This document shows positions 1 through 62,089 of a DNA stretch of 62,089 nt, in pieces; position 1 is the first letter of the stretch; the number at the start of each line of letters is the position of its first letter. Below the pieces are notes generated by a model. It searched no databases and was not told the DNA's origin. It was given only the letters and a program-made list of their open reading frames with translations. The stretch spans positions 1 through 62,089 of the forward strand of contig DF237486.1 in NCBI GenBank assembly GCA_000708835.1, given 5' to 3'. This stretch comes from Klebsormidium nitens (taxonomy: Eukaryota; Plantae; Klebsormidiophyceae). The position numbers and the translations under genes were made by a program.

Positions 1-392
1 AACTTTTTGATTTTAAGAGCTTCATCCCTTCTTCACTCGACGAACTAAGGGTCCCCCCGGGTCCCATGGAAAAAAAATTGTCAGAAGGTTGAAAAAACAT
101 GTCAATCGCGTTTTCGGTGCCTGCTCCAAAACGCCCAGAAACGCATGTTTTGAACACGTTCTTGCAGACACTAAGAGCTACTAGATTTTGCCGACTAAGA
201 CTTACGAAGTACCTTTTGATGTATCCTTTCTTATGCAAAAGACGGATCTCAAAAAGATGGAGCGAAGCATGAGATATGCATGAAGACGTCTTCACAGTTC
301 TGTCCCACGGGCATTAGGGTTTTGAAATCTGCGAATAAGGGAAGTTCGACCTTAACTCCATACGGTGTACTGTACCTAAATCACTTGAAAAG

Positions 393-1133
393 CAACCCGG
401 ACTCACGGCCCGTTTTGAGAAAACCTCTCAAAACACCAATTTGAAAGTTTGAGTAAAACTCTCAAAATACGGCGATCGATTTTGGACAAATCGTTCGTAT
501 CCGGTCGGGTCTTTTTGGAGAAAATGCTCAAAACTGCGTCGTACGATACGAACAAATTGTCCAAATTTGCGACCGGGTCCGGCCGGGTCTGCCGTCGCGA
601 CGTGCGGGTAGTTTTCGCGGAATCTCCACCGTCGATGCAGGTGGACCATCGCGACCCACAACATCGATCGCGAAGACCGCCAGGATCATAAAGGACGGTA
701 CCCTTATGGGTGGTTGATCGGGGCGGGAGGCGGCCGCAAGTTCCCGGGGACAACGGGCACTTCCCTCTAGAAGTTTAGGGGACCGTGGCACCCGAGAAGC
801 AACCGGGCCCTCCCAGTGACATTAGGGTCTCGCGGGCATCCCTAAGACAACCGGGCACTTCTTTGGGGCAACCGGGCCTTCCCGCTTTAGGGTTACACCA
901 CTGCGAGTGACAACCGAGCAAGTCCTTTTTGTTTTAGTGTGTGCCCGGGGCTTGCAGAAATTCGAACCTTTTCTTCGAAAGGCGCAGCTAGAATACGAGC
1001 GATTTGATCGAAACTCGACCGGCTGTTTTGAGCAATTTGTTCAAAAACCGGCCGGCACTTATGAGCATTTTGTCCAAAACGACAAGGCTGGTGTTTTGAG
1101 AGGTTTTCTCGAAACGGGCGTGAGACTGGGTTG
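393..1133. mobile_element. Non-autonomous TIR DNA transposon (MITE-like), 741 bp
   Basis: The left end 393-437 (caacccggactcacggcccgttttgagaaaacctctcaaaacacc) is the near-perfect reverse complement of the right end 1090-1133. TGAAAAG flanks both sides (386-392 and 1134-1140). Degenerate subterminal repeats (ttttggacaaaatgctc-like) lie in both arms, and caaccgggc repeats lie inside. No transposase ORF. Confidence 0.88.
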
Positions 1134-1546
1134 TGAAAAGACGTTTCTTGTTCGACTCGGAGCAGCTGGCTCCAGCAGCTGCAAATGCAGCTCAACCTGG
1201 TGAGAGGCGCAGCAGGGCGTGCTGCCATGAAACTGAGAAGATCAGCGAACAGAATCAGATTTTAGGTGCCCGATTGCCTCGAAGACAAGTCTGCCCTCAA
1301 ATTGGATAAGTTGCAGGATACCTGTCGCCCTGCCTCGATTGATGCCGTAAGGAGACCTTTGCAAAGTTTTGCTAGCTCATGAAAAGCATTTCACTAGCTA
1401 GCAATCATTAATTCGGGCATTCCCAATAGGATAGCGTTTCTGTAAAGTTTCTAGCCCACAACGAGCCCTGAAGGGGATGTCCTCTTTCTGCCTTGATAGG
1501 GGAACCCCCTGGCTCGTAAGTGAGCTTCGAAGCAGCGCCTGAGACC

Positions 1547-4500
1547 ATGTCGCGAGCAAGTATCATCTTTCTGCTCGCTGTGGTGGTGTGTTCTTTCGTG
1601 GCGACGTACAATGCAATCAACATGGCCCTCGGGCATATGAGGGCCACAATTGGCGCACACCAAGATGCAGACTGGGAGGCCAACAGGGAGGGAACATTTC
1701 ACGGGGCTTCTGAAACGTTGGGGAAGAAGCTACAAGGGACTTGGAAAACTTCCCGGAAAGAGGGGCAGGGGTCAGGCGCAGTCGATGCGGTGATTCCGCG
1801 GCCGAAGGACAAAGTGCAGAAAGGCGAGAAGCGGCTGTTCCATGTCGCAGTGACGACGAATGAGTCGCCTTACAATCGGTGGCAGTGCAGAATACATTAC
1901 TACTGGTGAGGAGTGATGGTGGTGTCATGAAAAGTGCCTGCTTCGGGTGTCATGAAAAGTGCCTGCTTCAGGCATCAGTTGGTTGCAATGAACCCTCTCA
2001 ACAATCAGGACGTGGATGTCAGAGGAAGGGGGAGAAATGGGGAATCTTATAGTAGCCAGAGAGTTGGAGAGCCTAGGACGGCATGTTCTGATCTGGTAGT
2101 CACCTTAAAATCTTGAGCTGTCAAGCTCAGGCCGTCATGTCAGCAACTATGTCTTGAAGGACTGTGACCAGTCTGACCAGTCGTAGTCTCACCTACTAGC
2201 AGAAGGTTCTATCAGTGCTGACTTCCCTGAAAGCCCAAAAGTTACCACATGATGCAGCTCTGACGGGCTCTTAGTGCTGCTAGCCAGCAAAGCAGCTCCC
2301 AACACTGCCAGTTTGCTGCCCTCCAATATGATGTGTTGCCTAGCTGACCGGTGACGTGTACGCTCGTGCAGGTACAAGCAGATGAAGGACAGGGAAGGAA
2401 GTGAGATGGGTGGCTTCACGCGCATCTTGCACTCGGGCAAGCCGGACCATATGATGGACGAAATCCCCACGTTTGTGGTGGACCCACTGCCAGAGGGGAT
2501 GGACAAGGTCAGGGGCCTTTCCCTCAATTGACGGGTCCTGGCAAACGTCTGTGACCTCACTTTGACACCTTACAATGGGCGCCCTCTGCTGAAAGCTGTA
2601 CGTATTGTCAGTCAGGCGTCTGGGTCATACATCACTTACATGGGTAAAGTAGAGAAATGGCTTTTGACTGGAAGGACTTGAGTCATTTCCCTTTTCGTCC
2701 GGCAGGTAAAGAAGCCTCTGCTTAATTCTCGTATGGGCTCAGGAGCCAGGGTGACTGGTCAATGAGATTGACTGATCTTTCTTGCGCCAGCTCTGGGCAT
2801 TTTCTTACTAACTAACGTGGGATTCTCATTTGAGATATTTGATTGTGTCGAACACTGACCATGTCCTTGACGCTCCTGCAGGGATACGTAGTCCTCAACC
2901 GTCCCTGGGCGTTCCAGCAGTGGTTGGAGCAGGCGGAAATTGAAGAAGAGTGAGCCCTCCTCAGATGCTCATCCTTGTGCTTCTGTGAGTTTGACAAAAG
3001 GAGACTAGAAACAAGTGACAGAGGCTGAGACTTCAGCCGAAGCATTTGGGTAGCTTCAAACTGACTTTGTTTCAAGAGCTCTGCCATGGGAAGTAGGTAT
3101 CCCTGGATTTTATAGTAATTGCTTCAACGGCAGGGGAGCATTGTACGAACGTAATGCTGTTACGTCAACATGCGCCCCACAAGTTTGATGTTTCACCGCT
3201 GGACTGTTGCAATCAGTCATCAGTCTCGGTTTAGATTGCTCAACATTGGTATGCAACGGCCAGATCCACTCGAAGTACACTCCTCACCTTAGAACTCAAC
3301 TTGATGGGCGCTCACACACTTGCCAGGTACATTCTGATGGCGGAGCCCGACCATGTCTTTGTGCGGCCCATGCCGAATCTGGCGGCCGACTTCATGCCGG
3401 CTGCCTATCCCTTCTTCTACATCGAGCCCAAGAAGTACGAAAGTGAGCCAAGCAAGCACACCTTCCCGCAGTGGTTTTTCGCAGCTGACTTTGATTGGAG
3501 CAGTTTCAAATTTGTAAGAATTCATTGTCGGTAGTCCCCTGTTTTGCTTTGTTGAGTTTTCGTCAGATGGACCCGATGAGATGCAAACCCCATATCGTCT
3601 TTCCCTCTAAAAGGCTGAACCCTTTTTCTCTTGCTCCTTCAGCGCTGCTGCGGCGGTACTACCCCAAAGACAAGGGCCCCATAACCAACATCGATCCAAT
3701 CGGTAATTCGCCAGTGATCATCAAGAAAGTGAGCACCTGTCCTTCAACCGTCGACCAGATCAGCCGCAGTGCGACAATCCAACAGTCTGCTTCGAAAACC
3801 ACGGCTCTTCAAACAATTGCACAAGGATTTTGACCTGGATATACAATCAAGCGAAGCGAACCAAGAACAATCAGCGAAGCGAACCTAGAACAATGACTGA
3901 TACAGCAGCACACCGTTTGCGCCTGGCCCCAGAAGTAATTGAGACAGATTTTGGACTGGTTTCCGCTGCATATAGTCCCTTCGTCACTCGATTTCAGAAG
4001 GTTGACTGTCTTCTTGTGCAGACTGACCTCCAACAAATAGCGCCCACATGGAAGAACGTCTCGATCGCTTTCAAGAACGACGAGGAGGTCGACAAGGCGT
4101 TTGGCTGGGTGCTCGAAATGTAAGGACGGAAGCCCACACGGATTCCTAGAAGATGCAAGATGCCCTGGTCGTGATGGTGTACTCTTGGCGACTAATTGCT
4201 CCTCTCATGTATGCATCCAACAAGTCTTTGCTTAGGCATTTGGTGTGTAAAAAGTGTGTCTCGCTTATGTATCCAACAAGGCTTTGCTTCGGCATTTGGC
4301 GTGCGGAAAGTGTTTCGAGCGCGGTACAGTGTTCAAGAAGTGTTTCGTTGGGCGTTCAAAGAGGATTCCAAGGAGGAGAGCATCATCCAAACGGGTTGCG
4401 TCGCAGGTATGCGTACGCTGTGGCCTCCGCGCTTCACGGCGTGTCCCACATACTGCGGCAAGACTTCATGGTGCAGGTAAGCACACGGAAGTGCCAACAA

Positions 4501-5434
4501 ACGGGCGACGCTTGTGCAGACGCGCTCAAAGTGTGACCGCACATCCCGACGAACTTGGAAAGGGACACATAGTTTGTTCTGATGCCTGTTCACAAGGCTA
4601 TGGCCCGATTTACAGCGACATGTTCTGACGGTTTCGTTGTCGGAAGGAAAGTCTTGAAGAAAGGGAGAATCTGAAGAGCGCAGCCTGGACCGTCCAGTCA
4701 GCTTAACGGGTCGTTCGTGATTGCGCAGCCTCCTTTCAGCACGGAGCTGGACGGAGCGTACATCATCCACTATACATATGGCTGCGACTACAACATGAAG
4801 GTAAACGACTTTATGCGAATCCTTTTGTGGGAACTGTTACGCTTTTCACTCGCCTTCGCAGAAGGTGACGAGATGTGATCGTCGATCTGAGCACGAGTAT
4901 TGCTTTGCAGCTTTTCGTGATTCTGTGCTTTTGATGACTTCCCTGCAAATGAGTATTGCAGCCCGCTGACTCAGGACTGTCAATGTCGCTTTGCAGGGGG
5001 AGCTTACGTACGGCAAGATAGGGGAGTGGAGGTTTGACAAGCGGTCATTCTCGGGGGGCGCCATCCCACGGAACATGCCGATGCCACCCAAGGGGGTCCC
5101 AGAGACCGTGGTAAGTCTTGGGCCTGCTCTTGTACCATTCTGGTCTGCAACGTCCGTGCCTTCGGCTTGTTTGATTCTCGCACCAGGTAAAGAGCAACAC
5201 TCGTCAGAATTCTGCACGTTAGAGGTTGAAGCAGTTGGAGGCCTGTGACGTAGGTTCCTTGTAGACAGTTTCCTGCGACTCGAAGCATTGCGGAACCTCG
5301 TGGCAACCAGGCGGCAGACAGCGTGAGCGATGCTAATCCTGCCTCTGTTTGCTTCTTCGCAGGTTCGGTTAGTGGAGATGGTCAACGAAGCTACGGCTAA
5401 CATTCCAGGCTGGGAAGAAGGACAGCAGCGGTAG
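1547..5434 (+). CDS. HPAT: Hydroxyproline O-arabinosyltransferase (GT95, HPAT/RDN1 family), ~10 exons
   Basis: Has an N-terminal signal anchor. Spliced exons (~1547-1907, 2373-2508, 2882-2950, 3328-3441, 3643-3728, 4022-4119, 4409-4476, 4737-4800, 4996-5110, 5363-5434) give the HPAT motifs FHVAVTTNESPYNRWQCRIHYYW, GGFTRILHSG, YVVLNRPWAF, YILMAEPDHVF, IGNSPVII, FGWVLEMY, IIHYTYGCDY and WRFDKRSF. Confidence 0.95.
1922..1970. repeat. Intronic tandem duplication, ~25 bp x2
   Basis: ggtgtcatgaaaagtgcctgcttc occurs twice in tandem in HPAT intron 1. Confidence 0.8.
4205..4320. repeat. Intronic degenerate tandem duplication, ~57 bp x2
   Basis: Two similar units of the form tatg(c/t)atccaacaag-ctttgctt-ggcatttgg-gtg--aaagtgt. 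Confidence 0.7.
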
Positions 5435-6973
5435 ATTGCCCTGCCTCTTTTGGAAACCCGCTTCGAAATGCCTTTTCGTTGAACATCTGCCTTTGGAAGC
5501 AATTGCGCTGGATATGGTGCCATGGATGTGTGTCCGGCGTTGCATCGTGCTTAGCTGGTTGTACCTGTGCTTCTGAGCGTCTGACAGGCCGGCTAGCTAG
5601 CCGCAGCATAGCTCTGCATGACTTCATGCAGGCCCTGCGCAAACCCTTTCAGCAAATCCTTCGCAAAGTGCTAGCGCTGCATGTTGAACTCCACAACGCT
5701 GATATAGTGATCGCCAAAGTTAAGTACATGATGTCCATGTGCACTTGCCACGTCACACAAGCACAAATTCTTGCAAAACAAGTGAGCGATACGTAGTGAC
5801 CGTCGCTCGCAGATTAAGTCCACATATCGTTGGGTCACATTCTACGCGGGTACTGCTTTGACCGGCGCAGCAAATCTTATGCCAGCACATGGAAATGCTG
5901 TAAACTTCGGAAATTCATTGATCGTCTTCCGTAGTTACTCATGAGCAACTCACTGCCGGCGATCGGACGGTGGCTCACATGACCCCTTCCCGGCGTCGGA
6001 CCGTCTAGCTGCGCATAAGATCACGCCCCAGCCTGAAGTTTCCGCACCATAATCTCTCAATTTCACTTAAGGCCATGCGAATCGGCTGCGTGCGCGCCGC
6101 GCTGATTTATGGTCTGCCGTCAGGCATCCCGCGCAAAAACTGTGAAGTCCCATGATGGATCGAGTCGACACTTCTATAATGTACTGACGAGGAAGAACTC
6201 AGGCAACTCTCGTGGGACTTAAAGAGAGATGTGACTTCAAATAGGCGCCCGGCGGAGACAGCGCGCGGGTTCGTATCTTATGGGGCTTAGTGTGGGTCTG
6301 AGTGCGGAGCGCAGGAATATGTTGGTAATTAGGGGTTTTGGTTTATAAGCACGGGCCCGGGTGACTCGGATGCTGAGCCGTTTGACGGCCACGAAACAAT
6401 CAAGCCGTCGGTCGCATTATGTGGAAATGTAATGTCGTCCGTTTGCAATGCACCCGTCATCACTAATACAGCCTCACTCATATTCCGGAATATTGGATCC
6501 CCAACAGCAACATTCTATTCAGAAGTAAGGTGCCTGATTCTGAGTTCTATGTTTTCTTGCGCTCTGAAAATTACAGCATTGAAATCGATTGGAAATTCGA
6601 CAGAGAGTCTTTAGGTATCTCGAGGTCGTACCGTTTGAATCCCTTGATGGATGAATACACGGGTTATATCTCTATATCGGGTATAATAGCCGCTCAGAAT
6701 GCTGACGAGCAGATCAACATTGGCAATCAGGATCAGTGCAACTACTTACTGGTGGCAAGTGCCGTCAGCGCAGAAGTCGACCCAGATCTCATGAATAGGC
6801 AATATCTTTCACGCAAGCGGTTCGGCGAAGAAAGTTCTATTCTCAATGTTCGTGTCAGGGCAGGACCATAAATTCTGCAGCTTTTTCCGCACGTCAAATT
6901 CGATAACTCTACTTATGACCTCGCCTATCAGCAAAGTGCCAAAGTCGTATCTAACAAGTCTCATTCTTCCCAT

Positions 6974-9779
6974 CTAGTCCAACTCTAAGAAAGCCTTACG
7001 CCGCCTGTTTCTCCGCGAAACAATGAACCGGACCGCCCCGAACAGCTGTCGCACAATGGTCCATAACAGACACACCCCGATGTATGCCCAGAAGCTCCTG
7101 AACGCGGCAATAACCAGAGAAAAGGGAAACATGCCTATTCCCAGCAGGCCAAAGGCGATCCCCAGCCAGGACGGCTTCCCCTGAAGTGTCGCTCGGACGG
7201 ACGGCCACAACGTCCGCACGGCCGTCGCCCCGGCAATCCCATAGGGCCACAGTTTGATGCCGAGCAGCTTGAACTTCCCAAGAGCTTTGCCAGCGCCAGG
7301 ACGAAGACAGCGATACCGCAGACGTTGAGGACGCGCGTTAAGACATTGAGCAGGTTTTCGAACCACAGGTCGTTGTCGACCTCCTGCTGAACGTACGAAA
7401 GAAACNNNNNNNNNNNNNNNNNNNNNNNNNNNNNNNNNNNNNNNNNNNNNNNNNNNNNNNNNNNNNNNNNNNNNNNNNNNNNNNNNNNNNNNNNNNNNNN
7501 NNNNNNNNNNNNNNNNNNNNNNNNNNNNNNNNNNNNNNNNNNNNNNNNNNNNNNNNNNNNNNNNNNNNNNNNNNNNNNNNNNNNNNNNNNNNNNNNNNNN
7601 NNNNNNNNNNNNNNNNNNNNNNNNNNNNNNNNNNNNNNNNNNNNNNNNNNNNNNNNNNNNNNNNNNNNNNNNNNNNNNNNNNNNNNNNNNNNNNNNNNNN
7701 NNNNNNNNNNNNNNNNNNNNNNNNNNNNNNNNNNNNNNNNNNNNNNNNNNNNNNNNNNNNNNNNNNNNNNNNNNNNNNNNNNNNNNNNNNNNNNNNNNNN
7801 NNNNNNNNNNNNNNNNNNNNNNNNNNNNNNNNNNNNNNNNNNNNNNNNNNNNNNNNNNNNNNNNNNNNNNNNNNNNNNNNNNNNNNNNNNNNNNNNNNNN
7901 NNNNNNNNNNNNNNNNNNNNNNNNNNNNNNNNNNNNNNNNNNNNNNNNNNNNNNNNNNNNNNNNNNNNNNNNNNNNNNNNNNNNNNNNNNNNNNNNNNNN
8001 NNNNNNNNNNNNNNNNNNNNNNNNNNNNNNNNGCTGAACGTACGAAAGAAACGGCTGGGCAAGTCCCTCTTCACGGTCATCGACGGTCTCCTTTGCAGCC
8101 TTCGCCTGGAGTCGAGACGGCCTCTGGTGCGGCACAATCTTCAACCGGGCACCCTGTGCCGAAGCGCACAGCTCTGTCAGCTTCGAGCACAGACTCTGCG
8201 CCGCCCGTGCATTCCCAGCAAACCATTCCCTCCTAAGGTGGATCACAAGCTCGGCGGAGTTCTCGCTTCTGGCTAGAAAGCGGGCGGCAGCGGCAACACT
8301 CTCAGGAAAGAAGGGGCAGTCGAGCTCCAGGCTTCGTAGGTACCTGCTCTGCTGCAGCGCCGTTGAATCCAGAATGCTTCCAGCATCAGGGTTGCTCAGA
8401 AGTGGACGCGAGCCAAAATCCCTCTGTTGAAAGGACAGGGAGCCCACACCGCATTCCCCCAGCAGCTCGCACAACTCGGACAGCTCTGACGGAGACATCT
8501 GGCAGTTGCGGAAAGCAAGGCGAAGCTTGGCTGGCGATTCCTGGAGATACTCTCGCATGTCGTCAGAGAGCCGGCCACTGGATGTTATGCGCATTCTTTC
8601 GAAGACAACGGTTGAGGCCGCCATCTAGGGTCTGACACTGCCCTTGCGCAGCCACTCAGGCCGGCCACTTGTCATTGCAATTTCGCTTGCGTGCTGAAGA
8701 AGCGTCAGGATCTCCTCGTCGAACCAGCGGCAAGGTGCTTCTGAGCCCTCGTATTCGAAGAAGCGAGACTCCCTTGTGTAATCAAGAAGAGATTGCTCCG
8801 GGTCATACACGAAGTCATGTCCTTGCTCGAGCAGGCTCTTCGGATTGAAGCCCTTCAAGAATCTGCCTTTCCACCCTGGATACAAGCCATTTATCAGCAG
8901 GTTTGCTTGGATCGTGCAACTCACGGCCAAGATTCTTAGGAGACTGACCACGTGATGTAGAGGGAAAGGAGGGTCACTGTCGCCGTCCATTTTGAGGTCC
9001 ACTTTGAATCCTGCTGCTGAGAGTCCAAGGACGCATGCTGCCACAAACTCTGGGGACAACTTTGCGGTCCCACAAAAGTCAAGGGTAACAGCAGCCTTTC
9101 CAGTATCTTTTTGATAAGCAATGCCTTTCTTGCGGAGGTTTGCAAGCAGCCCCTTGAATGAGCCAACAGGATCTCTCAGCAAGTGCAGCAGAGGTTGAAT
9201 AAACGACTGCATTGAGGATAAAAACCGCGGGATGCGCTTGACTTGCTCGCTGAACCAGGCTATGCAGGTTTCTACGAGGTATCTGATTGGACCCCAAGAG
9301 TCAGGGAAGACTTTGTGGCACCGCAAACACGCGTAAGTGGCCAGGGAAAGCATGTCACCTCCCATGGAAGGGAGGTTATCCCATAGGAGGGCAAGGAGCA
9401 GGGGATTTGAAACCAAGTTAGGGTAGCCATGGGCCGTCTGACCAAGGACACCGTTCCACGAGCTGGGAGCTTGCTGCATGAAACTGAGGTTCATGGTGTG
9501 CAGAATCTTTGCCATGCTCCCTACTTGATATGAAAATTGCTGCGAACCAGAGTTGAGTCGTTCTAGAAGGCGTAGCAGCTGCTTTTCTGTGAGATGCAGG
9601 GCTTGCATGGCGCGCAGGTTCAAATCCTGCCACAGCTCCGGCTCTCTCAGCGCGTCTCGATGGCTCTTGTCCACCAGCTCCATTTGCAAGCGGTCCTGCA
9701 GACTGATGTCTTTCAAGACGATTCGAAGTACATCCCTGGGAAGCGCGGACAGCGCCCTAGCTGCCGCCATGCGCTCCAT
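6974..9779 (-). pseudogene. F-box/LRR-like/TM family, copy 1 (disrupted)
   Basis: F-box LPRDVLRIVLKDISLQDRLQMELVDKSHRDALREPELW; highly similar to copy 3 throughout. In-frame TAG at 8625-8627 (GSVRP*MAASTVVF vs GSVRPRIAAPTVVF). After collapsing the duplicated gap flanks, a frameshift near 7285 moves the TM tail into another frame. Confidence 0.8.
7406..8032. other. Assembly gap with duplicated flanks (20 bp)
   Basis: gctgaacgtacgaaagaaac at 7386-7405 and at 8033-8052. Confidence 0.9.
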
Positions 9780-10114
9780 CTTGCCCTCCCCGGGCTGTGA
9801 CGTAATTGCCATCTTTGTTCCTTCTTCTCGGATTGCTCGTGGCTACTCAGCTTCAGTGACAAATCGGTCCTGGTGTCGAGCATCTCAACTCCTTTTCCAA
9901 AGCGCTGAACACATATCTAGCACTCCGCTCTAGTTGTACTTGAGTCAGTCTGACGTCACCGAGGAAGTTTGGTGCATTCGCGGTCGCTAAGGCCGAAGAT
10001 GAAGTTTAAGCCTCGCCCTTGATAGGCTGAGGGGTTCGGCTGCGAGGACTCGAGCTGTATAGTAACACAGCTTTGGTTGAGGATAGGAGAGGCGCTTGCG
10101 CACAAGAGCGCACG

Positions 10115-12159
10115 ATGGAGGAACGGTCCGTGATGGCGTCCGCTGCAGCTATGCCGCTTGTTGCGCTGCCCAAGGATATTCTTCGCATCATCCTGAAGAA
10201 GATCAGCTTGAGGGACCGCTTGCGCTTGGAGCTGCTTGACAAGAGCCACCGAGACACCCTGAGAGACACGGAGCTGTGGCAGGAAATGGATCTTTGCGCC
10301 ATGCAAGCATTGAATCTGAAAGAGGACCAGTTGCTGAGCCTTCTAGGCAGGATTGTTCCTGGATTGGAGCAGGTTGCATCAGAGATAGAGAGCATCGCAG
10401 TGATTCTCCGCAGCCTGACATGTGAATTTGTGGAGCAAGTCCGCAGACCTGAGCTTGATTCTGCAGCCTTGATTTCGGTCAGAACCATTGCGAAGACCTG
10501 CATGGTATGGTTCGCTGAACAAGTCAGGCGCATCTGGCAACTTCCTTCTTCAAGTCAGTTGCTTTTCAAGGTCCTCCTGCAGACGCTTTTGGATCCAACT
10601 GCTTTCATCATAAGGGTGGATGCAAGAATGCGCAAGCATCGAAAGTCGTTCCGTCAGGGCTCGAGAAATACTACAATCAGCCTTGATGTTTCTGGGGCCC
10701 GATTTTTGCCTCCACACTCCATAGGTGCATGCATCATCTCCCTGTCAGCAGCAGGATTTGAGCTCAATCTGAAGATGGACGGCGAGAGTGATCCTCTTTT
10801 TCCGTTGTATCATCTGGTCGGTCTTCTGCGAATTCTGGCCTTGGTCAGCTCAGTACAAGTGAACATGGTGGTGGCTGGCTTGTATCCAGGGTGGAAGAAG
10901 CACTTTCTACAGGAATACAACTCTGAAAGCCTGTCGGATCAATAACAGACTCCAGAATTTGATCTCGCGCAAGCTAGGCACCAATACATGGCAGACTTTC
11001 ACTTCATCCGATTTAAAGGGTCGGAGGCATCTCCTCGTCAAGATCTCCAGGACAAGATTTTGGCGCTTCTTCAGCATAGGAATGTGATCGAGGCAGCAGC
11101 GGGCCGGTCGTATGGGTTGCGCAGCGGTAGTATCAGACCCAGGGTGGTGGCTTCAGCCGTGGTCTTCCAGAACGTTGCGCTACCCCAGACCGAGACGCAC
11201 GAAGACCTTCGAGACTTTCTTCACGAGTGTCCGTCCAAGCTCCGCTTTGTTTTCCGTGACTGTCTGCTTGGTTCCTCGGACGTCCGCAATCTCTGCGAGC
11301 TTCTGGGAAACAGTGGTGCAAGATCGGTCTCCTTCGAGCAAGCAGGGTTGCCATATTATGCTCTTCATAACAGCTCTACAATTCCGGCTGACGTATTGGC
11401 CTCAGCAGCGTTACAGAAGAGCACGGACCTTCGAAGCCTAGAACTCGACTGCCCGTTCCTGCTGGACGATCTAGACGCGGCCGCCAGCTTTCTCGCCGAA
11501 AGCGAGAACTCCTCCGAGCTCGTGCTCAGGAAAGTTGTCTTTGTGGGGGTTGACGACGGAGCGCTGTCCGCAAAGCTTCGGGAACTGTGCGCTTCGGAAC
11601 GGGGTTCCCGGGTGAAAATCGTGCAGCACCGGACGCCCACCCAGCTTCCCTTGAGGAGCACAGGGGAGACATTCGCGAGCGGAGACAATCTGAGAGACGC
11701 TTCCATGTCGGTTTTCCAGCTGCGATTCAGCACCGTCGAGTTGGACGAGAATACGCTGAGGGTGGTGGACGTAGTCGTGGAGGGTTACGCGGTGGTCATT
11801 GCCCTCCTCTTTCTGGCCCATTATTTAGGCTTCGAGATCTTCACCTCCCTGCTCCAGGCCACGTACTGTGGTCTCAGTGTCGGTGCGGTCCGTGCCCTCT
11901 GGCCTGCGATCCGGATTCTCTTGGAGAAAGTTTCCCCGAGATGGATGCGACGGTTCGCGTGGCCCAGTATTGCCATGTCCTTGTATACATGTGCTGTGGC
12001 CATCGGCTTCGTCTCTTTCTCCCCGCTCTTGAACGCACTCAAGGGATGTACATGGGCCTCTGTCTTTTGTGGACCGGCGCGCGGCAGCTTTTCAGGGCAG
12101 TAGTAAGCTTGTTTTCGTGCAAGGACAAGGGGCTTGAGAAACTTTTGAAGTTAGATTGA
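10115..12159 (+). pseudogene. F-box/LRR-like/TM family, copy 2 (disrupted)
   Basis: F-box LPKDILRIILKKISLRDRLRLELLDKSHRDTLRDTELW. In-frame TAA at 10943-10945, with homology continuing in the same frame. A frameshift near 12045 puts the homologous end (MYMGLCLLWTGARQLFRAVV...KLD) in another frame. Confidence 0.8.
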
Positions 12160-13213
12160 TTGATGGACATTGTACTTGAATAACGAAGTTTTTGCGAGTG
12201 CTTGTCAATAGGAGTTTTGCAGACGGAGAGGCTACGAGGAGGAAGTCACTTTAGCGCTTTGATCAAGATAATGCAGAGATGCGAGATAAAGGAGCTTGCC
12301 AGTGGTCTTCTCATTCGATGACAGAATTTTGACCGATCATTCATTTCATCCGATTAGATGTCATGATACCCTGCAAGATGCTCTGTACGCTTAAGATCCT
12401 TGATCCGTCCATGACATGTACCTGAAATTTTGACATTGGAAGCTACAAGATACTTCAGCTGATTCTTCTGATTAGACATTGCATGGGGCACGAATGGATG
12501 CCGGTGATGCGCTCGACACCAGGAAACTGATCTACATCACTGCCACATCGTCACGCCCTTAACAAGCCTGTCCCTAAGGTACGTCGTGCTCGTAGCGGAA
12601 CACTTCGATTCTACTAGATTGCAGACGGCTTCGATTCTCATCTTGCCGCAGAAAGTGGACATGCAGCGGATGATCTCGATGTTATTAAGGTCACGAATGC
12701 TGTAAGGCGGGCCTCTAGGACCACTTCACTGTGCAGTTCTGCAGCCCAAGGTGAATAAAAGAGTATTTTCGTGCCTCGATTCAGGGCCTGATCATGAATC
12801 TTCATGGACGCTGTCTTGCACTCTGTTGAAGATGTTGAAAACCCCGGCCAGCTTACGATTGTTGATGCTTACGTGTGCTTACGCGCATAGTTTCCGACTT
12901 TCAGACAAGTAGCAAGTGTCAACGCGCCGAAGTCAGGCCACGGCCTCGAGTAGGTGCTTCGTGGCTTGGACACTACCATGGCCATGGAGTCAACTAGTGA
13001 GTCAACAGCAGTCCGCAGACGAAGCGGGAAAAAAGCTCGAAGATTCGGTGACGTCAGGCTGACCCAGCAGCTTCACATGTACAACTAGAGAAGGCTGGTA
13101 ACCCGTCAGCGCGTTGGAAACAGTGGTGATTCCGTTGAACCCGACTTGAGTAGCCTCGTTGAGTTAAGAAGAAAGAAGAAGGTGGCCAACATCTCACAGG
13201 AGCGCAAGCTAAG

Positions 13214-15391
13214 ATGGAGCGCATGGCGTCAGCTGGGGCGCTCTCCGCTCTTCCCAAGGATGTACTTCGAATCGTCTTGAAAGACATCAGCCTGCGGGAC
13301 CGCTTGCAACTGGAGCTGTTGAACAAGAGCCACCGGGACGCGCTGAGGGAGCCGGAGCTTTGGCAGGACTTGAACCTGGGTGCCATGCAAGCCCTGCATC
13401 TCACAGAAAAGCAGCTGCTACGCCTTTTGGAACGACTGAACCGTGGTTCGGAGCAGTTTCCATCGCAAATAAGGATCATAGCACAGATCCTGCGCACCAT
13501 GAACACCAACTTCATGCAGCAAGCTCCCAGCTCAGCGAGGGAAGTGTTTGGTCAGACCGCCCAGGGCATCTCCAACTTTGTGAGGATTCCGCTGCTCCTG
13601 GCGCTTCTGCTGGAAAATCTCTTTTCGGTGGGGAGTGAAATGCTTATCCTGGCCGCTCAGGTGTTCCTACAGTGCCACAAAGCGTTTCCTGAATCTTGGG
13701 GTCCAATCAGATACATCGTAGAGACCTGCGTAACTTGGTTCAGCGAGCAAGTCAAGCGCATTCCGCGGCTTTTCCTGTCCATGCAGTGGTCATTACCACT
13801 CTTCCTCCGACTGCTACGAGATCCTGTTGGTTTAATGCAAGGGCTGCTTGCAGATCTGCGCAAGAAACGAACAGCCTACAAAAGAGGCTCGGGAAAGGCT
13901 GCCGTCAACTTGGATGTGTCTGGGGCCGCAAATCTTTCTCCTGACTTTCTGGCAGCATGCGTCCTTGGAGTCGCAGCAGCAGGTCTCAAAGTTGACCTCA
14001 AGATGGTTGGCGACAGTGACCCTGCCTTCCCTCTGTATCACGTCGTCAGCATTCTAAGAGTTTTGGCCATAGACTGCTCGATGCAAGTGAACCTGCTGAT
14101 ACATGGCTTATACCCAGGGTGGAGGGATAACTTTTTGAAGAGCTTCGATCCTGAGAGCATGCTCGAGCAAATAGGCCACAACTTCGAGTTTGATCCGAAG
14201 CAAGCTCTTCTTGATTACACACATGAGTCTCGCCATAGCGAATACGAGGGCTCAGAAGCATCTTACCGTCGCTTCCATGAGAATATCCTCAAATTACTTG
14301 AGCGCACAGGGGAGATTGCTTTGGCAAGTGGAAGGCTGGACTGGCTGCGCAAAGGCAGTGTCAGACCCAGGATTGCGGCCCCGACCGTGGTCTTCGAGGG
14401 CATGAGCTTGGCATCCTGTGGTCAGCTGTATGACGTGATTCGTGGATATCTGAAAGAGTCACCTTCCAAGCTCCGCCTCGTCTTCCGCAACTGCCATTTT
14501 CGTTCCTCGGAGGTGTCCGCGCTGTCCGATCTGCTAGGGGAATGTGGTGCGGGCTCCGTGGCATTCCAGCAAAGCGACTTTCGCTTCTCGTCGATTCTGA
14601 GCAGCGCTGATGCTGGAGCCATTCTTCTAAACACTGCGGCGCTGCAACAGAGCAGGAATTTTCGGAGGCTGGAGCTCGATTGCCCGTTCTTTCCCGAGAA
14701 TGTTTCCGCTGCCTCCTTCTTCTTACGATGGAGCCAGAATAATGCCGAGCTGGTGATCCACCTTAGAATGGAGTTCTTTTCTGGGGACGCTCGAACCGCG
14801 CAAAGACTCTGCTCGAAGTTAAAGGAGCTGTGCGCTTCGTCACAAGGTGCCCGGGTGACGATTGTGCAGCACCAGAGGCCGTCTCGACTCCTGGCGAGGG
14901 GCGCAAACCCGACCGTCGAGGCCCGTCAAGAAGGTGTGATCAGCCCATCTTTCCTTTCGCCCATTCAGCAGGAGATCGACAACGACCTGTGGTACGAGAA
15001 GCTTCTCAACGCCTTGGAGTACGGCATCGATATCTACGGCATCGCTGCTCCTCTCCTGGCCCTGGCAGAGTTCTTCGGATACAAGCTGTTCGCGCGGTTC
15101 GGCTTCAAGCTGTGGCCCTATGCGATTACCAGGCCGGCGGCAGTGCGGACGTTGTGGCGGCCCGTCCGAGCCACAGTCCAGGGGAAGCCATCCTGGGTGG
15201 GAATTGCCTTTGGTCTCGTGCTGACACGCATCGTTCCGCTCTCGCTGGTTACTGGTTACGCGTTCAAGAGCTTCTGGGCGTACATCGGGATCTGTTTGTT
15301 ATGGACCATTGTGGGACAGCTGATTAGGGTGGTGGGGTCAATCGTTTCACGCAAGGACAGGCAGTGTACGGATGTGTTAAGAATAGAATGA
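13214..15391 (+). CDS. F-box/LRR-like/TM family, copy 3: intact single-exon ORF, 725 aa
   Basis: Uninterrupted ORF. N-terminal F-box LPKDVLRIVLKDISLRDRLQLELLNKSHRDALREPELWQDLNL; LRR-like middle segments (LDVSGAANLS, LRLVFRNC, LELDCPF); about three hydrophobic C-terminal helices. Confidence 0.9.
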   Translation: MERMASAGALSALPKDVLRIVLKDISLRDRLQLELLNKSHRDALREPELWQDLNLGAMQALHLTEKQLLRLLERLNRGSEQFPSQIRIIAQILRTMNTNFMQQAPSSAREVFGQTAQGISNFVRIPLLLALLLENLFSVGSEMLILAAQVFLQCHKAFPESWGPIRYIVETCVTWFSEQVKRIPRLFLSMQWSLPLFLRLLRDPVGLMQGLLADLRKKRTAYKRGSGKAAVNLDVSGAANLSPDFLAACVLGVAAAGLKVDLKMVGDSDPAFPLYHVVSILRVLAIDCSMQVNLLIHGLYPGWRDNFLKSFDPESMLEQIGHNFEFDPKQALLDYTHESRHSEYEGSEASYRRFHENILKLLERTGEIALASGRLDWLRKGSVRPRIAAPTVVFEGMSLASCGQLYDVIRGYLKESPSKLRLVFRNCHFRSSEVSALSDLLGECGAGSVAFQQSDFRFSSILSSADAGAILLNTAALQQSRNFRRLELDCPFFPENVSAASFFLRWSQNNAELVIHLRMEFFSGDARTAQRLCSKLKELCASSQGARVTIVQHQRPSRLLARGANPTVEARQEGVISPSFLSPIQQEIDNDLWYEKLLNALEYGIDIYGIAAPLLALAEFFGYKLFARFGFKLWPYAITRPAAVRTLWRPVRATVQGKPSWVGIAFGLVLTRIVPLSLVTGYAFKSFWAYIGICLLWTIVGQLIRVVGSIVSRKDRQCTDVLRIE

Positions 15392-16768
15392 ATGGGACGT
15401 TTTGGTTACTGTTGGATTCAACATTCGGAGCTTTGCTAAAGGCGAGGTCACGAGAACAGGATTGCCTTCGAGATGCGAGAAAGTTTATGTGGATACCCGT
15501 GATATGGTCAAGGTCAGGCCATGCTTCTGGTGTCGAGAATAGTGAGTTCTTCCGCAAATCGCTCTCAAAGAAGGTATGCCCTTTTGATGTACGTCTCATG
15601 ATCAGATGCGAAGTAGGAACTGCAAGCAAGAACGATTGTTGCTGTTGGGCATCCAAAGTCTCGCAACTGAGTGGCTATTATTGATGGATGGTATATTGCG
15701 AACGGACGACCAGTACCCAAACACCAGATACAAGATGCGCTTTGACAGCCTGACTGTTTGTGGCCGTCAACTGGCTCATCATGTCCAATCGGTCTCATTT
15801 TCATCTTTCTTATCCATGTCATACTGTGATCAACTATGGTTTTCCACTAGCTTCCTACCTTAGCCAGGAAAACGTTGAGCAACTTCTGTGGTTAACGCTA
15901 AATGAGAGTCGCGATCCATTGCGAGCGTTTAAATTCAAACAGGACATTATACATGATACTGCCTAGATTAGTACCTTTGTAGAGTATGAGTGACATATCA
16001 CATGTTCCTGTCCTTGAGACGGGTGGCACGTATGGCACACATACAATACTGCGAGTGTCGAACGGCATGCCACCACTAAGTACTTGCGTTTGTCTGGTCG
16101 GCCAATGTTGCCTTGCTCTTGTCAGTATAAACGGCTCATCTATAGACGGTCAGATCTACATACTCAAGCGTCAAGGATATCAAGGTTTATGAATCGAAGG
16201 CGGCAGCTTCTGCCAACAGTATTAATGTACGTGAAAACTTGAATCCCAGGAGCATAATTTTTCGGATCGCGGAGATTGTTCTACATGCAAACAAACTTTG
16301 ACACCGGAGATTCACATGCGCGCCTTAAGTTGACCTTTATTCTCTGCTGGTTTGGGCACTTCGAGACTTCCCATGGCTTTGTTTGCAAGCATCGACATGA
16401 TGTTAGGATGCGATCCTCCAATCAGGGGTCCGGTCAAACAGCCCATGTGTACGTGCGTGTATCGCCATGTAATTTTAAGGCCTCGGTGGAGTTGACGATC
16501 CCGAGGATCAGTCCTGATCACTTGGATCGCGTTCCGAATTCGCGGACTGGCTTGGCAGATGATGCTGACGTCATTACTCTGACTACGGTCTCGAACTTCG
16601 AACCAATTCCATGCGAGAAGACTCCGTACTGTAGACATTTTCATGACCAGGAACTTCGTCTCAAAGATCAGGGCCTGCTGGAAAGGTAGTTGCAAAGTGT
16701 GTCGCTCGAGACAATTCCCAAAACTCTTCATTCTGCAGTAGGTAATCCGGAAGTAGTACGCGACAGAG

Positions 16769-18862
16769 ATGGCAGCTAGCTCGTTGGAGCTCAAGATGGA
16801 GGGCGCTGCTGGAAGCATGCCGCTTGCGGCGCTGCCTAAGGATGTCCTGCGCATCATCCTGAAGAAGCTCAGTCTGGAGGACCGCTTGCGCGTGGAGCTG
16901 GTTGACAAGAGCCACCGAGACATGATGAGGGATCGGGAGCTCTGGCAGGAGCTGAACCTTGGCGCCATGCAGGCACTGAGCATCACAGAAGGCCAGCTAC
17001 TTCGCCTGTTGGGAAGGATTGATGCTGGATTTGAGCAGATCTTCCCGGAGCTAGAGAGCATGGCAGGCACACTGAAAGACATAGCCGAGGAGTCTTTGAA
17101 ACACATCCGCGGCCCGCTTGTGCAGAATTTGGATTCATTCAGGCTGGATGTGTCCTACTTTGGAGCAGACATGGTTTCTGCTGGCGCGCGCTACTTCTCT
17201 CGGCTCCGTCAATTGGTCCCTGAGGCCTGGGGTCCATGCAGACTGGTCGTGGAGACTTGCACAGCCTGGTTCGCCGACCAAGTGGACCGCCTGTTTGTAT
17301 AATTTTCTTGGGTCTACCGGCTTCTCCTGGCCTGTCTGAAACTGCTCCTTCGTCCATCCGAAACCCTTTAAAAGCTGGTTTCTCAGCTCCTGCGAGATCC
17401 AAAGTTTGCTAAGAAAAGTTCTGCCAAGATCCAAATCAGCTTGGACGTTTCAGGAGCAGCAAAGCTGTCACCGCACTACTTGGCAGCCTGCATCATTGCA
17501 ATCTCAGCAGCGGGATACAGGGTCGATTTCAAGATGGCAGGAGAGAGGGATCCTCTGTTCCCTCTCATTCACATGCTTGATCTTCTCGGTTTCCTGGCGT
17601 CAGATTGTTGGATTCAGGTGAACATGCTGGTTTCTGGTCAGTACATTCGGAGGACCAACTTCCTCAAAGGATTCAACCCTGAGGGGCTGGAGGGGACGGC
17701 GATCGACCCTGAATTTGATCCTATGCGGTTATTTGCTGTGACCCTCTACAAAAACTCCCGCTTCTGTGACATCACCACTGCATCAAAGACCGTCTCCCGT
17801 GATTTAGAGGAGAAGGTCTGGAGGCTTGTCGAGCGCAGACTCGAAATTGCAAAGGCAGCAGGCGTGCCATCTGAGTTCCGCAAGGGCTGCTTGAAACCCA
17901 GGATTGTAGCCTCGACCGTGGTCTTTGAGAACATGGCAATCCATGCGGAGAGCAAGCTCTTCGAAGAGATCCGGGACTTCCTGAACGAGTCACCCTCCAA
18001 GCTGCGCCTCGTGTTCCGTCACTGCCTTCTCCTTCCGGCCGAGTTCCGCTCCCTGTGCACGCTGTTAGGGGAATGCGGAGCAGGGTTCGTTTCCTTTCAG
18101 CAGTTCGCTTTCCCGTTAGGCAGACTGTGCAACCCCCAAACCGAAGACGCCGTTTTGAGTTCAGTGGCCCTTCAGAAGAGCGGGAACCTTCAGAGCCTGG
18201 AGCTCGACTGTCCGCTCGTGGTGGCAGACCTGGATTCCGCCGCCCAGTTCCTGGACCGGAGCGAGAGTGCCGCCAGGCTCGTGATCCATCTGCGAACGGA
18301 ATTCTTCTCAACGGGCGCGGAAACAACGCAGCTGTTCTTCAAGAAGCTCCAGGAGCTGTGCGCGTCCGAGCGGGGTGCCCGGGTGACGGTTGTGCAGCAC
18401 CGGCGGGGTGCGCGCGCGAGCGAGACGGTCGAGAGCGCGCGCGCGGGGAGCAGCGACGCATTCTCGCCCATCCAGGACGAGATCAGCACGGTCGTCTGGT
18501 ACGAGAAGCTGCTGACTTGCGTGGATAAAGTCCTGTATGTATACACCGCGGTGGATCTTGTCCTGGCCCTGGCGTTCCTCTTCGGGGTCAAGCTGTTCGG
18601 CTATCGGCTGCAGCCGACGAACTTGGCGACCGGTTTGTCGGGTTCGTGGGGCGTCTGGCATCTGTGGCGCCCTGTGCGGGCCACGATTCAGGGGAGGCGG
18701 GACTGGGTCGGAATCGCAGGAGGTCTCTTTCTCTCCGGACTTCTTCCGATCTCTCCACTTGTGATTGCGTTCAAGGCCTTTTGGGCGTACATAGCAATCT
18801 TCCTCGTGCGCACGGTCCTGTGGCAGGTCGGCAGGGCAATTATTAGAGCATTTGCTTCGTAG
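16769..18862 (+). pseudogene. F-box/LRR-like/TM family, copy 4 (two in-frame stops; possibly rescued by splicing)
   Basis: F-box LPKDVLRIILKKLSLEDRLRVELVDKSHRDMMRDRELW. TAA at 17300-17302 and at 17369-17371; otherwise collinear with copy 3 in one frame to the end. Confidence 0.72.
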
Positions 18863-19868
18863 TCTTTCAAATCAGGATAGTCTTTTCTCAAAAGACGAAG
18901 TCACTCTGGCTGGAAAGGCTGTAAAGAGTTGAGATTCTTAGAGACTTAATGCAAACGCCTAGTCAGTAGGGTCGGACGGGAGATCTCTTGTAAGTGCGGG
19001 TGGCGCTTTGAGGCCATACAAGTAGCCCTCATAAAAGCGCTTCCAAAGTTCGAAGATGGCGGATCGACCACACTTCTTCAACTTCGCGTGATAAAGGATA
19101 GCTTTTAATCACTTGACGCATGATTTTCTGTCTTTATTACTTGCTTCATTTCTTTGAACCTGCTCAGTTCAAACTGCATCCACAGTGTCGAATACGATCA
19201 TAAAGCACTTGATGGAGGCTCAACATCTGAGTCTTTACTGCACGAAATTGGATTTTAAATCGAATATCATGCGACGGTGGGCTCGTGTAAGACGCGTGAT
19301 ATGCATAAGGATGGCTATATATATATGTTCAGGAGAGCAGGCTGATTGTCTTTGGACGTTATATATATTCTAAATCATCCACCCTCACCGGCCGCGCATT
19401 ATGCCAATTTGCGACCGAGCTCGCACTGTCACTTACGGCATGTTAGATGTTCAGTTCTAAGCTATAGTCGAGCTGGGCCGGATGATTTAGCCTCTTTAGT
19501 ATGGGGCAAGCTGATCAATCTAGAAAGAAAGAAGCACGGACGTATCGATCATGTGCACGTCTTGTGTAACATCTCAGGACTCTTATTGGAAGCACCGGAA
19601 TTTGGCCATGCCGCATTACGAGATGCAAGGGCTCAAGTCAAAGCGCCGTTGCAATCAAGAGATCCTCCCCCGCTGGCTTAAACATTTGACTTGCCAGGAA
19701 ACGCCTGGGCCCAAGTTGGTGAAACCGCTTGATACAGTAATTTAAGTTCTTAGTGTCTACTCAAACACAGACCCACCTGTAGCACGATTGATACGCAGGC
19801 TACCGACGACGGTTAGCAGACACATATGCTCCTCCAATATGGTCGGAACTTCTAAGGCGAACAGCGGC

Positions 19869-22800
19869 TTAACTTAGGCTCGCAAGGATTGTCCTGCCTA
19901 ACGCCGCACTCACGACCATGGGCACGGCGTTGCCCACTTGTCTATAACAGCTCTCAATCTGGTCGTCAGAAGTACCAGCGGCCGCAAACTTGAAATTCTC
20001 GGGGAAGGTTTGCAGCAAAGCGTTCTCGCGGGGGCTAGCTAACCGGTTATAGGTGTAATGAACGCACGCCCAGTTGGTGTCATTGGCGGTGCATACTACG
20101 GTTGCAGACTGGCCGTCCCGAGGCAACCGGCCCTTCACCCCGCCCCTCGGCCTGCAAGAAGAAAACCAAGGACACTTAGCTGATGCGTTCAAAGGGCTCT
20201 GTGGAACTCCGACGTTCAGCAACAGAAGCCAGCGTGAGCCGCAACAATCTTCCGCAACAGCTTTGCACATGCATTGTGATGTGGCACCCCGTAATGACAT
20301 GACGAGCTTGTACGCTAAATGCAGTAGGTCCTGCACCACGTTTGAACACGAAGCCTGGTACGCCCGTGGGAATAAACTTGAGCGGTCGGCATAAACCTGC
20401 GACTCACTTTGTCGGCTCTTTCCCCCGATCCCTAGCCCCGTGGCTCTGGAGGTCTTTCGGGAGGTCTTTGTCCTTCTGCCCAGGGCCCAGCTGATCCCAC
20501 TGCGCATGCCGTTTCGACCTTCCCGGGTCCACGTGAAACACCTTGTGGTTGAAAAGGAAGGAGCCACCGGGCAATCTCTGCAGGAGAGGAGCACACTAAA
20601 AGCTTGACAGCTTGCGGAGGGTGGTGTTGACGCTTGCCGGTACTTCCCCGCGAAAATACAGTGATAAGGTCTGCAGGAGCATCACTCTCCAGCCCTTGTC
20701 GGATCTGATTTTAGCTTTCTGACGACTTCGCTTTGCAGGACCATTTGTTTATTAAAACCCTCCCTCGCTGGGTCCTTCTCTGCTCAGCAGGGAAATCTTC
20801 GCACGTGCCTTAAACATTAACACGACAGATGAACGACAGCTATACAACACGCAACAGTAGCAGAGCAATCCCTTTTGATTACTCGCTCAGATCGAGCCAA
20901 TCAGCGGTCCTGTATAGAGTGCGCTCACCATCCTCTCTGCCGTCGCCCCTTTCGGCAGGTGCCCAATTGCCTGGTACACCGTCACTGCCGGCAGCAGATC
21001 TGGAGTCTCCGCCGCCCGCTGCCGCTGCAAACAGCAGCTACACCCGATTGTCCGCCAGTCCCCCTCCGAGCCCGTCAGATCCGGTGGCCGTTTGTTCACC
21101 ACCGCGTAACCTTCTCGCGTCCGGAAGAAAGCCGCGGGGTGCGGCTCCGGCGCCTGCTCCTCGGATCGCTTCCGCTTGAGCGCCCCGCTGGGCTGCCCAA
21201 GCACCGGTTTCCCGACTAGCTTTCCGAGGGGGCCGCTGCTCCTAATGTTTTCGACTGCGCCGCCGGGCTGCCCAAATGCTGATTTTCCGACTGCCATCCC
21301 AGTTAGGCCGCTGCTCCCACTCTTTTTGAGCGCCCCGCTGTGCTGCCCAAATTCGAGATTCCCGATTGCCCCCCCAGTTCCGTCTCCCACCCCGGGCTGC
21401 CCAATTACCAACGCCCCGACTGCTCCCCCGGTTGTGTCGCCACCCGCGGCATCTTCGAGCGCCCCGCTGGGCTGCTCGGTTGCGGATCTCCCGACTCCGC
21501 CCCCGGTTGTAGTGCCGTTCCCAGTACCCCGCAGACCGCCCGTTTTCACAGGCACGCTCGGGCCCGGCCCGTCACCGGAGGCCCTGTTACCGCTCCCGCC
21601 GCGGTTTTCTGCACTGGCGGACGCATTCTCTGGCAACCCACCGTCCGGAGAAGAACGCTCCGTGTCCAACACCGCCCCGTCCGAAGGGGAGGTACTTAGC
21701 CGGACTGTCCGCAGCTCTGTCGCCTCAGGCATTGCGGACCTGTTCTCATCCGTCGGAGGTTGTTCTGCCACGGACGCAATCTTGTCTGCCCCAGTTGCCC
21801 CTGTCTTCGGGGCCTTCATCGTGATAAGGATGCCCATTTTGGGCTTCTTCTTCTGGGGCTTCTTCTTGGGGGCCTTCTTTCCCTTCACTGTTTTGCGGTT
21901 CTTGGCTGCTTGGGGAGCGGACGGGTCGGGCAGCTCGAGGAAGCAGTGCTTAAACAACCCCAGGGGTTTGGTGGGCCGGCCAAAGGCGCGGTGAGTGGGT
22001 ACGGCCACTTGGGGTAGCTTCTCTCCTGCAGAAGAGAGAGTGAGTCAGATACTGCCTGCGGTACTAAACGACACAATCTTGTAACTGCTGATTTACAGCC
22101 TAAAGACCGAACAAAAGGCTTTGTCCAACAGGCATACAGTGAGCTACACAGAACATGGGCGCAGATGACAGCAGGCAACACAGCAGGAGCCCAAAAGTCT
22201 CCTTCCGCTTTTTCCACTTTTAGGGGAGACATGTCGATGTTTGCACAGCCTCACCGCAGAGATCGATCTCCGAAGTGCAACGCAACACTCCTATGAAAGG
22301 GGACTTTCTACAGTGCTCACCTATCTGCGCTGCGCACAAGAAGGTGCGGAACCGGTTCTGCGGAGCGCCGAACAGGGCCGCCAGCAGGATCTGCCACCTC
22401 GTCTGGTAGCCCAACCGCACCAGCGCGCGGGTGATGGCGACCCCAACGGGTTCATGCAAGCGCTTATCAAGCTGCACAGGACTTTCGCAAAGTGATCAGA
22501 GACGTGTGGGACCAGAGAAAACCAAAATATCATAGCGATTCTTGGTTTACAAGTCTGGAGCAGTTGAACCCGATTTCGCCCGGAACTCTCGTCGTCTTCT
22601 ACCAATTAACGGTGCACCAATCAGGTTTGGGACTGACGAGAGTCAGACACACAGATGACCTTGCCGCCGAAAACCAACAAACTCTCTGCCGTGCAATTTG
22701 GCATGTCCTGCCCTCACTGCAATTGTCAAGATGATCAGCTAATGTGAATTCACAAGAACGGCAACGAGACAAAGCGCAGCCAGACATGCTTGCCTGCACA

Positions 22801-25800
22801 TGGAAGAACCTGCAGAGCAGGTTGCTGCTCGGCCTGCTGCCTCACAAGTTCAGCTATAATCAATCCACAGTGTCTTCAACGGGCAGATTAGAAGGGGGCC
22901 TCACCAGCGTCAGGACCTCAATGACCTCCTCGACGATGATGTATCGTGGTTGCAGAAACTCGACGATCCGCAGAAAGTCTTGGAAGAACATACGGCCCGC
23001 CGGCAGCTCCTCCGCCGGCTCGACTGGGGGCTCGGGATCCTCCCCCGAGGACGTCGAGTTCCGCCGTATTGATGTCTTGCTGTTCCGGGGGTTGGCTCCG
23101 CTGAAGCTCTGGCAAGGGAGGCCGGCGGTGATCATCTCGACGTCGCCCGGGCCAGGCGCGTTGGGGTCTCTGCGACTGCAAAACGGGGCGCACCGCAAGG
23201 CGTTCATATAGATCCAGAGATTGGAGATATCGTTGAGGAAGGACTTAGAGAGGATAAACAGGCGATGAATTGGATCGGTATGCACCCTTGCAGGACAACC
23301 GACATGTTTGCACAAGACACAGTCGGACTCATTCTGACTGCTTTCGAAGCACATGTCCAGGCTCTTGGTACTCTGCAATAAGATCTTGAATTACATCTTA
23401 ATCCCGTGAACCTTGACTTGAGCTTCAGTCCATCAGCAATAGAAGGCACAAGTTTCTCAGAAGAAATCCGCCAACGGGGAACCTGCAAGCTGCGCTCCAA
23501 CAGCACGAATGGGCTGTTACGCCAGCGCTTGCGCAAATTGGGTCAATGGGCGCCAGCCGCTTACCTGGTAATGCGATCACAGAAGTCGGCCATGCTCTCT
23601 CTAAACACGCCGATTTTCGGGATGTTCTTCACGCACGTGGAGAGGGGATCCTGCAGGTGACAACGGTGACCGGCAAAGAATGTCAACAACCAGACCCACG
23701 ATCGGGCTGATGAAAGGGACGCCTGGGTGCCTCTAGGGCGGATGCCATCTCAGAAGCGATTCTTGGACGAAGATGAAGTCACTCAACAAACAATTAGATC
23801 AATCTTTGTAGCATCAGGCACGCCAGATGATGATCTACGCCGGCACTGAAGTTGGAGAAACGGCCAGAATATGCAAGCTATAAAGTTGGAAGTAGGTGCC
23901 CGCCTTCTCTGTGTCCACAGCGTAAGTGGGCACGATCTTATGGGCCCCAGGTCCACCGCCAATACTGGCATAGGAACACCCTAACCCGAGCGCCCCGGTT
24001 CCCGCACAAAGGTCCAAGTTACGCAACACCCCTGGGGGCGTTTTGGGTTTGGGGGCGGGCAGTCTCGGGGGCTCGTTGAAATAGATACTTTCCGGGGGTG
24101 TACACATCTGGGCACTTCTGGTGTCTGATGGGGCAGTCAGCAGCTGGGGGGGTAGGGGGTGCACAGGAGAGGGTGCGGCGGGCAACTGAAGGGGAGCGCC
24201 GCTGCTATCAGAAGGGCGGAGAGAGAGCTCGAGGGGCGCGGAGCTAGAAGAGGTGACAGCAGCTTGAGCATGCCCCAGTTGCGTTTGGAGTGGTGTCAGG
24301 GCCTGATCGGAGGCCCACTCCAGGGCAAAGCTTGGGGCGCTGGTTAGCAGGTGAGGCGATCGAAGCGCTGCCTCCCTTCTCCAGGGGGGTAGAGCTGCCG
24401 CGTTGATAAGTATGATGGGGGACTTTGGAACTGGGGGTGCCGGCAGCGGGGGCAAGGCTTCAGGGGTAGTTTGGGGCCACGCCCCGTAGGTCAGCCGCAG
24501 CGGTTCGACGAATTCCGTAACTGGAGAAGCGGGGCTTTTGGACGAGGGAGCCGGCGAGGGGGAACTAGAATCAGGGCACGACGGCGCGGGGCTCCGGGGG
24601 GCAGAGAAAGTCGGAGAAATTGCGATTTGTGTGGCGCCTTCCAGCTGGCCCGCTGATTTCGTCCCTTGGATTCGTTGACGGTCCCTGGGGGTTGCGGAGG
24701 TTTCCAGGACCGGCTCAGGGGACCTGTCGAGAGCCACGAAGTCGTGGGTCTCGCTGCAGTACTTGTACGGGACGTAAACAACTGATGTGCCAGCTGTCGC
24801 TATCAGCGGCCTCGTTGCCCCTTCCCCCTCTCCTTCACAGAACAGGGGAGCCCCCGTCAACGGTTCCGGGGCTTGCTCTCCCCAGAGCACTTCAACCTTC
24901 TTCATGATCCGATCTGCCCGCCAAAGGGCCGTGGTGTGGATCCCCAAGAACCGCTCTTGCACAGGCCACTCTAGTTCTTGCGCTGCGTCGCCCCCAGCCG
25001 GCCTCTCGGGAGGCTTCAGAATCGTCTCCTCCACCATTAAAAGCTTCCGGCCCTTGATCCAGACGGCCGGATTCGCCTCCGCCGGCCTCGCTTCTCCCCT
25101 GGCTTCCGCGCTGGCCCGGGTATCGCCCCTCACTGACCCCTTCCTACTCTCGTTCACACTGAGCACCGCATCGACAACCACGATCGTTTCGGGCTCTTCT
25201 TTCAATTGACTTGAGTCCCCTCGAAGCAGAACCCCCTCACCCACTTGCACCCTGAACAGGCCCCCGTCGTCTCTCCGCAGTTCGACACTGTGCCGGGCCC
25301 TGCCCCAAGCGTTCTTCCCGAATGCAGTCTCCAGAGCTGTTTTGTCCAGACCCTCCAGGTCGGGGGACGCGTGCCAGGTGGCATCCTTTGGCGCCTCCTT
25401 CCATGGCCGGCCCTCACGGGAATAGAAGCTACTGTCCAGGTCCAGCCGGAGCAGCTCTGCCTCCCACGGGTCATCCATGTCCACAGGTGGCAGCACCTCA
25501 AGCTCCTGGAAATAGAATACAAAGATAGGCCCGTTGAAACGCTCTCAATGTGTGAAGCTAGTGATTGGGGCACTGATCGCCAACTCGTGGAAAGTCGTCA
25601 CATCTGATCTAGGAGCTACTACTCAAGGAATTTCGAATCACATGTGTCCTTGAGTTTGGCGTTGTGTATGGAATTAGCAATGGCACAAGTGCCAACAACG
25701 TCCAGTCAGAGTCCGTGGAGCATCCTCTATCAAAGCCTAGAATGCAGTCAAAGGAAACAGATTGCCTCTCTGAAAACCAAGTCGGCCTCAGAAAGGCACC

Positions 25801-26612
25801 AAAATTGCCGCCTTCTGTAATAATTCGCCTGAGAGGTTCACCTACCTTGGCATGCTCAGTCAGNNNNNNNNNNNNNNNNNNNNNNNNNNNNNNNNNNNNN
25901 NNNNNNNNNNNNNNNNNNNNNNNNNNNNNNNNNNNNNNNNNNNNNNNNNNNNNNNNNNNNNNNNNNNNNNNNNNNNNNNNNNNNNNNNNNNNNNNNNNNN
26001 NNNNNNNNNNNNNNNNNNNNNNNNNNNNNNNNNNNNNNNNNNNNNNNNNNNNNNNNNNNNNNNNNNNNNNNNNNNNNNNNNNNNNNNNNNNNNNNNNNNN
26101 NNNNNNNNNNNNNNNNNNNNNNNNNNNNNNNNNNNNNNNNNNNNNNNNNNNNNNNNNNNNNNNNNNNNNNNNNNNNNNNNNNNNNNNNNNNNNNNNNNNN
26201 NNNNNNNNNNNNNNNNNNNNNNNNNNNNNNNNNNNNNNNNNNNNNNNNNNNNNNNNNNNNNNNNNNNNNNNNNNNNNNNNNNNNNNNNNNNNNNNNNNNN
26301 NNNNNNNNNNNNNNNNNNNNNNNNAATTCGCCTGAGAGGTTCACCTACCTTGGCATGCTCAGTCAGAAACAAAGCGGTCCCCAGCAAGGCATCGCCAGCG
26401 GGGGTCCCTTCAGGCCTGTCAACTAGCCCCCTGCCGCTGCTTCTCTCCCCACCCTCCCTTGGCTTCTGAACATGCACTCTATTCCTCTTCTTCGTTACGG
26501 GAAAGTACTTCGTGATCCGCTTCTGGTCCTGTGAGACCACCATGGGCTGTGAAATCTGCGAAACGGGCGTGGTGCATGGCTCCCCACTGACCTGGGTGCC
26601 TGGGCTCTCCAT
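19869..26612 (-). CDS. Atypical C5-cytosine DNA methyltransferase of the DNMT1/MET1 superfamily, with BAH domain; multi-exon
   Basis: Motif I LDLCAGTGALG (~24030); motifs II-III AVDTEK/DPLSTCVKNIPKIGVF; motif IV GDVEMITAGLPCQSFSGAN (~23110); motif VI PRYIIVEEV; motif VIII LGYQTRWQILLAALFGAPQNRFR followed by AAQIGEKLPQVAVPTHRAF; TRD-like LFNHKVFH and GRLPRDG; motifs IX-X SPRENALLQTFP and YRQVGNAVP. A BAH-like segment lies at ~24850-25260. The start codon is uncertain. Confidence 0.9.
21177..21480 (-). repeat. Coding tandem repeat (~75 bp / 25 aa, ~5 degenerate units) inside the MTase insertion
   Basis: Units begin (E/G)Q(P/H)(S/G)GA: EQPSGALEDAAGG, GQPGVGDG, GQHSGALKKSGSS, GQPGGAVENIRSS, GQPSGALKRKRS. 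Confidence 0.8.
25864..26324. other. Assembly gap with duplicated flanks (42 bp)
   Basis: 25822-25863 is identical to 26325-26366. Confidence 0.9.
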
Positions 26613-27421
26613 CTCTAGTTCAGACGAAAGAAGGCCTGCCACTTTACCCTTCCAATTCTTCCCAGTCCTTGATTTTACCTAAGCCCGTCATTGGGACGGA
26701 GATGCGGAGACACAGGGACACCCTGACCCAGGAGGAAAAGTCTTCGTCATGGAATCAGGAATCGATCTGAAACTGCTGCTTGACAGCATTGTTCTGCTGG
26801 TTGCCCCTTGAAGTAACATTGCTTGCAGTTAGCACTGAATCTCTGCTCAGCAATTTTTAACCCCTTCGAGCGGGTGGTAAACTGTAGGACTGTAAGTTTC
26901 GATCACGTTGCACACAGCAAACCTTGTGGACAACCGAACTGGGCAGTCACACGACTTGTGTTTACCTGCACTCTTCAACTTCAACTCTTAATCATAACAT
27001 GGGCTGAACCACAATCACCTACCTACGTCTCCCTGCAAGCGCCATAGCGCCTTCATGGCGCCATCGCCATAGCAGCTAGCCATGAATGGACCCCGTGTGA
27101 TTCTGCAACGCAGGTGACGGGAAGAAGCTTGCTGAATTCGAATTCCTACAACGCCTCAGGACCCGTTAGCTTCGACGGCGGCCATCTCCTGTCGATCGGA
27201 GTCGAGGGCAACTTAGTTTATTGTCGTTAAAAGTATACGACGACGAAGTCCGATGCGCTTACGCGCCGAAGATGCCAAAATCGGAATTGCTTGCATTGTG
27301 CAAATGTGCTGCTTCCCAACATCTCTTCGTCTAGAGCCTGAGCCTGAGGCACAGGTGGATTGTGAAAATCTTGAGCAAGTTGAGGTGAAGTTTCAGCCGC
27401 CTCTGCACCAGGTGTGCAGCC

Positions 27422-30400
27422 ATGGCGACGTGTAGCCACATCGCCTTCCAGCTGTCTCGCTGCCCTCTGCACACCCCACTTCATTCAACGCAAAAGGGGG
27501 CACTCTCGTCTGAGAAAACTTGGTCATGCGGCCCCGGGCCCGGCGCGCATCTTGGGAGCGGAATCTCTTCTTGGAATGGAGGACACGTTAGTCAAAAGTT
27601 GCTCCGTAAACCCTCTACAACAGGGTTGCGAAAACGCATGGGGCCGTCTTGCAATGCTGTGGGCAGCCTGCGTGATCAAGCGACACAAAGGGCGGAGGCG
27701 AATACTCCGGCAGGGAAAGAGGACGAGAGCTGGCTGCAAAAGGTGGCGCGCAGGATACAGGAGGGACAGGTGAGGGGCCCAGCGGGTTTTGGTAATGGTG
27801 AAGTGGGTGGAGCTGCCTTTTGTAGCGGTTCAGGAGGGGACTGCCTATGTGAACTGGAGGAATGTGCATTCTTATCAATAAAAATGTTGTAAAATACCTG
27901 CATATCCTTCAAGCAATTCTCAGCAAAAGCTGGGTTTGCAATCGACAGGTTGACTCACTCCTGTTCTAGAGGGTTCAATATTGAATGCTGCCCCATCAGA
28001 GCTACTGATGGTACAGTGAAACCACAGTCGTATGCGCACATTTTACAGACTGCCGCTTCATCACTCTTCTTCCTTTTGGGCACAGTAAAACACCGCTACC
28101 TTGCCACCGGTTGACCTGAAAATATTGCAACGCTCACAATTATGCAGCAAGCGCAAGCCACAATTGCAATGCAGCGGACTCAGCAATGCTTTTTGCAATG
28201 CTGTGTGCACTTTCGACTTCTCCCTGGTCGCCTTGCCCAGGGGCCTGTTGATACTGGCGAGCGTTGTGGGAGTCCATGCTATCATGCCATTGTTCTTCAA
28301 AAAGCCACAATTTGTGTATCCATTGCAAATCTCACCACTCATTTCTCAATCGCTTGTCCAGGAGCCTGTTGAGGCAGTCCAGGCCCTCCGTGAGTCCTCG
28401 GCCGCCTCCCTCCTGTCCCTCCGCATGCCAACCACGCGCGACGAGCAGTGGCGCTTCACCGACATTCGGAAGCTCCTTCTGACCGCGGACGTCTGGCCTG
28501 CCCCCCCTCACTTCCCCTCCGTTGACATCTCCCAATGCACCCTCCCCGAGGCAGACCAAACTCGCATTGTTCTTGTAGACGGAGTCATAGCCCCCTCGTT
28601 ATCACATCTGAATGGCCTTCTGGATGGGATCACTGTCGAGCCCCTCGCAACTAGCGCGGCGAGGGAAACTGCAGGGCAGCACCTGGGGTCGCTCGCGGGG
28701 CAGGGCCAGGGGGGGCTCGACGTGTTTTCCGCGCTGAACGGCGCTGCGGCGTCGGATGTTTTGTTGGTCAACATTCCGGACGGGAAGCAGTTGGATAAGC
28801 CGTTGCACATCGTGTATCATAGTACGGGGTCAGGGGACGGGACGACCCGGCTGGCGAGCCCACGGTTGCTGGTAGTGGCGGGGAAACATGCGGAGGTAGA
28901 GATTGTGGAGGAGTTCACCGGCGGGGGTGGGGCATACTGGACGAACGCACTGGCGGAGTTTGTACTGGGAGAGCACTCAAAGGTGAGCCCTGGAGTGGCT
29001 GGGTCTCAACGTTTATTGCCAAACTGTTAGTTTCATGTTGGCGTTCATTTTCAACTCTGTAGTTTATGCTTGTGCAGCTCCTTAGGCCCCGTTTTGAGCA
29101 AAACGTCGTAAGATGACCACCATTGCACAGTGCCCAGATCACTTTCATAAGGATTCAATGTATCATGTGCCTCAAGCTGTGCCGCACCAGTGGTGCTGTG
29201 CATAGGTGCTTCTACGCCATTATTGCATGGCCTCACTGAGCCCTGTTAGTCGGGACACTTCTATCTGCACGGCTGTTGTATTGCAGACTATACGCTCTCC
29301 GGTGTTCATTGCATTCCAGAAACTTCCACACCTTTTAAATTGTGCAAAAAGACAAGCTGTTGCAACTCAGCACCTCTTCTCACATCGCCGCTGGTTCGTA
29401 ATGGCCAGGTTTCGCATACATACATCCAGCAGCAGGCAAAGGAGGGCATTCATACCAAGCGGACCTATGTTGCACTGGCGACAAAAGCAGAATACCGTGC
29501 CACAGAAACAGGGTAAGCGGGTTGTCGGTGAAAGATTGTGTCTTTGACCGTATTGTGCCAATCCAACACCTTCTAGAGAGCTTCTCTTCACCCCTGTCTT
29601 CACTTTTTTATCTTTCCTCTGTGTTTGTGTTTTAGTAAGTTGTGCTTGATATGAGAAGCGTAACTAGACGTATACTGCTATCTTTGGAAAGTTCAGCGCT
29701 ATGGCAACAGTTTTGAGTCAAGCTGTCACATCGATTTCTTCATGATTGAACACGCCTTCGTACTTTTGTGGATCTATGCTGAAGTAAGACACTAAGTCGT
29801 ACCCTCTGATTTGGAGAAATCAGCAGGCGCAACCGGCAGGGGAAACCTTGCAATCAGCCCTTAAGGCCAGGCTCGGCTATGAAGTTCCTTTCTTCACAGT
29901 ATGCAGTGCCTCCTTCAAGCACACCCCTCTCTCGTCTCCTCATGATTGTGCTTCTCAGCCTCGATAAGCCCGTTCTCAGCTTCGGGGCCTTTCCAGAGGT
30001 TTCCACAAAGCTGCAATGGCCTTCAAGCGCTTGTATGACATGGATTTCAATCCTGGACGTCAGAGAGAACTTCGAAGATCGGCTCAGACGGCATCTTTTC
30101 TCCAAATGTTTGCGACGTCATCTTCAACCTGTGCTCCTTCCCAGTGTTCTTCCTTGAACAGTTCACCGGTGTGCTTTCAGGTGGGGCGGACGGCTGACCC
30201 GCCACAACCTGCACATCCAGCAGCTTGGCCCCGAGACCGTGACGGACGTGGCGACGTTTTACCTGGCGGGGCGCTCGCAGTTGCACGACCTCCACAGCAG
30301 CCTGTATCTCGACTACCCTCGAGGCCAGAGTAACCAGCTGCACAAGTGCATCGTCACGCACGCCACCGGTGAGGGGCCGGTAAATGTGTTTTACCAGAAA

Positions 30401-31618
30401 ACGGAAAACGCAGATACATCGGCCTCTGGGATGTGCTGATATCAGCCGGTTAGACTGGCCAATACACCGTTTGCAAAAGTTTGAGAAAGGACGCTTATCA
30501 TACGCGCTCTTTCGCTTTGAAATGAGAAGATACGTAGCCCAAGTTTAAGGTTTCTAAGCCTACCCTGCTGCAATGGGCCTTTTGTTGACTGTGTCGCGCC
30601 CGCTTCACTGCGCAGGTCATGGTGTTTTTGATGGCAACGTGCGGGTCAACAAGCTCGCGCAGCAGACGGATGCGAATCAGCTCAGCCGGAACCTATTACT
30701 GGCACCCCGAGCGACCGTCAACATCAAGCCCAATCTGCAGGTAAGCGCACGGACCCGTTCTGAGCCTTCCGTTTTCCTCCTAAAGCCAATTCGAGTGCAC
30801 AATGAGAGAAGCTTCTTCTACTGATTGGAAGGGCCATTCGTATCGCTGGGGCGTCTTTCTTTGAACAGATGGAGCCAAAAGCTGGCGCCAAGCAAGTCCG
30901 TGAAGCTGGTGCTCGCAGGCTTCCTTTTAACCTAAGAAACTCGTTTTAAAGTCCACCGAAACACGACCTTCCAGCCCTGATTGAGCTTTCGGATTCCCCA
31001 TTCAGATCATTGCTGATGACGTCAAGTGCACCCACGGGGCGGCCATCAGTGACCTGGAGGAGGACCAGCTGTTCTACTTTCAAGCCAGGGGCATCGACGC
31101 GGCGACGGCCAGGAGCGCCCTGGTCTACTCGTTCGGCTGCGAGGTAAATGTTGGCTGCTATATCGAAGAGCCGAGCCGGTTGCTGAGACTCATTATTTAT
31201 CGAAAACGCCGAGAAAGGTGACGATGTGCGTTTGCAGAACCGTGCGCTTCTTCTTTGGCACATCCGTCATGTAGGCACAGCTTCAAGGGGGGCCTGTCCT
31301 CATCACTCGAAGCTGCTTTGATAAACCCACCTTGTAAGCTTTGCGGGTTCGCCTTGGACGGGTTCTGCTTACTTTCTTCGGCCACGATTATAGAAGCATC
31401 TCGGCGTTGCGCAGCTGAGAGAATTCAACGTGTCAAAACCGATTTTATCGAGATCTATATTCTGCTTCTGTTTTGGCCTCTTCTCCTCACAGATGACTTT
31501 CTTGGCGCAGGTGACGGATAGACTGAACTTTGAAGGCCTGCGGAACCGAGTTCAAGACGGGATTCGGCAAGCTCTTATATCTGAAGGAGCCCTCGCTTCG
31601 AACCTGGGTCCCGCGTAG
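27422..31618 (+). CDS. SUFD: Plastid Fe-S cluster assembly protein SufD (NAP6-like), ~7 exons
   Basis: Transit-peptide-like exon 27422-27769, then exons ~28361-28982, 29410-29512, 30181-30368, 30616-30740, 31006-31143 and 31511-31618. Motifs: PTTRDEQWRFTD, SPRLLVVAG, LTRHNLHI, QLHKCIV, GVFDGNVRV, KPNLQIIADDVKCTHGAAISDL, LFYFQARGID. Confidence 0.96.
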
Positions 31619-34600
31619 GTAGCCTTGAAATGACACTGCTGCTCGTCCTTTGTGTCTGACGCACTTTTTCTGCACAATAAACACATTTCACGGCCTTTAC
31701 TGCACGTCTGCCGGGTCAACTTTGCTCACGAGGTTCTTGGATTCTCAGCTAAGCCCGCAGACAAGTCTGCATAGGATTCTGCCGGTGCTTCAAATGTTAA
31801 GTTCGCGGTCCTTTCCTTTCATATGCTGGCATAGCTTCAATTCATGACTCTTGATGCAATGTCAGAGGCATGTTCAATGAAGGAGTGTAGGATCAAAGGT
31901 CGTCCATCTTTATCGCGCCTAGCGCAGCTGGCCATGGCCATCCTGGCATGCACAACTCTATGTCCAGAAAAGCTCAAAGTACAATCATATGCACTGCACT
32001 AAACATTGTCAACATCCGACGTCCAGATGCGGAATGCATGCATGTGAGTACGTACTGGTTAATGCATATGCAGCGGCGCTGGCGACGCGGTATATATGAG
32101 AATCTCGTGCTGGAAAACCTTGTAACATGGTGCTCACGGATGGCCGGCATGTGACCAAACCACTGATGCATGATCGAAACTCCAAACCAACGTGATCTTC
32201 ATTCACTTAATGATCGCATGAATTAGCTAGGCGGTCTCATGGGTCTGCGCCAGGAGGCGCCTGGATCCGGCAACGCATGAACATTCAATACAATCAGATA
32301 AGGTATGATGTGCACTGCGACCTCTGAGTCTATGTATACATTGACCTGCATATAACAGCGTCCACAGTGACACCAGTGATCCTGAGAAAGTGGCTATACC
32401 AAAAGTATAGTTCGATGATGGCCACTGCCCGTACAAAGTAGCGCCCCCAAGGAGACCCACGTGAGTTCGAAAGAATGAGCTGGAGTATCATGTGATTTAT
32501 ATGGCACGGAACACGACCATATACCACTGGCTCCGGCGTCAAATTAATGCCTCCGCATCGAATCTAGTTCAAAGCGGCGGGGCACATAAAGCACGGCAGT
32601 ATAATCGCAATAATCCTGGTTTGACTCAAATCAAACCAAGACGACACTCCATCTGATCGAGTCAAACCAGGACCACATTCCGTCTGAGAGGCCCCTGTCG
32701 AATCCGTACAGCTCCTACAGTTCTCCTTTCGTGTCCGATGGCTGGACTTCTGGCGTCCCGCGTGCCGTCTCCCGCTTCTTTCTCCTGTACAGATAAAGTA
32801 AGCACTACTGTCATGGGCATGAGAGAAATACACTACCCTTCCCATTTGACGAGCGCCTTAGACCTGAGAATTTATGCAAAGCCAGAACTACGTCGTCGGA
32901 CAATCCATTCAAGCTTTGCCAACCTGCACTCATGTCCGCACAACCAGACAGGCTTAGTTTCCATCATGATGAGAAAGTTGCGCAGGCGAAAGGCGAGTAT
33001 TGCGGAGACTTACGGCCGGCACGCTCGGCTCAGCTTTCGACATAGAAGCGTCTCAATGTCGTCTATCCCATCTTCCCTTATGGCTGTCGCCAGCTGCACC
33101 ACCAGGCCGAGAGTGTGACGATCCATTGTTAGCGTGATGGGGAGCGTATCCCAATGTCGAGTCATTCAAGAGCGACATGAAATCTCCAGTTTAAAGTTTA
33201 TGGAAATCCTGCTCGATGATCTTGAGGCTCTATCTAATTCTCAAGTTGTTGATCTGCTGACGTGTGGTGCTATTCATTATAGTCCATCGATCCAAAGCAT
33301 GACACGGTAGCACAGATTGAGGTTGAGCCAGGAGACTCACTTCCTCTTCCACCCGTTCAAGAAGCCGATCGCAGTAAGTTTGTATTTCTTTGGACTGTGC
33401 TTCGGCCAGTCGTTTTAAGGCTGGATCCGCTGCACGAGTGGGGTGATATTAGAAGGCGGGCTGATTGTTGAAGATCTTTCGACCTCTGCCAAAACAGCCC
33501 AATTTGCTTGCCAGACGGTCACCGACAATCTTCGAGGTCAGACATTCTGGCTTTAGATTCGAGAGAGAATATCTTCGCCCTTTGCTGACACGAGATTTGA
33601 TCTCAGAGCATCCTAATGCTCAGTAATACCTATGAGAAAGGGAAAGGGAAATCATCGAGAATGAGCACTTACAAGGTGACTCCGTTGCTGTTGGTTTCCG
33701 CCATACAGTCTGGCAAAACGAAGGAATTGTTAGAAACATAGACATAACGAACTCTAGGTGTACAAATGACACATCCAAGCTGAGAGGAAGCCGATGGTGG
33801 GCCCATCAGGGAAGTCCTTTCTAAAATGAACCGAACGAGGAGAATGGTGGCGTCCTTTTGACATTTGTGAGTTTATAACAAAGACGCGAACAATGGACGT
33901 CACGACGTTTTGAAAAGGGCTTCATTCTTGAAGACAGTAAGTCGCCAGGTTCACTTGGAAATATATATCTACTTTTCTCATGGGTGCAACTGAATCGCTT
34001 TTATGGGTGCATCTTTCCTTAATCGATTGAATCCCTCACCTCGTTTAGCCGGTAAGCCTTTGTGGCTTTGCACAAGCCCTCAAGCAGTTCAAACGCGCGC
34101 AACTCGCTTACTCTGCAAGGCACCGCGAAGCTGAACTTGAGAATCTTGGACACCTTGACTTAAATCAAAGGTTTGAGGCAGGGGGATAACTCGCGTCTCC
34201 ATAAGCTCCAACACCCAAAAGAGCCCTCCTCAGCATAAAAACAGGGATTGCTTACCTGTAGTCAATCACGCGCCCTTCTCTCTGGCCTTTCGAGTCGAGC
34301 CGGTGTCTGAGATCAATATGGTTGCGAGGTTTCTCCTGCAAGCCACCATCTTCACACTATTACGCTGTGCGATTGGATGTTTGCTTCTAAGAGTATACTA
34401 CAAACAAAGAAAAGCCTACATGAGAATCATTAATCCAAACCAGCATCTAAGAACAACATGACTTGGACAAGTTCCCGCAGCAGAAAGAGCGCCGCCTGCT
34501 CTTGGATGCAAAACCCTGATTGACAGATGATGGTCTTGAACTCAGTCATTGATCTCTAGGCTTTCTGACAATTTGTGCCTGGGTTCTGTTGAGCCATGGC

Positions 34601-36586
34601 AGATTCTGAAAATGGAAAAAGGCAGGAGGCAAATAGACGAAAGTAACTCACATTCTTTATAGCTGTCGTCAACTCTTCCTGCACAAACGACTCCTTGATC
34701 TCAGACATGTATCACATAAACAGCGGCAAACATGAAACAACACAGAACGAACCGCACACTTGGCAACAAATTCTCTCTTTGGCAACCAAGGCGGCAAGTT
34801 TTCGCTAAGCTTGACAATTTGCATCACATGGGCAGTGATACCCTGCACTGGCTCATTAAGAAGATTGCCGATGAAGTCAGGCGAAGACATTACGACGATA
34901 ACCAGTCTGGTCGCCTCCATATACTTAGCCCCTCTTTCGCAGCCGAATGCATCATGGTGGTGGTACTCTATGAGATAGTCAAATTTCAGACGCATTGCTG
35001 TACACGACACGGTACGTCCTCGGAACTAGCTAAGTAGCTTACTGCAATAGCTTGGCAAGCCGAGCATTCACTCTCAATCGCTTCAATGACCTGGAATGCC
35101 AACATCAAATTGACGATCAGAAGCGCCAAGCATATGCTCCGTCCCATATTTACCAGCCTCTGTCAGACCATCAGATCATGTCAACGGAGTCCTTGGAACG
35201 CTGTTTTGAGCGAGAGTCAATCTTCGTGAAAGGAGAGTGACAGGTGACACGCGGCCCCTGGGCCTCAGGGCTTCCTGCGCTACAGATGTTGTTCTCTCCT
35301 TGCAAATTGGCAACTTTGTCTCTACTCGAAGCGAGTCGCACCAGGATAGAAAATTCAAAACGGTTGTGGCATAAGCGGAGGGGGAAAGGACACTTTCCTC
35401 GCTCATGAAAGTATTTTGAAATACCCTGGGAGAAGAGTCGAGGTGACTTTGACTCTCGAGCGCGCGCCTCGTGTAGGCTTACAACTACCCGGGAATTTGA
35501 TATGTCAGCCGCTGTTGGCCTATTACTAATACAAATTGCTTTGCGGTCTCTCAAAATTCTGCTGTTGTAGAATCAACTCTGTATCTGGCAGATTCCTGAC
35601 TGTATCTGGCTCTCCGTCTCCCGCCAAATTCTCGCCGTTGTCTTGTGAGAAGATGGCTGGCAGGCCCAGCCTAGAATAGTAGCATGACTCATTCCTGTTC
35701 AGGGGCGCCGTCATTGCTCAAAGGACAGTCCGAGCCATTTGCCACATGAGAAGAAGCATTGTCTTCAGCCTGATCATAGGCGCACATGGGCTGTTAGGTA
35801 TGGTTGCTGAACCACACTTGGGAGGCCACACTTGGGTGGGATTTCACGTCGACCACGACAGCATACTTTCCGCTTAAAGTTCAGCACCTTGCTGCCCAGG
35901 TAGGAGGCGAATCATTCATCAGGCCGTTTTGCCTTGCCTGCTCTTTGGTTGTAGGAAAGTGCTCGACTTGCAGATGTCCTCTAGGGTGCAGGCACCACGC
36001 CGTTGTGAGAAACGTTTTAAGGTTTTTTTCTAGTAGCAAGGGCCCATAGGCAGTGTGCGTTGAAGCAAGACTTTATATGCTGTTTCATTTCGAGACCGTC
36101 GCATTTTGCAGAAAGCATGAGAAGTTGCCAGGTTCCGGGCTCAATGCTGGAGTGCCTCTTTGGGGATTTCTCAAGGGTTTTCAAAGATTGGAGCTAGGGT
36201 GTTCAGTACTTCCGTAAACTCCACCGCAGCTCCATCCTTCTTGAGCTGGCTTGACGTTGGCAAATAGGATAAGCTTGAAAACAGCTGTAGGCATATCAGT
36301 TATGGTCGAGCAATCATGGTACCGTTGGATAATCAGCAACCCACTCAACGGGCCACATCCAATTGGAGCAGTTTGACAAGGGTTTCTCGGTTTGTTACTG
36401 TAGTTGGCTGCCCCTCTGGAAAGCCTTGTGAGCCTCCTGATTGCTCGCAGCCTACGATTGCTTGATCCCCTTCTCAGCCCATGCCACGAATGGCCCCAAA
36501 GATGACACACTATGCGGCAACGACAAAATATTTCAGAAAGCATTTGCTCAGGTTCCCTTCTTGTGCTTGGCTGCGCAGTTTGAAGC

Positions 36587-39500
36587 ATGGCGTCTAGCGA
36601 GGAGGACATGCCGGACCTGGCGGAGGACAGCTCAGGGGAGTCCGAGGACGACGAGAAGCCCGACACTCGGCAGAAGTACCCTGCGCACCAACCTCAAGCC
36701 CCTTTCAATGCCAAGCCCTCAGCACAAGACAATAATGCCGACGATGATGACGACCTTCCTGAGTTGCTCGATGGTGAGGCAATCTGCAGCAGTGAAGCAG
36801 AAAGACTCCAGGAGTGTTCTTGTAGAGGTCGTTCGTTCCTCCGCATGGTGGCTTTCTTTGGGACTGCAAAAAACGGGTCTGGCCCAGTTGGATAATTTCC
36901 TTTACTTGAGTGGTTTGAGGATCTGAAGAAAGGATTCGGTTCCAGGGGTTCTTTGTGCTAGCGCTGCAGCATTGATCAGAGCCATTAGTTGAGTGTGCTG
37001 TGTAACAGATAGGGCGAGCCCAATTGAGTCACTAGAGTGTTTTCTGTTTGCAGGTGGGAGTGATGAGGAAGAAGACGACGAAGACGATGACGAGCCCCCC
37101 CCGCTGGTGGGCGAGTCTGACGAAGACGAGGACTCCGATGATGAGCGGAGCAACGGACGGGGTTACAATAAGACGGTCAGCTACCACTTCAGTTCAAACC
37201 CTTTCATGTGCCCTCTGGGAGCTGCCAGGAGAGTTGGCGTGGTAAAGGCATGCTTTTGTCTCAAGAAGATGATGCACTCTGGACCCTTACAGGGTGTGAG
37301 AAGCAGTGGAGTGCCTCGTTGCCCAGATCTTGATTACATAGACGAGGATTGTGAACGTTTTGGTTAACCTCAAAAACTGGACACCGCCATGCAGTTTGCT
37401 TACGTGATCCTTATCAGTTGGAGCTTGAGTTTCGACTCGAAGCCTCTTATACTTTGGGCCTTCTGCAGAAACCCGATGGGCCATCTCTGCCGGGCTTGAA
37501 GGCGGGCTTCTTTGCCAAGCCCAAGCCCCCACCCCAGCCTGCCCCCCCGCCTGCGCCAGCTGCCGCTTCGAGACCCTCCCCTGCGCCAGCAGCCGCGCAA
37601 CCCCAAGGCCCCTCATCCTTCAGTTTCAATTCTACTCCGAAATTTGCGGCCAAGGCGGCCCCCCCGCCTGCTGCCAAAGCTGCGCCCCCGCCGGCGGGGA
37701 AGCCCCCACCCAGGCGGAAGGACGGAGAAGTGGAGGAAGCGTCTGATGGGAATGACTCGGAAGAGGTGCCGGACCTGTTGGAAGCGGTGAGCTGTCTTTA
37801 ATGCAAGCAGCATCTATGCGCTTGCTAGCCCAGTCTCTCAATCTAAAGTTTATTTGCAGTACTCTCGCAAGCTGTGTCCGCCCATGCTATTTTGCCGATC
37901 AGTGACATAATGCATCTTGCGAATGGAAACAACACGAGTGTCCATGCATATGCCAGCTGTCCGCCCCTGTTATGACTTTAGTAATGTCCTTCATAACCTT
38001 GTCCTTGGTTCAACAGGATGACGAAGACGAGGACTCGGGGTCGGAACCACCCGACAGTGAACCAGAACAGGAGTCAGACGAGGAAGAAGAGCACGCCCGA
38101 CCAACCTACGGTGCGCAGCGGGGGGGCCCGCGCAGGGGCAGCTTCTACCCCGACTTTGAGTCGGAGGAACGGGCGATCGAGGAGCGACGGAAGCGGGAAG
38201 CAGAACGGAAACGGAAAGAGGAGGAGCGGGCGCGGGAAAGAGCCGAGCGGAAACGGAGAGAACAAGAGGAGAAGAAGCGGCGGCAAGCGGAGGCGAAGAA
38301 GCGCCAGATGGAGGACGCGGCCGTTTACGCAAACTCTCCCGAGGCGCGGGAGTTGGCGGAGCAAGCGCGGCTGCGCGCCGAGGCGGAGATGGAGGAGAAG
38401 CGGCTGCAGATGGGGCTCGGCCCGCGCGAGAAGACGCTGAACGAGGGCGAGGAAGAAATTGGGCCGGCGTACTTTTGCCGGGGGACGCACTGCCCCGGGA
38501 ACCAGCGCATGCTGACGAAAACACAGGAGTACATCGAGTTCCGGTGCACGGAGCGGTGTTTGCTGCTGTACCACACGGGGGATTGTCACCGGAAGGACGT
38601 GAAGCTGAAAATGGAGAGAGAGCACGGGGTGTGGAAGGAGGAAGAAGGGGCGCGCTGCATCACGCCGGACTGCCCAGGGACGCTCACCAACGGGACCAAG
38701 TGGAACAGGTTCGGGAAAGTGTCGTACCAGGTCAGTGCGCACCGTCGCTGGTTGGTGTTTCGTATCTAGAACGGGCGATATGTGAATGTTCCGACGTGCT
38801 GCTTTTCCGCTATGATAGCCCTCAGGGGCTTGTATCGGCCTGTCTCAGTGTTCGTTAAGCCAGTCGCAGACATCCAACTTCGTCATCTTCCTTAGACGTT
38901 TCTTTGGCACGCTTCCTAGAAGATCTTTTTCTGAGAATCCAGATTCGAAAGGCAGTGAAGTTTGTACTTTCACGGAGGTCCAGGATTCTTCAGCTTCGTC
39001 TGGTTTTGGCGGCTAACCGCATTTGCCGCTTGCCCCAGATCATCGACCCCGAGAAGTACGAGAAGAAGCGGCGCGAGAAGGAGCGGCTGCGCGCAGAGGA
39101 GAAGGCGGCCAAGCAGGCGGCCAAGGCGGCGGCGGCGTCAAAGCGGTCCAAGAAGCAAGAGAAGCACGACGAGGAGGAGCTGGAAGGCTTCGCAAAGTTC
39201 CGGCGGTCCACGAAGAGCCGAACGTTCACGAACTTCAGCTTCCAGGGCGCGACACAGGCCGTCGCCACAGACACAGCCGCAGAGCCGATCCCGGAGGAAG
39301 CCCCGGTAGAAGCGAAGGAGACCAAAGCAGAGGCAGAGGAGGCGCCCAGGAAGAGGGGCAAGAAGAAGAACGCAGATGGGGGGGCGCCGGTGGTAGAGGC
39401 AAATGGGGGGGCCGGCGGGGCGGGCTCGAGTGGGGGGCACGAGGAGGGCAGCGGGGGAGGGGGAGCGCCGGGCATCGCGGTACTGGTAAAGGCACCCCTG

Positions 39501-42500
39501 GTAAGTTCTCCCGACAGTATCATGCACCAATGGCTTTTTAAAAATGCCTCCAGTAACCTTGTCGTCGCGTGGATCCTCAGCAGACATCTACTCCACGCCC
39601 CAAGAGCATCTGTGCTTACCATACATTATTGGAAGCTCCTCTGCACTGCTTACACGGATGTAACTTTTCGGCCAAGCAGAGCCCTTTCAAAGGATCGGCC
39701 AAACCTTCCAAGACCAAGACAGCAACCGCAAAACCCATCGTGCCTTTGGAACAGCAACACCTTAAGGATTGCCATAGTTTTGCCCTAGTCCAAGGTGATG
39801 ATTCCGATTATCTAGGCATCATCCAATGCCCATTTGCGGCCACAAGGGTTCAATAATCCAAAAAGGCCACCGGAATTTCAAAAACTGTCATAATCAGCCT
39901 CAAAACGCGTTTCCAGACAAACACTACAGCAGTCAGATTCTGGTCGGAAGCACCATTGATTTCCACCTTCCTATGCTGGATTGTTGGAGAATGAATCCAG
40001 ATCAAGTCATTTGGAATCGTCACTACTGTGTACGGCTGTGTTTGTGATGTCAGCGGCCGGTGGCGGAGCGCGAGCTGGATGACGGGGAGGTGACGGAGTA
40101 CCGCAAGAAGGAGGACGAGGACAACGTGTTCACGCTGGGGAACAAGGACCGCACCAAGGACAAGGGCAAGCAGAAGGTGAGAAACGGGAAACAGGAACAA
40201 GAGGACAACGATGAGAAGAGGGCTAATGGTGTTTCTCATCCCTGGCAACCAGAGGGCCTTTCGTGGGTCAAAGGGCACAAGCAACGGCGTTGGGGGACCT
40301 ACGTGTAAAGCATTGGTTTTTAAGTCCACTTTACTTTGAGAAGGTGAACTTGTTGACATAGGTTTTAGGCACCAGCTCACGACATACGGAAGGCCTCGTC
40401 ACTTCTAAAAGTTCTTGACTTTTTCCAAATCAAAAAGGGGCCGGCATGCCCGGCGTTTCGGAACGTGCATGCTACAAGGGGCGTGTGCTTTGTCAGCTGC
40501 TCACCGAACGTGCGGAATCAAACCAATTGCCCGAATGCTTGGGCAAAGGAACAACGGACCGTTGGTAGGAAGTTCCGTAACTTAGAAAACATGCGGCGAA
40601 TCCAATCCGATCGAATTGAGCCCGCCGCAATTTGAAGACCGAGACGATCGTCCCACGGGGCGACCTTGCCCCGCCTTGTGCCCTGCAGGTGGACGCCGTT
40701 CCGGAGCCCCCTCCCGCCGCAGCCGCCAAGGGCAAGGGCAAGAAGAAGGGCATGACGCTGAGCATCAACGAGTTCATCACCTCCGACGACCCCGATCCGC
40801 CGCTCTCTTTGCGCCCGCAAGGAGCCCCGAGCGCTTCCCGCCCCTTCATCAACGACCCGGGCNNNNNNNNNNNNNNNNNNNNCGACTCGCACGGACCGCC
40901 GATGCACGGAACTGCCGATGCACGGACCGCACATGCACGGACCCCCCATGCACGGACCGGTTCCGGTGGTCCACAGGCAGCCCCAAGAGGACTTTCCGGT
41001 AGGAGTTGCTTCCCTTCAGGCTGCGGAAACGTGGGAATGTCGGCTTGGAAACGGGCATTGCCTTCGGTCGGCCTCTCGTCCCTTTTTTGTTTGCTGGAAA
41101 TAATAAAGAAGGAAGGGCCGGATGCAGGGCGCATTGGAAGTCCAAGTAGGCAAGGACCTGTGTCGCACGGTGTCTACTCTGCGGGAGCCCGTGTGGCGGT
41201 AGGTTCGACATCAGACAATGCTTTGTCTTTCGATGATGGGATGCAGCATACTGTGAGCGGTTTTGAAGATCTCCCGCGGTACCCACTTTCACATCGACTT
41301 GTTTCCTTTCTACCCAGGAGCTACACAGGGGCCCTGGCGGGACGGCCACGACTCCAAGCGCCCCTGGGTTCCAAGAGCGGCCCAAAGACCCATTCTCGCT
41401 GGCGCTGGACTCGATCCGTATCCGGGATACGGAGGTGAGGGACCCATTTAAAAGGGGCAACCAGAGGATCTCGAGAAGCTGGGTTCCCTTTTCAAACGCA
41501 AGATTCTGACGCTGTCTTGGCGTCCCAGCCAAATGCTGAATTGTTTCCGGAAAATTACTCACAATTTGCAGAGCGGACGTCGTAGTATCTGGTGCATGTC
41601 GATACTCTGTCAATAGCTCTCTGTGCCGGCAGCACTGTCACACATTCATTGCTTGCAGTCTGGAGCTTTCCATCTGAGGGAGACAGTGATACACATCCTT
41701 TTGCGCTGCAGCCGACGCGGCATCTGGTGCTGGAGGACGTGGACGGTCGTGCGGACGACGAGGAGATTCGGAGCCTGCTGTGGGAGTATGGCATGGTGGA
41801 GGAGATGACGCGCTTCCGGGGCAGGGAAATTGCGTTCGTCACCATGAGGTAAGCGCGCCCGTGAGAAAGCTTTCAGCAGGGAACATGATCAATAGAAGCT
41901 GACGTCAGCGTGAAACTGTGAATAGGCGCAAGCTTTTAGCTTTCCTCCTGTTTCTGACAGGGAGCAGCGGCTTGGTCTTGTTCTGTTCGCAGCCAAGTTG
42001 GCCAGAGGTCGCTGCGTCAGCGTCCGTCTTTACTCGATTTCGTTGGTGCATGCTCAAGTTTGTTATGGATGCCGTCAAAGTCCAGCCATGAAATAAGACA
42101 TTGCCACATGTGCGCTCCAGTAACAGCAGCTCACCTCACGCGCACTGGCGCATCTTGTGAGCATATTTGGCCGAGCGTCTTTCTTCCTGCTGCTTACAGT
42201 CCTGCTAAACTCTTATCGGTGCCACGTGCAGAACGGTCGAGGAGGCCGCCTCCGCCCGGTTACTGCTGCCCAACAGGAGCCTCAAGAACCGCAAGGTCAA
42301 GCTGGACAGCGTCAGCCAGGTCAGCGCCAGCCCCCCTCAGTCGCATTATTGCCCCAGTGAACGCTGTTCTGTTACGCCATGTTGAAACCAAGGGCAGTGC
42401 TCAGAGTCCTGGTTTTCAGGTTACTGCTGCCCGATGGNNNNNNNNNNNNNNNNNNNNNNNNNNNNNNNNNNNNNNNNNNNNNNNNNNNNNNNNNNNNNNN

Positions 42501-45500
42501 NNNNNNNNNNNNNNNNNNNNNNNNNNNNNNNNNNNNNNNNNNNNNNNNNNNNNNNNNNNNNNNNNNNNNNNNNNNNNNNNNNNNNNNNNNNNNNNNNNNN
42601 NNNNNNNNNNNNNNNNNNNNNNNNNNNNNNNNNNNNNNNNNNNNNNNNNNNNNNNNNNNNNNNNNNNNNNNNNNNNNNNNNNNNNNNNNNNNNNNNNNNN
42701 NNNNNNNNNNNNNNNNNNNNNNNNNNNNNNNNNNNNNNNNNNNNNNNNNNNNNNNNNNNNNNNNNNNNNNNNNNNNNNNNNNNNNNNNNNNNNNNNNNNN
42801 NNNNNNNNNNNNNNNNNNNNNNNNNNNNNNNNNNNNNNNNNNNNNNNNNNNNNNNNNNNNNNNNNNNNNNNNNNNNNNNNNNNNNNNNNNNNNNNNNNNN
42901 NNNNNNNNNNNNNNNNNNNNNNNNNNNNNNNNNNNNNNNNNNNNNNNNNNNNNNNNNNNNNNNNNNNNNNNNNNNNNNNNNNNNNNNNNNNNNNNNNNNN
43001 NNNNNNNNNNNNNNNNNNNNNNNNNNNNNNNNNNNNNNNNNNNNNNNNNNNNNNNNNNNNNNNNNNNNNNNNCAGAGTCCTGGTTTTCAGGTTACTGCTG
43101 CCCGATGGGATTTGTGCACAGAAGGCTTTGACCTTGCTGAGGATGCCCATTTAGGAGGAGGGTTTCTGCTTCCCTTTATCAAGACCTGGAGGTTCGTCGC
43201 ATCACAGAATCGTGTCACATCTGAGAGTCTGTTGGTTTGGTCACATTTCGCCCAACCAGACCGTCAGCAGATTGTTCGCATGACGTTCTTGAAAGTGCTC
43301 CTGGAAATCATCTTGACTCCGTTTTATGATTTACCCTCATATTGCTGATTCTGCGCCTGCAGCACCCGTCCCCCTCTTTCTTCGCCAACTACCAGCCCCA
43401 GTGGGCCGCTCACGACCTCATCACCCCCCGGACCAAGCGACCCTCCCCTCTCGCGGCGCCGTTCATTCCGGGGGGGGCGGGGCCCTCGCACCAGTCTCTC
43501 GACGGGTCGGAGCAGTGGGAAGAGTTCGAGTGGAGCGCAACTGGAGAAGACGCATTTGCCGCCGGCGGCGCGAGCGACTGGGGGAGCGAAGCCCCGGTCG
43601 GCAGTTTCGGCAGCTCCGGGGGAGAATTTGGATTGCGAGCAGCCGCCGCGAGGGGAAAGATGAAACCGGACGCACCGGAGTTTGTGCCGAAGTCGGTGCT
43701 TTTAGCGCAGACGAAACAGGAACCAAAGAGTGAGGCTAAGGCAGAAGCGAGCGGTTCGAAAGGGGAGAGCAGCGGCGCCGGGTCGAGCAGTGAAAGTGCG
43801 AGTTCTGCGAAAGTGGAGGAGGCGAGCAAGCGGCCGGTGTCCGCGCCAATGGACGAGAGAGAAGCAGTGGCGGGGATAAACGAGGCGAAGGGAAAAGAGG
43901 CTGTGGGGGAAAAGGAGACAGCGGATCGACCAGGTTCAGCGCCGCTGAGAGCGAGTGACCAAGCGAAAGGAAAGGGGATTGCTCTGGAGGAAGGGCGGCC
44001 GACGTCAGCGCCGAAAACGACGCCGCCGGCGGGCAAGGATGCCGGCACGGAGGAGCGGCCCACTTCCGCGCCGACCGCGGCCTCACCAAAGCGGAACGGA
44101 ATGGCAACGGAAGCGCTCACCGGGGGGGGCTCGTTCTCCAAGATGGAGTCGGCGAGAGACACACCGGCGGCAGGAACGTCCGGGCGAGAAGCGCTGACGT
44201 CATCAGGGGCGGCCAGATTGGACTCTGCCAGGGGCGTGCTGGGATCGGGCGGCGCGAGAATCGAACCGGGGAGAAGTTTGTTGGGACCGGGAAGTGGTCG
44301 GTTGGAGTCAGCGAGAGACCTGCTGGGGTCGGGGGGTGATACCCGGCCGCGGAGCACGTCCCCAGTGGTGCCGCTGCCTCCGTCCCTGCTAGCGGTGCAG
44401 GCGGGGCGGCTGCCGATGCTGAATCGGCCGTGCAACTTTGCAATGGGACAGGTGAGGCGGCTCCGGGCTGTAAGTGCTGTGGCGATTTCGGCAATGTGCG
44501 GTATTGTGAAAGGTTGGATGAGAAGCTTTGCGGGCAATCTTAAATCAAGACGCTTGAATGTCCTGACTAGTTCAATGCATCTGAGGTCATCCCGAGTCTT
44601 CGTTTTCCATGTTGGCATGCAAGCAGGTGCAAGCAGGGAGTGTGCTTCCGCAGGCTTCCGCTGTGAATTCAGCAGGGCCTACTCAAGATCAAAATTCAGG
44701 ACTTTTTCGTTTCATGTGGCTTCACGGAGTTGGCCTCTGGTCCGGAAGTTGAAATTTCCGCACGTCTGCACGTGGTTGGTTGTATCGTAGTATTGGCTCA
44801 GGACACTTATGAAGACTGTGTCGCACCCACCGAACCAAATCCCGGAGCGAATCCAGACCCCGTCTAAAGCGGAGTCCAGGAAATCGTTCTCTTGAAACTC
44901 CCTTACACAATCTTGCAACGACATTCGAATTCATATTTGTGTGCGTTCTTTGCCGCCAGATCATCGCGACGACAGCAGAAACGCTCAAAGTTCAATAATA
45001 AGAACCTTCGAATGGGATTGTCTCAAACTCTGTGCGCGCTCCTTGCCTCCAGATCATCGCGACAACCACGGAGACGCTGGCGCTGTACCAGGACAGCATC
45101 CGGCTGGACAGGGACCACCTGGTGCAGGGCTGCCAAATCATACCGCACGCGTGCGCGCTCTTCCTGTTCAACATCGAGGAGCTGGAACTGCACGGTTTCT
45201 ACGAGGCCACCTCCGGGTCGTACCTGCAGTGCCGAGACCCATGTCAGTTGTATTCCTTCTTTGCATTTGTTTCTTCCTGTTCGTCCTTGCTTGCCTCGTA
45301 TCCATGTCAGCTATTTTCCCTTCTTTGCATTTGCGACTTCTTGTTCGTCCTTGCTTGCGTCATATCCACGTCAGCTTTCGTTCCTCTCTTTGTTTGTTGG
45401 TCCTTATTGTTCCTTGCTTTTCCTTGTATGTTGACTTCGACCCATCTTGGCGCTTCAGCTTTTCCCCGGCTCTTACGCTGACTCGATTTGTCTGCAATAC

Positions 45501-48500
45501 TCTCGTCTTGCTTCAGCTTACATTTCTCAGCAAGTGGACGTCATCTGGTTCTTGATACGCAATTTCGGGATTTGTGGCAGCGTCTCCTTTCTCAACTTCC
45601 GGATCTTGTGTTCTGCTAGTTCAATTCGAACTGCTTTGGGAGTCAGTGTCTATTGCCCCTCTCCGCTTTGTTGTCCGTTCCGGAAGCAATTTACCGACTA
45701 GAATTCAGGAATTCTGACTACCTTCACCTGCTCTTTTTCCTTCAGTTCACCAAATTGTGCAAACACGTCTGTCACCTTGAAAGATGTCCTGACCGAAGTT
45801 CGACATGAAACGTCCGTCCACTTCCTCGTTCAATCTGGAAGTGTTGCTGACGGTTTCTGCACTGAAGCAGGACAGCTTGGCGAAGTCCTAACATTCATAT
45901 CGAGATTGTGTTCTTTTGACAGGTGATCGTGCTTTCTCGGACAGATGATTGCGGGCATAACGACAAAAAGGGTTCAAAAGCGATGGCCCTCGTTGTCTTT
46001 CGTTGCTGCCTTACTTTCGCCAGATCTTCCTGCTACAAGAACTTGCACACTTGCAACATGAAGCGGAGGACACTGGGACGTTAGCATGACCCTAAAACTC
46101 GAGTTCTTTCCTGACTGCTCTCCCTTTGCCTGCGCAGACACGGGCATCATGTACGGCGTGGAGCAGCCCCACATCGCGTTCCGTTGCGTGCGCCGCTTCC
46201 CCGTCCCCCTCGGCCGCACCGAGATCGAGCCGCTCCTTCCCCCGGGCTGGTGGAACGCTGACACGTGGCTGCTTCCCCTGGTCCTGCCAGCGCTACAAAC
46301 CGAGATGCTGCTGCTCCTATTTGAGGACAAGGCCGAATACGAGGAGCGGAAAAAGCGGGGCTTCGCCGAAGAACTAGAGGGGCAGCTGGAGATTGCGCAG
46401 GCCGCGGCGGGGCCCCCTACCCCGCCGCTGCCCTCAGGGATCCCCCGGCCGACGCCCGCGAATGCGGTGGTTGCCGCGCAGAGTCCCCCTACGGCAGCAC
46501 CCAAGGAGGAAGCGCTGTCGGCGTCTGCTGCGGTCCCGGCGACCATCGCGGCAGCGGCCCGGGGCGCGGCGGAAAATGGAACCGGAAACAAAGCGGCGAA
46601 CGGAATGGTTGAGGAAATCGGCGAGGGAAGTGGGTCGGCGGGAGCGAAGACCGAGATTCCAGGTGCCAGCTCGGGGGTGCCGGAAAAAGCGCCCGTGGCG
46701 AGTGCGAGCGGTTTGCAAGCAGCCAAGGAAGATCGGCCGGCAAGCGCAAAGGCCAGCGGAACGGAAGCGCCGAAAGCAGAAGCGAACGGCCGTGTGGCAA
46801 CCCCCCCGAAAGCGGCGCCGGCGCAGCCCTCCTCTTCCGGCAGCGCCAAGGAGCCCGCCGCTAAGCCAAGTTCGCCCTCCACCCCCCTCTCGCCCCAGCC
46901 TTCTCCATCCCCCCTCCACGAAACCGCAACCAGTGGGCGCGGGGCCCCCGATGACATCACCAGCATTCTGGCTGAGATCACCTCCGCTGCTTCGGGGTGG
47001 GGTGGTGAAAGTCCTACTATTCAGCCGGCTGCGTCCATCCCCCCGAAAAGCGCCCCCGGCAACCCCCGGACTCCCCCTCCTGGCGTTCAAACGGAAGAGC
47101 GGGTTCCAACCCCCCAGAAACGGGAAGGAGCGCGGCCGGCGAGCGGGACACCGGGGGCGGAAGAGCGCAGCACCTCGCTGCCTACGGAAGGAGGGGGGGC
47201 GAGCACAGCGGAGGCGGCGGCGCCCAACATGCAGTCGATCCTGGACATGCTCCTGCCCAAGGTGAGGGCAGCTGAGAGATTGGGAGAATAGCAACTCTCC
47301 TTGACTGAAGAATTGCACAGTTGGTGGAATTGGGCCGGTTCAAGATTGGCATCCCCTTCCTTCTATCCAGGTGGTGAGTGTTACTGTTAGAGCGTACAGC
47401 AATCCGGTCCGTGTCGCGTTTTTGCGGCCTGTTCGGGACCAGCCCGACGTCGGAAGTTGAGCAAAAGTGGCGCGCATGCTTTGTCTTCCTTGTTCGTCCG
47501 TAGATTAAAGTCCTTCTCCAGAGTAGCACTTCGGGTTTGCTCGTAAAGCGGGCACACTTCCAAGTACCTACTTTGCGTGGCCCAAGCTTCGAGCAACGAA
47601 AAGGCTGGGCGACGTTCTCCATTTCCCAGTTGCATCTCCAACTTCGAAGCTCTCTTGCTCTCTCTTCTTACCTTTCCTCTTCTCTGTTGCCAGGCTGCCC
47701 CCTCTGCCCCTGCGCCAGCCCCTCCCGTCTCTGCTCCCACCCCCCGCCGGCGTTCGCCCCTACCGACCCCCTGTGAAATACAACCCCCTGGGACAGGCGC
47801 CCCCCTCCTCCAATGGCCGCGTCTCGACCCCCCCGGCCCGAGAGTCCCCACCCCCCCTGGTCGACGAGCGGACCGCGTGCAAGCTGTGCTGGGTGCGCAA
47901 GGCGGACTTCTTCATCAAGGAGTGCGGTGAGTGCCTCAAGTGCACAGGACAGCAAGGACCATCTTTGAACATGCTTGGTTCGTTCGGTGAATCAGGAAGA
48001 GTCGTTTCCGTTTAGCAGACTCGATGACTTTGAGAGTTCCATTTAGCAAGCTAAGCCTTTTCAACTTGCTTCCTTTGACAAACAAGAAGGTTGAGCAGTC
48101 TTGACAAACATTTTGATAGAGACGGGCAGCTTTCCTTGCGATGCACAGGCGTACTGCTGCTCTTGCATGGTTGTACGGTTTTGTTCTTTGAAATCCCGAG
48201 CAGACCTGGCAACCAGACCTGGCAACCAGACCTGGCAAGACTGGGGTCATTCGCTTGAACGGCTATCGTGCGCAACTTTCGCATTAGTTGACAAGGAAGC
48301 AAAAGCTCTGCTTACATGGACCAGAACACTGTTGCGAACTCGGACGCTGCGTTTCAACGCTGTGCTTCGCTTTATTGTCAAAAAGAGTGCCAAACAATGG
48401 CAACACTTGACAAAGTCTTGCTCGCTTGCTCGACTCCCTGCATACATCCCGGTCTGTGCGTCTTACCAATAGCATTTCTCTCCTGCCCTCGTCCTTGCAG

Positions 48501-48622
48501 GCCATATGGGCCCGTGCTTGTCCTGTTTTGAGGACCCTCGTATCAACTCGAACCACTGCCCCCAGTGCCGCCGGAAGATCGCCACTGGTGACCCGACCAA
48601 GTTCATTCGCATGTTTAGATAG
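36587..48622 (+). CDS. ~1,700-aa multidomain putative RNA-associated RING E3 ligase (acidic region, TTC3/DZIP3-like Cys/His domain, RRM, PAM2-like motif, DCD, C3HC4 RING), ~14 exons
   Basis: Exons ~36587-36774, 37054-37174, 37469-37786, 38017-38730, 39039-39500, 40054-40176, 40689-40998, 41712-41848, 42232-42319, 43363-44451, 45053-~45217, 46138-47261, 47719-47926, 48501-48622. Most junctions join in phase. RRM: HLVLEDVD...EIAFVTMRTVEEAASA. PAM2-like: MKPDAPEFVP. DCD: LFLFNIEELELHGFYEATS. RING: CKLC...ECGHMGPCLSC...CPQCRRKI. The DCD junction near 45217/46138 is unresolved. Confidence 0.78.
40903..40962 (+). repeat. Short coding repeat (atgcacggacc, MHGP) x3-4
   Basis: Encodes MHGT...MHGPHMHGPPMHGP next to the 20-N gap. 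Confidence 0.7.
42438..43072. other. Assembly gap with duplicated flanks (36 bp)
   Basis: 42402-42437 is identical to 43073-43108. Confidence 0.9.
45240..45425. repeat. Intronic tandem repeat, ~63 bp x3
   Basis: Three degenerate units of ca(t/c)gtcag...ttctttgcatttg...ttcgtccttgcttgc.tc.tatc. Confidence 0.75.
48202..48238. repeat. Intronic 13-bp tandem repeat x3
   Basis: cagacctggcaac occurs about three times. Confidence 0.8.
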
Positions 48623-49827
48623 CCTTTGCGAGTCGAGGGGAGCGCGCAACGTTTACCAGTGTATCCTGAACGTATGGAGTTGACCATGGCACAAGTAGGA
48701 TGTCTACATAACCGTATCGAATGGGCGTATCCTCGAGCTGGTTACTTCTTGCTGAAACGTGAGTGGAAGAGACTTGTTTGGGGCCAAGAGCATTTGATCC
48801 AGAGGAATGGAAGGGAGGATTCAAAAGTCTTCGTGCGAAGGAGTAGACTCAAGTTCTGGTAGGATTCGCTATTGCTGTGTATGAAGAACAAGCCCTGTGC
48901 ATGCAGCACGAGCAGGCAGATCGTAGATGGTCGCGCGGTTCTTAGTTTGTAGGACATTCGAGCAGTCGTTGAGAATTCCGGTTTGGCAGTAGTGACTGGA
49001 AGGAACCAACTTCAAGCTAGACCGGTCCGTTGCCCGACAATATATTGCAAGGTCCCAATCCAATGGCAAGACTGACTGCACTTCGCCGCCTAGCTGCTGG
49101 CTGCATCCTCAGCGTGGCTCAGTGGATCTAGCTTTCATGCGACCCATGTGACATGCCAATTGCAGACCCCGTCATTGCTTGGACTACTAGCTAAGCGTGC
49201 GGTATATATATCCGACATTGTAGCGGCCCTCATGAATCAACGTCCCTAGTGTTTGCACGTGCACATGCTTCTCGTCAGCAATTTGAAGCTATTGGCCATA
49301 TGCAGATGTGCATGTGATCATATGTGGCAGCGCGTCCTACGTGTTCTGTACGATGGGCTGTAGATGCCGGGTGCCGCCTCCGACGGCCGGGAAACCCAAG
49401 CAACACAGCATGCCGGCCCATGCATGGGCCGGTGTGAGCCCTTTGATGCACGTTATGTAGATAATCGATTGGATAGTCAGAGTCATCTCCTTTTCTAAGT
49501 AACGTTACAACTCACCATGCCCGCTCACGGCAAGCCGAGTGACTGGGTTCACTTATTTAAGGTTCGCTTAAGCACCCAAACCGATCCAGCCAACTGCAAC
49601 TCGGAATAAGGTTGCAGCTCCAAAAGGCTCAGGCGCTGAGCTGCCCGCTCACGGCACATGAGCCACGTCCCTGAAATCTGATGCAATTGCCTGTGGTAAT
49701 AATAGCTAGGACCTCAAGGTGGCGCGCTGGCATTCGCCCGCCTAAGCAATAGTCAAATGTACACATTCCCACGAATCTCCTCACTTATATAGCCGGCAGA
49801 AGTATAGTACACAATCCCAGAAGCATC

Positions 49828-52540
49828 TCACTGCAACTGCCCGTGTGCAGCCAGTGCTCGTTGATCGACAAACTTTTGCCGCTTGAGGGGTCGCCCAAAA
49901 GCATCCATCTCCAGCGGCTCTGGAGCGGGTCGCCCCGACAGCTGCATGCTGGCAGGGTACCCCCCGTAGTCCCGATAGCCTACGTCTTGTTGCGGGGGCG
50001 CGCCGTCTGTGAGACCGATGCTATGACCTGGGATCAAGGGTCAGGGTCAAAAGGGATCCTCGGTGCATAGACTTGCGTTCTCTCGATTTCTAAACTCGGA
50101 TACACCTTTCCGCATCTTGATAACACTCCTGAAAAGCAGGGATTCAACTGATTGACTGTGGGCTACGCCCTCAATCCTATCTCCTTGTTTGGTGAAGGTC
50201 GTCGAACTCTGGTATCGGACAAACTCTTGGAAAGGGCCTGTATCCATATTTGCAATCGAGCCGCCCAACTCAGACTTCACCTCTGAAGGAGATGTTTCTC
50301 TCTGAACGTACCGCCACACTTCAACTCTAGCCCGGTCCAGCTTTGAACCCAGCTCAAACCAGAATTCCGTATCTTCACTGCCAGCCACACAAGCGTCACT
50401 TCGGGGCCTCTCCTCACGTCCAACCTCAAATGTAATGCTGTAGCTCACCGTTACTCTGTGTGTCCATCCGCAGACCACGCTCTCGCCCCAGGTCCCCCTC
50501 TCCCCCTCCCGACAGGGCCGGCCCTGCGCTACCTCCCCCTCGAGGCGGCTGGGGCCCATTTGCGAACACGGCGTCGGAAGAGGATGGCACAGCAGGAGCG
50601 TCGGTCTGGAAGCGTTGTCGCAGGTAGAGGCGGTACTTTTGGAGGTGGCTGGCGACGTTCTCGCGGGTCAGGCCTTCCACGTTCATCAGCTGCATGATGG
50701 TCTTTGGAACTGCAAAGGACCGCTTGATGATATCGGAATGCTGGCACGTTAGCTGGGTGAAATCGGCAGGTCGGACACTTCTGTCTGACAAATTAATCTA
50801 CAGGTCAAGCCTGGATTCTCAGCTCACTGATCCAACCCAATGGGCTCCATGTTCTTGATCAAGACGATGGCTGATGGGTTTCTTACAGGGGCGAGGGTTT
50901 TCAACTAAAACCTTGCTTGGAAAATTCAGCAAAGTACTGGCTGTCTGCCCAGCCCCCAACATGACCTGGTTCCACTCAATCTGTCCCAAAGAATCCTTTC
51001 ATGTGATGCCCATGGATCTCACTAGCGCACCCACATTCGTGAACTTGTTTGCCACTGGACCATCAACAGCTTGCAGAAACCCCCACGTACTTAGCAAGGC
51101 GCACGGCGCACGTTTTACAATATGGGCCGCCTTCCAAACAAACAGGGTCCAGAGGGGGTCCGTCCTAGTTTCCGCTTCAATCAGCCCCTTTTAAAGGGCG
51201 CAACACAACCCAGCCAAAGCCTCTCCCCAGGCTGCCGCAGAAACCAGCGACCCAAAACCCCCCAACTCCAGGACAATTGCTGCCCCCCGCCCCTGCTCAC
51301 CAGCATTCTCCACCCCCAGGTGATTCACAGCATCGCAGAAGCGCTTGTGCAACTGGGGGGTCCAAACTAGGCGCGGCCGTTTGAGCGCCCGCCCAGGAGG
51401 GTCGTCGCTTGTGTGCTCCATGCCTTCTAACTCGTCCTCCCCTTCCATGCTTTCTGCAGGGCGCGCCCGCGCCTTTTTCCCGCCCCCATCCTGGCTGTTC
51501 TCCACACCACCGCTGAAGGCGCCATAAGCGGGCATGTTGCCGTGCACGCCTGTACAAATCGCGGGTTGCTTTGTAAGCTTTCGCGGGACTCTTCATGTAT
51601 TGGCGGTGTCCAGATTGCTAGGAGTTGATAGGTGCTCTTAGATGAGGTTTCATAGATGCCTATGCCCTGCACGACGTACCCTGCTACACTCTGCCACCCT
51701 GCCGGATTCCAAATCAAAACTTGATAAACCAGCTTTCTCTACAATTTTGTAGACAAACTTCTGGCCGCCTCCACAGTGGATTCTGTGAACTGAGCAGGTA
51801 GCCAAATCTAGGTAGCTTCTCCTTCACAACAGGCACCAAAGATTCTCCCAAGGTTTTGGAAATTTGGGGAACCCGCAGGAGAATTGTCCCATTTGACTTC
51901 CTGCTTCTAGTTTCATTCTCAACACGGTCTGTCACTTTCCACACCCCAAAGGCAGATCTTTCTGCAGCAGGTACTTTGGCATGCACTGGTTTGACATCAA
52001 GCACTTCGCGATGACGGCAAAAGCAAAGCATCAGCAAAAGTAACCGCTAGACTAGAACTTCCTTCTCATTCATTTTGAAGAGCACTTCATGAAGCTCCCA
52101 CAATGAAGCCTACCCAAGTCCTTGCCAATCCTCGAATGCAGAGAAACAAACCAATGAAGCAACTCAATGGAGGACATAAAATAATTTCTGGCCCCACCTT
52201 GCAGAATAGCAACGCCATTCGTCGGCTCCTCCCCCGGGTAACCTTCTGCCCCATCCGCTCCCCCCCCATCCCACCTCCCATCTGCAAAACCCACCAGCGG
52301 CGGCCCCACCTGTGGATTCTCTTGCGGAGAAACCTGCGATGGTGTCGCTCGCTCCATCCCCCCCCTGACTGTGTTCAGCGCAGCTTCATCAACTTCCTCC
52401 TCTGTAAGTGATGCCCCGCTGTCTCCCTCTATATTGAAGGCGCAGGCCAGCACCGGCGTGATGAGGCGAGTGCTCAGGGGGGCAAGCTCTTCTGGTGAGG
52501 GGATGCCCACCCCCCACCGCCGAGTAATTTCCTTGTCCAT
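49828..52540 (-). CDS. LUX: GARP-type MYB clock transcription factor, LUX ARRHYTHMO/PCL1/BOA-like
   Basis: N-terminal [29 protein letters not shown] resembles the LUX N-terminal block. The spliced MYB reads [30 protein letters not shown]|[30 protein letters not shown]. Exons ~52540-52198, 51549-51301, 50709-~50450, ~50040-49828; the 3' exon boundaries are uncertain. Confidence 0.92.
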
Positions 52541-53037
52541 AATGCTGACAGCGCTTTTTGCGTCTTCAGCTTATGAAGAACATTTGTTCAGAAAGATCTT
52601 TTGGAGACCAAGCCATGGCCCACTCCGGGCTGCCCCTCCAAATAGAAAAGTCCTGCGCGGGAAAGGGAACGTCAATTGCGGCTGCTCAACAACGCACCAT
52701 TGGACCTTGAACTTGAAGCGCCTGCCTGAAGCATGGCAGCCGAGTAACAAGAGTAGGAGCAGGAGTAGTAGGTTCCTAGGTAGCCTGCACGATCTGACTC
52801 TGACTTTGCATGAGTGCTTCACAAGGCATCATGACTGCAATGGGCTGGAACGCCCGTGTAACGCCCCCCTCCTTTCCGTGGGACCTTGCACTCCAAACTC
52901 TCAGAGCGTTACCGCAAGGTTCCGCAAGGATGCCTTCTCTTGCAGGTTCGGCACGTAAACCGAGACGGGGCTCCTTCCTCTTCCCTTTTGCTTCTGAACC
53001 CTAGCAAGGCCATCCTCAGAGGCGCCTCTGTTGCACC

Positions 53038-54670
53038 ATGTCGTCCTACGTGTTCATCTGCGACCACAAGGGCGATAACTGGACCGCCAAGCGGTTCTCC
53101 AAGGACGAGGATGCGGAGCCACTCGAGGCGGAGGCCTCCAGCACATATGAGCTGCAGAAGAAGTTGAGCGACCTTGCGAAGGCGCAGGGCGCCACCGGGG
53201 GGGTGCAGCTTTCTTTCTCGTTCGTCACGCAGACGAAGGCCCTCTGCCAGGTAAGACTGCATTTCTTATGGAGCCTCGTAGCAACCACTTGCAGCATTCA
53301 TTGTTGAATACGGCGGCCACTGCTATTCCCTGGATCTTGATGATATCTGCGATATGGTCAGCTTTGTAAAGCTTCATTGGCATTCCAGGGGCAACAGACG
53401 AGGTCACTGTTTGAAAGGAAACGTGTCTAGACCACTCATGCAGCTGCCGGCTTGGTTGGTAATGGTAGACTGCAGTACGTGGTAATGACTTTCATCGCAG
53501 CTCACAAGAGCTGATTGTTGGGCAACAAGAGCGGAGCAGCGGAAGAATTCAGCCTTTGAGACATTGAGAGCTGCCGCCCGGCATGAATTTTGAGATAGGG
53601 GCTCAAATTGGAATTGTATTCGCTTTAAAGTATCTAGTATATGAATGTAAGATATAGATTGGCGCTTCGGTGAATTCAAAAAAACTGCACGTATCTGTTC
53701 TGTCTGCATGGAATTGCCATCTGTCCTTGTTTCCCTGGAGAAAAGACTGACGGGCAGCGCAACTTGAAATGCACTGGCAAGTGGTTAGTGGCGGTCGCAA
53801 GCTGCCTGCCAGTGTCTCCCCGATCAGTTTGATAATGTGGACTGGCTTAGCAATTCTTTCCACCATAAGAATTCATTTGTACTTTGGTAGTAGCTGCCCC
53901 TGAAGGCCAGCTGATAAACGAGGAAAGCAAGTAGATTTTGAGGCATGCAGGAAGTCAAAGTAGGATTCGCAAGCAGCAACCAAGCGTTTACGTCGGTTGG
54001 GGCATCCTTGCAAGCTTGGTTCCTAGTAGGCTTCGTTTTGACAGGAATGACCGGGAGCGTGATGCCTTATCTCACAACGTGAAGATGAGGTGCTTACAAT
54101 GCAAAGATGAGGTGCTTACAATGCGAAGATAAGGTGCTTCTGAAGAATCCGAAGGACACAGCGGCTGATGATACTGATTACAGCAGGTTATAAAGATTTC
54201 AAGACAGATTTCAAGACAAGATCTTAAGAGAACATATTCTGGTTGTAGCTTAGACACATTCCATAGACACGTCGCTCTACTTAACGTGCTGGAAGGTACA
54301 GTAGTTGTCACCAGGCCATTCTTGCTTTGAGAGCCCATTACTCCTGTTGGGTACACTGAAGTACGTCGATCTTCTGTACAAAGCCTCCAACTGAAATGCA
54401 TGACAGGCAATGTTTTGCATCAATCCAGATATGGATATACTTGCAGTCAAGACGGGGGCTTGAGAATGCTTAAGTCGTGAAGTTTTTCCGATCCAGGTCA
54501 TCATCGGCGGTGCCGCAGCCAGCAGTGGGGGCGGTGGCGGCGGCGGAGGCGCCTCGAGCGGTGGAGGCGGCGGCGGGGGAGGCGGCGCTGCTGAGGAGGA
54601 GAAGAAGGAAGAGAAGAAGGAGGAGGAGGAAGAGGAGGACGAGGACATGGGCTTCTCATTGTTCGACTAA
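53038..54670 (+). CDS. RPP3: 60S acidic ribosomal protein P3 (plant-type), 2 exons
   Basis: Exon 53038-53250 (MSSYVFICDHKGDNWTAK...ASSTYELQKKL...GGVQLSFSFV) matches the plant P3 N-domain. Exon 54497-54670 encodes the Gly/Ala hinge and the acidic tail EEEEEDEDMGFSLFD. Confidence 0.95.
54084..54140. repeat. Intronic 22-bp tandem repeat x2.5
   Basis: gatgaggtgcttacaatgc(a/g)aa repeated within the RPP3 intron. Confidence 0.75.
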
Positions 54671-55935
54671 ATTTGAAAACTAAAGATTTTTGTGTCCCCT
54701 GTGTCTCGCCAGTCCTTTTCATATCAAGGTACCTATGCTTGAAAATGAATGAGGTTACGTGCATATTGCCACTCCCGACGCCAATGGCTACGATAATGTG
54801 AGCTCGATTCAGATGATGTGCAGTCAAGGGCCGGCACTACACTACGCAATTGGTCGGAAGATCTTTAACGAACTTTGCAGTGTTGGGCTCACGGTCCTTG
54901 GACCTCAATATGCGTGTGCCTTGTTGACGTGCATCGACAACTTGGCAATGGTGTGCAGAAGAATCTTGGCAGATATACTTAGTAAGTCGTTGCTCTCTTT
55001 ATCACACTCGTGGGCACCTGGCTTATGGCGTCGAAACAGTCTCCGGCGGAGGTACGGTATGCTTACAATTTGCTGACCTGACCTGACAAGTATCCGCATA
55101 CCAATCTGCGATGCGCTCGATGACTGGTTCACAATCGAGAAGGTTCGGCCAGTGACGTACGGTATGCTGCATGTGCATGTACTATATGCTTAGAATTTTA
55201 CATCTACCATGCAGAAATATATATATATGAGCTGCACGGAATTTGCACACTGGCCCAGAATCATGCTGCGCATGTTGTTCGATCCTGCATGCATGGTCGG
55301 ACTGTCCAATTTGACTCTATCTAGCTATCCCTGCATATGCAGAACTATTTAGTCATACAATGTGCGTCAGATACGACAAATACAAAATCCCGTGTAATTT
55401 CGCTTAACACATACGTATCAAACCTGTGAAACTTTTCTATAGCTACAAACCTATGACACAATATGATATTGAGCTGCCGGTGGCAATATGGTTGTGGTGC
55501 ACCTGCCTGTACGTTGATTTCGACCGTAGTGCATTGCACGCGACAGATTGACCAACGTGTAAAGAACATGCATGACGTCTCCTCTTGTAAGTGGCATGAT
55601 AACATCTGTACAAATCAACCAAAAATTTGATCCGAGACCTGGGCCCGCAAGCGATCCAATCATCGAATGGACTCGCTCGCTTGCATTGAAGTCTGAGGTT
55701 GGAACGTATGTGCAGGCCGCGTGCGTAATCTCAAGAAGGAAGACTGATATATGTACCTTGAATCCCTGACAAACGGAGCAAATCAACACGAACAGCTCAA
55801 GGTCTGGTGTTTCAGGCGTTTCAGGCTTTCTGACTTCCCATGCCTTTTCGTGAAACCCTCAAGTGAACCAAAACCCCTTTGCTTGTTGTCTCAATCTGAG
55901 AAGTTGCATCCTAATCAAGAGCGCGCCTTAGCGAC

Positions 55936-58900
55936 CTACGATCCCCTGGCACCACCTGACTCGTTGCGTCCTGATCGCCGAAAGTGGAAAATTTTCTTGC
56001 CTGGCTTCCTATTAAGCCACATCATGTCCTCCAACAGCAACATGGCGTGGTCCTCATCCAGGGCGATCTCAGGGAAGGACACCCGCAGCGTCTTCATTTC
56101 GATGCCCTGGCTCACTCGGAGGTCAAAGCCGTAGCGGTCAACGGCCACCATCTCCGCATCCTGCGAGTGCAAAGACCTGTCATTGTGCGTTCTATTGCAG
56201 GCAAGTCTGCAATCAGCGCCACTCGACACGCCTGCTTTCCACCAGGAGTTCAACAGTTTTTTCACGTGACGGAGGCTGGTTGTATGTAGCACCCTGCACT
56301 CAAAGCTCTTGCTCGGTTACCACGAAGCAACATCTTTTGACAAGAGGGACGAATCCCGGAAAAGAGGCGAAGCAAGACTTGGGTACAAAGAGGAGCCACT
56401 TACGTCGACGTCCACGCCGAGTGTCCTCTTGCAGAGGCGCACAAGCGCGCGCGCCACCTTGTGTCCCGCATGGTTCACCTGCTCCATCATGTTTGCGGAC
56501 GCGCCGCGCAGGACGTCCGGCTGCGCCGCAGCGTACTCAGACGCGTCCACCTGCCACTGCAGCGCGGACAGCAGTCGTGAGCCAATAGTCCTCAAGTAAA
56601 GATAATACTTAAAGCCAAGATAATAAAAAGCCCCGACTAAAACTAAAAACCCTAACCCAAAAAGACACCTGCTCCGCACCCATACCCACCCTAACCACCG
56701 AACTAACCCTACCCGTCCCAGTGAGTTACCTTACTATTATCTCGGTTTATTATTACTTTTCTTGGGTTCAATCGTGAGCCAGATGGTTCCAGGATTCAGC
56801 GTCGCAAATCGGGCAGAGTAAGGTAGATCTAGACGGCCAAAAAGATCGAGACCCCCTAAAGGGAATTGCACTGTGTGTAGGCTCGCATGCATCCTCTTGC
56901 TGGCAAACGGGTACGAACCATCCCGACAAGCCCGTGTCACTATCACGTCATACCAACGTAACAGGCATGGGAGCAGTGTCCTACAAAAGCCCGCCCAACG
57001 TAGGCTCGGCCTCGCGAGTCGTACCATCAAGCAGCTTAGCTACCCAGGTGCCTATACCAGGTTCGAGAGCACAAAATGAAAGTCGGCTCAGTTTTGAACC
57101 AATCCAGCTTTCTTAAGGAAACGAACCGATTCCGCGCCCCCCGCTGTGTGAGCCTGCAGCTGTCTCACCTCTACGCCCGCAGGCGACTTGAAGGCGACGC
57201 TGGTCACCCTCAGGCGGTACAGGGGGGGCCCCTCCGGCCAGCTGTCATCGACGACGCTGTTGTCCTCTACGTCATCACTATCTCGCCATAGGCTGTCCAC
57301 GTCAGCGTCCTCGTCGTTGCCCCACAGGACCGATCCCAAACTGTGCGTGCCATTCCCCAACCCATCTCCCGGGCCCAGCTGGCCCCCGCCGCCCAGCCAG
57401 AGCCGGCCCGTATTCTGGTCCCAGATTATCGGCGACTTGGAGGTAAGGGACGTCAGCCACCGGCCGATGCCGCCGAGATCAGCCGGCTTGGGGACCTGAG
57501 ACGCGTGCGGCTCCGACCCGCTGGTCGAAGCTTCGGCTCCCCGGTCTTGCCGCAGGTCTTCCACAGCAACATCCGACGTCGAGCAAGGCAGAGCTTCTGG
57601 CGCACGACCGGCTCGGCTCTGCTCGTCGGCTTCCTCGGACAATTGTATGGCTGCCGCTGCAGACGTCTCCGGCTCAGCCGCATGCCCCGATTCCTCAACT
57701 GCGAAAGTGTCGGCCCCGTTCCCCGGCCCTCGGTCTTCAGTTGACTCGTGCCCTCTCAACTCCGCCTGCGCATGTGGCTCGCTCGCACCTACGCTTGTGC
57801 AACTCGCTTCCCGGGCCCCGTCCTTGGGAACTGACCCGCCCTCAGCTTGGATGCACTCGTCTCCACCATTTAGAGCAGTCTCGTCCCCAATGCCATCTTC
57901 CCTCCTTGACGCCCCCCCTGCATCCCCCCGGCTCTCTGCAACCTCTGGGGCCTGCTCCTCCCCCCGGCTACTTTTTGGCTTGGGGAAGCCATTCAAAGCC
58001 TTCAGCCGCCCTCGCAGCAGGGCCTTGACATGGGAGTTGGGCCTCCCCGCGGGTTCCTCACGATCCACGGTACTACTGCTGCCGCTCTCTACACCGTCAT
58101 CGGCCCCCCTGGTGGAGGTACTAGGCTTCGAGACTGGCTCAACATCAGGAGGTTGAGCGTGGCTCTCAACTAGGTCAAGATCCTCCGCTTCTAAAGATGA
58201 AGTCTCAAAGAGAGCGGCCGCTCGGGCAGAGCCCCCTGCCCCTGCAAAACGACAGCAGCCGTCAGCACGCTTCTCAACAGTGGCGCATCTCTGAACCGCT
58301 GCTGTCAATAATGTTTGCACCTCACAGACATGGCCCCGCTATTTAAAAAGAAGAGAGTCACCCAGACAGCGAGCAAGGCGTCCGGCCTCCGAAACCAGCA
58401 CGGGCCTCTTCTCCAATACAAGACTCCTCCTCGGTTTACAGATTCAAGAATCCTTCTCTGATCGACAAATTCAGGAACGTGGGTTCGGGCGCTCACGTGT
58501 TTCTGGGTTCTGCAGGTCCTGCCTCAGCTGCTCTAGCGCCGCGTCCGCCCGCTCCTGCGCCGCCTCGTCGGACGCCGCAGCCTCTCCCAGCGCACTCTCC
58601 TGCTCTTCCCCCTCCTCCTGCAACATGGCGGCGTCCTCCGGGTGGGCCTCCTCGGTGCGCGCCAGCAAGCCGCGCTTGACTCGCTCGAGCAAGTGAGGGT
58701 CCAGCTCGTCCGGGGACACCAGCTCCACAACGCCCCGCAGCGTCACCTGCGCCTGTGGCACCGCCACCTCCAGCTGGCCCTGGGCCTCCACCGTCTGTAG
58801 GCAAGACGCGCTTCGGATATGATTGCTGCTGCCAGCTGGCAAAGACTTATTGGAGACTTGACAAAAGGGCGTTCTGACGAAGTTTCGAGACAAGATGGCG

Positions 58901-61483
58901 GTTATGCTTCACAATACCAGCGCCAAAGGGCCTTCTGGGCTGCTCAAATGATAGCACCGTTGCGCAGTACGCACAGTCAAACGGTGCCAATGAACGCAAA
59001 GGGCGGTATTGCAATAAAGGACGTTGTGCAAGGATTTTGCTGACGTCAGCCCACAAAGAGCTTGCGCACTGACAAGCGTCGTCTCCAGGTTAGAAGGGGC
59101 GGACAGGAGTGAGGGTCGTCAGAAAACCGGCTGGGGCCTGAGCCGGGGCTAGCGCCTGCTAGCTCCGCAAGACGCCACTGTTGAGTCGAGCAATCCGTTT
59201 GACACATTGCAGAAAAGCTTCGTTGTGCAATCTCTAAGGCGAGCCAGTCCTCATTGTAAGAGCAGGGGCCACCAGATTTCTCAACTTCGGCACACTTTGC
59301 GAGCCAAACCTCACCTTTCTGCTTGAGAAAGTGAAGAGAAACTCGTAGTGAAGGAGGCCCTGAACTGATGGACGAGTTCCCATTTAAAACACGCTTAAAA
59401 ACTTGCAACAATGGGCCAGCTACTTCAGGTGAACAAAAGATACTTAAAATCCTGCAAGAGCAAGCTTTCACCACTAAGCGGGAAGGCACAGGCACTCACG
59501 TCTGACAAGCGGATGGCGAAGTCTAGGGGATGAACAGTCTCCAGCGTGTCCAGGCCCCCGTACGCGCCAAGGGTGCCAAAGCTCTCCGCTGACATGTCCT
59601 CCACAGGCACGCCCCGGCTCCTCAGCATGCTTAGGTACTGCACAAGGAGAGTCACTGTTCTAGCTTTTCACCGTCAGATGCCGTCGCACACACGGCGGTA
59701 CAACCATGCAAGTGGATCCGGATCTCACTGGCAAGACAACGTCACCCCGGCAGGCTATATAAAAGACTGCTGGCGCCCCAACATAATACGGAGGGCGTGC
59801 AACCAAAGCTTAATTCCGCGGGCTTATTCGCATGTGCCGAGCAGCGCCTCACCTCGTCCACCATCTCCCAGTCCTCGTCGTCGCTGTCGCTATCCTCGTC
59901 ATCGTCATCGTCGTCGTAGTCAGAGTCAGAGAATGGGTAGTCGCCCATCTCTTCGTCCACCTCATCCAGCATGCCGCCCTCGTCATAGTCACTGCACCCA
60001 ACAACCACCTGCCAGAGGAGTAGGCATGAGTCACCAGATGCACCTGGAGAGGTCATAAGACGGCAGAATAGTGGAACATCTATTTGATTGTTGCACAAAT
60101 TATCTACACAGGCGGCTGACTTAGAGCTCTGTTCTGCCCTTGATCCTAGGGGTATAGTCTCAGAAGAAACCCATAAAGAACCACTCACAAGCAGTGCACA
60201 GCACCATCCTGCTCAGTTATACTGGCCAAATGCTCTGAGTCTGAACTTGAAGGATAGAGGTAGGTTTTTCATCAGACAGCCGCCCAGAGTTGCCAGCCAA
60301 GGAGGGTCACTCACAGTGATGTCCTCCTGTTGCAGGTACTCTGGATCGCCTTCGTCCCAGTCAATTCCATCAACGGTGAAGTAAAGGTCTGCACACAGGA
60401 TCCAGCTTTGCTGAGACACTCAATGGCCATTGTGTCCTACTCATAGCCAAGCCCAGGAAGCATAATTCGTTCAAACAAGTGCGCGCCACATGACAGCCGC
60501 TGTTTACGGAAGCTGTCCGTGGTCTCATCTTTCTTCTCCCGCTATTCCGAGTCTGCCTCGGAGTGCATGCGCTCCAACTTTGAGAACTTCAAAAAGCCAA
60601 AAGCAGCAACCTTCAATTCTAATTACGAATTCCGAGCCATGAAGAATGCTGCTGGTCCAGCCAAAATGACGAAAAATCGTAGGGCTTTCCGTAATGGAAG
60701 TAGTACAGGTACAGAAAGGTGAATAAGGCTCCCTCCTTTGCGCTCCTATAAAATGGCTGTAAAATGCATAGAGTGAATGTTGACAACCAATGCTGTCACA
60801 AGGTCCCTGCGTTTTTTTGAGAAAACCCTCAAACGAGCACGCTCGGCCATTCTCAGATCAATGCAATGTTGCTGCCCATGAATTTTGGAGGTGCAGCCCT
60901 AACCCTTTGGCACTCATATGCAATCAATTCCATGCAGATCCGCTAAAGCATTGAAGAAGTCCAGCGTCTCACCTCCCTGGTCGTCGGTGAGATAAGAGAG
61001 ATCGAGCCCCTCCGAGTGGCCCTCTGGAAACATCCTGGTGAAGAGCAGTCCCTCTTTGTTATCTGCCACAAACGTGCGCGCCCCTTCCGCAGGCGTTGGC
61101 TTGCCCTTCTGTGCAGCGGGCTCATCTTGGCTTGCAAGAGGAAGGTCCTCAAGGGGGTGCCAAGAAGGCGCCTTCGCTGGGCTCTGCTGGGAGCGCTTTT
61201 GCTGCCGGCCTCCTGATCCCAAGACCATCCTCACAGGCCCCCTTTTGCTTGCTCTGTCAACAACACCGGCACCCGCTTGTTGGAAGATCAAGCCTGCCTT
61301 CAATCCTTGGCCGCAGCGGGCGGCTCTCTGAGCCGAAAGCAACTGACATCGGGCTGCCGGAAAATGAATACTGGATTTGCCAGAATAAGTAGGTCCTTCT
61401 CTCTGAAACCCAGCCTCAAAGGTAAACTTAGATCCCCCTCGACTTGCATACGCATGGCCACTGAGCATCTGACTTGCAGCCAT
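55936..61483 (-). CDS. Organelle-targeted FMN-binding split-barrel/DUF2470 protein, At3g49140/At5g24060-like; multi-exon
   Basis: Transit-like N-terminus followed by SWHPLEDL...PTPAEGARTFVADN (61483-~60975). Then LYFTV, an acidic DDEDWE exon, ETVHPLDFAIRLSDV, PPLYRLRVTSV, VDASEYAAAQPDVL and MVAVDRYGFDLRV...TLRVSF, in the order of the plant family. The 3' end is uncertain. Confidence 0.78.
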
Positions 61484-62089
61484 GGCCGACAGCAGGGCTG
61501 CCAGCGGCCCGGGGCCCCCAAGCAGCTACCGTTGAAGCGTTCAGGGCGTCAACTGCATCTAAGCAGGAAAGGGCGTCTCAAGGACTTTCCACCATTTCAC
61601 AACTTTCTTTGCTAATGCACCCTTAGTGCAACCAGCACAAACCTACCGGCAACTTTCACTGCAAATGACTCAATGTCTTTACTAAGTTCTCGTCTGCATT
61701 TCAGTAAGTATGGCACGACAACCACAAGGGTTCGGAATCACAATGTCAGGACACACTATACAATCCTCTGCCTGTCGTTATGCAAGCTGCCGCCCCATCA
61801 ACACACTGGCTGCCTTTACCGCACCTCCTACATACTTTCATTACGGACACTGACAGCGTTGCGGCCATGAAAGTATCAACCTTTCAGGCGTTCCGCAAAA
61901 GCCGCACAGCTTCACTCAAAACGAGACGGCGCCCCGCAACACTCTGCATGTGCTCACAGCTTCCTCCATTCGCCACCGACCAGCTACCACTTCAAGTTCA
62001 ATGTATACCTGTGTATACCTAGCCTGCTGCAGGCTCATGCAGGGGTGACGTCAACTCACAGCCGGGGTTTTAACCCTTTAACAGCGGGT

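Follow-up and report, generated by a model that had tools for sequence, protein, structure and literature searches.

A transcribed, non-canonical cytosine-5 methyltransferase gene, probably of a long-branch DNMT1/CMT-type lineage, in the alga Klebsormidium nitens

Introduction

Does Klebsormidium nitens possess a cytosine-5 methyltransferase (C5-MTase) that falls outside the standard MET1, CMT and DRM classes of plants? The question is raised by a gene in contig DF237486.1, a stretch of 62,089 nucleotides that is referred to here as the window. A preliminary description had proposed that this gene encodes a divergent paralogue of the DNMT1/MET1 superfamily with a single BAH domain, no chromodomain and no RFTS. 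CMTs have a chromodomain between motifs I and IV, MET1 has an RFTS and two BAH domains, and DIM-2-like enzymes have BAH domains. DRM enzymes are recognized by a circularly permuted motif order, with motifs VI–X before I–V. Klebsormidium is placed near the base of the land-plant lineage, and its DNMT repertoire is usually summed up as “like land plants.” The methylome of K. nitens comprises plant-like CG, CHG and CHH methylation (PMC5890265).

Results

Gene structure and transcripts

The coding sequence runs on the minus strand of the window, as do all gene features below, from the ATG at 26612 to the stop codon at 19869. Its eight coding exons specify a modelled product of 1,307 aa, and the frame is open from ATG to stop. 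The preliminary description had called for the spliced protein to be built from RNA-seq; introns 1–6, with GT/GC..AG ends, were confirmed by spliced RNA contigs in four runs from four studies, and intron 7 is predicted. Two orthologues of the same exon structure were available for comparison: L001, with 70% identity and a syntenic SufBD neighbour, and L002, with about 48% identity.

Exon 1 (26349–26612; aa 1–88, ATG at 26610–26612) is covered by RNA contigs from 26348 to 26699 and beyond, and the transcript extends at least 340 nt upstream of it as 5′ UTR. An in-frame stop lies 20 codons 5′ of the ATG in the same RNA-covered exon. This stop leaves no space for additional coding exons at the 5′ end. 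Intron 1 (25506–26348, GT..AG) is spanned by an 843-base skipping joint in all four runs and contains the entire assembly gap, a run of N at 25864–26324. As the gap is intronic, it does not affect the coding sequence. It is flanked by an identical 42-bp sequence (25822–25863 and 26325–26366), which is probably a contig-end overlap.

Exon 2 (23904–25505; aa 89–622) holds the BAH-like domain, the Pro/Ser linker and motifs I–II, and is represented by one RNA contig in each run (23903–25504). Intron 2 (23651–23903, GC..AG, 253 nt) is partly retained: all runs contain both the spliced joint and a 310-nt unspliced contig. In the retained form a stop follows after 22 extra codons, and the predicted protein lacks motifs IV–X. 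RNA likewise supports exon 3 (23565–23650; aa 623–651), which lies between motifs II and IV, exon 4 (22905–23175; aa 651–741) with motifs IV and VI, and exon 5 (22321–22471; aa 742–792) with motif VIII; the last two also match in Pfam. Exon 6 (20929–22025; aa 792–1157) is covered without a break by one RNA contig piece in every run. It contains the beginning of the target-recognition region (LPQVAVPTH), then a disordered insert, first Lys-rich and later Gly-rich, and a conserved end with the CSCC motif. Intron 6 (20578–20928, GT..AG) was placed by a loose RNA contig end at 20929 that matches 20548–20577. Exon 7 (20408–20577; aa 1158–1214) belongs to the target-recognition region and is conserved, and aa 1214 is where the tblastn alignments to L001 and L002 both break off. 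Intron 7 (20152–20407, GTGAGT..TTGCAG), absent from the reads, is the best frame-keeping splice pair, and the exon 7/8 boundary that it predicts is shared by L001 and L002. Exon 8 (19869–20151; aa 1214–1307 and the stop) encodes motifs IX and X and matches both PF00145 and PDB entries.

Relatives and selection

An exhaustive HMMER search with exon 2 against 1.84 billion representatives recovered just three fragments of relatives, and word searches with exons 6 and 4 returned the same kin and nothing else. In these searches the family is presumably limited so far to Klebsormidium-like algae. Ka/Ks in the catalytic exons was 0.06–0.18 against L001 and 0.11–0.28 against L002; elsewhere it was 0.25–0.28 in the BAH-like part and 0.36–0.51 in the linker and insert. 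An unexpressed pseudogene, which would have overturned the original proposal, does not fit RNA in four runs, an open reading frame and purifying selection. In this streptophyte alga the gene is nuclear, intact and transcribed.

The catalytic domain

The C5-MTase motifs were found in the order initially described, with PF00145 matching three exon ORFs above the cut-off. Motifs I, IV, VI, VIII, IX and X follow each other along the coding sequence, with three deviations. They are DLCAGTGA of the SAM-binding motif I (23991–24014), GLPCQSF of motif IV with Cys672 (23103–23123, exon 4), VEEV of motif VI with E733–E734 (22923–22934), QNRFR of motif VIII (22346–22360), RENALLQTFP of motif IX (20001–20030, exon 8) and RQVGNAVP of motif X (19920–19943, exon 8). 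A DRM assignment was rejected, as this canonical I–X order contradicts the permuted order of that class. Against a DNMT1-type profile built from the catalytic domains of 17 canonical DNMT1/MET1 proteins, the spliced protein scored 102.8 bits in three collinear blocks.

Motifs I–III had been predicted to be spliced directly to motif IV, leaving no space for a chromodomain. Indeed, spliced contigs in the four runs show DFCDRIT|SRRDPNAPGPGDVEMITAGLPCQ exactly at the exon 3/exon 4 junction, and the RNA links exons 2, 3 and 4. The block from motif I to motif IV measures 105 residues, compared with 102 positions in the DNMT1-type profile, and the Pfam Chromo model gave no match.

The first of the three deviations is in motif VI, where the protein reads EEV and the PDB alignment sets it opposite MENV of ZMET2; ENV stands at this place in every reference row, 17/17 of the DNMT1 type and 25/25 bacterial. 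In addition, the usual Phe of motif I is Cys588, and PPCQG is replaced by LPCQ(S/T). Since these changes affect invariant motif positions, the activity could be altered or lost. The protein might then be a regulatory paralogue with reduced or no catalysis, a DNMT3L-like pseudoenzyme that keeps the fold and its chromatin and PCNA contacts. The same three changes occur in all three orthologues, and the isoform retaining intron 2 would encode the N-terminal half alone; both speak for this reading. However, the PCQ Cys, the first Glu of motif VI, QxRxR, the RE of motif IX and the GNAVP of motif X have all been kept over Ks >1, the Ka/Ks of 0.06–0.18 falls exactly in the motif exons, and L002 retains the canonical GxGG of motif I. 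We consider an inactive paralogue improbable.

The N-terminal half

No RFTS was detected, in agreement with the preliminary description: Pfam finds no RFD at E up to 10, and the stop precedes the ATG. As a control, 21 DNMT1 ORFs were scanned: the 13 longest gave RFD matches at 1e-12 to 1e-63, and BAH was likewise found without difficulty.

The disordered N-terminus contains QKRITKYF (aa 30–37; 26502–26525), followed by a basic PVTKKRNR. No other stretch of the protein fits Q..[ILMV]..[FYW][FYW]. The counterpart in L001 is QKRITNFF-PKTKKRNR, so that K. nitens and L001 both have the PIP-box pattern Q-x-x-[ILMV]-x-x-[FY]-[FY]. In L002 it is LGRITDFY-KQIKPRKKRK, which lacks the Gln and is out of frame with the apparent ATG. 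RIT(K/N/D)(Y/F)(F/Y) and the basic tail are thus kept in three orthologues, and the surrounding N-terminus is weakly conserved. We estimate that a PIP-type pattern occurs by chance in roughly one in ten proteins of this length. Judged by its sequence, QKRITKYF is likely to be a PCNA clamp-binding motif.

The single BAH domain of the initial proposal finds support at the level of fold. A divergent BAH-like beta domain at about aa 160–345 (24735–25292) was not detected by Pfam, by DNMT1 BAH HMMs (negative scores for both BAH1 and BAH2) or by hhalign. With ESM-Atlas features, on the other hand, 27 of the 30 named neighbours are BAH clusters. The AlphaFold model of the region is of low confidence (pLDDT 45); the best 50 Foldseek matches to this model are all BAH domains, and so are the best 19 of 48,161 chains in VIA-align (Z 5.9–8.2 over 82–140 residues). 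These comparisons suggest, with moderate confidence, that one N-terminal BAH domain precedes the MTase domain. The Pro/Ser-rich linker that was noticed at the outset is real: aa 361–585 (225 aa; 24015–24689) consist of 20% Pro, 13% Ser and 13% Ala, with a Ka/Ks of 0.36 against L001.

The target-recognition region

Residues 804–1217 had no match among solved DNMTs, profiles included. Within this region lies a disordered, low-complexity insert of ~240 aa (aa 836–1075; 21175–21894), which begins Lys-rich with KGKKAPKKKPQKKKPK, continues with 28% Gly and includes a 75-nt tandem repeat at 21231–21379; its Ka/Ks is 0.46–0.51. It is followed by a conserved segment (aa 1076–1157; 20929–21174) with GCSCC and TVYQAIGHLP, in which 46 columns are invariant in five sequences and Ka/Ks is 0.12–0.18. 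No DNMT in the PDB matched this segment, profile searches included, and the relatives detected were those of its own gene family alone. As the target-recognition region resembles nothing known, we infer that the enzyme may have a new sequence specificity.

Phylogenetic placement

In a maximum likelihood (ML) tree of the family, 17 canonical DNMT1/MET1 catalytic domains and bacterial MTases, the DNMT1/MET1 domains form a clade with 100/100 support that excludes the family. The same tree is a three-way star with the bacterial MTases, each stem having ~2.6 substitutions per site (2.56 for the Klebsormidium stem).

Matches of the exons to solved CMT, MET1 and DNMT1 structures were weak (17–34 bits). 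Exon 4 scored 26.6 bits with the CMT ZMET2, 24.7 with DNMT1 and 19.9 with MET1; exon 8, the C-lobe, scored 33.9, 21.4 and 23.7 bits, respectively. CMT is therefore best on both exons, by 2–10 bits, in what is a ranking of scores and not a tree. All PDB matches of exons 4 and 5 with E up to 0.1, and the best 26–27 of exon 8, are CMT, DNMT1 or MET1; bacterial methylases appear from E 0.002 for exon 8 and from 0.17 for exon 4. For the C-lobe, selected bacterial MTases score up to 47 bits, above the 34 bits of CMT.

The protein is not a MET1 orthologue, and probably not an orthologue of a canonical CMT either; its matches to the solved CMT, MET1 and DNMT1 structures are far weaker than we would expect of an orthologue. 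Its catalytic core appears to belong to the DNMT1/CMT superfamily or to sit beside it, a placement that is not secure. A possible sister relationship to the chromomethylases is favoured by the C-lobe scores (CMT 34 vs. MET1 24 bits) and by the BAH plus MTase architecture. The proposal of a divergent paralogue outside MET1, CMT and DRM is supported in part: the gene is expressed and constrained, lacks RFTS and chromodomain, is not a DRM and lies outside the 100/100 clade. Its membership of the superfamily rests on weak scores.

The star could also mean that the gene is an orphan DNMT from a bacterium or virus, outside the DNMT1/CMT superfamily, that subsequently acquired introns and an N-terminal extension of eukaryotic type. 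The best database matches of the motif IX–X exon are bacterial MTases of ~310 aa (up to 47 bits, 44% identity), which exceed the scores of any solved eukaryotic enzyme, and six orphan DNMTs have been counted in K. nitens (Sarre et al., 2025; PMC12344493). That bacterial set, however, is a selection out of 5.8 billion proteins made for one exon, with a length window favouring whole bacterial enzymes, and over motifs I–VIII DNMT1-type ORFs score 25–42 bits compared with 5–23 for the same bacteria. The spacing from motif I to IV, GDVEM..PCQ.FSG and a BAH placed N-terminally characterize eukaryotic DNMT1/CMT enzymes, and seven introns in the coding region and conserved synteny also argue against this origin, to which we give a low probability.

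Methylation of RNA rather than DNA, as in DNMT2 and DNMT6, would be compatible with a target-recognition region unlike any known DNA-specific one. DNMT2 and DNMT6, though, are consistently without companion domains (PMC12344493), the present protein has BAH-like and PIP-like elements, and no DNMT2 structure is among the PDB matches, making an RNA substrate very unlikely. An ordinary MET1 or CMT with its missing domains in unannotated exons (the gap at 25864–26324 could in principle hide one, with no other support found), or an unexpressed pseudogene, is least credible of all, being contradicted by RNA contigs that join 26348 to 25504 across the gap, the stop 5′ of the ATG, the splicing of exons 3 and 4 without an intervening chromodomain and an open, expressed and constrained ORF, so that MET1 (by the 100/100 clade exclusion) and pseudogene (by RNA and Ka/Ks) are refuted.

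Proposed function and significance

On balance, the reading that we regard as probable is that the gene encodes an expressed, non-canonical cytosine-5 DNA methyltransferase of a long-branch DNMT1/CMT-type lineage, composed of a PIP-like motif, a divergent BAH domain, a linker and the MTase domain. In such an enzyme the PIP motif would tether the protein to PCNA at replication forks, and the BAH domain would read a histone tail. The MTase domain would methylate cytosine through Cys672 (PCQ), Glu733 (motif VI) and the RxR of motif VIII. The lineage-specific target-recognition region, with its ~240-aa Lys/Gly-rich insert, might pick the sequence context. DNA as the substrate, PCNA binding, histone reading, catalysis and sequence specificity are all predicted from the features above. 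A more far-reaching proposal, speculative and rather doubtful, is a new type of replication-coupled MTase that would reach PCNA through its own PIP box and chromatin through its BAH domain, without RFTS, VIM/UHRF1 input or chromodomain. Its target-recognition region and EEV would then provide a novel context or maintenance logic, and some of the non-CG methylation in Klebsormidium might be due to it.

The gene adds to the repertoire of Klebsormidium an expressed and constrained enzyme without a land-plant counterpart, which joins a CMT-like layout (BAH and MTase) to a DNMT1-like PIP motif. If active, it would be a natural experiment on the swapping of RFTS, chromodomain, PIP and BAH in DNMT1/CMT evolution and a gauge of the tolerance of the ENV motif to change, and it might methylate with a novel specificity. 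An inactive product would instead be an algal instance of a DNMT-derived regulator.

Comparison with known enzymes

The CMTs (CMT3, ZMET2; PDB 4FSX, 4FT4, 9MVY) resemble the K. nitens enzyme in having an N-terminal region, one BAH domain and a C5-MTase domain and no RFTS, and the fold comparison also picked out the BAH of ZMET2 (Z 6.7). The K. nitens enzyme differs in that it has no chromodomain between motifs II and IV, reads EEV in motif VI, has a PIP-like motif and carries the ~240-aa disordered insert in a target-recognition region unrelated in sequence. With DNMT1/MET1 it shares the motif order, the I–IV spacing, GDVEM..PCQ.FSG, LPxxPxPxH after motif VIII and GRLxxDG before motif IX, and its BAH-like fold matches BAH2 of DNMT1 (Z 7.3). 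DNMT1 also carries an N-terminal PCNA-binding PIP box (PMC12474915, refs 53–54). In contrast to DNMT1/MET1, the K. nitens enzyme has neither RFTS/RFD nor CXXC and one BAH domain instead of two in tandem, and the target-recognition region of DNMT1 (profile positions 241–416) is unmatched.

DIM-2 (PDB 9BAP, 9BAZ) is a DNMT1-superfamily paralogue with BAH domains (fold match Z 6.6), to which exon 4 matches with only 12 bits in sequence; it is fungal, with an RFTS-like and two BAH domains (PMC11315935). Green-algal CMT/MET1-like enzymes without a chromodomain or recognizable N-terminal domains are described from Chlorella, Chlamydomonas (DMT4) and Volvox (Bewick, 2017, PMC5410703; Ma, 2017, per PMC9861306). 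By these accounts they too combine a MET1/CMT-related catalytic domain with the loss of defining accessory domains and do not fit the standard scheme; what sets the K. nitens enzyme apart from their descriptions is its own BAH domain, PIP-like motif and insert, and its occurrence, in the searches above, in Klebsormidium-like algae only.

According to Sarre et al. (2025; PMC12344493), ChloroDNMTs and orphan DNMTs occur in the green lineage alone or in a single lineage, and one ChloroDNMT is listed for K. nitens beside the six orphans (PMC12344493, Table S1). The present gene may be one of these. ChloroDNMTs often have a PWWP domain, for which Pfam gave no match in the K. nitens enzyme, and orphan DNMTs are mostly without companion domains (PMC12344493), whereas the K. 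nitens enzyme has a BAH-like domain.

Gene model and transcripts

Sequence from the window was found in 20 public runs belonging to 7 studies, and contigs of 4 runs from 4 studies were aligned to positions 20700–26699. The RNA contigs were spliced, and the skipped segments had CT..AC ends on the plus strand, showing that the RNA derives from a minus-strand gene. RNA joints together with the sequence place coding exons 1 to 5 of the methyltransferase gene at 26612–26349, 25505–23904, 23650–23565, 23175–22905 and 22471–22321 on this strand, followed by exon 6 (22025–20929), a single continuous exon of 1,097 nt in all runs. Introns 1–6 were read from RNA, as the preliminary description had proposed for the spliced protein. 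Intron 7 (GTGAGT..TTGCAG) is predicted from the sequence and sets the 3′ end of exon 7 (20577–20408, minus strand) and the 5′ end of exon 8 (20151–19869, minus strand). It is supported by two orthologous loci, L001 (70% identity) and L002 (∼48%), because tblastn alignments to both break at exactly that residue. The reading frame of the model is open over 1,307 codons, and the boundaries first proposed for the gene, 19869 and 26612, are precisely its stop and its ATG. The first exon, covered by RNA, has a stop in the same frame 20 codons upstream of this ATG, which leaves no possibility of a coding exon further upstream.

Intron 2 (23651–23903, minus strand) has GC..AG ends, and an unspliced contig of 310 nt was seen beside the spliced joint in all 4 runs. 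The depth of the unspliced contig was below that of the spliced form, indicating partial retention. The retained form meets a stop 22 codons into the intron, and, judged from the reading frame, it would give a truncated protein with only the PIP-like motif, the BAH-like domain, the linker and motifs I–II.

Three of the four N runs in the window are flanked by identical bases: 7406–8032 (over 20 bp), 25864–26324 (over 42 bp, 25822–25863 equalling 26325–26366) and 42438–43072 (over 36 bp). Flanks of this kind usually arise when overlapping contig ends are joined across a gap of estimated size, which suggests that the scaffolder put such gaps between ends that truly overlap at these three places. 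The same may hold across the whole assembly. The RNA joint from 26348 to 25504 skips 843 bases, including the entire gap 25864–26324; this gap is thus intronic and without effect on the protein.

Catalytic domain

Pfam identified PF00145 in the ORFs carrying motifs IV–VI, VIII and IX–X of the methyltransferase, and no other domain in its ORFs. For comparison, a DNA pattern of the DNMT1/MET1 motif IV was used to search metagenome contigs and yielded 103 loci, 17 of them with long intron-free ORFs containing a complete catalytic domain. Pfam scans of 21 reference ORFs returned the canonical RFD and BAH domains, sometimes with CXXC. A profile of the 17 catalytic domains matched the spliced protein with 102.8 bits in three collinear blocks, bearing out the reported order of the C5-MTase motifs: aa 580–684 (motifs I to IV), aa 717–803 (motifs VI–VIII and the LPxxPxPxH segment) and aa 1218–1306 (GRLxxDG and motifs IX–X). 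This order differs from the DRM permutation. The pattern of profile matches implies that the protein has neither a chromodomain nor an RFTS, as had been claimed: the first block has 105 residues against 102 profile positions, PF00145 is the only Pfam domain, and the upstream stop bars further coding exons. Profile positions 241–416, the DNMT1-type target-recognition region, had no counterpart in aa 804–1217.

Residues were compared in a 46-row alignment. Motif VI reads ENV in 17/17 DNMT1-type and 25/25 bacterial rows and EEV in all three Klebsormidium-type sequences, that is, the protein of the window and its orthologues. The same three have Cys for Phe in motif I (DxFxGxGG) and LPCQ(S/T) for PPCQG. 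They retain the PCQ cysteine, the first Glu of motif VI, QxRxR, RE and GNAVP.

Two metagenome contigs, L047 (852–6137) and L082 (3–3569), hold long DNMT1-type reference ORFs with RFD and MTase domains. Pfam reported no BAH in them at E up to 0.001, and the DNMT1 BAH2 HMM gave only 18–21 bits. They could belong to a protist group whose DNMT1 orthologues have divergent BAH domains.

Target-recognition region

Exon 6 opens with the beginning of the target-recognition region, continues through a Lys-rich stretch (KGKKAPKKKPQKKKPK) and then a Gly-rich repetitive stretch, and closes with a conserved segment. The Gly-rich stretch (G 28%) contains a tandem repeat of 75 nt at 21231–21379 (2 copies, 77% match), corresponding to repeated ...GQPSGALK... 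peptide units, and the length of the insert varies among orthologues. The conserved segment, with GCSCC and TVYQAIGHLP, has 46 invariant columns among five sequences. Searches of PDB with this segment and exon 7, as single sequences and as profiles, gave no DNMT match. TVYQAIGHLP had been aligned by eye with the DNMT1 TVRD..DLP segment, and these searches lend no support to that match. The L001 exon-6 ORF, used in a word search, returned only exon ORFs of relatives.

N-terminal BAH-like domain and PIP-like motif

An exhaustive HMMER search of exon 2 against 1.84 billion representative proteins returned only three fragments (70%, 48% and 40% identity), all exon ORFs of relatives, and no record matched the exon-2 ORF exactly. 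Pfam and PDB phmmer searches with this 553-aa ORF gave no match. The DNMT1 BAH1 and BAH2 HMMs detected no BAH in the N-terminus, nor did hhalign against the Klebsormidium N-terminal profile (probability 0.2–3%; 98% for the control, BAH1 against BAH2). The pooled-BAH hhalign alignment placed BAH landmarks in register at P = 0.005. In an ESM-Atlas feature search 27 of the 30 named neighbours were BAH clusters, with scores of 0.90–0.92 and a low recognition value. An AlphaFold model of aa 89–360 had a pLDDT of 30 and was discarded, and a model of the trimmed segment aa 155–345 (191 aa), with a pLDDT of 45, was used cautiously. The best 50 Foldseek matches to the latter were all BAH domains (E from 7e-3), including those of ORC1, DNMT1, SHL/EBS, AIPP3, PBRM1, BAHCC1, MET1, ZMET2 and DIM2. 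VIA-align, which is independent of Foldseek, was run on 48,161 chains; its top 19 matches were all BAH (Z 5.9–8.2, 82–140 aligned residues), followed by small Tudor/SH3-like barrels (Z ≤5.8, about 55–80 aligned residues). The single BAH-like region noticed earlier is supported by these fold searches, with profile methods negative, and we consider it likely that the N-terminus holds a single, very divergent BAH.

Exon 1 encodes QKRITKYF followed by PVTKKRNR, which fits the canonical PIP-box pattern. The counterparts are QKRITNFF-PKTKKRNR in L001 and LGRITDFY-KQIKPRKKRK in L002. At L002 9469–9700 a stop separates the apparent start (MESQGPQ...) from LGRITDFY, which is in another frame; an indel in the assembly, a small intron or use of another start could account for this. 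DNMT1 binds PCNA via an N-terminal PIP box, as summarised in PMC12474915 (refs 53–54 therein). The QKRITKYF motif may likewise bind PCNA.

Relationship to other methyltransferases

The queries against solved structures were profiles for exons 4 and 8 and a single sequence for exon 5. Exon 4 scored 26.6 bits with ZMET2 (a CMT), 24.7 with DNMT1, 19.9 with MET1, 15 with Dcm-type enzymes, 13 with M.HhaI and 12 with DIM2. Exon 5 matched only ZMET2 (16.7), DNMT1 (16.4) and MET1 (17.5), and exon 8 gave 33.9, 21.4 and 23.7 bits with these three and 19.5–21.9 with bacterial enzymes. No structure of DNMT3, DRM, DNMT2 or DNMT5 was among the matches to the three exons. CMT is thus the best characterised match, by a small margin and with scores far under those expected of an orthologue. 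A CMT motif-IV DNA pattern had 0 matches in viral contigs.

A maximum likelihood tree (LG+C20 PMSF, 310 columns) was built from 46 rows: 3 Klebsormidium-type, 17 DNMT1/MET1 references and 26 bacterial MTases. It is a three-way star of these groups, with a stem of 2.56 substitutions per site leading to the Klebsormidium-type sequences. In this sampling of DNMT1/MET1 and bacterial rows they fall outside the DNMT1/MET1 clade (100/100).

We favor the reading that the enzyme arose in the Klebsormidium lineage as an offshoot of the DNMT1/CMT superfamily. It would combine a CMT-like layout lacking the chromodomain with a new target-recognition region, a divergent BAH serving as reader and, probably, a tether to PCNA. 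The alternative that we keep alive is an “orphan” DNMT, for which it speaks that bacterial MTases (∼310-aa enzymes, up to 47 bits) outscore eukaryotic enzymes on the C-lobe. However, these were picked by a word search with the motif IX–X exon, and they score lower on motifs I–VIII (5–23 vs 25–42 bits); we attribute their C-lobe advantage to biased selection and do not take it as a sign of gene transfer. An ordinary MET1 was rejected on the tree and the lack of an RFTS, and an ordinary CMT on the lack of a chromodomain between the RNA-joined exons 3 and 4.

Green-algal CMT-like proteins that lack a chromodomain have already been described, as have algal enzymes related to MET1/CMT that are uncategorised and have no N-terminal domains (PMC5410703; PMC9861306). 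The K. nitens DNMT repertoire has been described as resembling the land-plant one, with Gypsy elements carrying DNMT3-like genes as a hallmark (de Mendoza et al., 2018; PMC5890265). Sarre et al. (2025; PMC12344493, Table S1) list for K. nitens 1 DNMT1, 1 CMT, 2 DNMT3, 3 DRM, 1 ChloroDNMT, 1 DNMT2 and 6 orphans. Peptides of the methyltransferase were not found in the supplements of these two studies, and we found no description in the literature of the protein, its PIP-like motif, EEV motif or insert. The gene is probably already counted in one of the catalogues.

Conservation and neighboring genes

L001, a Logan contig, has the same divergent SufBD neighbor as the window, and L002 is a contig from a JGI metagenome. 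Exon structure and motif variants are the same in these two loci as in the window gene. Ka/Ks was 0.06–0.18 against L001 and 0.11–0.28 against L002 in the catalytic exons, 0.28 and 0.25 in the BAH-like part, and 0.46 and 0.51 in the insert of the target-recognition region; the linker gave 0.36 against L001, with Ks saturated against L002. The exon-5 value against L001 was discarded because it came from an overlapping alignment in the wrong frame; correctly aligned, 47 of 50 residues are identical. The gene is expressed and constrained and hence not a pseudogene, confirming the original observation of a real, non-canonical methyltransferase gene.

A SufD/SufBD-type Fe-S assembly gene (28101–29030, plus strand) is arranged head-to-head with the methyltransferase gene, whose likely transcription start is ∼1 kb away. 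In L001 the SufBD neighbor is at 4730–7789, where Pfam assigns SUFBD_core and SufBD_N to called genes. At L002 a retrotransposon integrase (Pfam rve, Integrase_H2C2; 17670–19098) lies just downstream of the orthologue, an arrangement that differs from the window.

Follow-up and report, generated by a model that had tools for sequence, protein, structure and literature searches.

A single expressed gene of 15 exons in Klebsormidium nitens probably encodes an RNA-binding ubiquitin ligase that carries six modules, and for which we infer a mechanism below. The protein consists chiefly of disordered sequence, in which the modules follow each other from N- to C-terminus as a coiled coil with a TTC3/DZIP3-type zinc domain, the basic motif KKKGMTLSINEF, an RRM, two PAM2-like peptides, a DCD domain and a C3HC4 RING (Table 1). 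The five modules named in an earlier, sequence-only reading of the window (the whole stretch of DNA considered here, 62,089 nucleotides of contig DF237486.1) were all recovered in one gene and in the order given there. We read this as a new architecture among RNA-binding RING E3 ligases. The claim that no such protein had been described stands as far as the literature found is concerned, where no paper or family with the combination of TTC3-like domain, RRM, PAM2, DCD and RING turned up, but the gene model itself was already public as a hypothetical protein. In GAQ89571.1 the TTC3-like domain, RRM, PAM2 and DCD are already joined; the new part is the RING only, and it depends on a correction of the assembly.

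Table 1. Features of the K. nitens gene, in positions of the window
Feature	Position	Strand	Evidence
Whole coding region, 15 exons	36587..48622	+	GAQ89571.1 mapping, RNA contigs, corrected translation
Exons 1-5	36587-36773, 37054-37175, 37469-37786, 38017-38730, 39039-39500	+	
Exons 6-10	40054-40176, 40689-40998, 41318-41434, 41712-41848, 42232-42319	+	
Exons 11-15	43363-44451, 45053-45242, 46138-47261, 47694-47926, 48501-48622	+	
Acidic/Pro-rich N-terminus, exons 1-3, repeated D-[LMV]-P-x-L motifs	36587..37786	+	conserved, dN/dS
E/K/R-rich predicted coiled coil, exon 4	38197..38409	+	read from sequence
TTC3/DZIP3-type Cys/His domain, 8 conserved Cys/His, exon 4	38473..38721	+	Pfam PF19179
Basic motif KGKGKKKGMTLSINEFI / KKKGMTLSINEF, K-rich, KK..SL..F type	40728-40778	+	conserved in relatives
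20-N gap within exon 7, PMHGP repeat region	40863-40882	.	frame changes across gap
RRM, encoded in two parts by exons 9 and 10	41712-41848 + 42232-42319	+	Pfam RRM_1, phmmer against PDB
635-N gap in intron 10	42438-43072	.	identical 36-bp flanks; RNA splices across
PAM2-pattern motif 1, PSPLAAPFIP	43441-43470	+	fits strict consensus
PAM2-like motif 2, MKPDAPEFVP	43660-43689	+	Pfam PAM2 below cut-off, relaxed pattern
DCD-like (EVE/YTH-type PUA-like) domain, three exons	44404-44451, 45053-45242, 46138-46370	+	profile, language-model and shape searches
Assembly error, 2 bases missing	47739..47740	+	transcripts of four runs
C3HC4 RING, in two parts on either side of intron 14: CKLCWVRKADFFIKECG + HMGPCLSCFEDPRINSNHCPQC	47878-47926 + 48501-48568	+	ligand pattern, Pfam, RNA
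17-aa tail after RING, then stop codon	48620-48622 (stop)	+	
3' UTR	48623..48900	+	RNA contigs continue ~150 nt past 48900

Gene structure, transcripts and relatives

The annotated protein GAQ89571.1 (KFL_005370080, 1700 aa) maps exactly onto the locus with GT..AG junctions. The corrected product has ~1772 aa plus the residues hidden in the 20-N gap, which we estimate to give about 1,770-1,800 aa. The ATG at 36587 lies 7 codons 5' of the annotated start, and the N-terminal MASSEEDMPDL... is kept in a second Klebsormidium species.

Spliced RNA contigs from four runs, belonging to four studies, link the exon of the RRM to that of the PAM2 peptides, to the DCD exons and to both RING exons. The comparison covered 43073-48900, in which the GT..AG joints 44451/45053, 45242/46138, 47261/47694 and 47926/48501 were found in the four runs and were all spanned by one single contig (X8 record 11). 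The contigs have a loose end at 43360 that equals the end of the RRM exon, 42319 being spliced to 43363 at the exon 10/11 junction, and they reach 340-825 nt further upstream, as compared with 342 nt in total for exons 8-10. Records of the 3'-end measure 553-570 nt, 401 nt of each falling on 48500-48900. The RNA contigs thereby confirm the single transcript that had been proposed from the sequence for the stretch between the RRM exon and the RING, which they connect in one spliced message.

That the TTC3-like half belongs to the same gene is indicated by the annotation, the reading frame, the conservation and the gene model of Mesotaenium, with indirect RNA evidence for exons 1-7. Two genes might have been merged here, an N-terminal one (acidic, coiled coil, TTC3-like, K/E-rich; exons 1-5 or 1-6) and a downstream one with the RRM, PAM2, DCD and RING: the RNA comparison began at 43073, downstream of 36.5-43.0 kb, the public and the Mesotaenium models are both predictions, and introns 5 and 6, of ~510-550 nt each, could fit a promoter. 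We nevertheless consider such a merger very unlikely. The junctions of exons 1-7 are all canonical and join a single stop-free frame, and RNA contig X9 extends 825 nt upstream of exon 11, which by exon lengths takes it to exon 6 or exon 5. Moreover, Mesotaenium has the identical order in one model that can be aligned over the exon 5-6-7 joins (VLLVKDLG...KKTVSLHQF), and in the second Klebsormidium species all 15 exons are kept in the same order on two abutting contigs, with introns that are not conserved.

The single gene that we prefer is under purifying selection. Against the second Klebsormidium species, dN/dS stays within 0.02-0.34 for each exon tested, read in the frames proposed here, with values of 0.02-0.13 for the domain exons as compared with 0.28-0.34 for the disordered ones. 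The protein of Mesotaenium is collinear over the TTC3-like domain, the KK..SL..F motif, the RRM, the PAM2-like motifs and the DCD domain; its gene model (ME000058S08624) stops without a RING and may be truncated. Limited searches found no relative in land plants. Word-indexed searches with the K. nitens DCD region, with residues 812-1600 and with the Mesotaenium DCD region yielded nothing, one Klebsormidium fragment and the query itself, and given the length and word limits of this type of search such blanks say little on distribution.

Assembly gaps and the C-terminal RING

Of the two gaps in the assembled gene, the larger one is intronic and RNA splices over it, and the smaller one is exonic, in an exon that forms one open frame in the relative. 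We regard the 635-N gap as an assembly artefact because it is intronic and has 36-bp identical flanks (42402-42437 is identical to 43073-43108); its true length is most likely zero. Once the Ns and one copy of the repeated flank are taken out, intron 10 measures ~372 nt, against ~365 nt in the second Klebsormidium species (L002 2484 to 2848). For the 20-N gap the number of Ns is an estimate only, and the single open frame of the orthologous exon 7 runs over L002 889-1164.

The sequence-only reading had proposed a single frame through the RING. Such a frame is not present in the assembled genome via canonical splice sites but it does exist in the mRNA, which has 2 extra bases behind 47739, after which frame 0 enters the RING frame. 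Since all four runs carry these 2 bases, the genome assembly has a 2-bp deletion, and it is because of this deletion that the RING was missed by the public model. An alternative acceptor that would restore the RING frame without any assembly error was also considered; the only phase-0 AG sits inside the polypyrimidine tract, and this option was rejected because the RNA uses the 47694 acceptor together with the 2-nt insertion.

Without the correction the RING falls out of frame, and the end of the public protein is read in a different one, as would be expected for a degenerating or lineage-restricted gene in which the RING frame is really broken in the sequenced strain (NIES-2285) and the RING is a pseudo-exon. 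We give this explanation hardly any credence, as the RNA of four studies has the 2 extra bases throughout, the second Klebsormidium genome has one frame through exon 14 and the RING region (AAAPAVSGPTPPAGVRPYRPP...CKLCW), and dN/dS of the two RING exons is as low as 0.06 and 0.02.

The intact RING fits the pattern C-x2-C-x(9-39)-C-x(1-3)-H-x(2-3)-C-x2-C-x(4-48)-C-x2-C, with eight zinc ligands, at residues 1717-1755 of the transcript-corrected protein, and the pattern is fully kept in the second Klebsormidium species. In the profile search the second half of the RING alone scored 26.7 bits against zf-C3HC4_3 (cut-off 27), over profile positions 17-47 of 49, and the first half alone gave no profile match. 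The RING half is closest to the RING of RNF4 (E 3.7e-4).

The modules upstream of the RING

Most of the domain calls in the sequence-only reading proved to lie at or below the Pfam thresholds; the supporting tests do favour the RRM, the DCD domain and the RING. Exons 1-3, which encode the acidic N-terminus, show a dN/dS of 0.04-0.13, and the Mesotaenium protein carries similar acidic D-L-P-P-M repeats. The Cys/His domain that follows matches a sole Pfam family, PF19179 (cut-off 26.9 bits), with 21.5-25.6 bits in K. nitens (best on the exon), 26.1 and 26.3 bits in fragments of relatives and 27.2 bits, just over the cut-off, in the Mesotaenium orthologue. An exhaustive phmmer search with this domain found only 7 matches in 1.84 billion representatives. 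The AlphaFold2 model, based on an alignment of 8 sequences, was unusable (pLDDT 41.7). Look-alikes in the language-model search (0.76-0.85) were scattered over RING, PHD, FANCL_C and Headcase clusters, and a RING- or PHD-like zinc module is only a lead.

PF19179 is shared by the animal RING E3s DZIP3 (hRUL138) and TTC3, in which, as in K. nitens, charged or coiled regions come after the Cys/His domain and a RING lies at the C-terminus. At 25.6-27.2 bits this similarity is borderline, and it covers no more than ~85 residues. The K. nitens protein shares this one domain with the TTC3/DZIP3 family but is not a member of it: no TPR or HEPN domain was found by Pfam in GAQ89571.1, the RING is of the C3HC4 type (zf-C3HC4_3/RNF4-like) and not a RING-H2, and an RRM, PAM2 and DCD are added. 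DZIP3 is reportedly counted among the RNA-binding ubiquitin ligases, and hRUL138 binds RNA.

The basic motif, located ~110 aa N-terminal of the RRM, may resemble the N-terminal domain of eIF4B. It is kept in the second Klebsormidium species and reads GKKTVSLHQFI in Mesotaenium; a language-model search with the exon of KKKGMTLSINEF gave no usable match. If this likeness holds, the order of a basic, K-rich ...SL..F motif and a single RRM some distance further on matches that of eIF4B. In eIF4B an N-terminal 40S-binding domain is followed by the RRM (PMC8762332). The K. nitens protein differs in lacking the DRYG and 7-repeat regions.

The RRM scored 18.3 bits against RRM_1 (PF00076; cut-off 20.7). 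In a phmmer search against PDB it aligned over the whole domain with the RRM of chloroplast cS22 (E 1.4e-4); besides cS22, the best matches were CIRBP, GW182 (E 0.13) and PTB, and not eIF4B. The RRMs of K. nitens and Mesotaenium are 31% identical (E 9e-9). There is one aromatic residue in RNP1 (REIAFVTM) and none in RNP2 (LVLEDV), and from its sequence this RRM may bind protein instead of RNA.

PAM2 motifs follow the consensus [LFP]-[NS]-[PIVTAFL]-x-A-x-x-[FW]-x-P. For our search this consensus was widened, M and K being accepted as well at its first two positions and Y as a further aromatic residue. MKPDAPEFVP fits it at positions 3-10, and positions 1-2 need the relaxation (M-K versus L-N). 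Against Pfam PAM2 (PF07145) the peptide scored 15.6 bits (cut-off 20), its alignment covering profile positions 8-17 of 18; in the PDB it found no match. In the second Klebsormidium species MKPDAPEFVP is identical and PSPLAAPFIP is conserved; the same interval in Mesotaenium contains LNAHAPEFVA, RIDAPPYVP and KIDALPYVP.

The DCD-like domain did not reach the cut-off of Pfam PF10539 (27.8 bits), with 21.4 bits for the exon and 16.9 bits for GAQ89571.1, both with partial coverage of the profile, and with 13.2 bits for Mesotaenium on a different part of the profile. The DCD regions of the two algae are 35% identical (E 1e-21). The core LFLFN...LHGFYEA is present and the FGLP motif is absent. In the language-model search the look-alikes of the region were 9 DCD clusters (score 0.92, 193/256 features shared). 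The AlphaFold2 model has a low confidence (pLDDT 56) and the element order E-H-E-H-E-E-E, and a shape search with this pLDDT-56 model returned EVE, DCD-Kelch, DCD and YTH clusters at TM 0.54-0.61. A profile search of the PDB with the two DCD-like sequences gave FAP166 only, a chance match (E 0.62).

Proposed function and relation to known systems

We infer docking on the poly(A)-binding protein (PABP), recognition of modified RNA through the DCD domain and ligase activity in the following way. As an RNA-binding ubiquitin ligase, the protein would dock through its PAM2 peptides on the MLLE domain of PABP, contacts with RNA or the 40S subunit would be made by the RRM together with the basic motif, and a modified base in the RNA would be the target of the DCD domain. 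The C-terminal RING would recruit E2~ubiquitin and tag proteins in the mRNP or ribosome to which the ligase is bound. The more specific idea of a streptophyte-alga "reader-ligase", in which the DCD domain reads a modified base in PABP-held polyadenylated mRNA and the RING ubiquitinates the attached mRNP or ribosome, is a tentative one that we think possible but would not call probable.

In the sequence-only reading the DCD domain stood for stress and cell-death signalling. This is the older view; the current one is that of an EVE/YTH-like module, predicted bioinformatically to bind modified bases (PMC7641849), which is a better fit to the RNA context. In other eukaryotes the DCD domain is fused to YTH, KH, CCCH and mRNA-methyltransferase domains (PMC7641849).

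The gene could also encode a true RING ligase that has no role in RNA or poly(A) biology, with a protein-binding DCD domain of the kind suggested for NRP, a protein-binding pseudo-RRM and PAM2 strings that occur by chance in a disordered region. A protein-protein interaction has indeed been proposed for the DCD domain (Tenhaken 2005, PMC1182354), and the fungal effector PevD1 is a reported binding partner of NRP (PMC5846053). The lack of aromatic residues in RNP2, the PAM2 score below the cut-off and the empty PDB search with the motif point the same way. However, several independent RNA- or mRNP-related modules occur together in one chain, and ...APEFV... is kept in Mesotaenium between the RRM and the DCD domain despite disordered surroundings that cannot be aligned. 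The match of the DCD model to EVE and YTH shapes and the fusions in other eukaryotes likewise argue against a ligase unrelated to RNA, which we regard as improbable.

An RNA-binding ligase, the reading that we favour, would follow the same logic as MKRN1 and other RNA-binding ubiquitin ligases (CNOT4, MEX3, RNF4-type C-terminal RINGs), in which one or more RNA-binding modules are combined with a RING. MKRN1 docks on PABP through a PAM2 motif. The K. nitens protein differs from these ligases in the order of its modules, in the lack of CCCH and KH domains and in the addition of the DCD and TTC3-like domains, and the sequence relationship is confined to the RING. The GW182/TNRC6 silencing domain and the plant CID proteins resemble it in that PAM2 and an RRM are neighbours in a long, disordered chain, whereas in K. 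nitens the RRM precedes PAM2, GW repeats are absent and a ligase domain is present.

The DCD proteins of plants comprise NRP, B2, DCD-Kelch and ParB-DCD (PMC1182354), from which the K. nitens domain diverges by its score below the Pfam cut-off and the missing FGLP motif. Known DCD fusions are YTH-DCD-KH-CCCH, methyltransferase-DCD and eTudor-DCD (PMC7641849). The fusions of chromists and choanoflagellates likewise place the DCD domain among RNA-related modules, and none of the described DCD architectures has a RING, RRM, PAM2 or TTC3-like domain.

Since 2005 DCD proteins have been tied to development, stress and programmed cell death in plants, and the sole mechanistic proposal known to us for the domain, that of an EVE/YTH-like modified-base reader, is computational (PMC7641849). 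The gene of K. nitens ties this poorly understood plant domain to mRNA and ubiquitin, as a natural fusion that places it in one chain with an RRM, putative PABP-docking peptides and a RING. The public gene model is corrected as well, the assembly frameshift having concealed the predicted catalytic domain. K. nitens belongs to the early-diverging streptophyte algae and can be cultured, which offers a testable system for RNA binding by the DCD domain and for the substrates of the RING. If the reader-ligase proposal is true, the plant DCD domain would for the first time be connected directly with RNA modification and with ubiquitin signalling, and the fusion would be a "Rosetta-stone" clue that NRP and B2 act on RNA.

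Gene model and transcript

KFL_005370080 is a real, expressed and conserved gene. With the Cys/His domain as phmmer query, the best-hit cluster identified its product as GAQ89571.1 (UniProt A0A1Y1IKA1), a protein of 1700 aa that goes by 'hypothetical protein' or 'RRM domain-containing protein'. Since this protein maps across 36608-48531 on the + strand, the public model already unites the acidic N-terminus, the TTC3-like domain, the RRM, MKPDAPEFVP and the DCD-like region. The RING is absent from it, and its last 90 residues lie in another frame than the one followed in the sequence-only reading, all parts of whose architecture, including the RING, were located, some as putative domains. The corrected model contains 15 exons and ~1772 aa, in which X stands for the gap and for the frameshift position. 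It starts at the ATG chosen in that reading (36587), 7 codons upstream of the annotated start and conserved in a second Klebsormidium species.

Logan contigs from four runs of four studies were aligned to 43073-48900. They hold only ~60% of the words of this stretch, without introns, and are therefore transcript assemblies. The same four GT..AG joints were found in 4/4 runs, and a single contig of 3808 nt (X8), which ends past 48900 and extends 665 nt upstream of exon 11, carries all four. A second contig (X9) extends 825 nt upstream of exon 11; as exons 8-10 account for 342 nt, its end must lie beyond them, in exon 7 or further, and the lengths of the exons place it in exon 6 or 5. In these contigs, aligned to 43073-48900 only, the proposed single transcript is seen from the RRM exon to the RING.

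All four RNA runs have 2 extra bases behind 47739, within a run of C. With these, frame 0 (AAPSAPAPAPPVSAP) continues as frame 1, reading ...PPLVDERTACKLCWVRKADFFIKECG and, after splicing, HMGPCLSCFEDPRINSNHCPQCRRKIATGDPTKFIRMFR followed by the stop, so that the mRNA encodes the RING in frame. Two bases are missing from the genome assembly at this site, and the resulting frameshift accounts for the artefactual C-terminus of the public model; in the relative's genome the exon with the equivalent site is read in one frame. An uncorrected route to the RING frame was rejected: its sole acceptor, within the polypyrimidine tract, goes unused. The earlier claim of one spliced frame therefore holds for the protein, by the RNA and the relative's exon, but the frame is not derivable from the genome as assembled.

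The acceptor of intron 11 and the first ~26 nt of exon 12 (CCAG/ATCATCGCGAC...) are present twice in tandem, at a spacing of 93 nt and with 81% identity. The downstream acceptor copy is used in the RNA, and the upstream copy would meet a stop after 13 codons. Intron 12 contains another tandem repeat (64 nt).

Assembly gaps

Identical sequence flanks each of the three long N-gaps in the scaffold, a pattern resembling that of overlapping contig ends left unmerged in scaffolding, so that their true length is probably zero. Intron 10, which harbours the 635-N gap, measures ~372 nt minus the Ns and the duplicated flank, and the relative's intron ~365 nt (2484 to 2848 of L002, a contig of the second Klebsormidium species). 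The RNA contigs cross this gap by splicing: upstream of 43360 they read AACCGCAAGGTCAAGCTGGACAGCGTCAGC, with which the RRM exon ends at 42319. At the 20-N gap the single frame is supported by the relative, in which the same exon 7 is open throughout, from VDAVPEPPP... via ...KKKGMTLSINEF... to ...GPVPVVHRQPQEEFP, but in the K. nitens assembly the frame differs on either side, the N count being an estimate. The public model bypasses this stretch by an artificial, non-canonical intron, and a few gap-adjacent residues are uncertain. Immediately right of this gap, PMHG repeats in two frames, 7 nt apart, suggest that the contig end is also of low sequence quality.

Positions of features (+ strand), exon-wise dN/dS between K. 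nitens and the second Klebsormidium species, and modules of the Mesotaenium protein
Feature	Position	dN/dS	Mesotaenium protein	Remark
Corrected gene	36587-48622
Acidic N-terminus	36587-37786		acidic D-L-P-P-M repeats (residues 150-230)
TTC3-like exon		0.06	41% identity
Basic motif			GKKTVSLHQFI
RRM exons		0.08 and 0.16	31% identity, E 9e-9
PAM2 part		0.11	three ...A-P-x-[FY]-V-[PA] motifs
DCD exons		0.13 and 0.06	35% identity, E 1e-21
RING exons		0.06 and 0.02
Exon 11 linker	43900-44400			residues ~1005-1190 of corrected protein
Splice joints	44451/45053, 45242/46138, 47261/47694, 47926/48501
Tandem copy, intron 11/exon 12	44938-44985, 45031-45078
Tandem repeat, intron 12	45255-45382
20-N gap	40863-40882			exon 7, PMHGP repeat; frame 0 left, frame 1 right
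Two-frame PMHG repeats	40883-40960
635-N gap	42438-43072			36 identical bases either side (42402-42437 = 43073-43108)
Long N-gap	7406-8032			identical flanks, 20 bp
Long N-gap	25864-26324			identical flanks, 42 bp

Domains and their conservation

The orthologous locus of the second Klebsormidium species is covered by L001 and L002, two contigs that abut each other in a single Logan assembly (SRR23617307). The exons share 74-91% nucleotide identity and the introns are unalignable; dN/dS, computed exon by exon in the proposed frames, was 0.02-0.16 in the domain exons and 0.28-0.34 in the disordered exons. The stretch 34010-35161 is 70% conserved in L001 (5661-6819), so that synteny reaches past the gene, and a SufB/SufD gene (L001 1-2532) precedes the orthologous start by ~6 kb. 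The protein ME000058S08624 of Mesotaenium endlicherianum (1318 aa) is collinear with that of K. nitens; no RING was found at the end of its predicted model.

In Pfam profile searches the TTC3-like domain of Mesotaenium exceeds the cut-off (27.2 bits); the RRM and DCD of K. nitens stay below theirs. The RRM scores 18.3 against a cut-off of 20.7, and in a PDB sequence search it matched the chloroplast cS22 RRM across the whole domain (E 1.4e-4), followed by the CIRBP, GW182 and PTB RRMs. For the DCD the Pfam matches were partial; a language-model search returned nine DCD clusters (score 0.92, 193/256 features shared), and its predicted model matched EVE, DCD-Kelch, DCD and YTH clusters in shape (TM 0.54-0.61). 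We interpret this region as a divergent, EVE/YTH-class DCD. The RING has a complete ligand pattern; its second half by itself scores 26.7 bits against zf-C3HC4_3 and matches RNF4 with E 3.7e-4. PSPLAAPFIP matches the PAM2 consensus pattern, and MKPDAPEFVP does so from position 3 on (Pfam 15.6 bits). The basic motif KKKGMTLSINEF is kept in both relatives.

The TTC3/DZIP3 domain is borderline (21.5-27.2 bits among the orthologues). Its eight conserved Cys/His suggest two putative zinc sites, and weak language-model leads point towards a RING- or PHD-like zinc module. A metagenomic cluster (35 members, JGI/IMG contigs up to 123 kb) consists of 165-aa proteins with the same Cys/His domain (Pfam 19-21 bits). 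Two of the members are longer and also show a weak Exo_endo_phos2 match. A phmmer search with this domain against 1.84 billion representative proteins gave 7 hits only. Orthologues were found only in Klebsormidium (two species) and Mesotaenium, in a search that was exhaustive for the TTC3-like domain only; together with word-indexed searches with the DCD region, which are weak tests of distribution, this suggests that the protein may be absent from land plants.

The exon 11 linker is disordered and contains repeated short motifs, [KDGE]-R-P-x-S-A-P in four copies and R-[LI]-[DE]-x-[AG]-R-x-[LV]-L-G-x-G in three to four; the second Klebsormidium species shares both. In their acidic N-termini the K. 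nitens and Mesotaenium proteins have D-[LMV]-P-x-[LM] repeats within D/E runs in common (e.g. DLPELLD, EVPDLLE, DMPDLAE, and DLPPMTD three times), which may represent a conserved short linear motif.

Relation to known proteins and proposed function

Described plant DCD proteins carry the domain at the C-terminus (NRP), in the centre (B2) or at the N-terminus, there either alone or together with ParB, or have it in the DCD-Kelch arrangement (PMC1182354). The wider eukaryotic set holds no RING, RRM, PAM2 or TTC3-like partner ('RRM' and 'Klebsormidium' 0 occurrences; PMC7641849), and full-text literature searches turned up no publication about a protein of this kind, in agreement with the earlier statement that no described protein was known to combine these parts. 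Functionally closest are the RNA-binding RING ligases of the MKRN1 and DZIP3 types. DZIP3/TTC3 share one borderline domain with the K. nitens protein, but have TPR and HEPN regions and a RING-H2; as it lacks all three, we do not assign it to that family. It is a new domain architecture within the RNA-binding RING E3 ligases, a placement in which the function is inferred.

The module set is most likely that of an RNA-binding ubiquitin ligase. The putative PAM2 peptides would hold the protein on the MLLE domain of PABP at poly(A) tails, RNA or ribosome contacts would come from the RRM and the basic motif, the DCD domain would supply modified-base recognition, and an E2 would be recruited by the C-terminal RING. 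The DCD has been predicted to be an EVE-like, modified-base-binding module, and in other eukaryotes it is fused to YTH, KH, CCCH, mRNA-methyltransferase and eTudor domains (Bell, Wolf and Koonin, PMC7641849). In the chief alternative for the function, both the DCD and the RRM would bind proteins. The interest of the architecture lies in what it suggests about the DCD domain.

Follow-up and report, generated by a model that had tools for sequence, protein, structure and literature searches.

Gene structure and transcripts

The window analysed here, the whole 62,089-nucleotide stretch of Klebsormidium nitens contig DF237486.1, carries on its forward strand the gene KFL_005370080. Its protein, GAQ89571.1 (1700 amino acids, P0023 below), was identified by exact-cluster look-up and bears the public names 'hypothetical protein' or 'RRM domain-containing protein'. 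RNA contigs from four public runs, each from a different study, were placed on positions 36500–42400. All parts skipped in the spliced contigs of this region are bounded by GT..AG. The runs are recorded as 'RNA?' and, since their contigs are spliced, they are RNA. The following exons were obtained:

36570–36773 (ATG at 36587), 37054–37175 and 37469–37786, forward strand: upstream coding exons, from spliced contigs and reading frames
38017–38730, forward strand: domain exon, phase 0 at both ends, in spliced contigs from all four runs; its 3' end is the stretch 38476–38730
39039–39500 and 40054–40176, forward strand: downstream exons, from joints and reading frames, also conserved in a Klebsormidium-like metagenome locus (L001)
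40689–40998, 41318–41434, 41712–41848 and 42232–42319, forward strand: later RNA-supported exons, from spliced contigs

The exons within 36570–37786 encode a low-complexity, acidic and proline-rich N-terminus. The domain exon continues with an acidic stretch and a K/R/E-rich charged stretch before reaching the Cys/His domain that is the subject of this study, and the K/E-rich charged region that comes immediately after it is encoded by exons 39039–39500 and 40054–40176. The joints on either side of the domain exon (37785>38016 and 38726>39035, both GT..AG) are present in all four runs, and the P0023 model agrees with the splicing that the RNA contigs show on both sides of the domain. Exon 38017–38730 is 77% identical in DNA sequence to L001, and in a DNA comparison with the same locus collinear conserved islands extend from 38054 to 48621.

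RNA contigs of 4.0 kb start near 40552–40687 and extend about 3.3 kb past 41846, while a loose contig end past 42319 matches the genome from 43363 on. The 3.3 kb extension is long enough to reach the C-terminal RING described below, and we infer that a single transcript runs from the Cys/His domain to the RING.

In all four runs 200–290 extra letters precede 36570 and match near 35861–35890, which points to a further 5' exon ahead of the ATG at 36587. An assembly gap of 20 N (40863–40882) lies within exon 40689–40998 and is spanned by RNA contigs with extra letters. The public protein shifts frame at this gap, reading ...SINEDRRCTELPMHG..., and the annotated sequence is probably wrong at this point. 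A second gap, of 635 N at 42438–43072, is located in the intron between exon 42232–42319 and the exon starting at 43363.

A conserved Cys/His domain

The domain and its candidate ligands (GAQ89571.1 numbering, with the corresponding window positions in parentheses) are as follows:

38476–38730, forward strand: Cys/His domain, defined by translation, conservation and a DNA motif for CITPDCPG that is unique in the window
C357 (38476), C362 (38491), C380 (38545) and C384 (38557), forward strand: candidate ligands one to four
H389 (38572), C393 (38584), C417 (38656) and C422 (38671), forward strand: candidate ligands five to eight

The translation of 38476–38730 is stop-free and reads CRGTHCPGNQ...IEFRCTERCLLLYHTGDCHRK...CITPDCPGTL...VSYQ, and a GT donor at 38731 closes the domain-coding stretch. 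The peptide quoted for this interval in a preliminary description of the locus matches the translation exactly and is located inside an RNA-supported exon.

All eight Cys/His positions are retained in the sequence alignment with a Klebsormidium relative, Mesotaenium and Sphagnum, with the spacing C-x4/7-C-x17-C-x3-C-x4-H-x2/3-C-x18-23-C-x4-C. Further retained residues are found in E-x-x-C-x-E-x-C, a W-K, G-A-x-C and T-P. Relative to L001 the domain has a dS of 0.81 and a dN of 0.11 (dN/dS = 0.14), and the Cys/His pattern is held by purifying selection. A back-translated pattern for CITPDCPG has a single occurrence in the window, where 0.01 would be expected. Taken with the single Pfam family that the domain matches (see below), the ligand conservation, the dN/dS ratio and the unique motif place the Cys/His signal beyond chance. 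The streptophyte members define a domain core of eight Cys/His positions plus C-x-TPDC-x-G, and the conservation of these eight positions points to a two-zinc module.

In Sphagnum the domain is split by an intron (positions 10444 and about 10850 of the Sphagnum locus L002) after C-V-T-P, the D-C-P-G part falling in the following exon (DCPGKLIKV). The K. nitens domain has no intron at this site; its intron comes after S-Y-Q.

Match to the TTC3/DZIP3 domain family

The preliminary description suggested a resemblance to the domain shared by the animal E3 ligases TTC3 and DZIP3, to which it ascribed the elements C-x3-C, H-x2/3-C and CLTPDCxG. In the streptophyte domain all of these elements are present, the last in the form C-[IV]-TPDC-x-G. 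The corresponding Pfam family is PF19179 (TTC3_DZIP3_dom), which aligns as follows:

38470–38718, forward strand: PF19179-aligned stretch, covering profile positions 29–113 of 116 and P0023 residues 355–437

With hmmscan, residues 335–445 of P0023 match PF19179 with 27.7 bits (E = 2.4e-6) and so exceed the family's gathering score of 26.9 bits. The profile comparison proposed in the preliminary description thus gives a match, albeit a borderline one. An 85-residue piece gives 26.5 bits (E = 5.9e-6) and matches no other family at E ≤ 10. Depending on how the K. nitens domain is excised, its score varies between 21.5 and 27.7 bits and straddles the gathering score.

The comparison was extended to an alignment of four sequences, two from Klebsormidium and one each from Mesotaenium and Sphagnum (alignment A2), in which the K. 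nitens segment is 33–81% identical to the others and 33–38% identical to those from beyond Klebsormidium. PF19179 is matched by all four members (best E = 5.9e-8), and in each case the match covers profile positions 29–113 of 116 and leaves about the first 28 positions unmatched. It is the sole Pfam family common to the four, in agreement with the resemblance first suggested; the one other family in the scan, TRASH_ZMYM4, appears in a single member with E = 0.074. The whole Mesotaenium endlicherianum protein ME000058S08624 (P0005, 1318 amino acids) reaches 27.2 bits, which is above the gathering score, and the Sphagnum exon reaches 20.9 bits although the last motif lies in the next exon. PF19179.6 is also present in the precomputed annotation of two Klebsormidium fragments. 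That diverged lineages each pick the same region of PF19179 argues well for homology, even though the individual scores are borderline, and the view of the domain as a divergent homologue and member of this family, with a match at the edge of the gathering score, is supported by the sequences.

Sequence and profile searches of the PDB with the domain returned nothing significant. AlphaFold2 models of the domain, from alignments of four and six sequences, have pLDDT values of 36.5 and 45.8, too low for a fold comparison.

Profiles rich in cysteine may draw in other cysteine-rich sequences. The ENA protein P0004 (810 amino acids) consists of 47-residue tandem repeats (...ILKCTKQCLLDFHFFKWN...) and matches PF19179 with 35 bits and LOB with 36. 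It sums partial matches past the cut-offs, and the PF19179 profile can thus be fooled by cysteine-rich repeats.

Further domains and a corrected C-terminus

Downstream of the Cys/His domain the gene encodes four further modules:

41712–41848, forward strand: RRM exon of the same transcript (RRM_1, E = 0.0022, 18.3 bits, below the gathering score)
43666–43695, forward strand: PAM2-like motif KPDAPEFVPK (Pfam PAM2, E = 0.013, 15.6 bits, below the gathering score)
45134–46465, forward strand: DCD (Development and Cell Death) domain in exons of about 45134–45232 and 46134–46465 (Dev_Cell_Death, E = 2.3e-4; conserved islands)
47833–48622, forward strand: C-terminal RING, with a first exon ending near 47931 and a second at 48494–48622 including the stop codon (zf-C3HC4_3; frame conservation)

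The counterpart of the PAM2-like motif in Mesotaenium reads LNAHAPEFV. The DCD domain belongs to the PUA-like clan of Pfam. In K. nitens its pieces score 16.9–21.4 bits and remain under the gathering score of 27.8 because introns split the domain. When P0023 and P0005 were scanned with hmmscan at E ≤ 0.1, only PF19179, RRM_1, RRM_occluded and Dev_Cell_Death were returned. The K. nitens queries were single exons or the P0023 protein.

The RING is absent from GAQ89571.1, the last exons of which, within 47690–48622, are read in a frame that contains stop codons in L001. The two RING halves, C-K-L-C...C-G and H-M-G-P-C-L-S-C...C-P-Q-C, are in frame with L001 and share the stop codon at 48622. The second half matches zf-C3HC4_3 with E = 4.8e-6 and shows C-x-H-x3-C-x2-C. 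Since L001 shares the RING frame and interrupts the annotated one, the C-terminus of GAQ89571.1 is misannotated; the protein has a RING at its end, and the gene model is corrected here accordingly. All eight ligands of a cross-brace RING are present in a conserved reading frame, as expected at the sequence level for a RING E3.

Occurrence across lineages

A single-sequence phmmer search of 1.84 billion representatives gave seven proteins at E ≤ 1e-3. Four of these are real, namely two Klebsormidium fragments, the Mesotaenium protein and a 165-residue metagenome fragment. The other three, the tandem-repeat protein P0004, P0006 with its CapR/DUF4379 zinc fingers, and P0008, are spurious as judged from their Pfam content.

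On the contigs of the 165-residue fragment a neighbouring SF3b1 gene is identical to Sphagnum troendelagicum proteins, from which it follows that the moss has the gene. The Sphagnum locus L002 contains the domain exon, an RRM-like exon, both DCD halves and the RING motifs, ordered as in the window. Its RRM-like match (L002:13884–14009, E = 1e-4) is collinear with the K. nitens RRM exon, its DCD domain scores 28.7 bits and passes the gathering score of 27.8, and its RING motifs read CCYCYARPPDHLILDC and GHLGPCLDC. Judging from these matches, conservation of the gene spans Klebsormidium, Mesotaenium and Sphagnum, a range that extends beyond the algae.

At E ≤ 1e-3 this single-sequence phmmer search returned nothing from angiosperms, chlorophytes or animals, and the link to animals is consequently carried by the Pfam profile alone. 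Within Viridiplantae, for which the preliminary description proposed a phyletic survey, the search added Mesotaenium and Sphagnum to the lineages with the gene. A scan for metagenome loci gave nothing but further contigs of the Sphagnum type. Word-index searches, which reach close kin, were carried out with the domain exon, full-length P0023 and the four-sequence alignment and returned near relatives or nothing.

Relation to TTC3, DZIP3 and other zinc domains

The domain appears to add a new, divergent streptophyte member to a known, uncharacterised domain family, and its host has a different architecture. The elements ascribed to the animal domain in the preliminary description are present in it (C-x3-C, H-x2/3-C and C-[IV]-TPDC-x-G), and its host ends in a RING; it differs from PF19179 in that roughly 28 positions at the start of the profile have no counterpart and the scores sit at the gathering score. 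Those borderline scores, the absence of animal proteins among the phmmer matches and the 35 bits reached by the repeat protein P0004 would all fit a lineage-specific streptophyte zinc finger without TTC3/DZIP3 ancestry, the Pfam match of which would arise from Cys/His spacing and composition. We consider this unlikely: four of four sequences, 33–81% identical to K. nitens, match the same profile region with no other family recurring, and about 85 profile positions are covered, C-[IV]-TPDC-x-G among them, which is more than isolated cysteines. A kinship to a wider superfamily, in which the first four cysteines would form a treble-clef zinc knuckle of the TRASH/MYM/eL24 kind, is compatible with PF19179 membership and has a somewhat better chance, although it too is on the improbable side. 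The streptophyte domain resembles TRASH/MYM and eL24 in its C...C-P-G ... F-x-C-x3-C and the aromatic residue that comes next, ribosomal protein eL24 is found in the PDB at a weak E of 0.77 with C..C.PG...F.C...C aligned, and one member of the alignment gives the similarly weak TRASH_ZMYM4 match. Neither match is significant, however, and eL24 was not recovered by the PDB profile search. The first Cys pair of TRASH is spaced x2, compared with x4–x7 here, and the streptophyte domain adds a second set of four ligands. Least probable, and very much so, is a relationship to the Headcase N-terminal domain (HECA_N, PF15353). It was the first match of the Mesotaenium domain in a protein-language-model search (score 0.83, 175 of 256 features shared), and Headcase proteins are components of RNP granules (PMC11952099). 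The score is nevertheless under the reliability line of 0.9, two of the ten best family-bearing matches agree on it, it is absent from hmmscan at E ≤ 10, and the K. nitens domain gave unrelated Sushi matches in its place. The Sushi matches (score 0.79) are likewise under the 0.9 line and were rejected as a sign of kinship.

A separate question is how far the relationship extends beyond the domain. The preliminary description envisaged a TTC3/DZIP3-like ligase lineage that may be ancient and retained in streptophyte algae or was independently shuffled. The resemblance of the domain holds at the level of the profile match, but an ancient ligase lineage is not supported: when P0023 and P0005 were run through hmmscan at E ≤ 0.1, no TTC3/DZIP3 region other than PF19179 (TPR, helical) was matched, and the C-terminal RING is of the zf-C3HC4_3 type and not RING-H2 as in DZIP3. 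The gene is present in Klebsormidium and Mesotaenium, yet it is not confined to algae, as Sphagnum has it too. The absence of other TTC3/DZIP3 regions together with the RING type makes us prefer an old domain that was recombined into different RING ligases, and the sequences lean towards shared ancestry of the domain alone. We consider it unlikely that the entire protein is the orthologue, in the plant lineage, of an ancient RNA-binding RING ligase of the TTC3/DZIP3 type. In favour of this reading, the streptophyte and animal proteins both have the domain in their N-terminal or middle part, charged regions and a C-terminal RING. To our knowledge, RRM, PAM2 and DCD are not features of TTC3 or DZIP3, and instead of the animal arrangement the streptophyte host combines these three with a C3HC4_3-type RING; at E ≤ 0.1 only PF19179, RRM and DCD are recovered. 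DZIP3, also called hRUL138, is described as an E3 ligase of the RING-H2 type that binds RNA (Kreft and Nassal, 2003, as cited in PMC13717357), and the two proteins would have in common an RNA-associated E3 character, charged regions and a C-terminal RING. For the streptophyte protein the association with RNA is predicted from its RRM, PAM2 and DCD modules, and the RING subtype differs. Orthology with DZIP3/hRUL138 is not supported by these sequence comparisons. We give equally little credence to the broader scenario in which a PF19179-type module and a C-terminal RING were joined in an RNA-associated E3 before the split of plants and animals, such that the streptophyte gene would be the counterpart of DZIP3/TTC3 and the domain would be the element by which both recognise substrates or RNA in mRNP-directed ubiquitination.

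Possible function

The reading that we hold to be probable is that of a compact domain of about 85 residues, homologous to PF19179 and likely to bind two zinc ions through seven cysteines and one histidine, within one long expressed RRM/PAM2-like/DCD/RING gene that is conserved in Klebsormidium, Mesotaenium and Sphagnum. Eight Cys/His ligands would fit two zinc ions. The domain is located in the N-terminal third of the protein between two strongly charged K/R/E-rich segments, and the other parts of the host (RRM, PAM2, DCD and RING) all point to mRNA–protein complexes. The PAM2-like motif would bind poly(A)-binding protein (PABP), and the zinc domain may recognise or scaffold a partner protein or RNA and in this way place the RING on substrates in poly(A)-mRNPs. 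Most simply, the protein would be an E3 ligase, as predicted from its RING, that acts on complexes of poly(A)-mRNA and protein. Animal TTC3 and DZIP3 would share ancestry with the domain alone and not with the ligase as a whole.

No description of a function for the TTC3/DZIP3 domain was found, and the papers found that name both proteins do not concern the domain. No paper was found on PF19179 (by full-text search), on kfl00537 or on the full architecture. The mRNP setting of the streptophyte domain provides a testable hypothesis for animal TTC3 and DZIP3 as well, and a conserved, uncharacterised gene for a predicted E3 ligase is now defined in Klebsormidium, Mesotaenium and Sphagnum. A DCD protein that combines a PF19179-type zinc domain with RRM, PAM2 and RING was not found described in the literature. 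A probable DCD domain is shared with plant DCD-domain proteins (PF10539, Dev_Cell_Death): the Sphagnum sequence passes the gathering score of this family, and that of K. nitens matches with an E of 2e-4, below this score.
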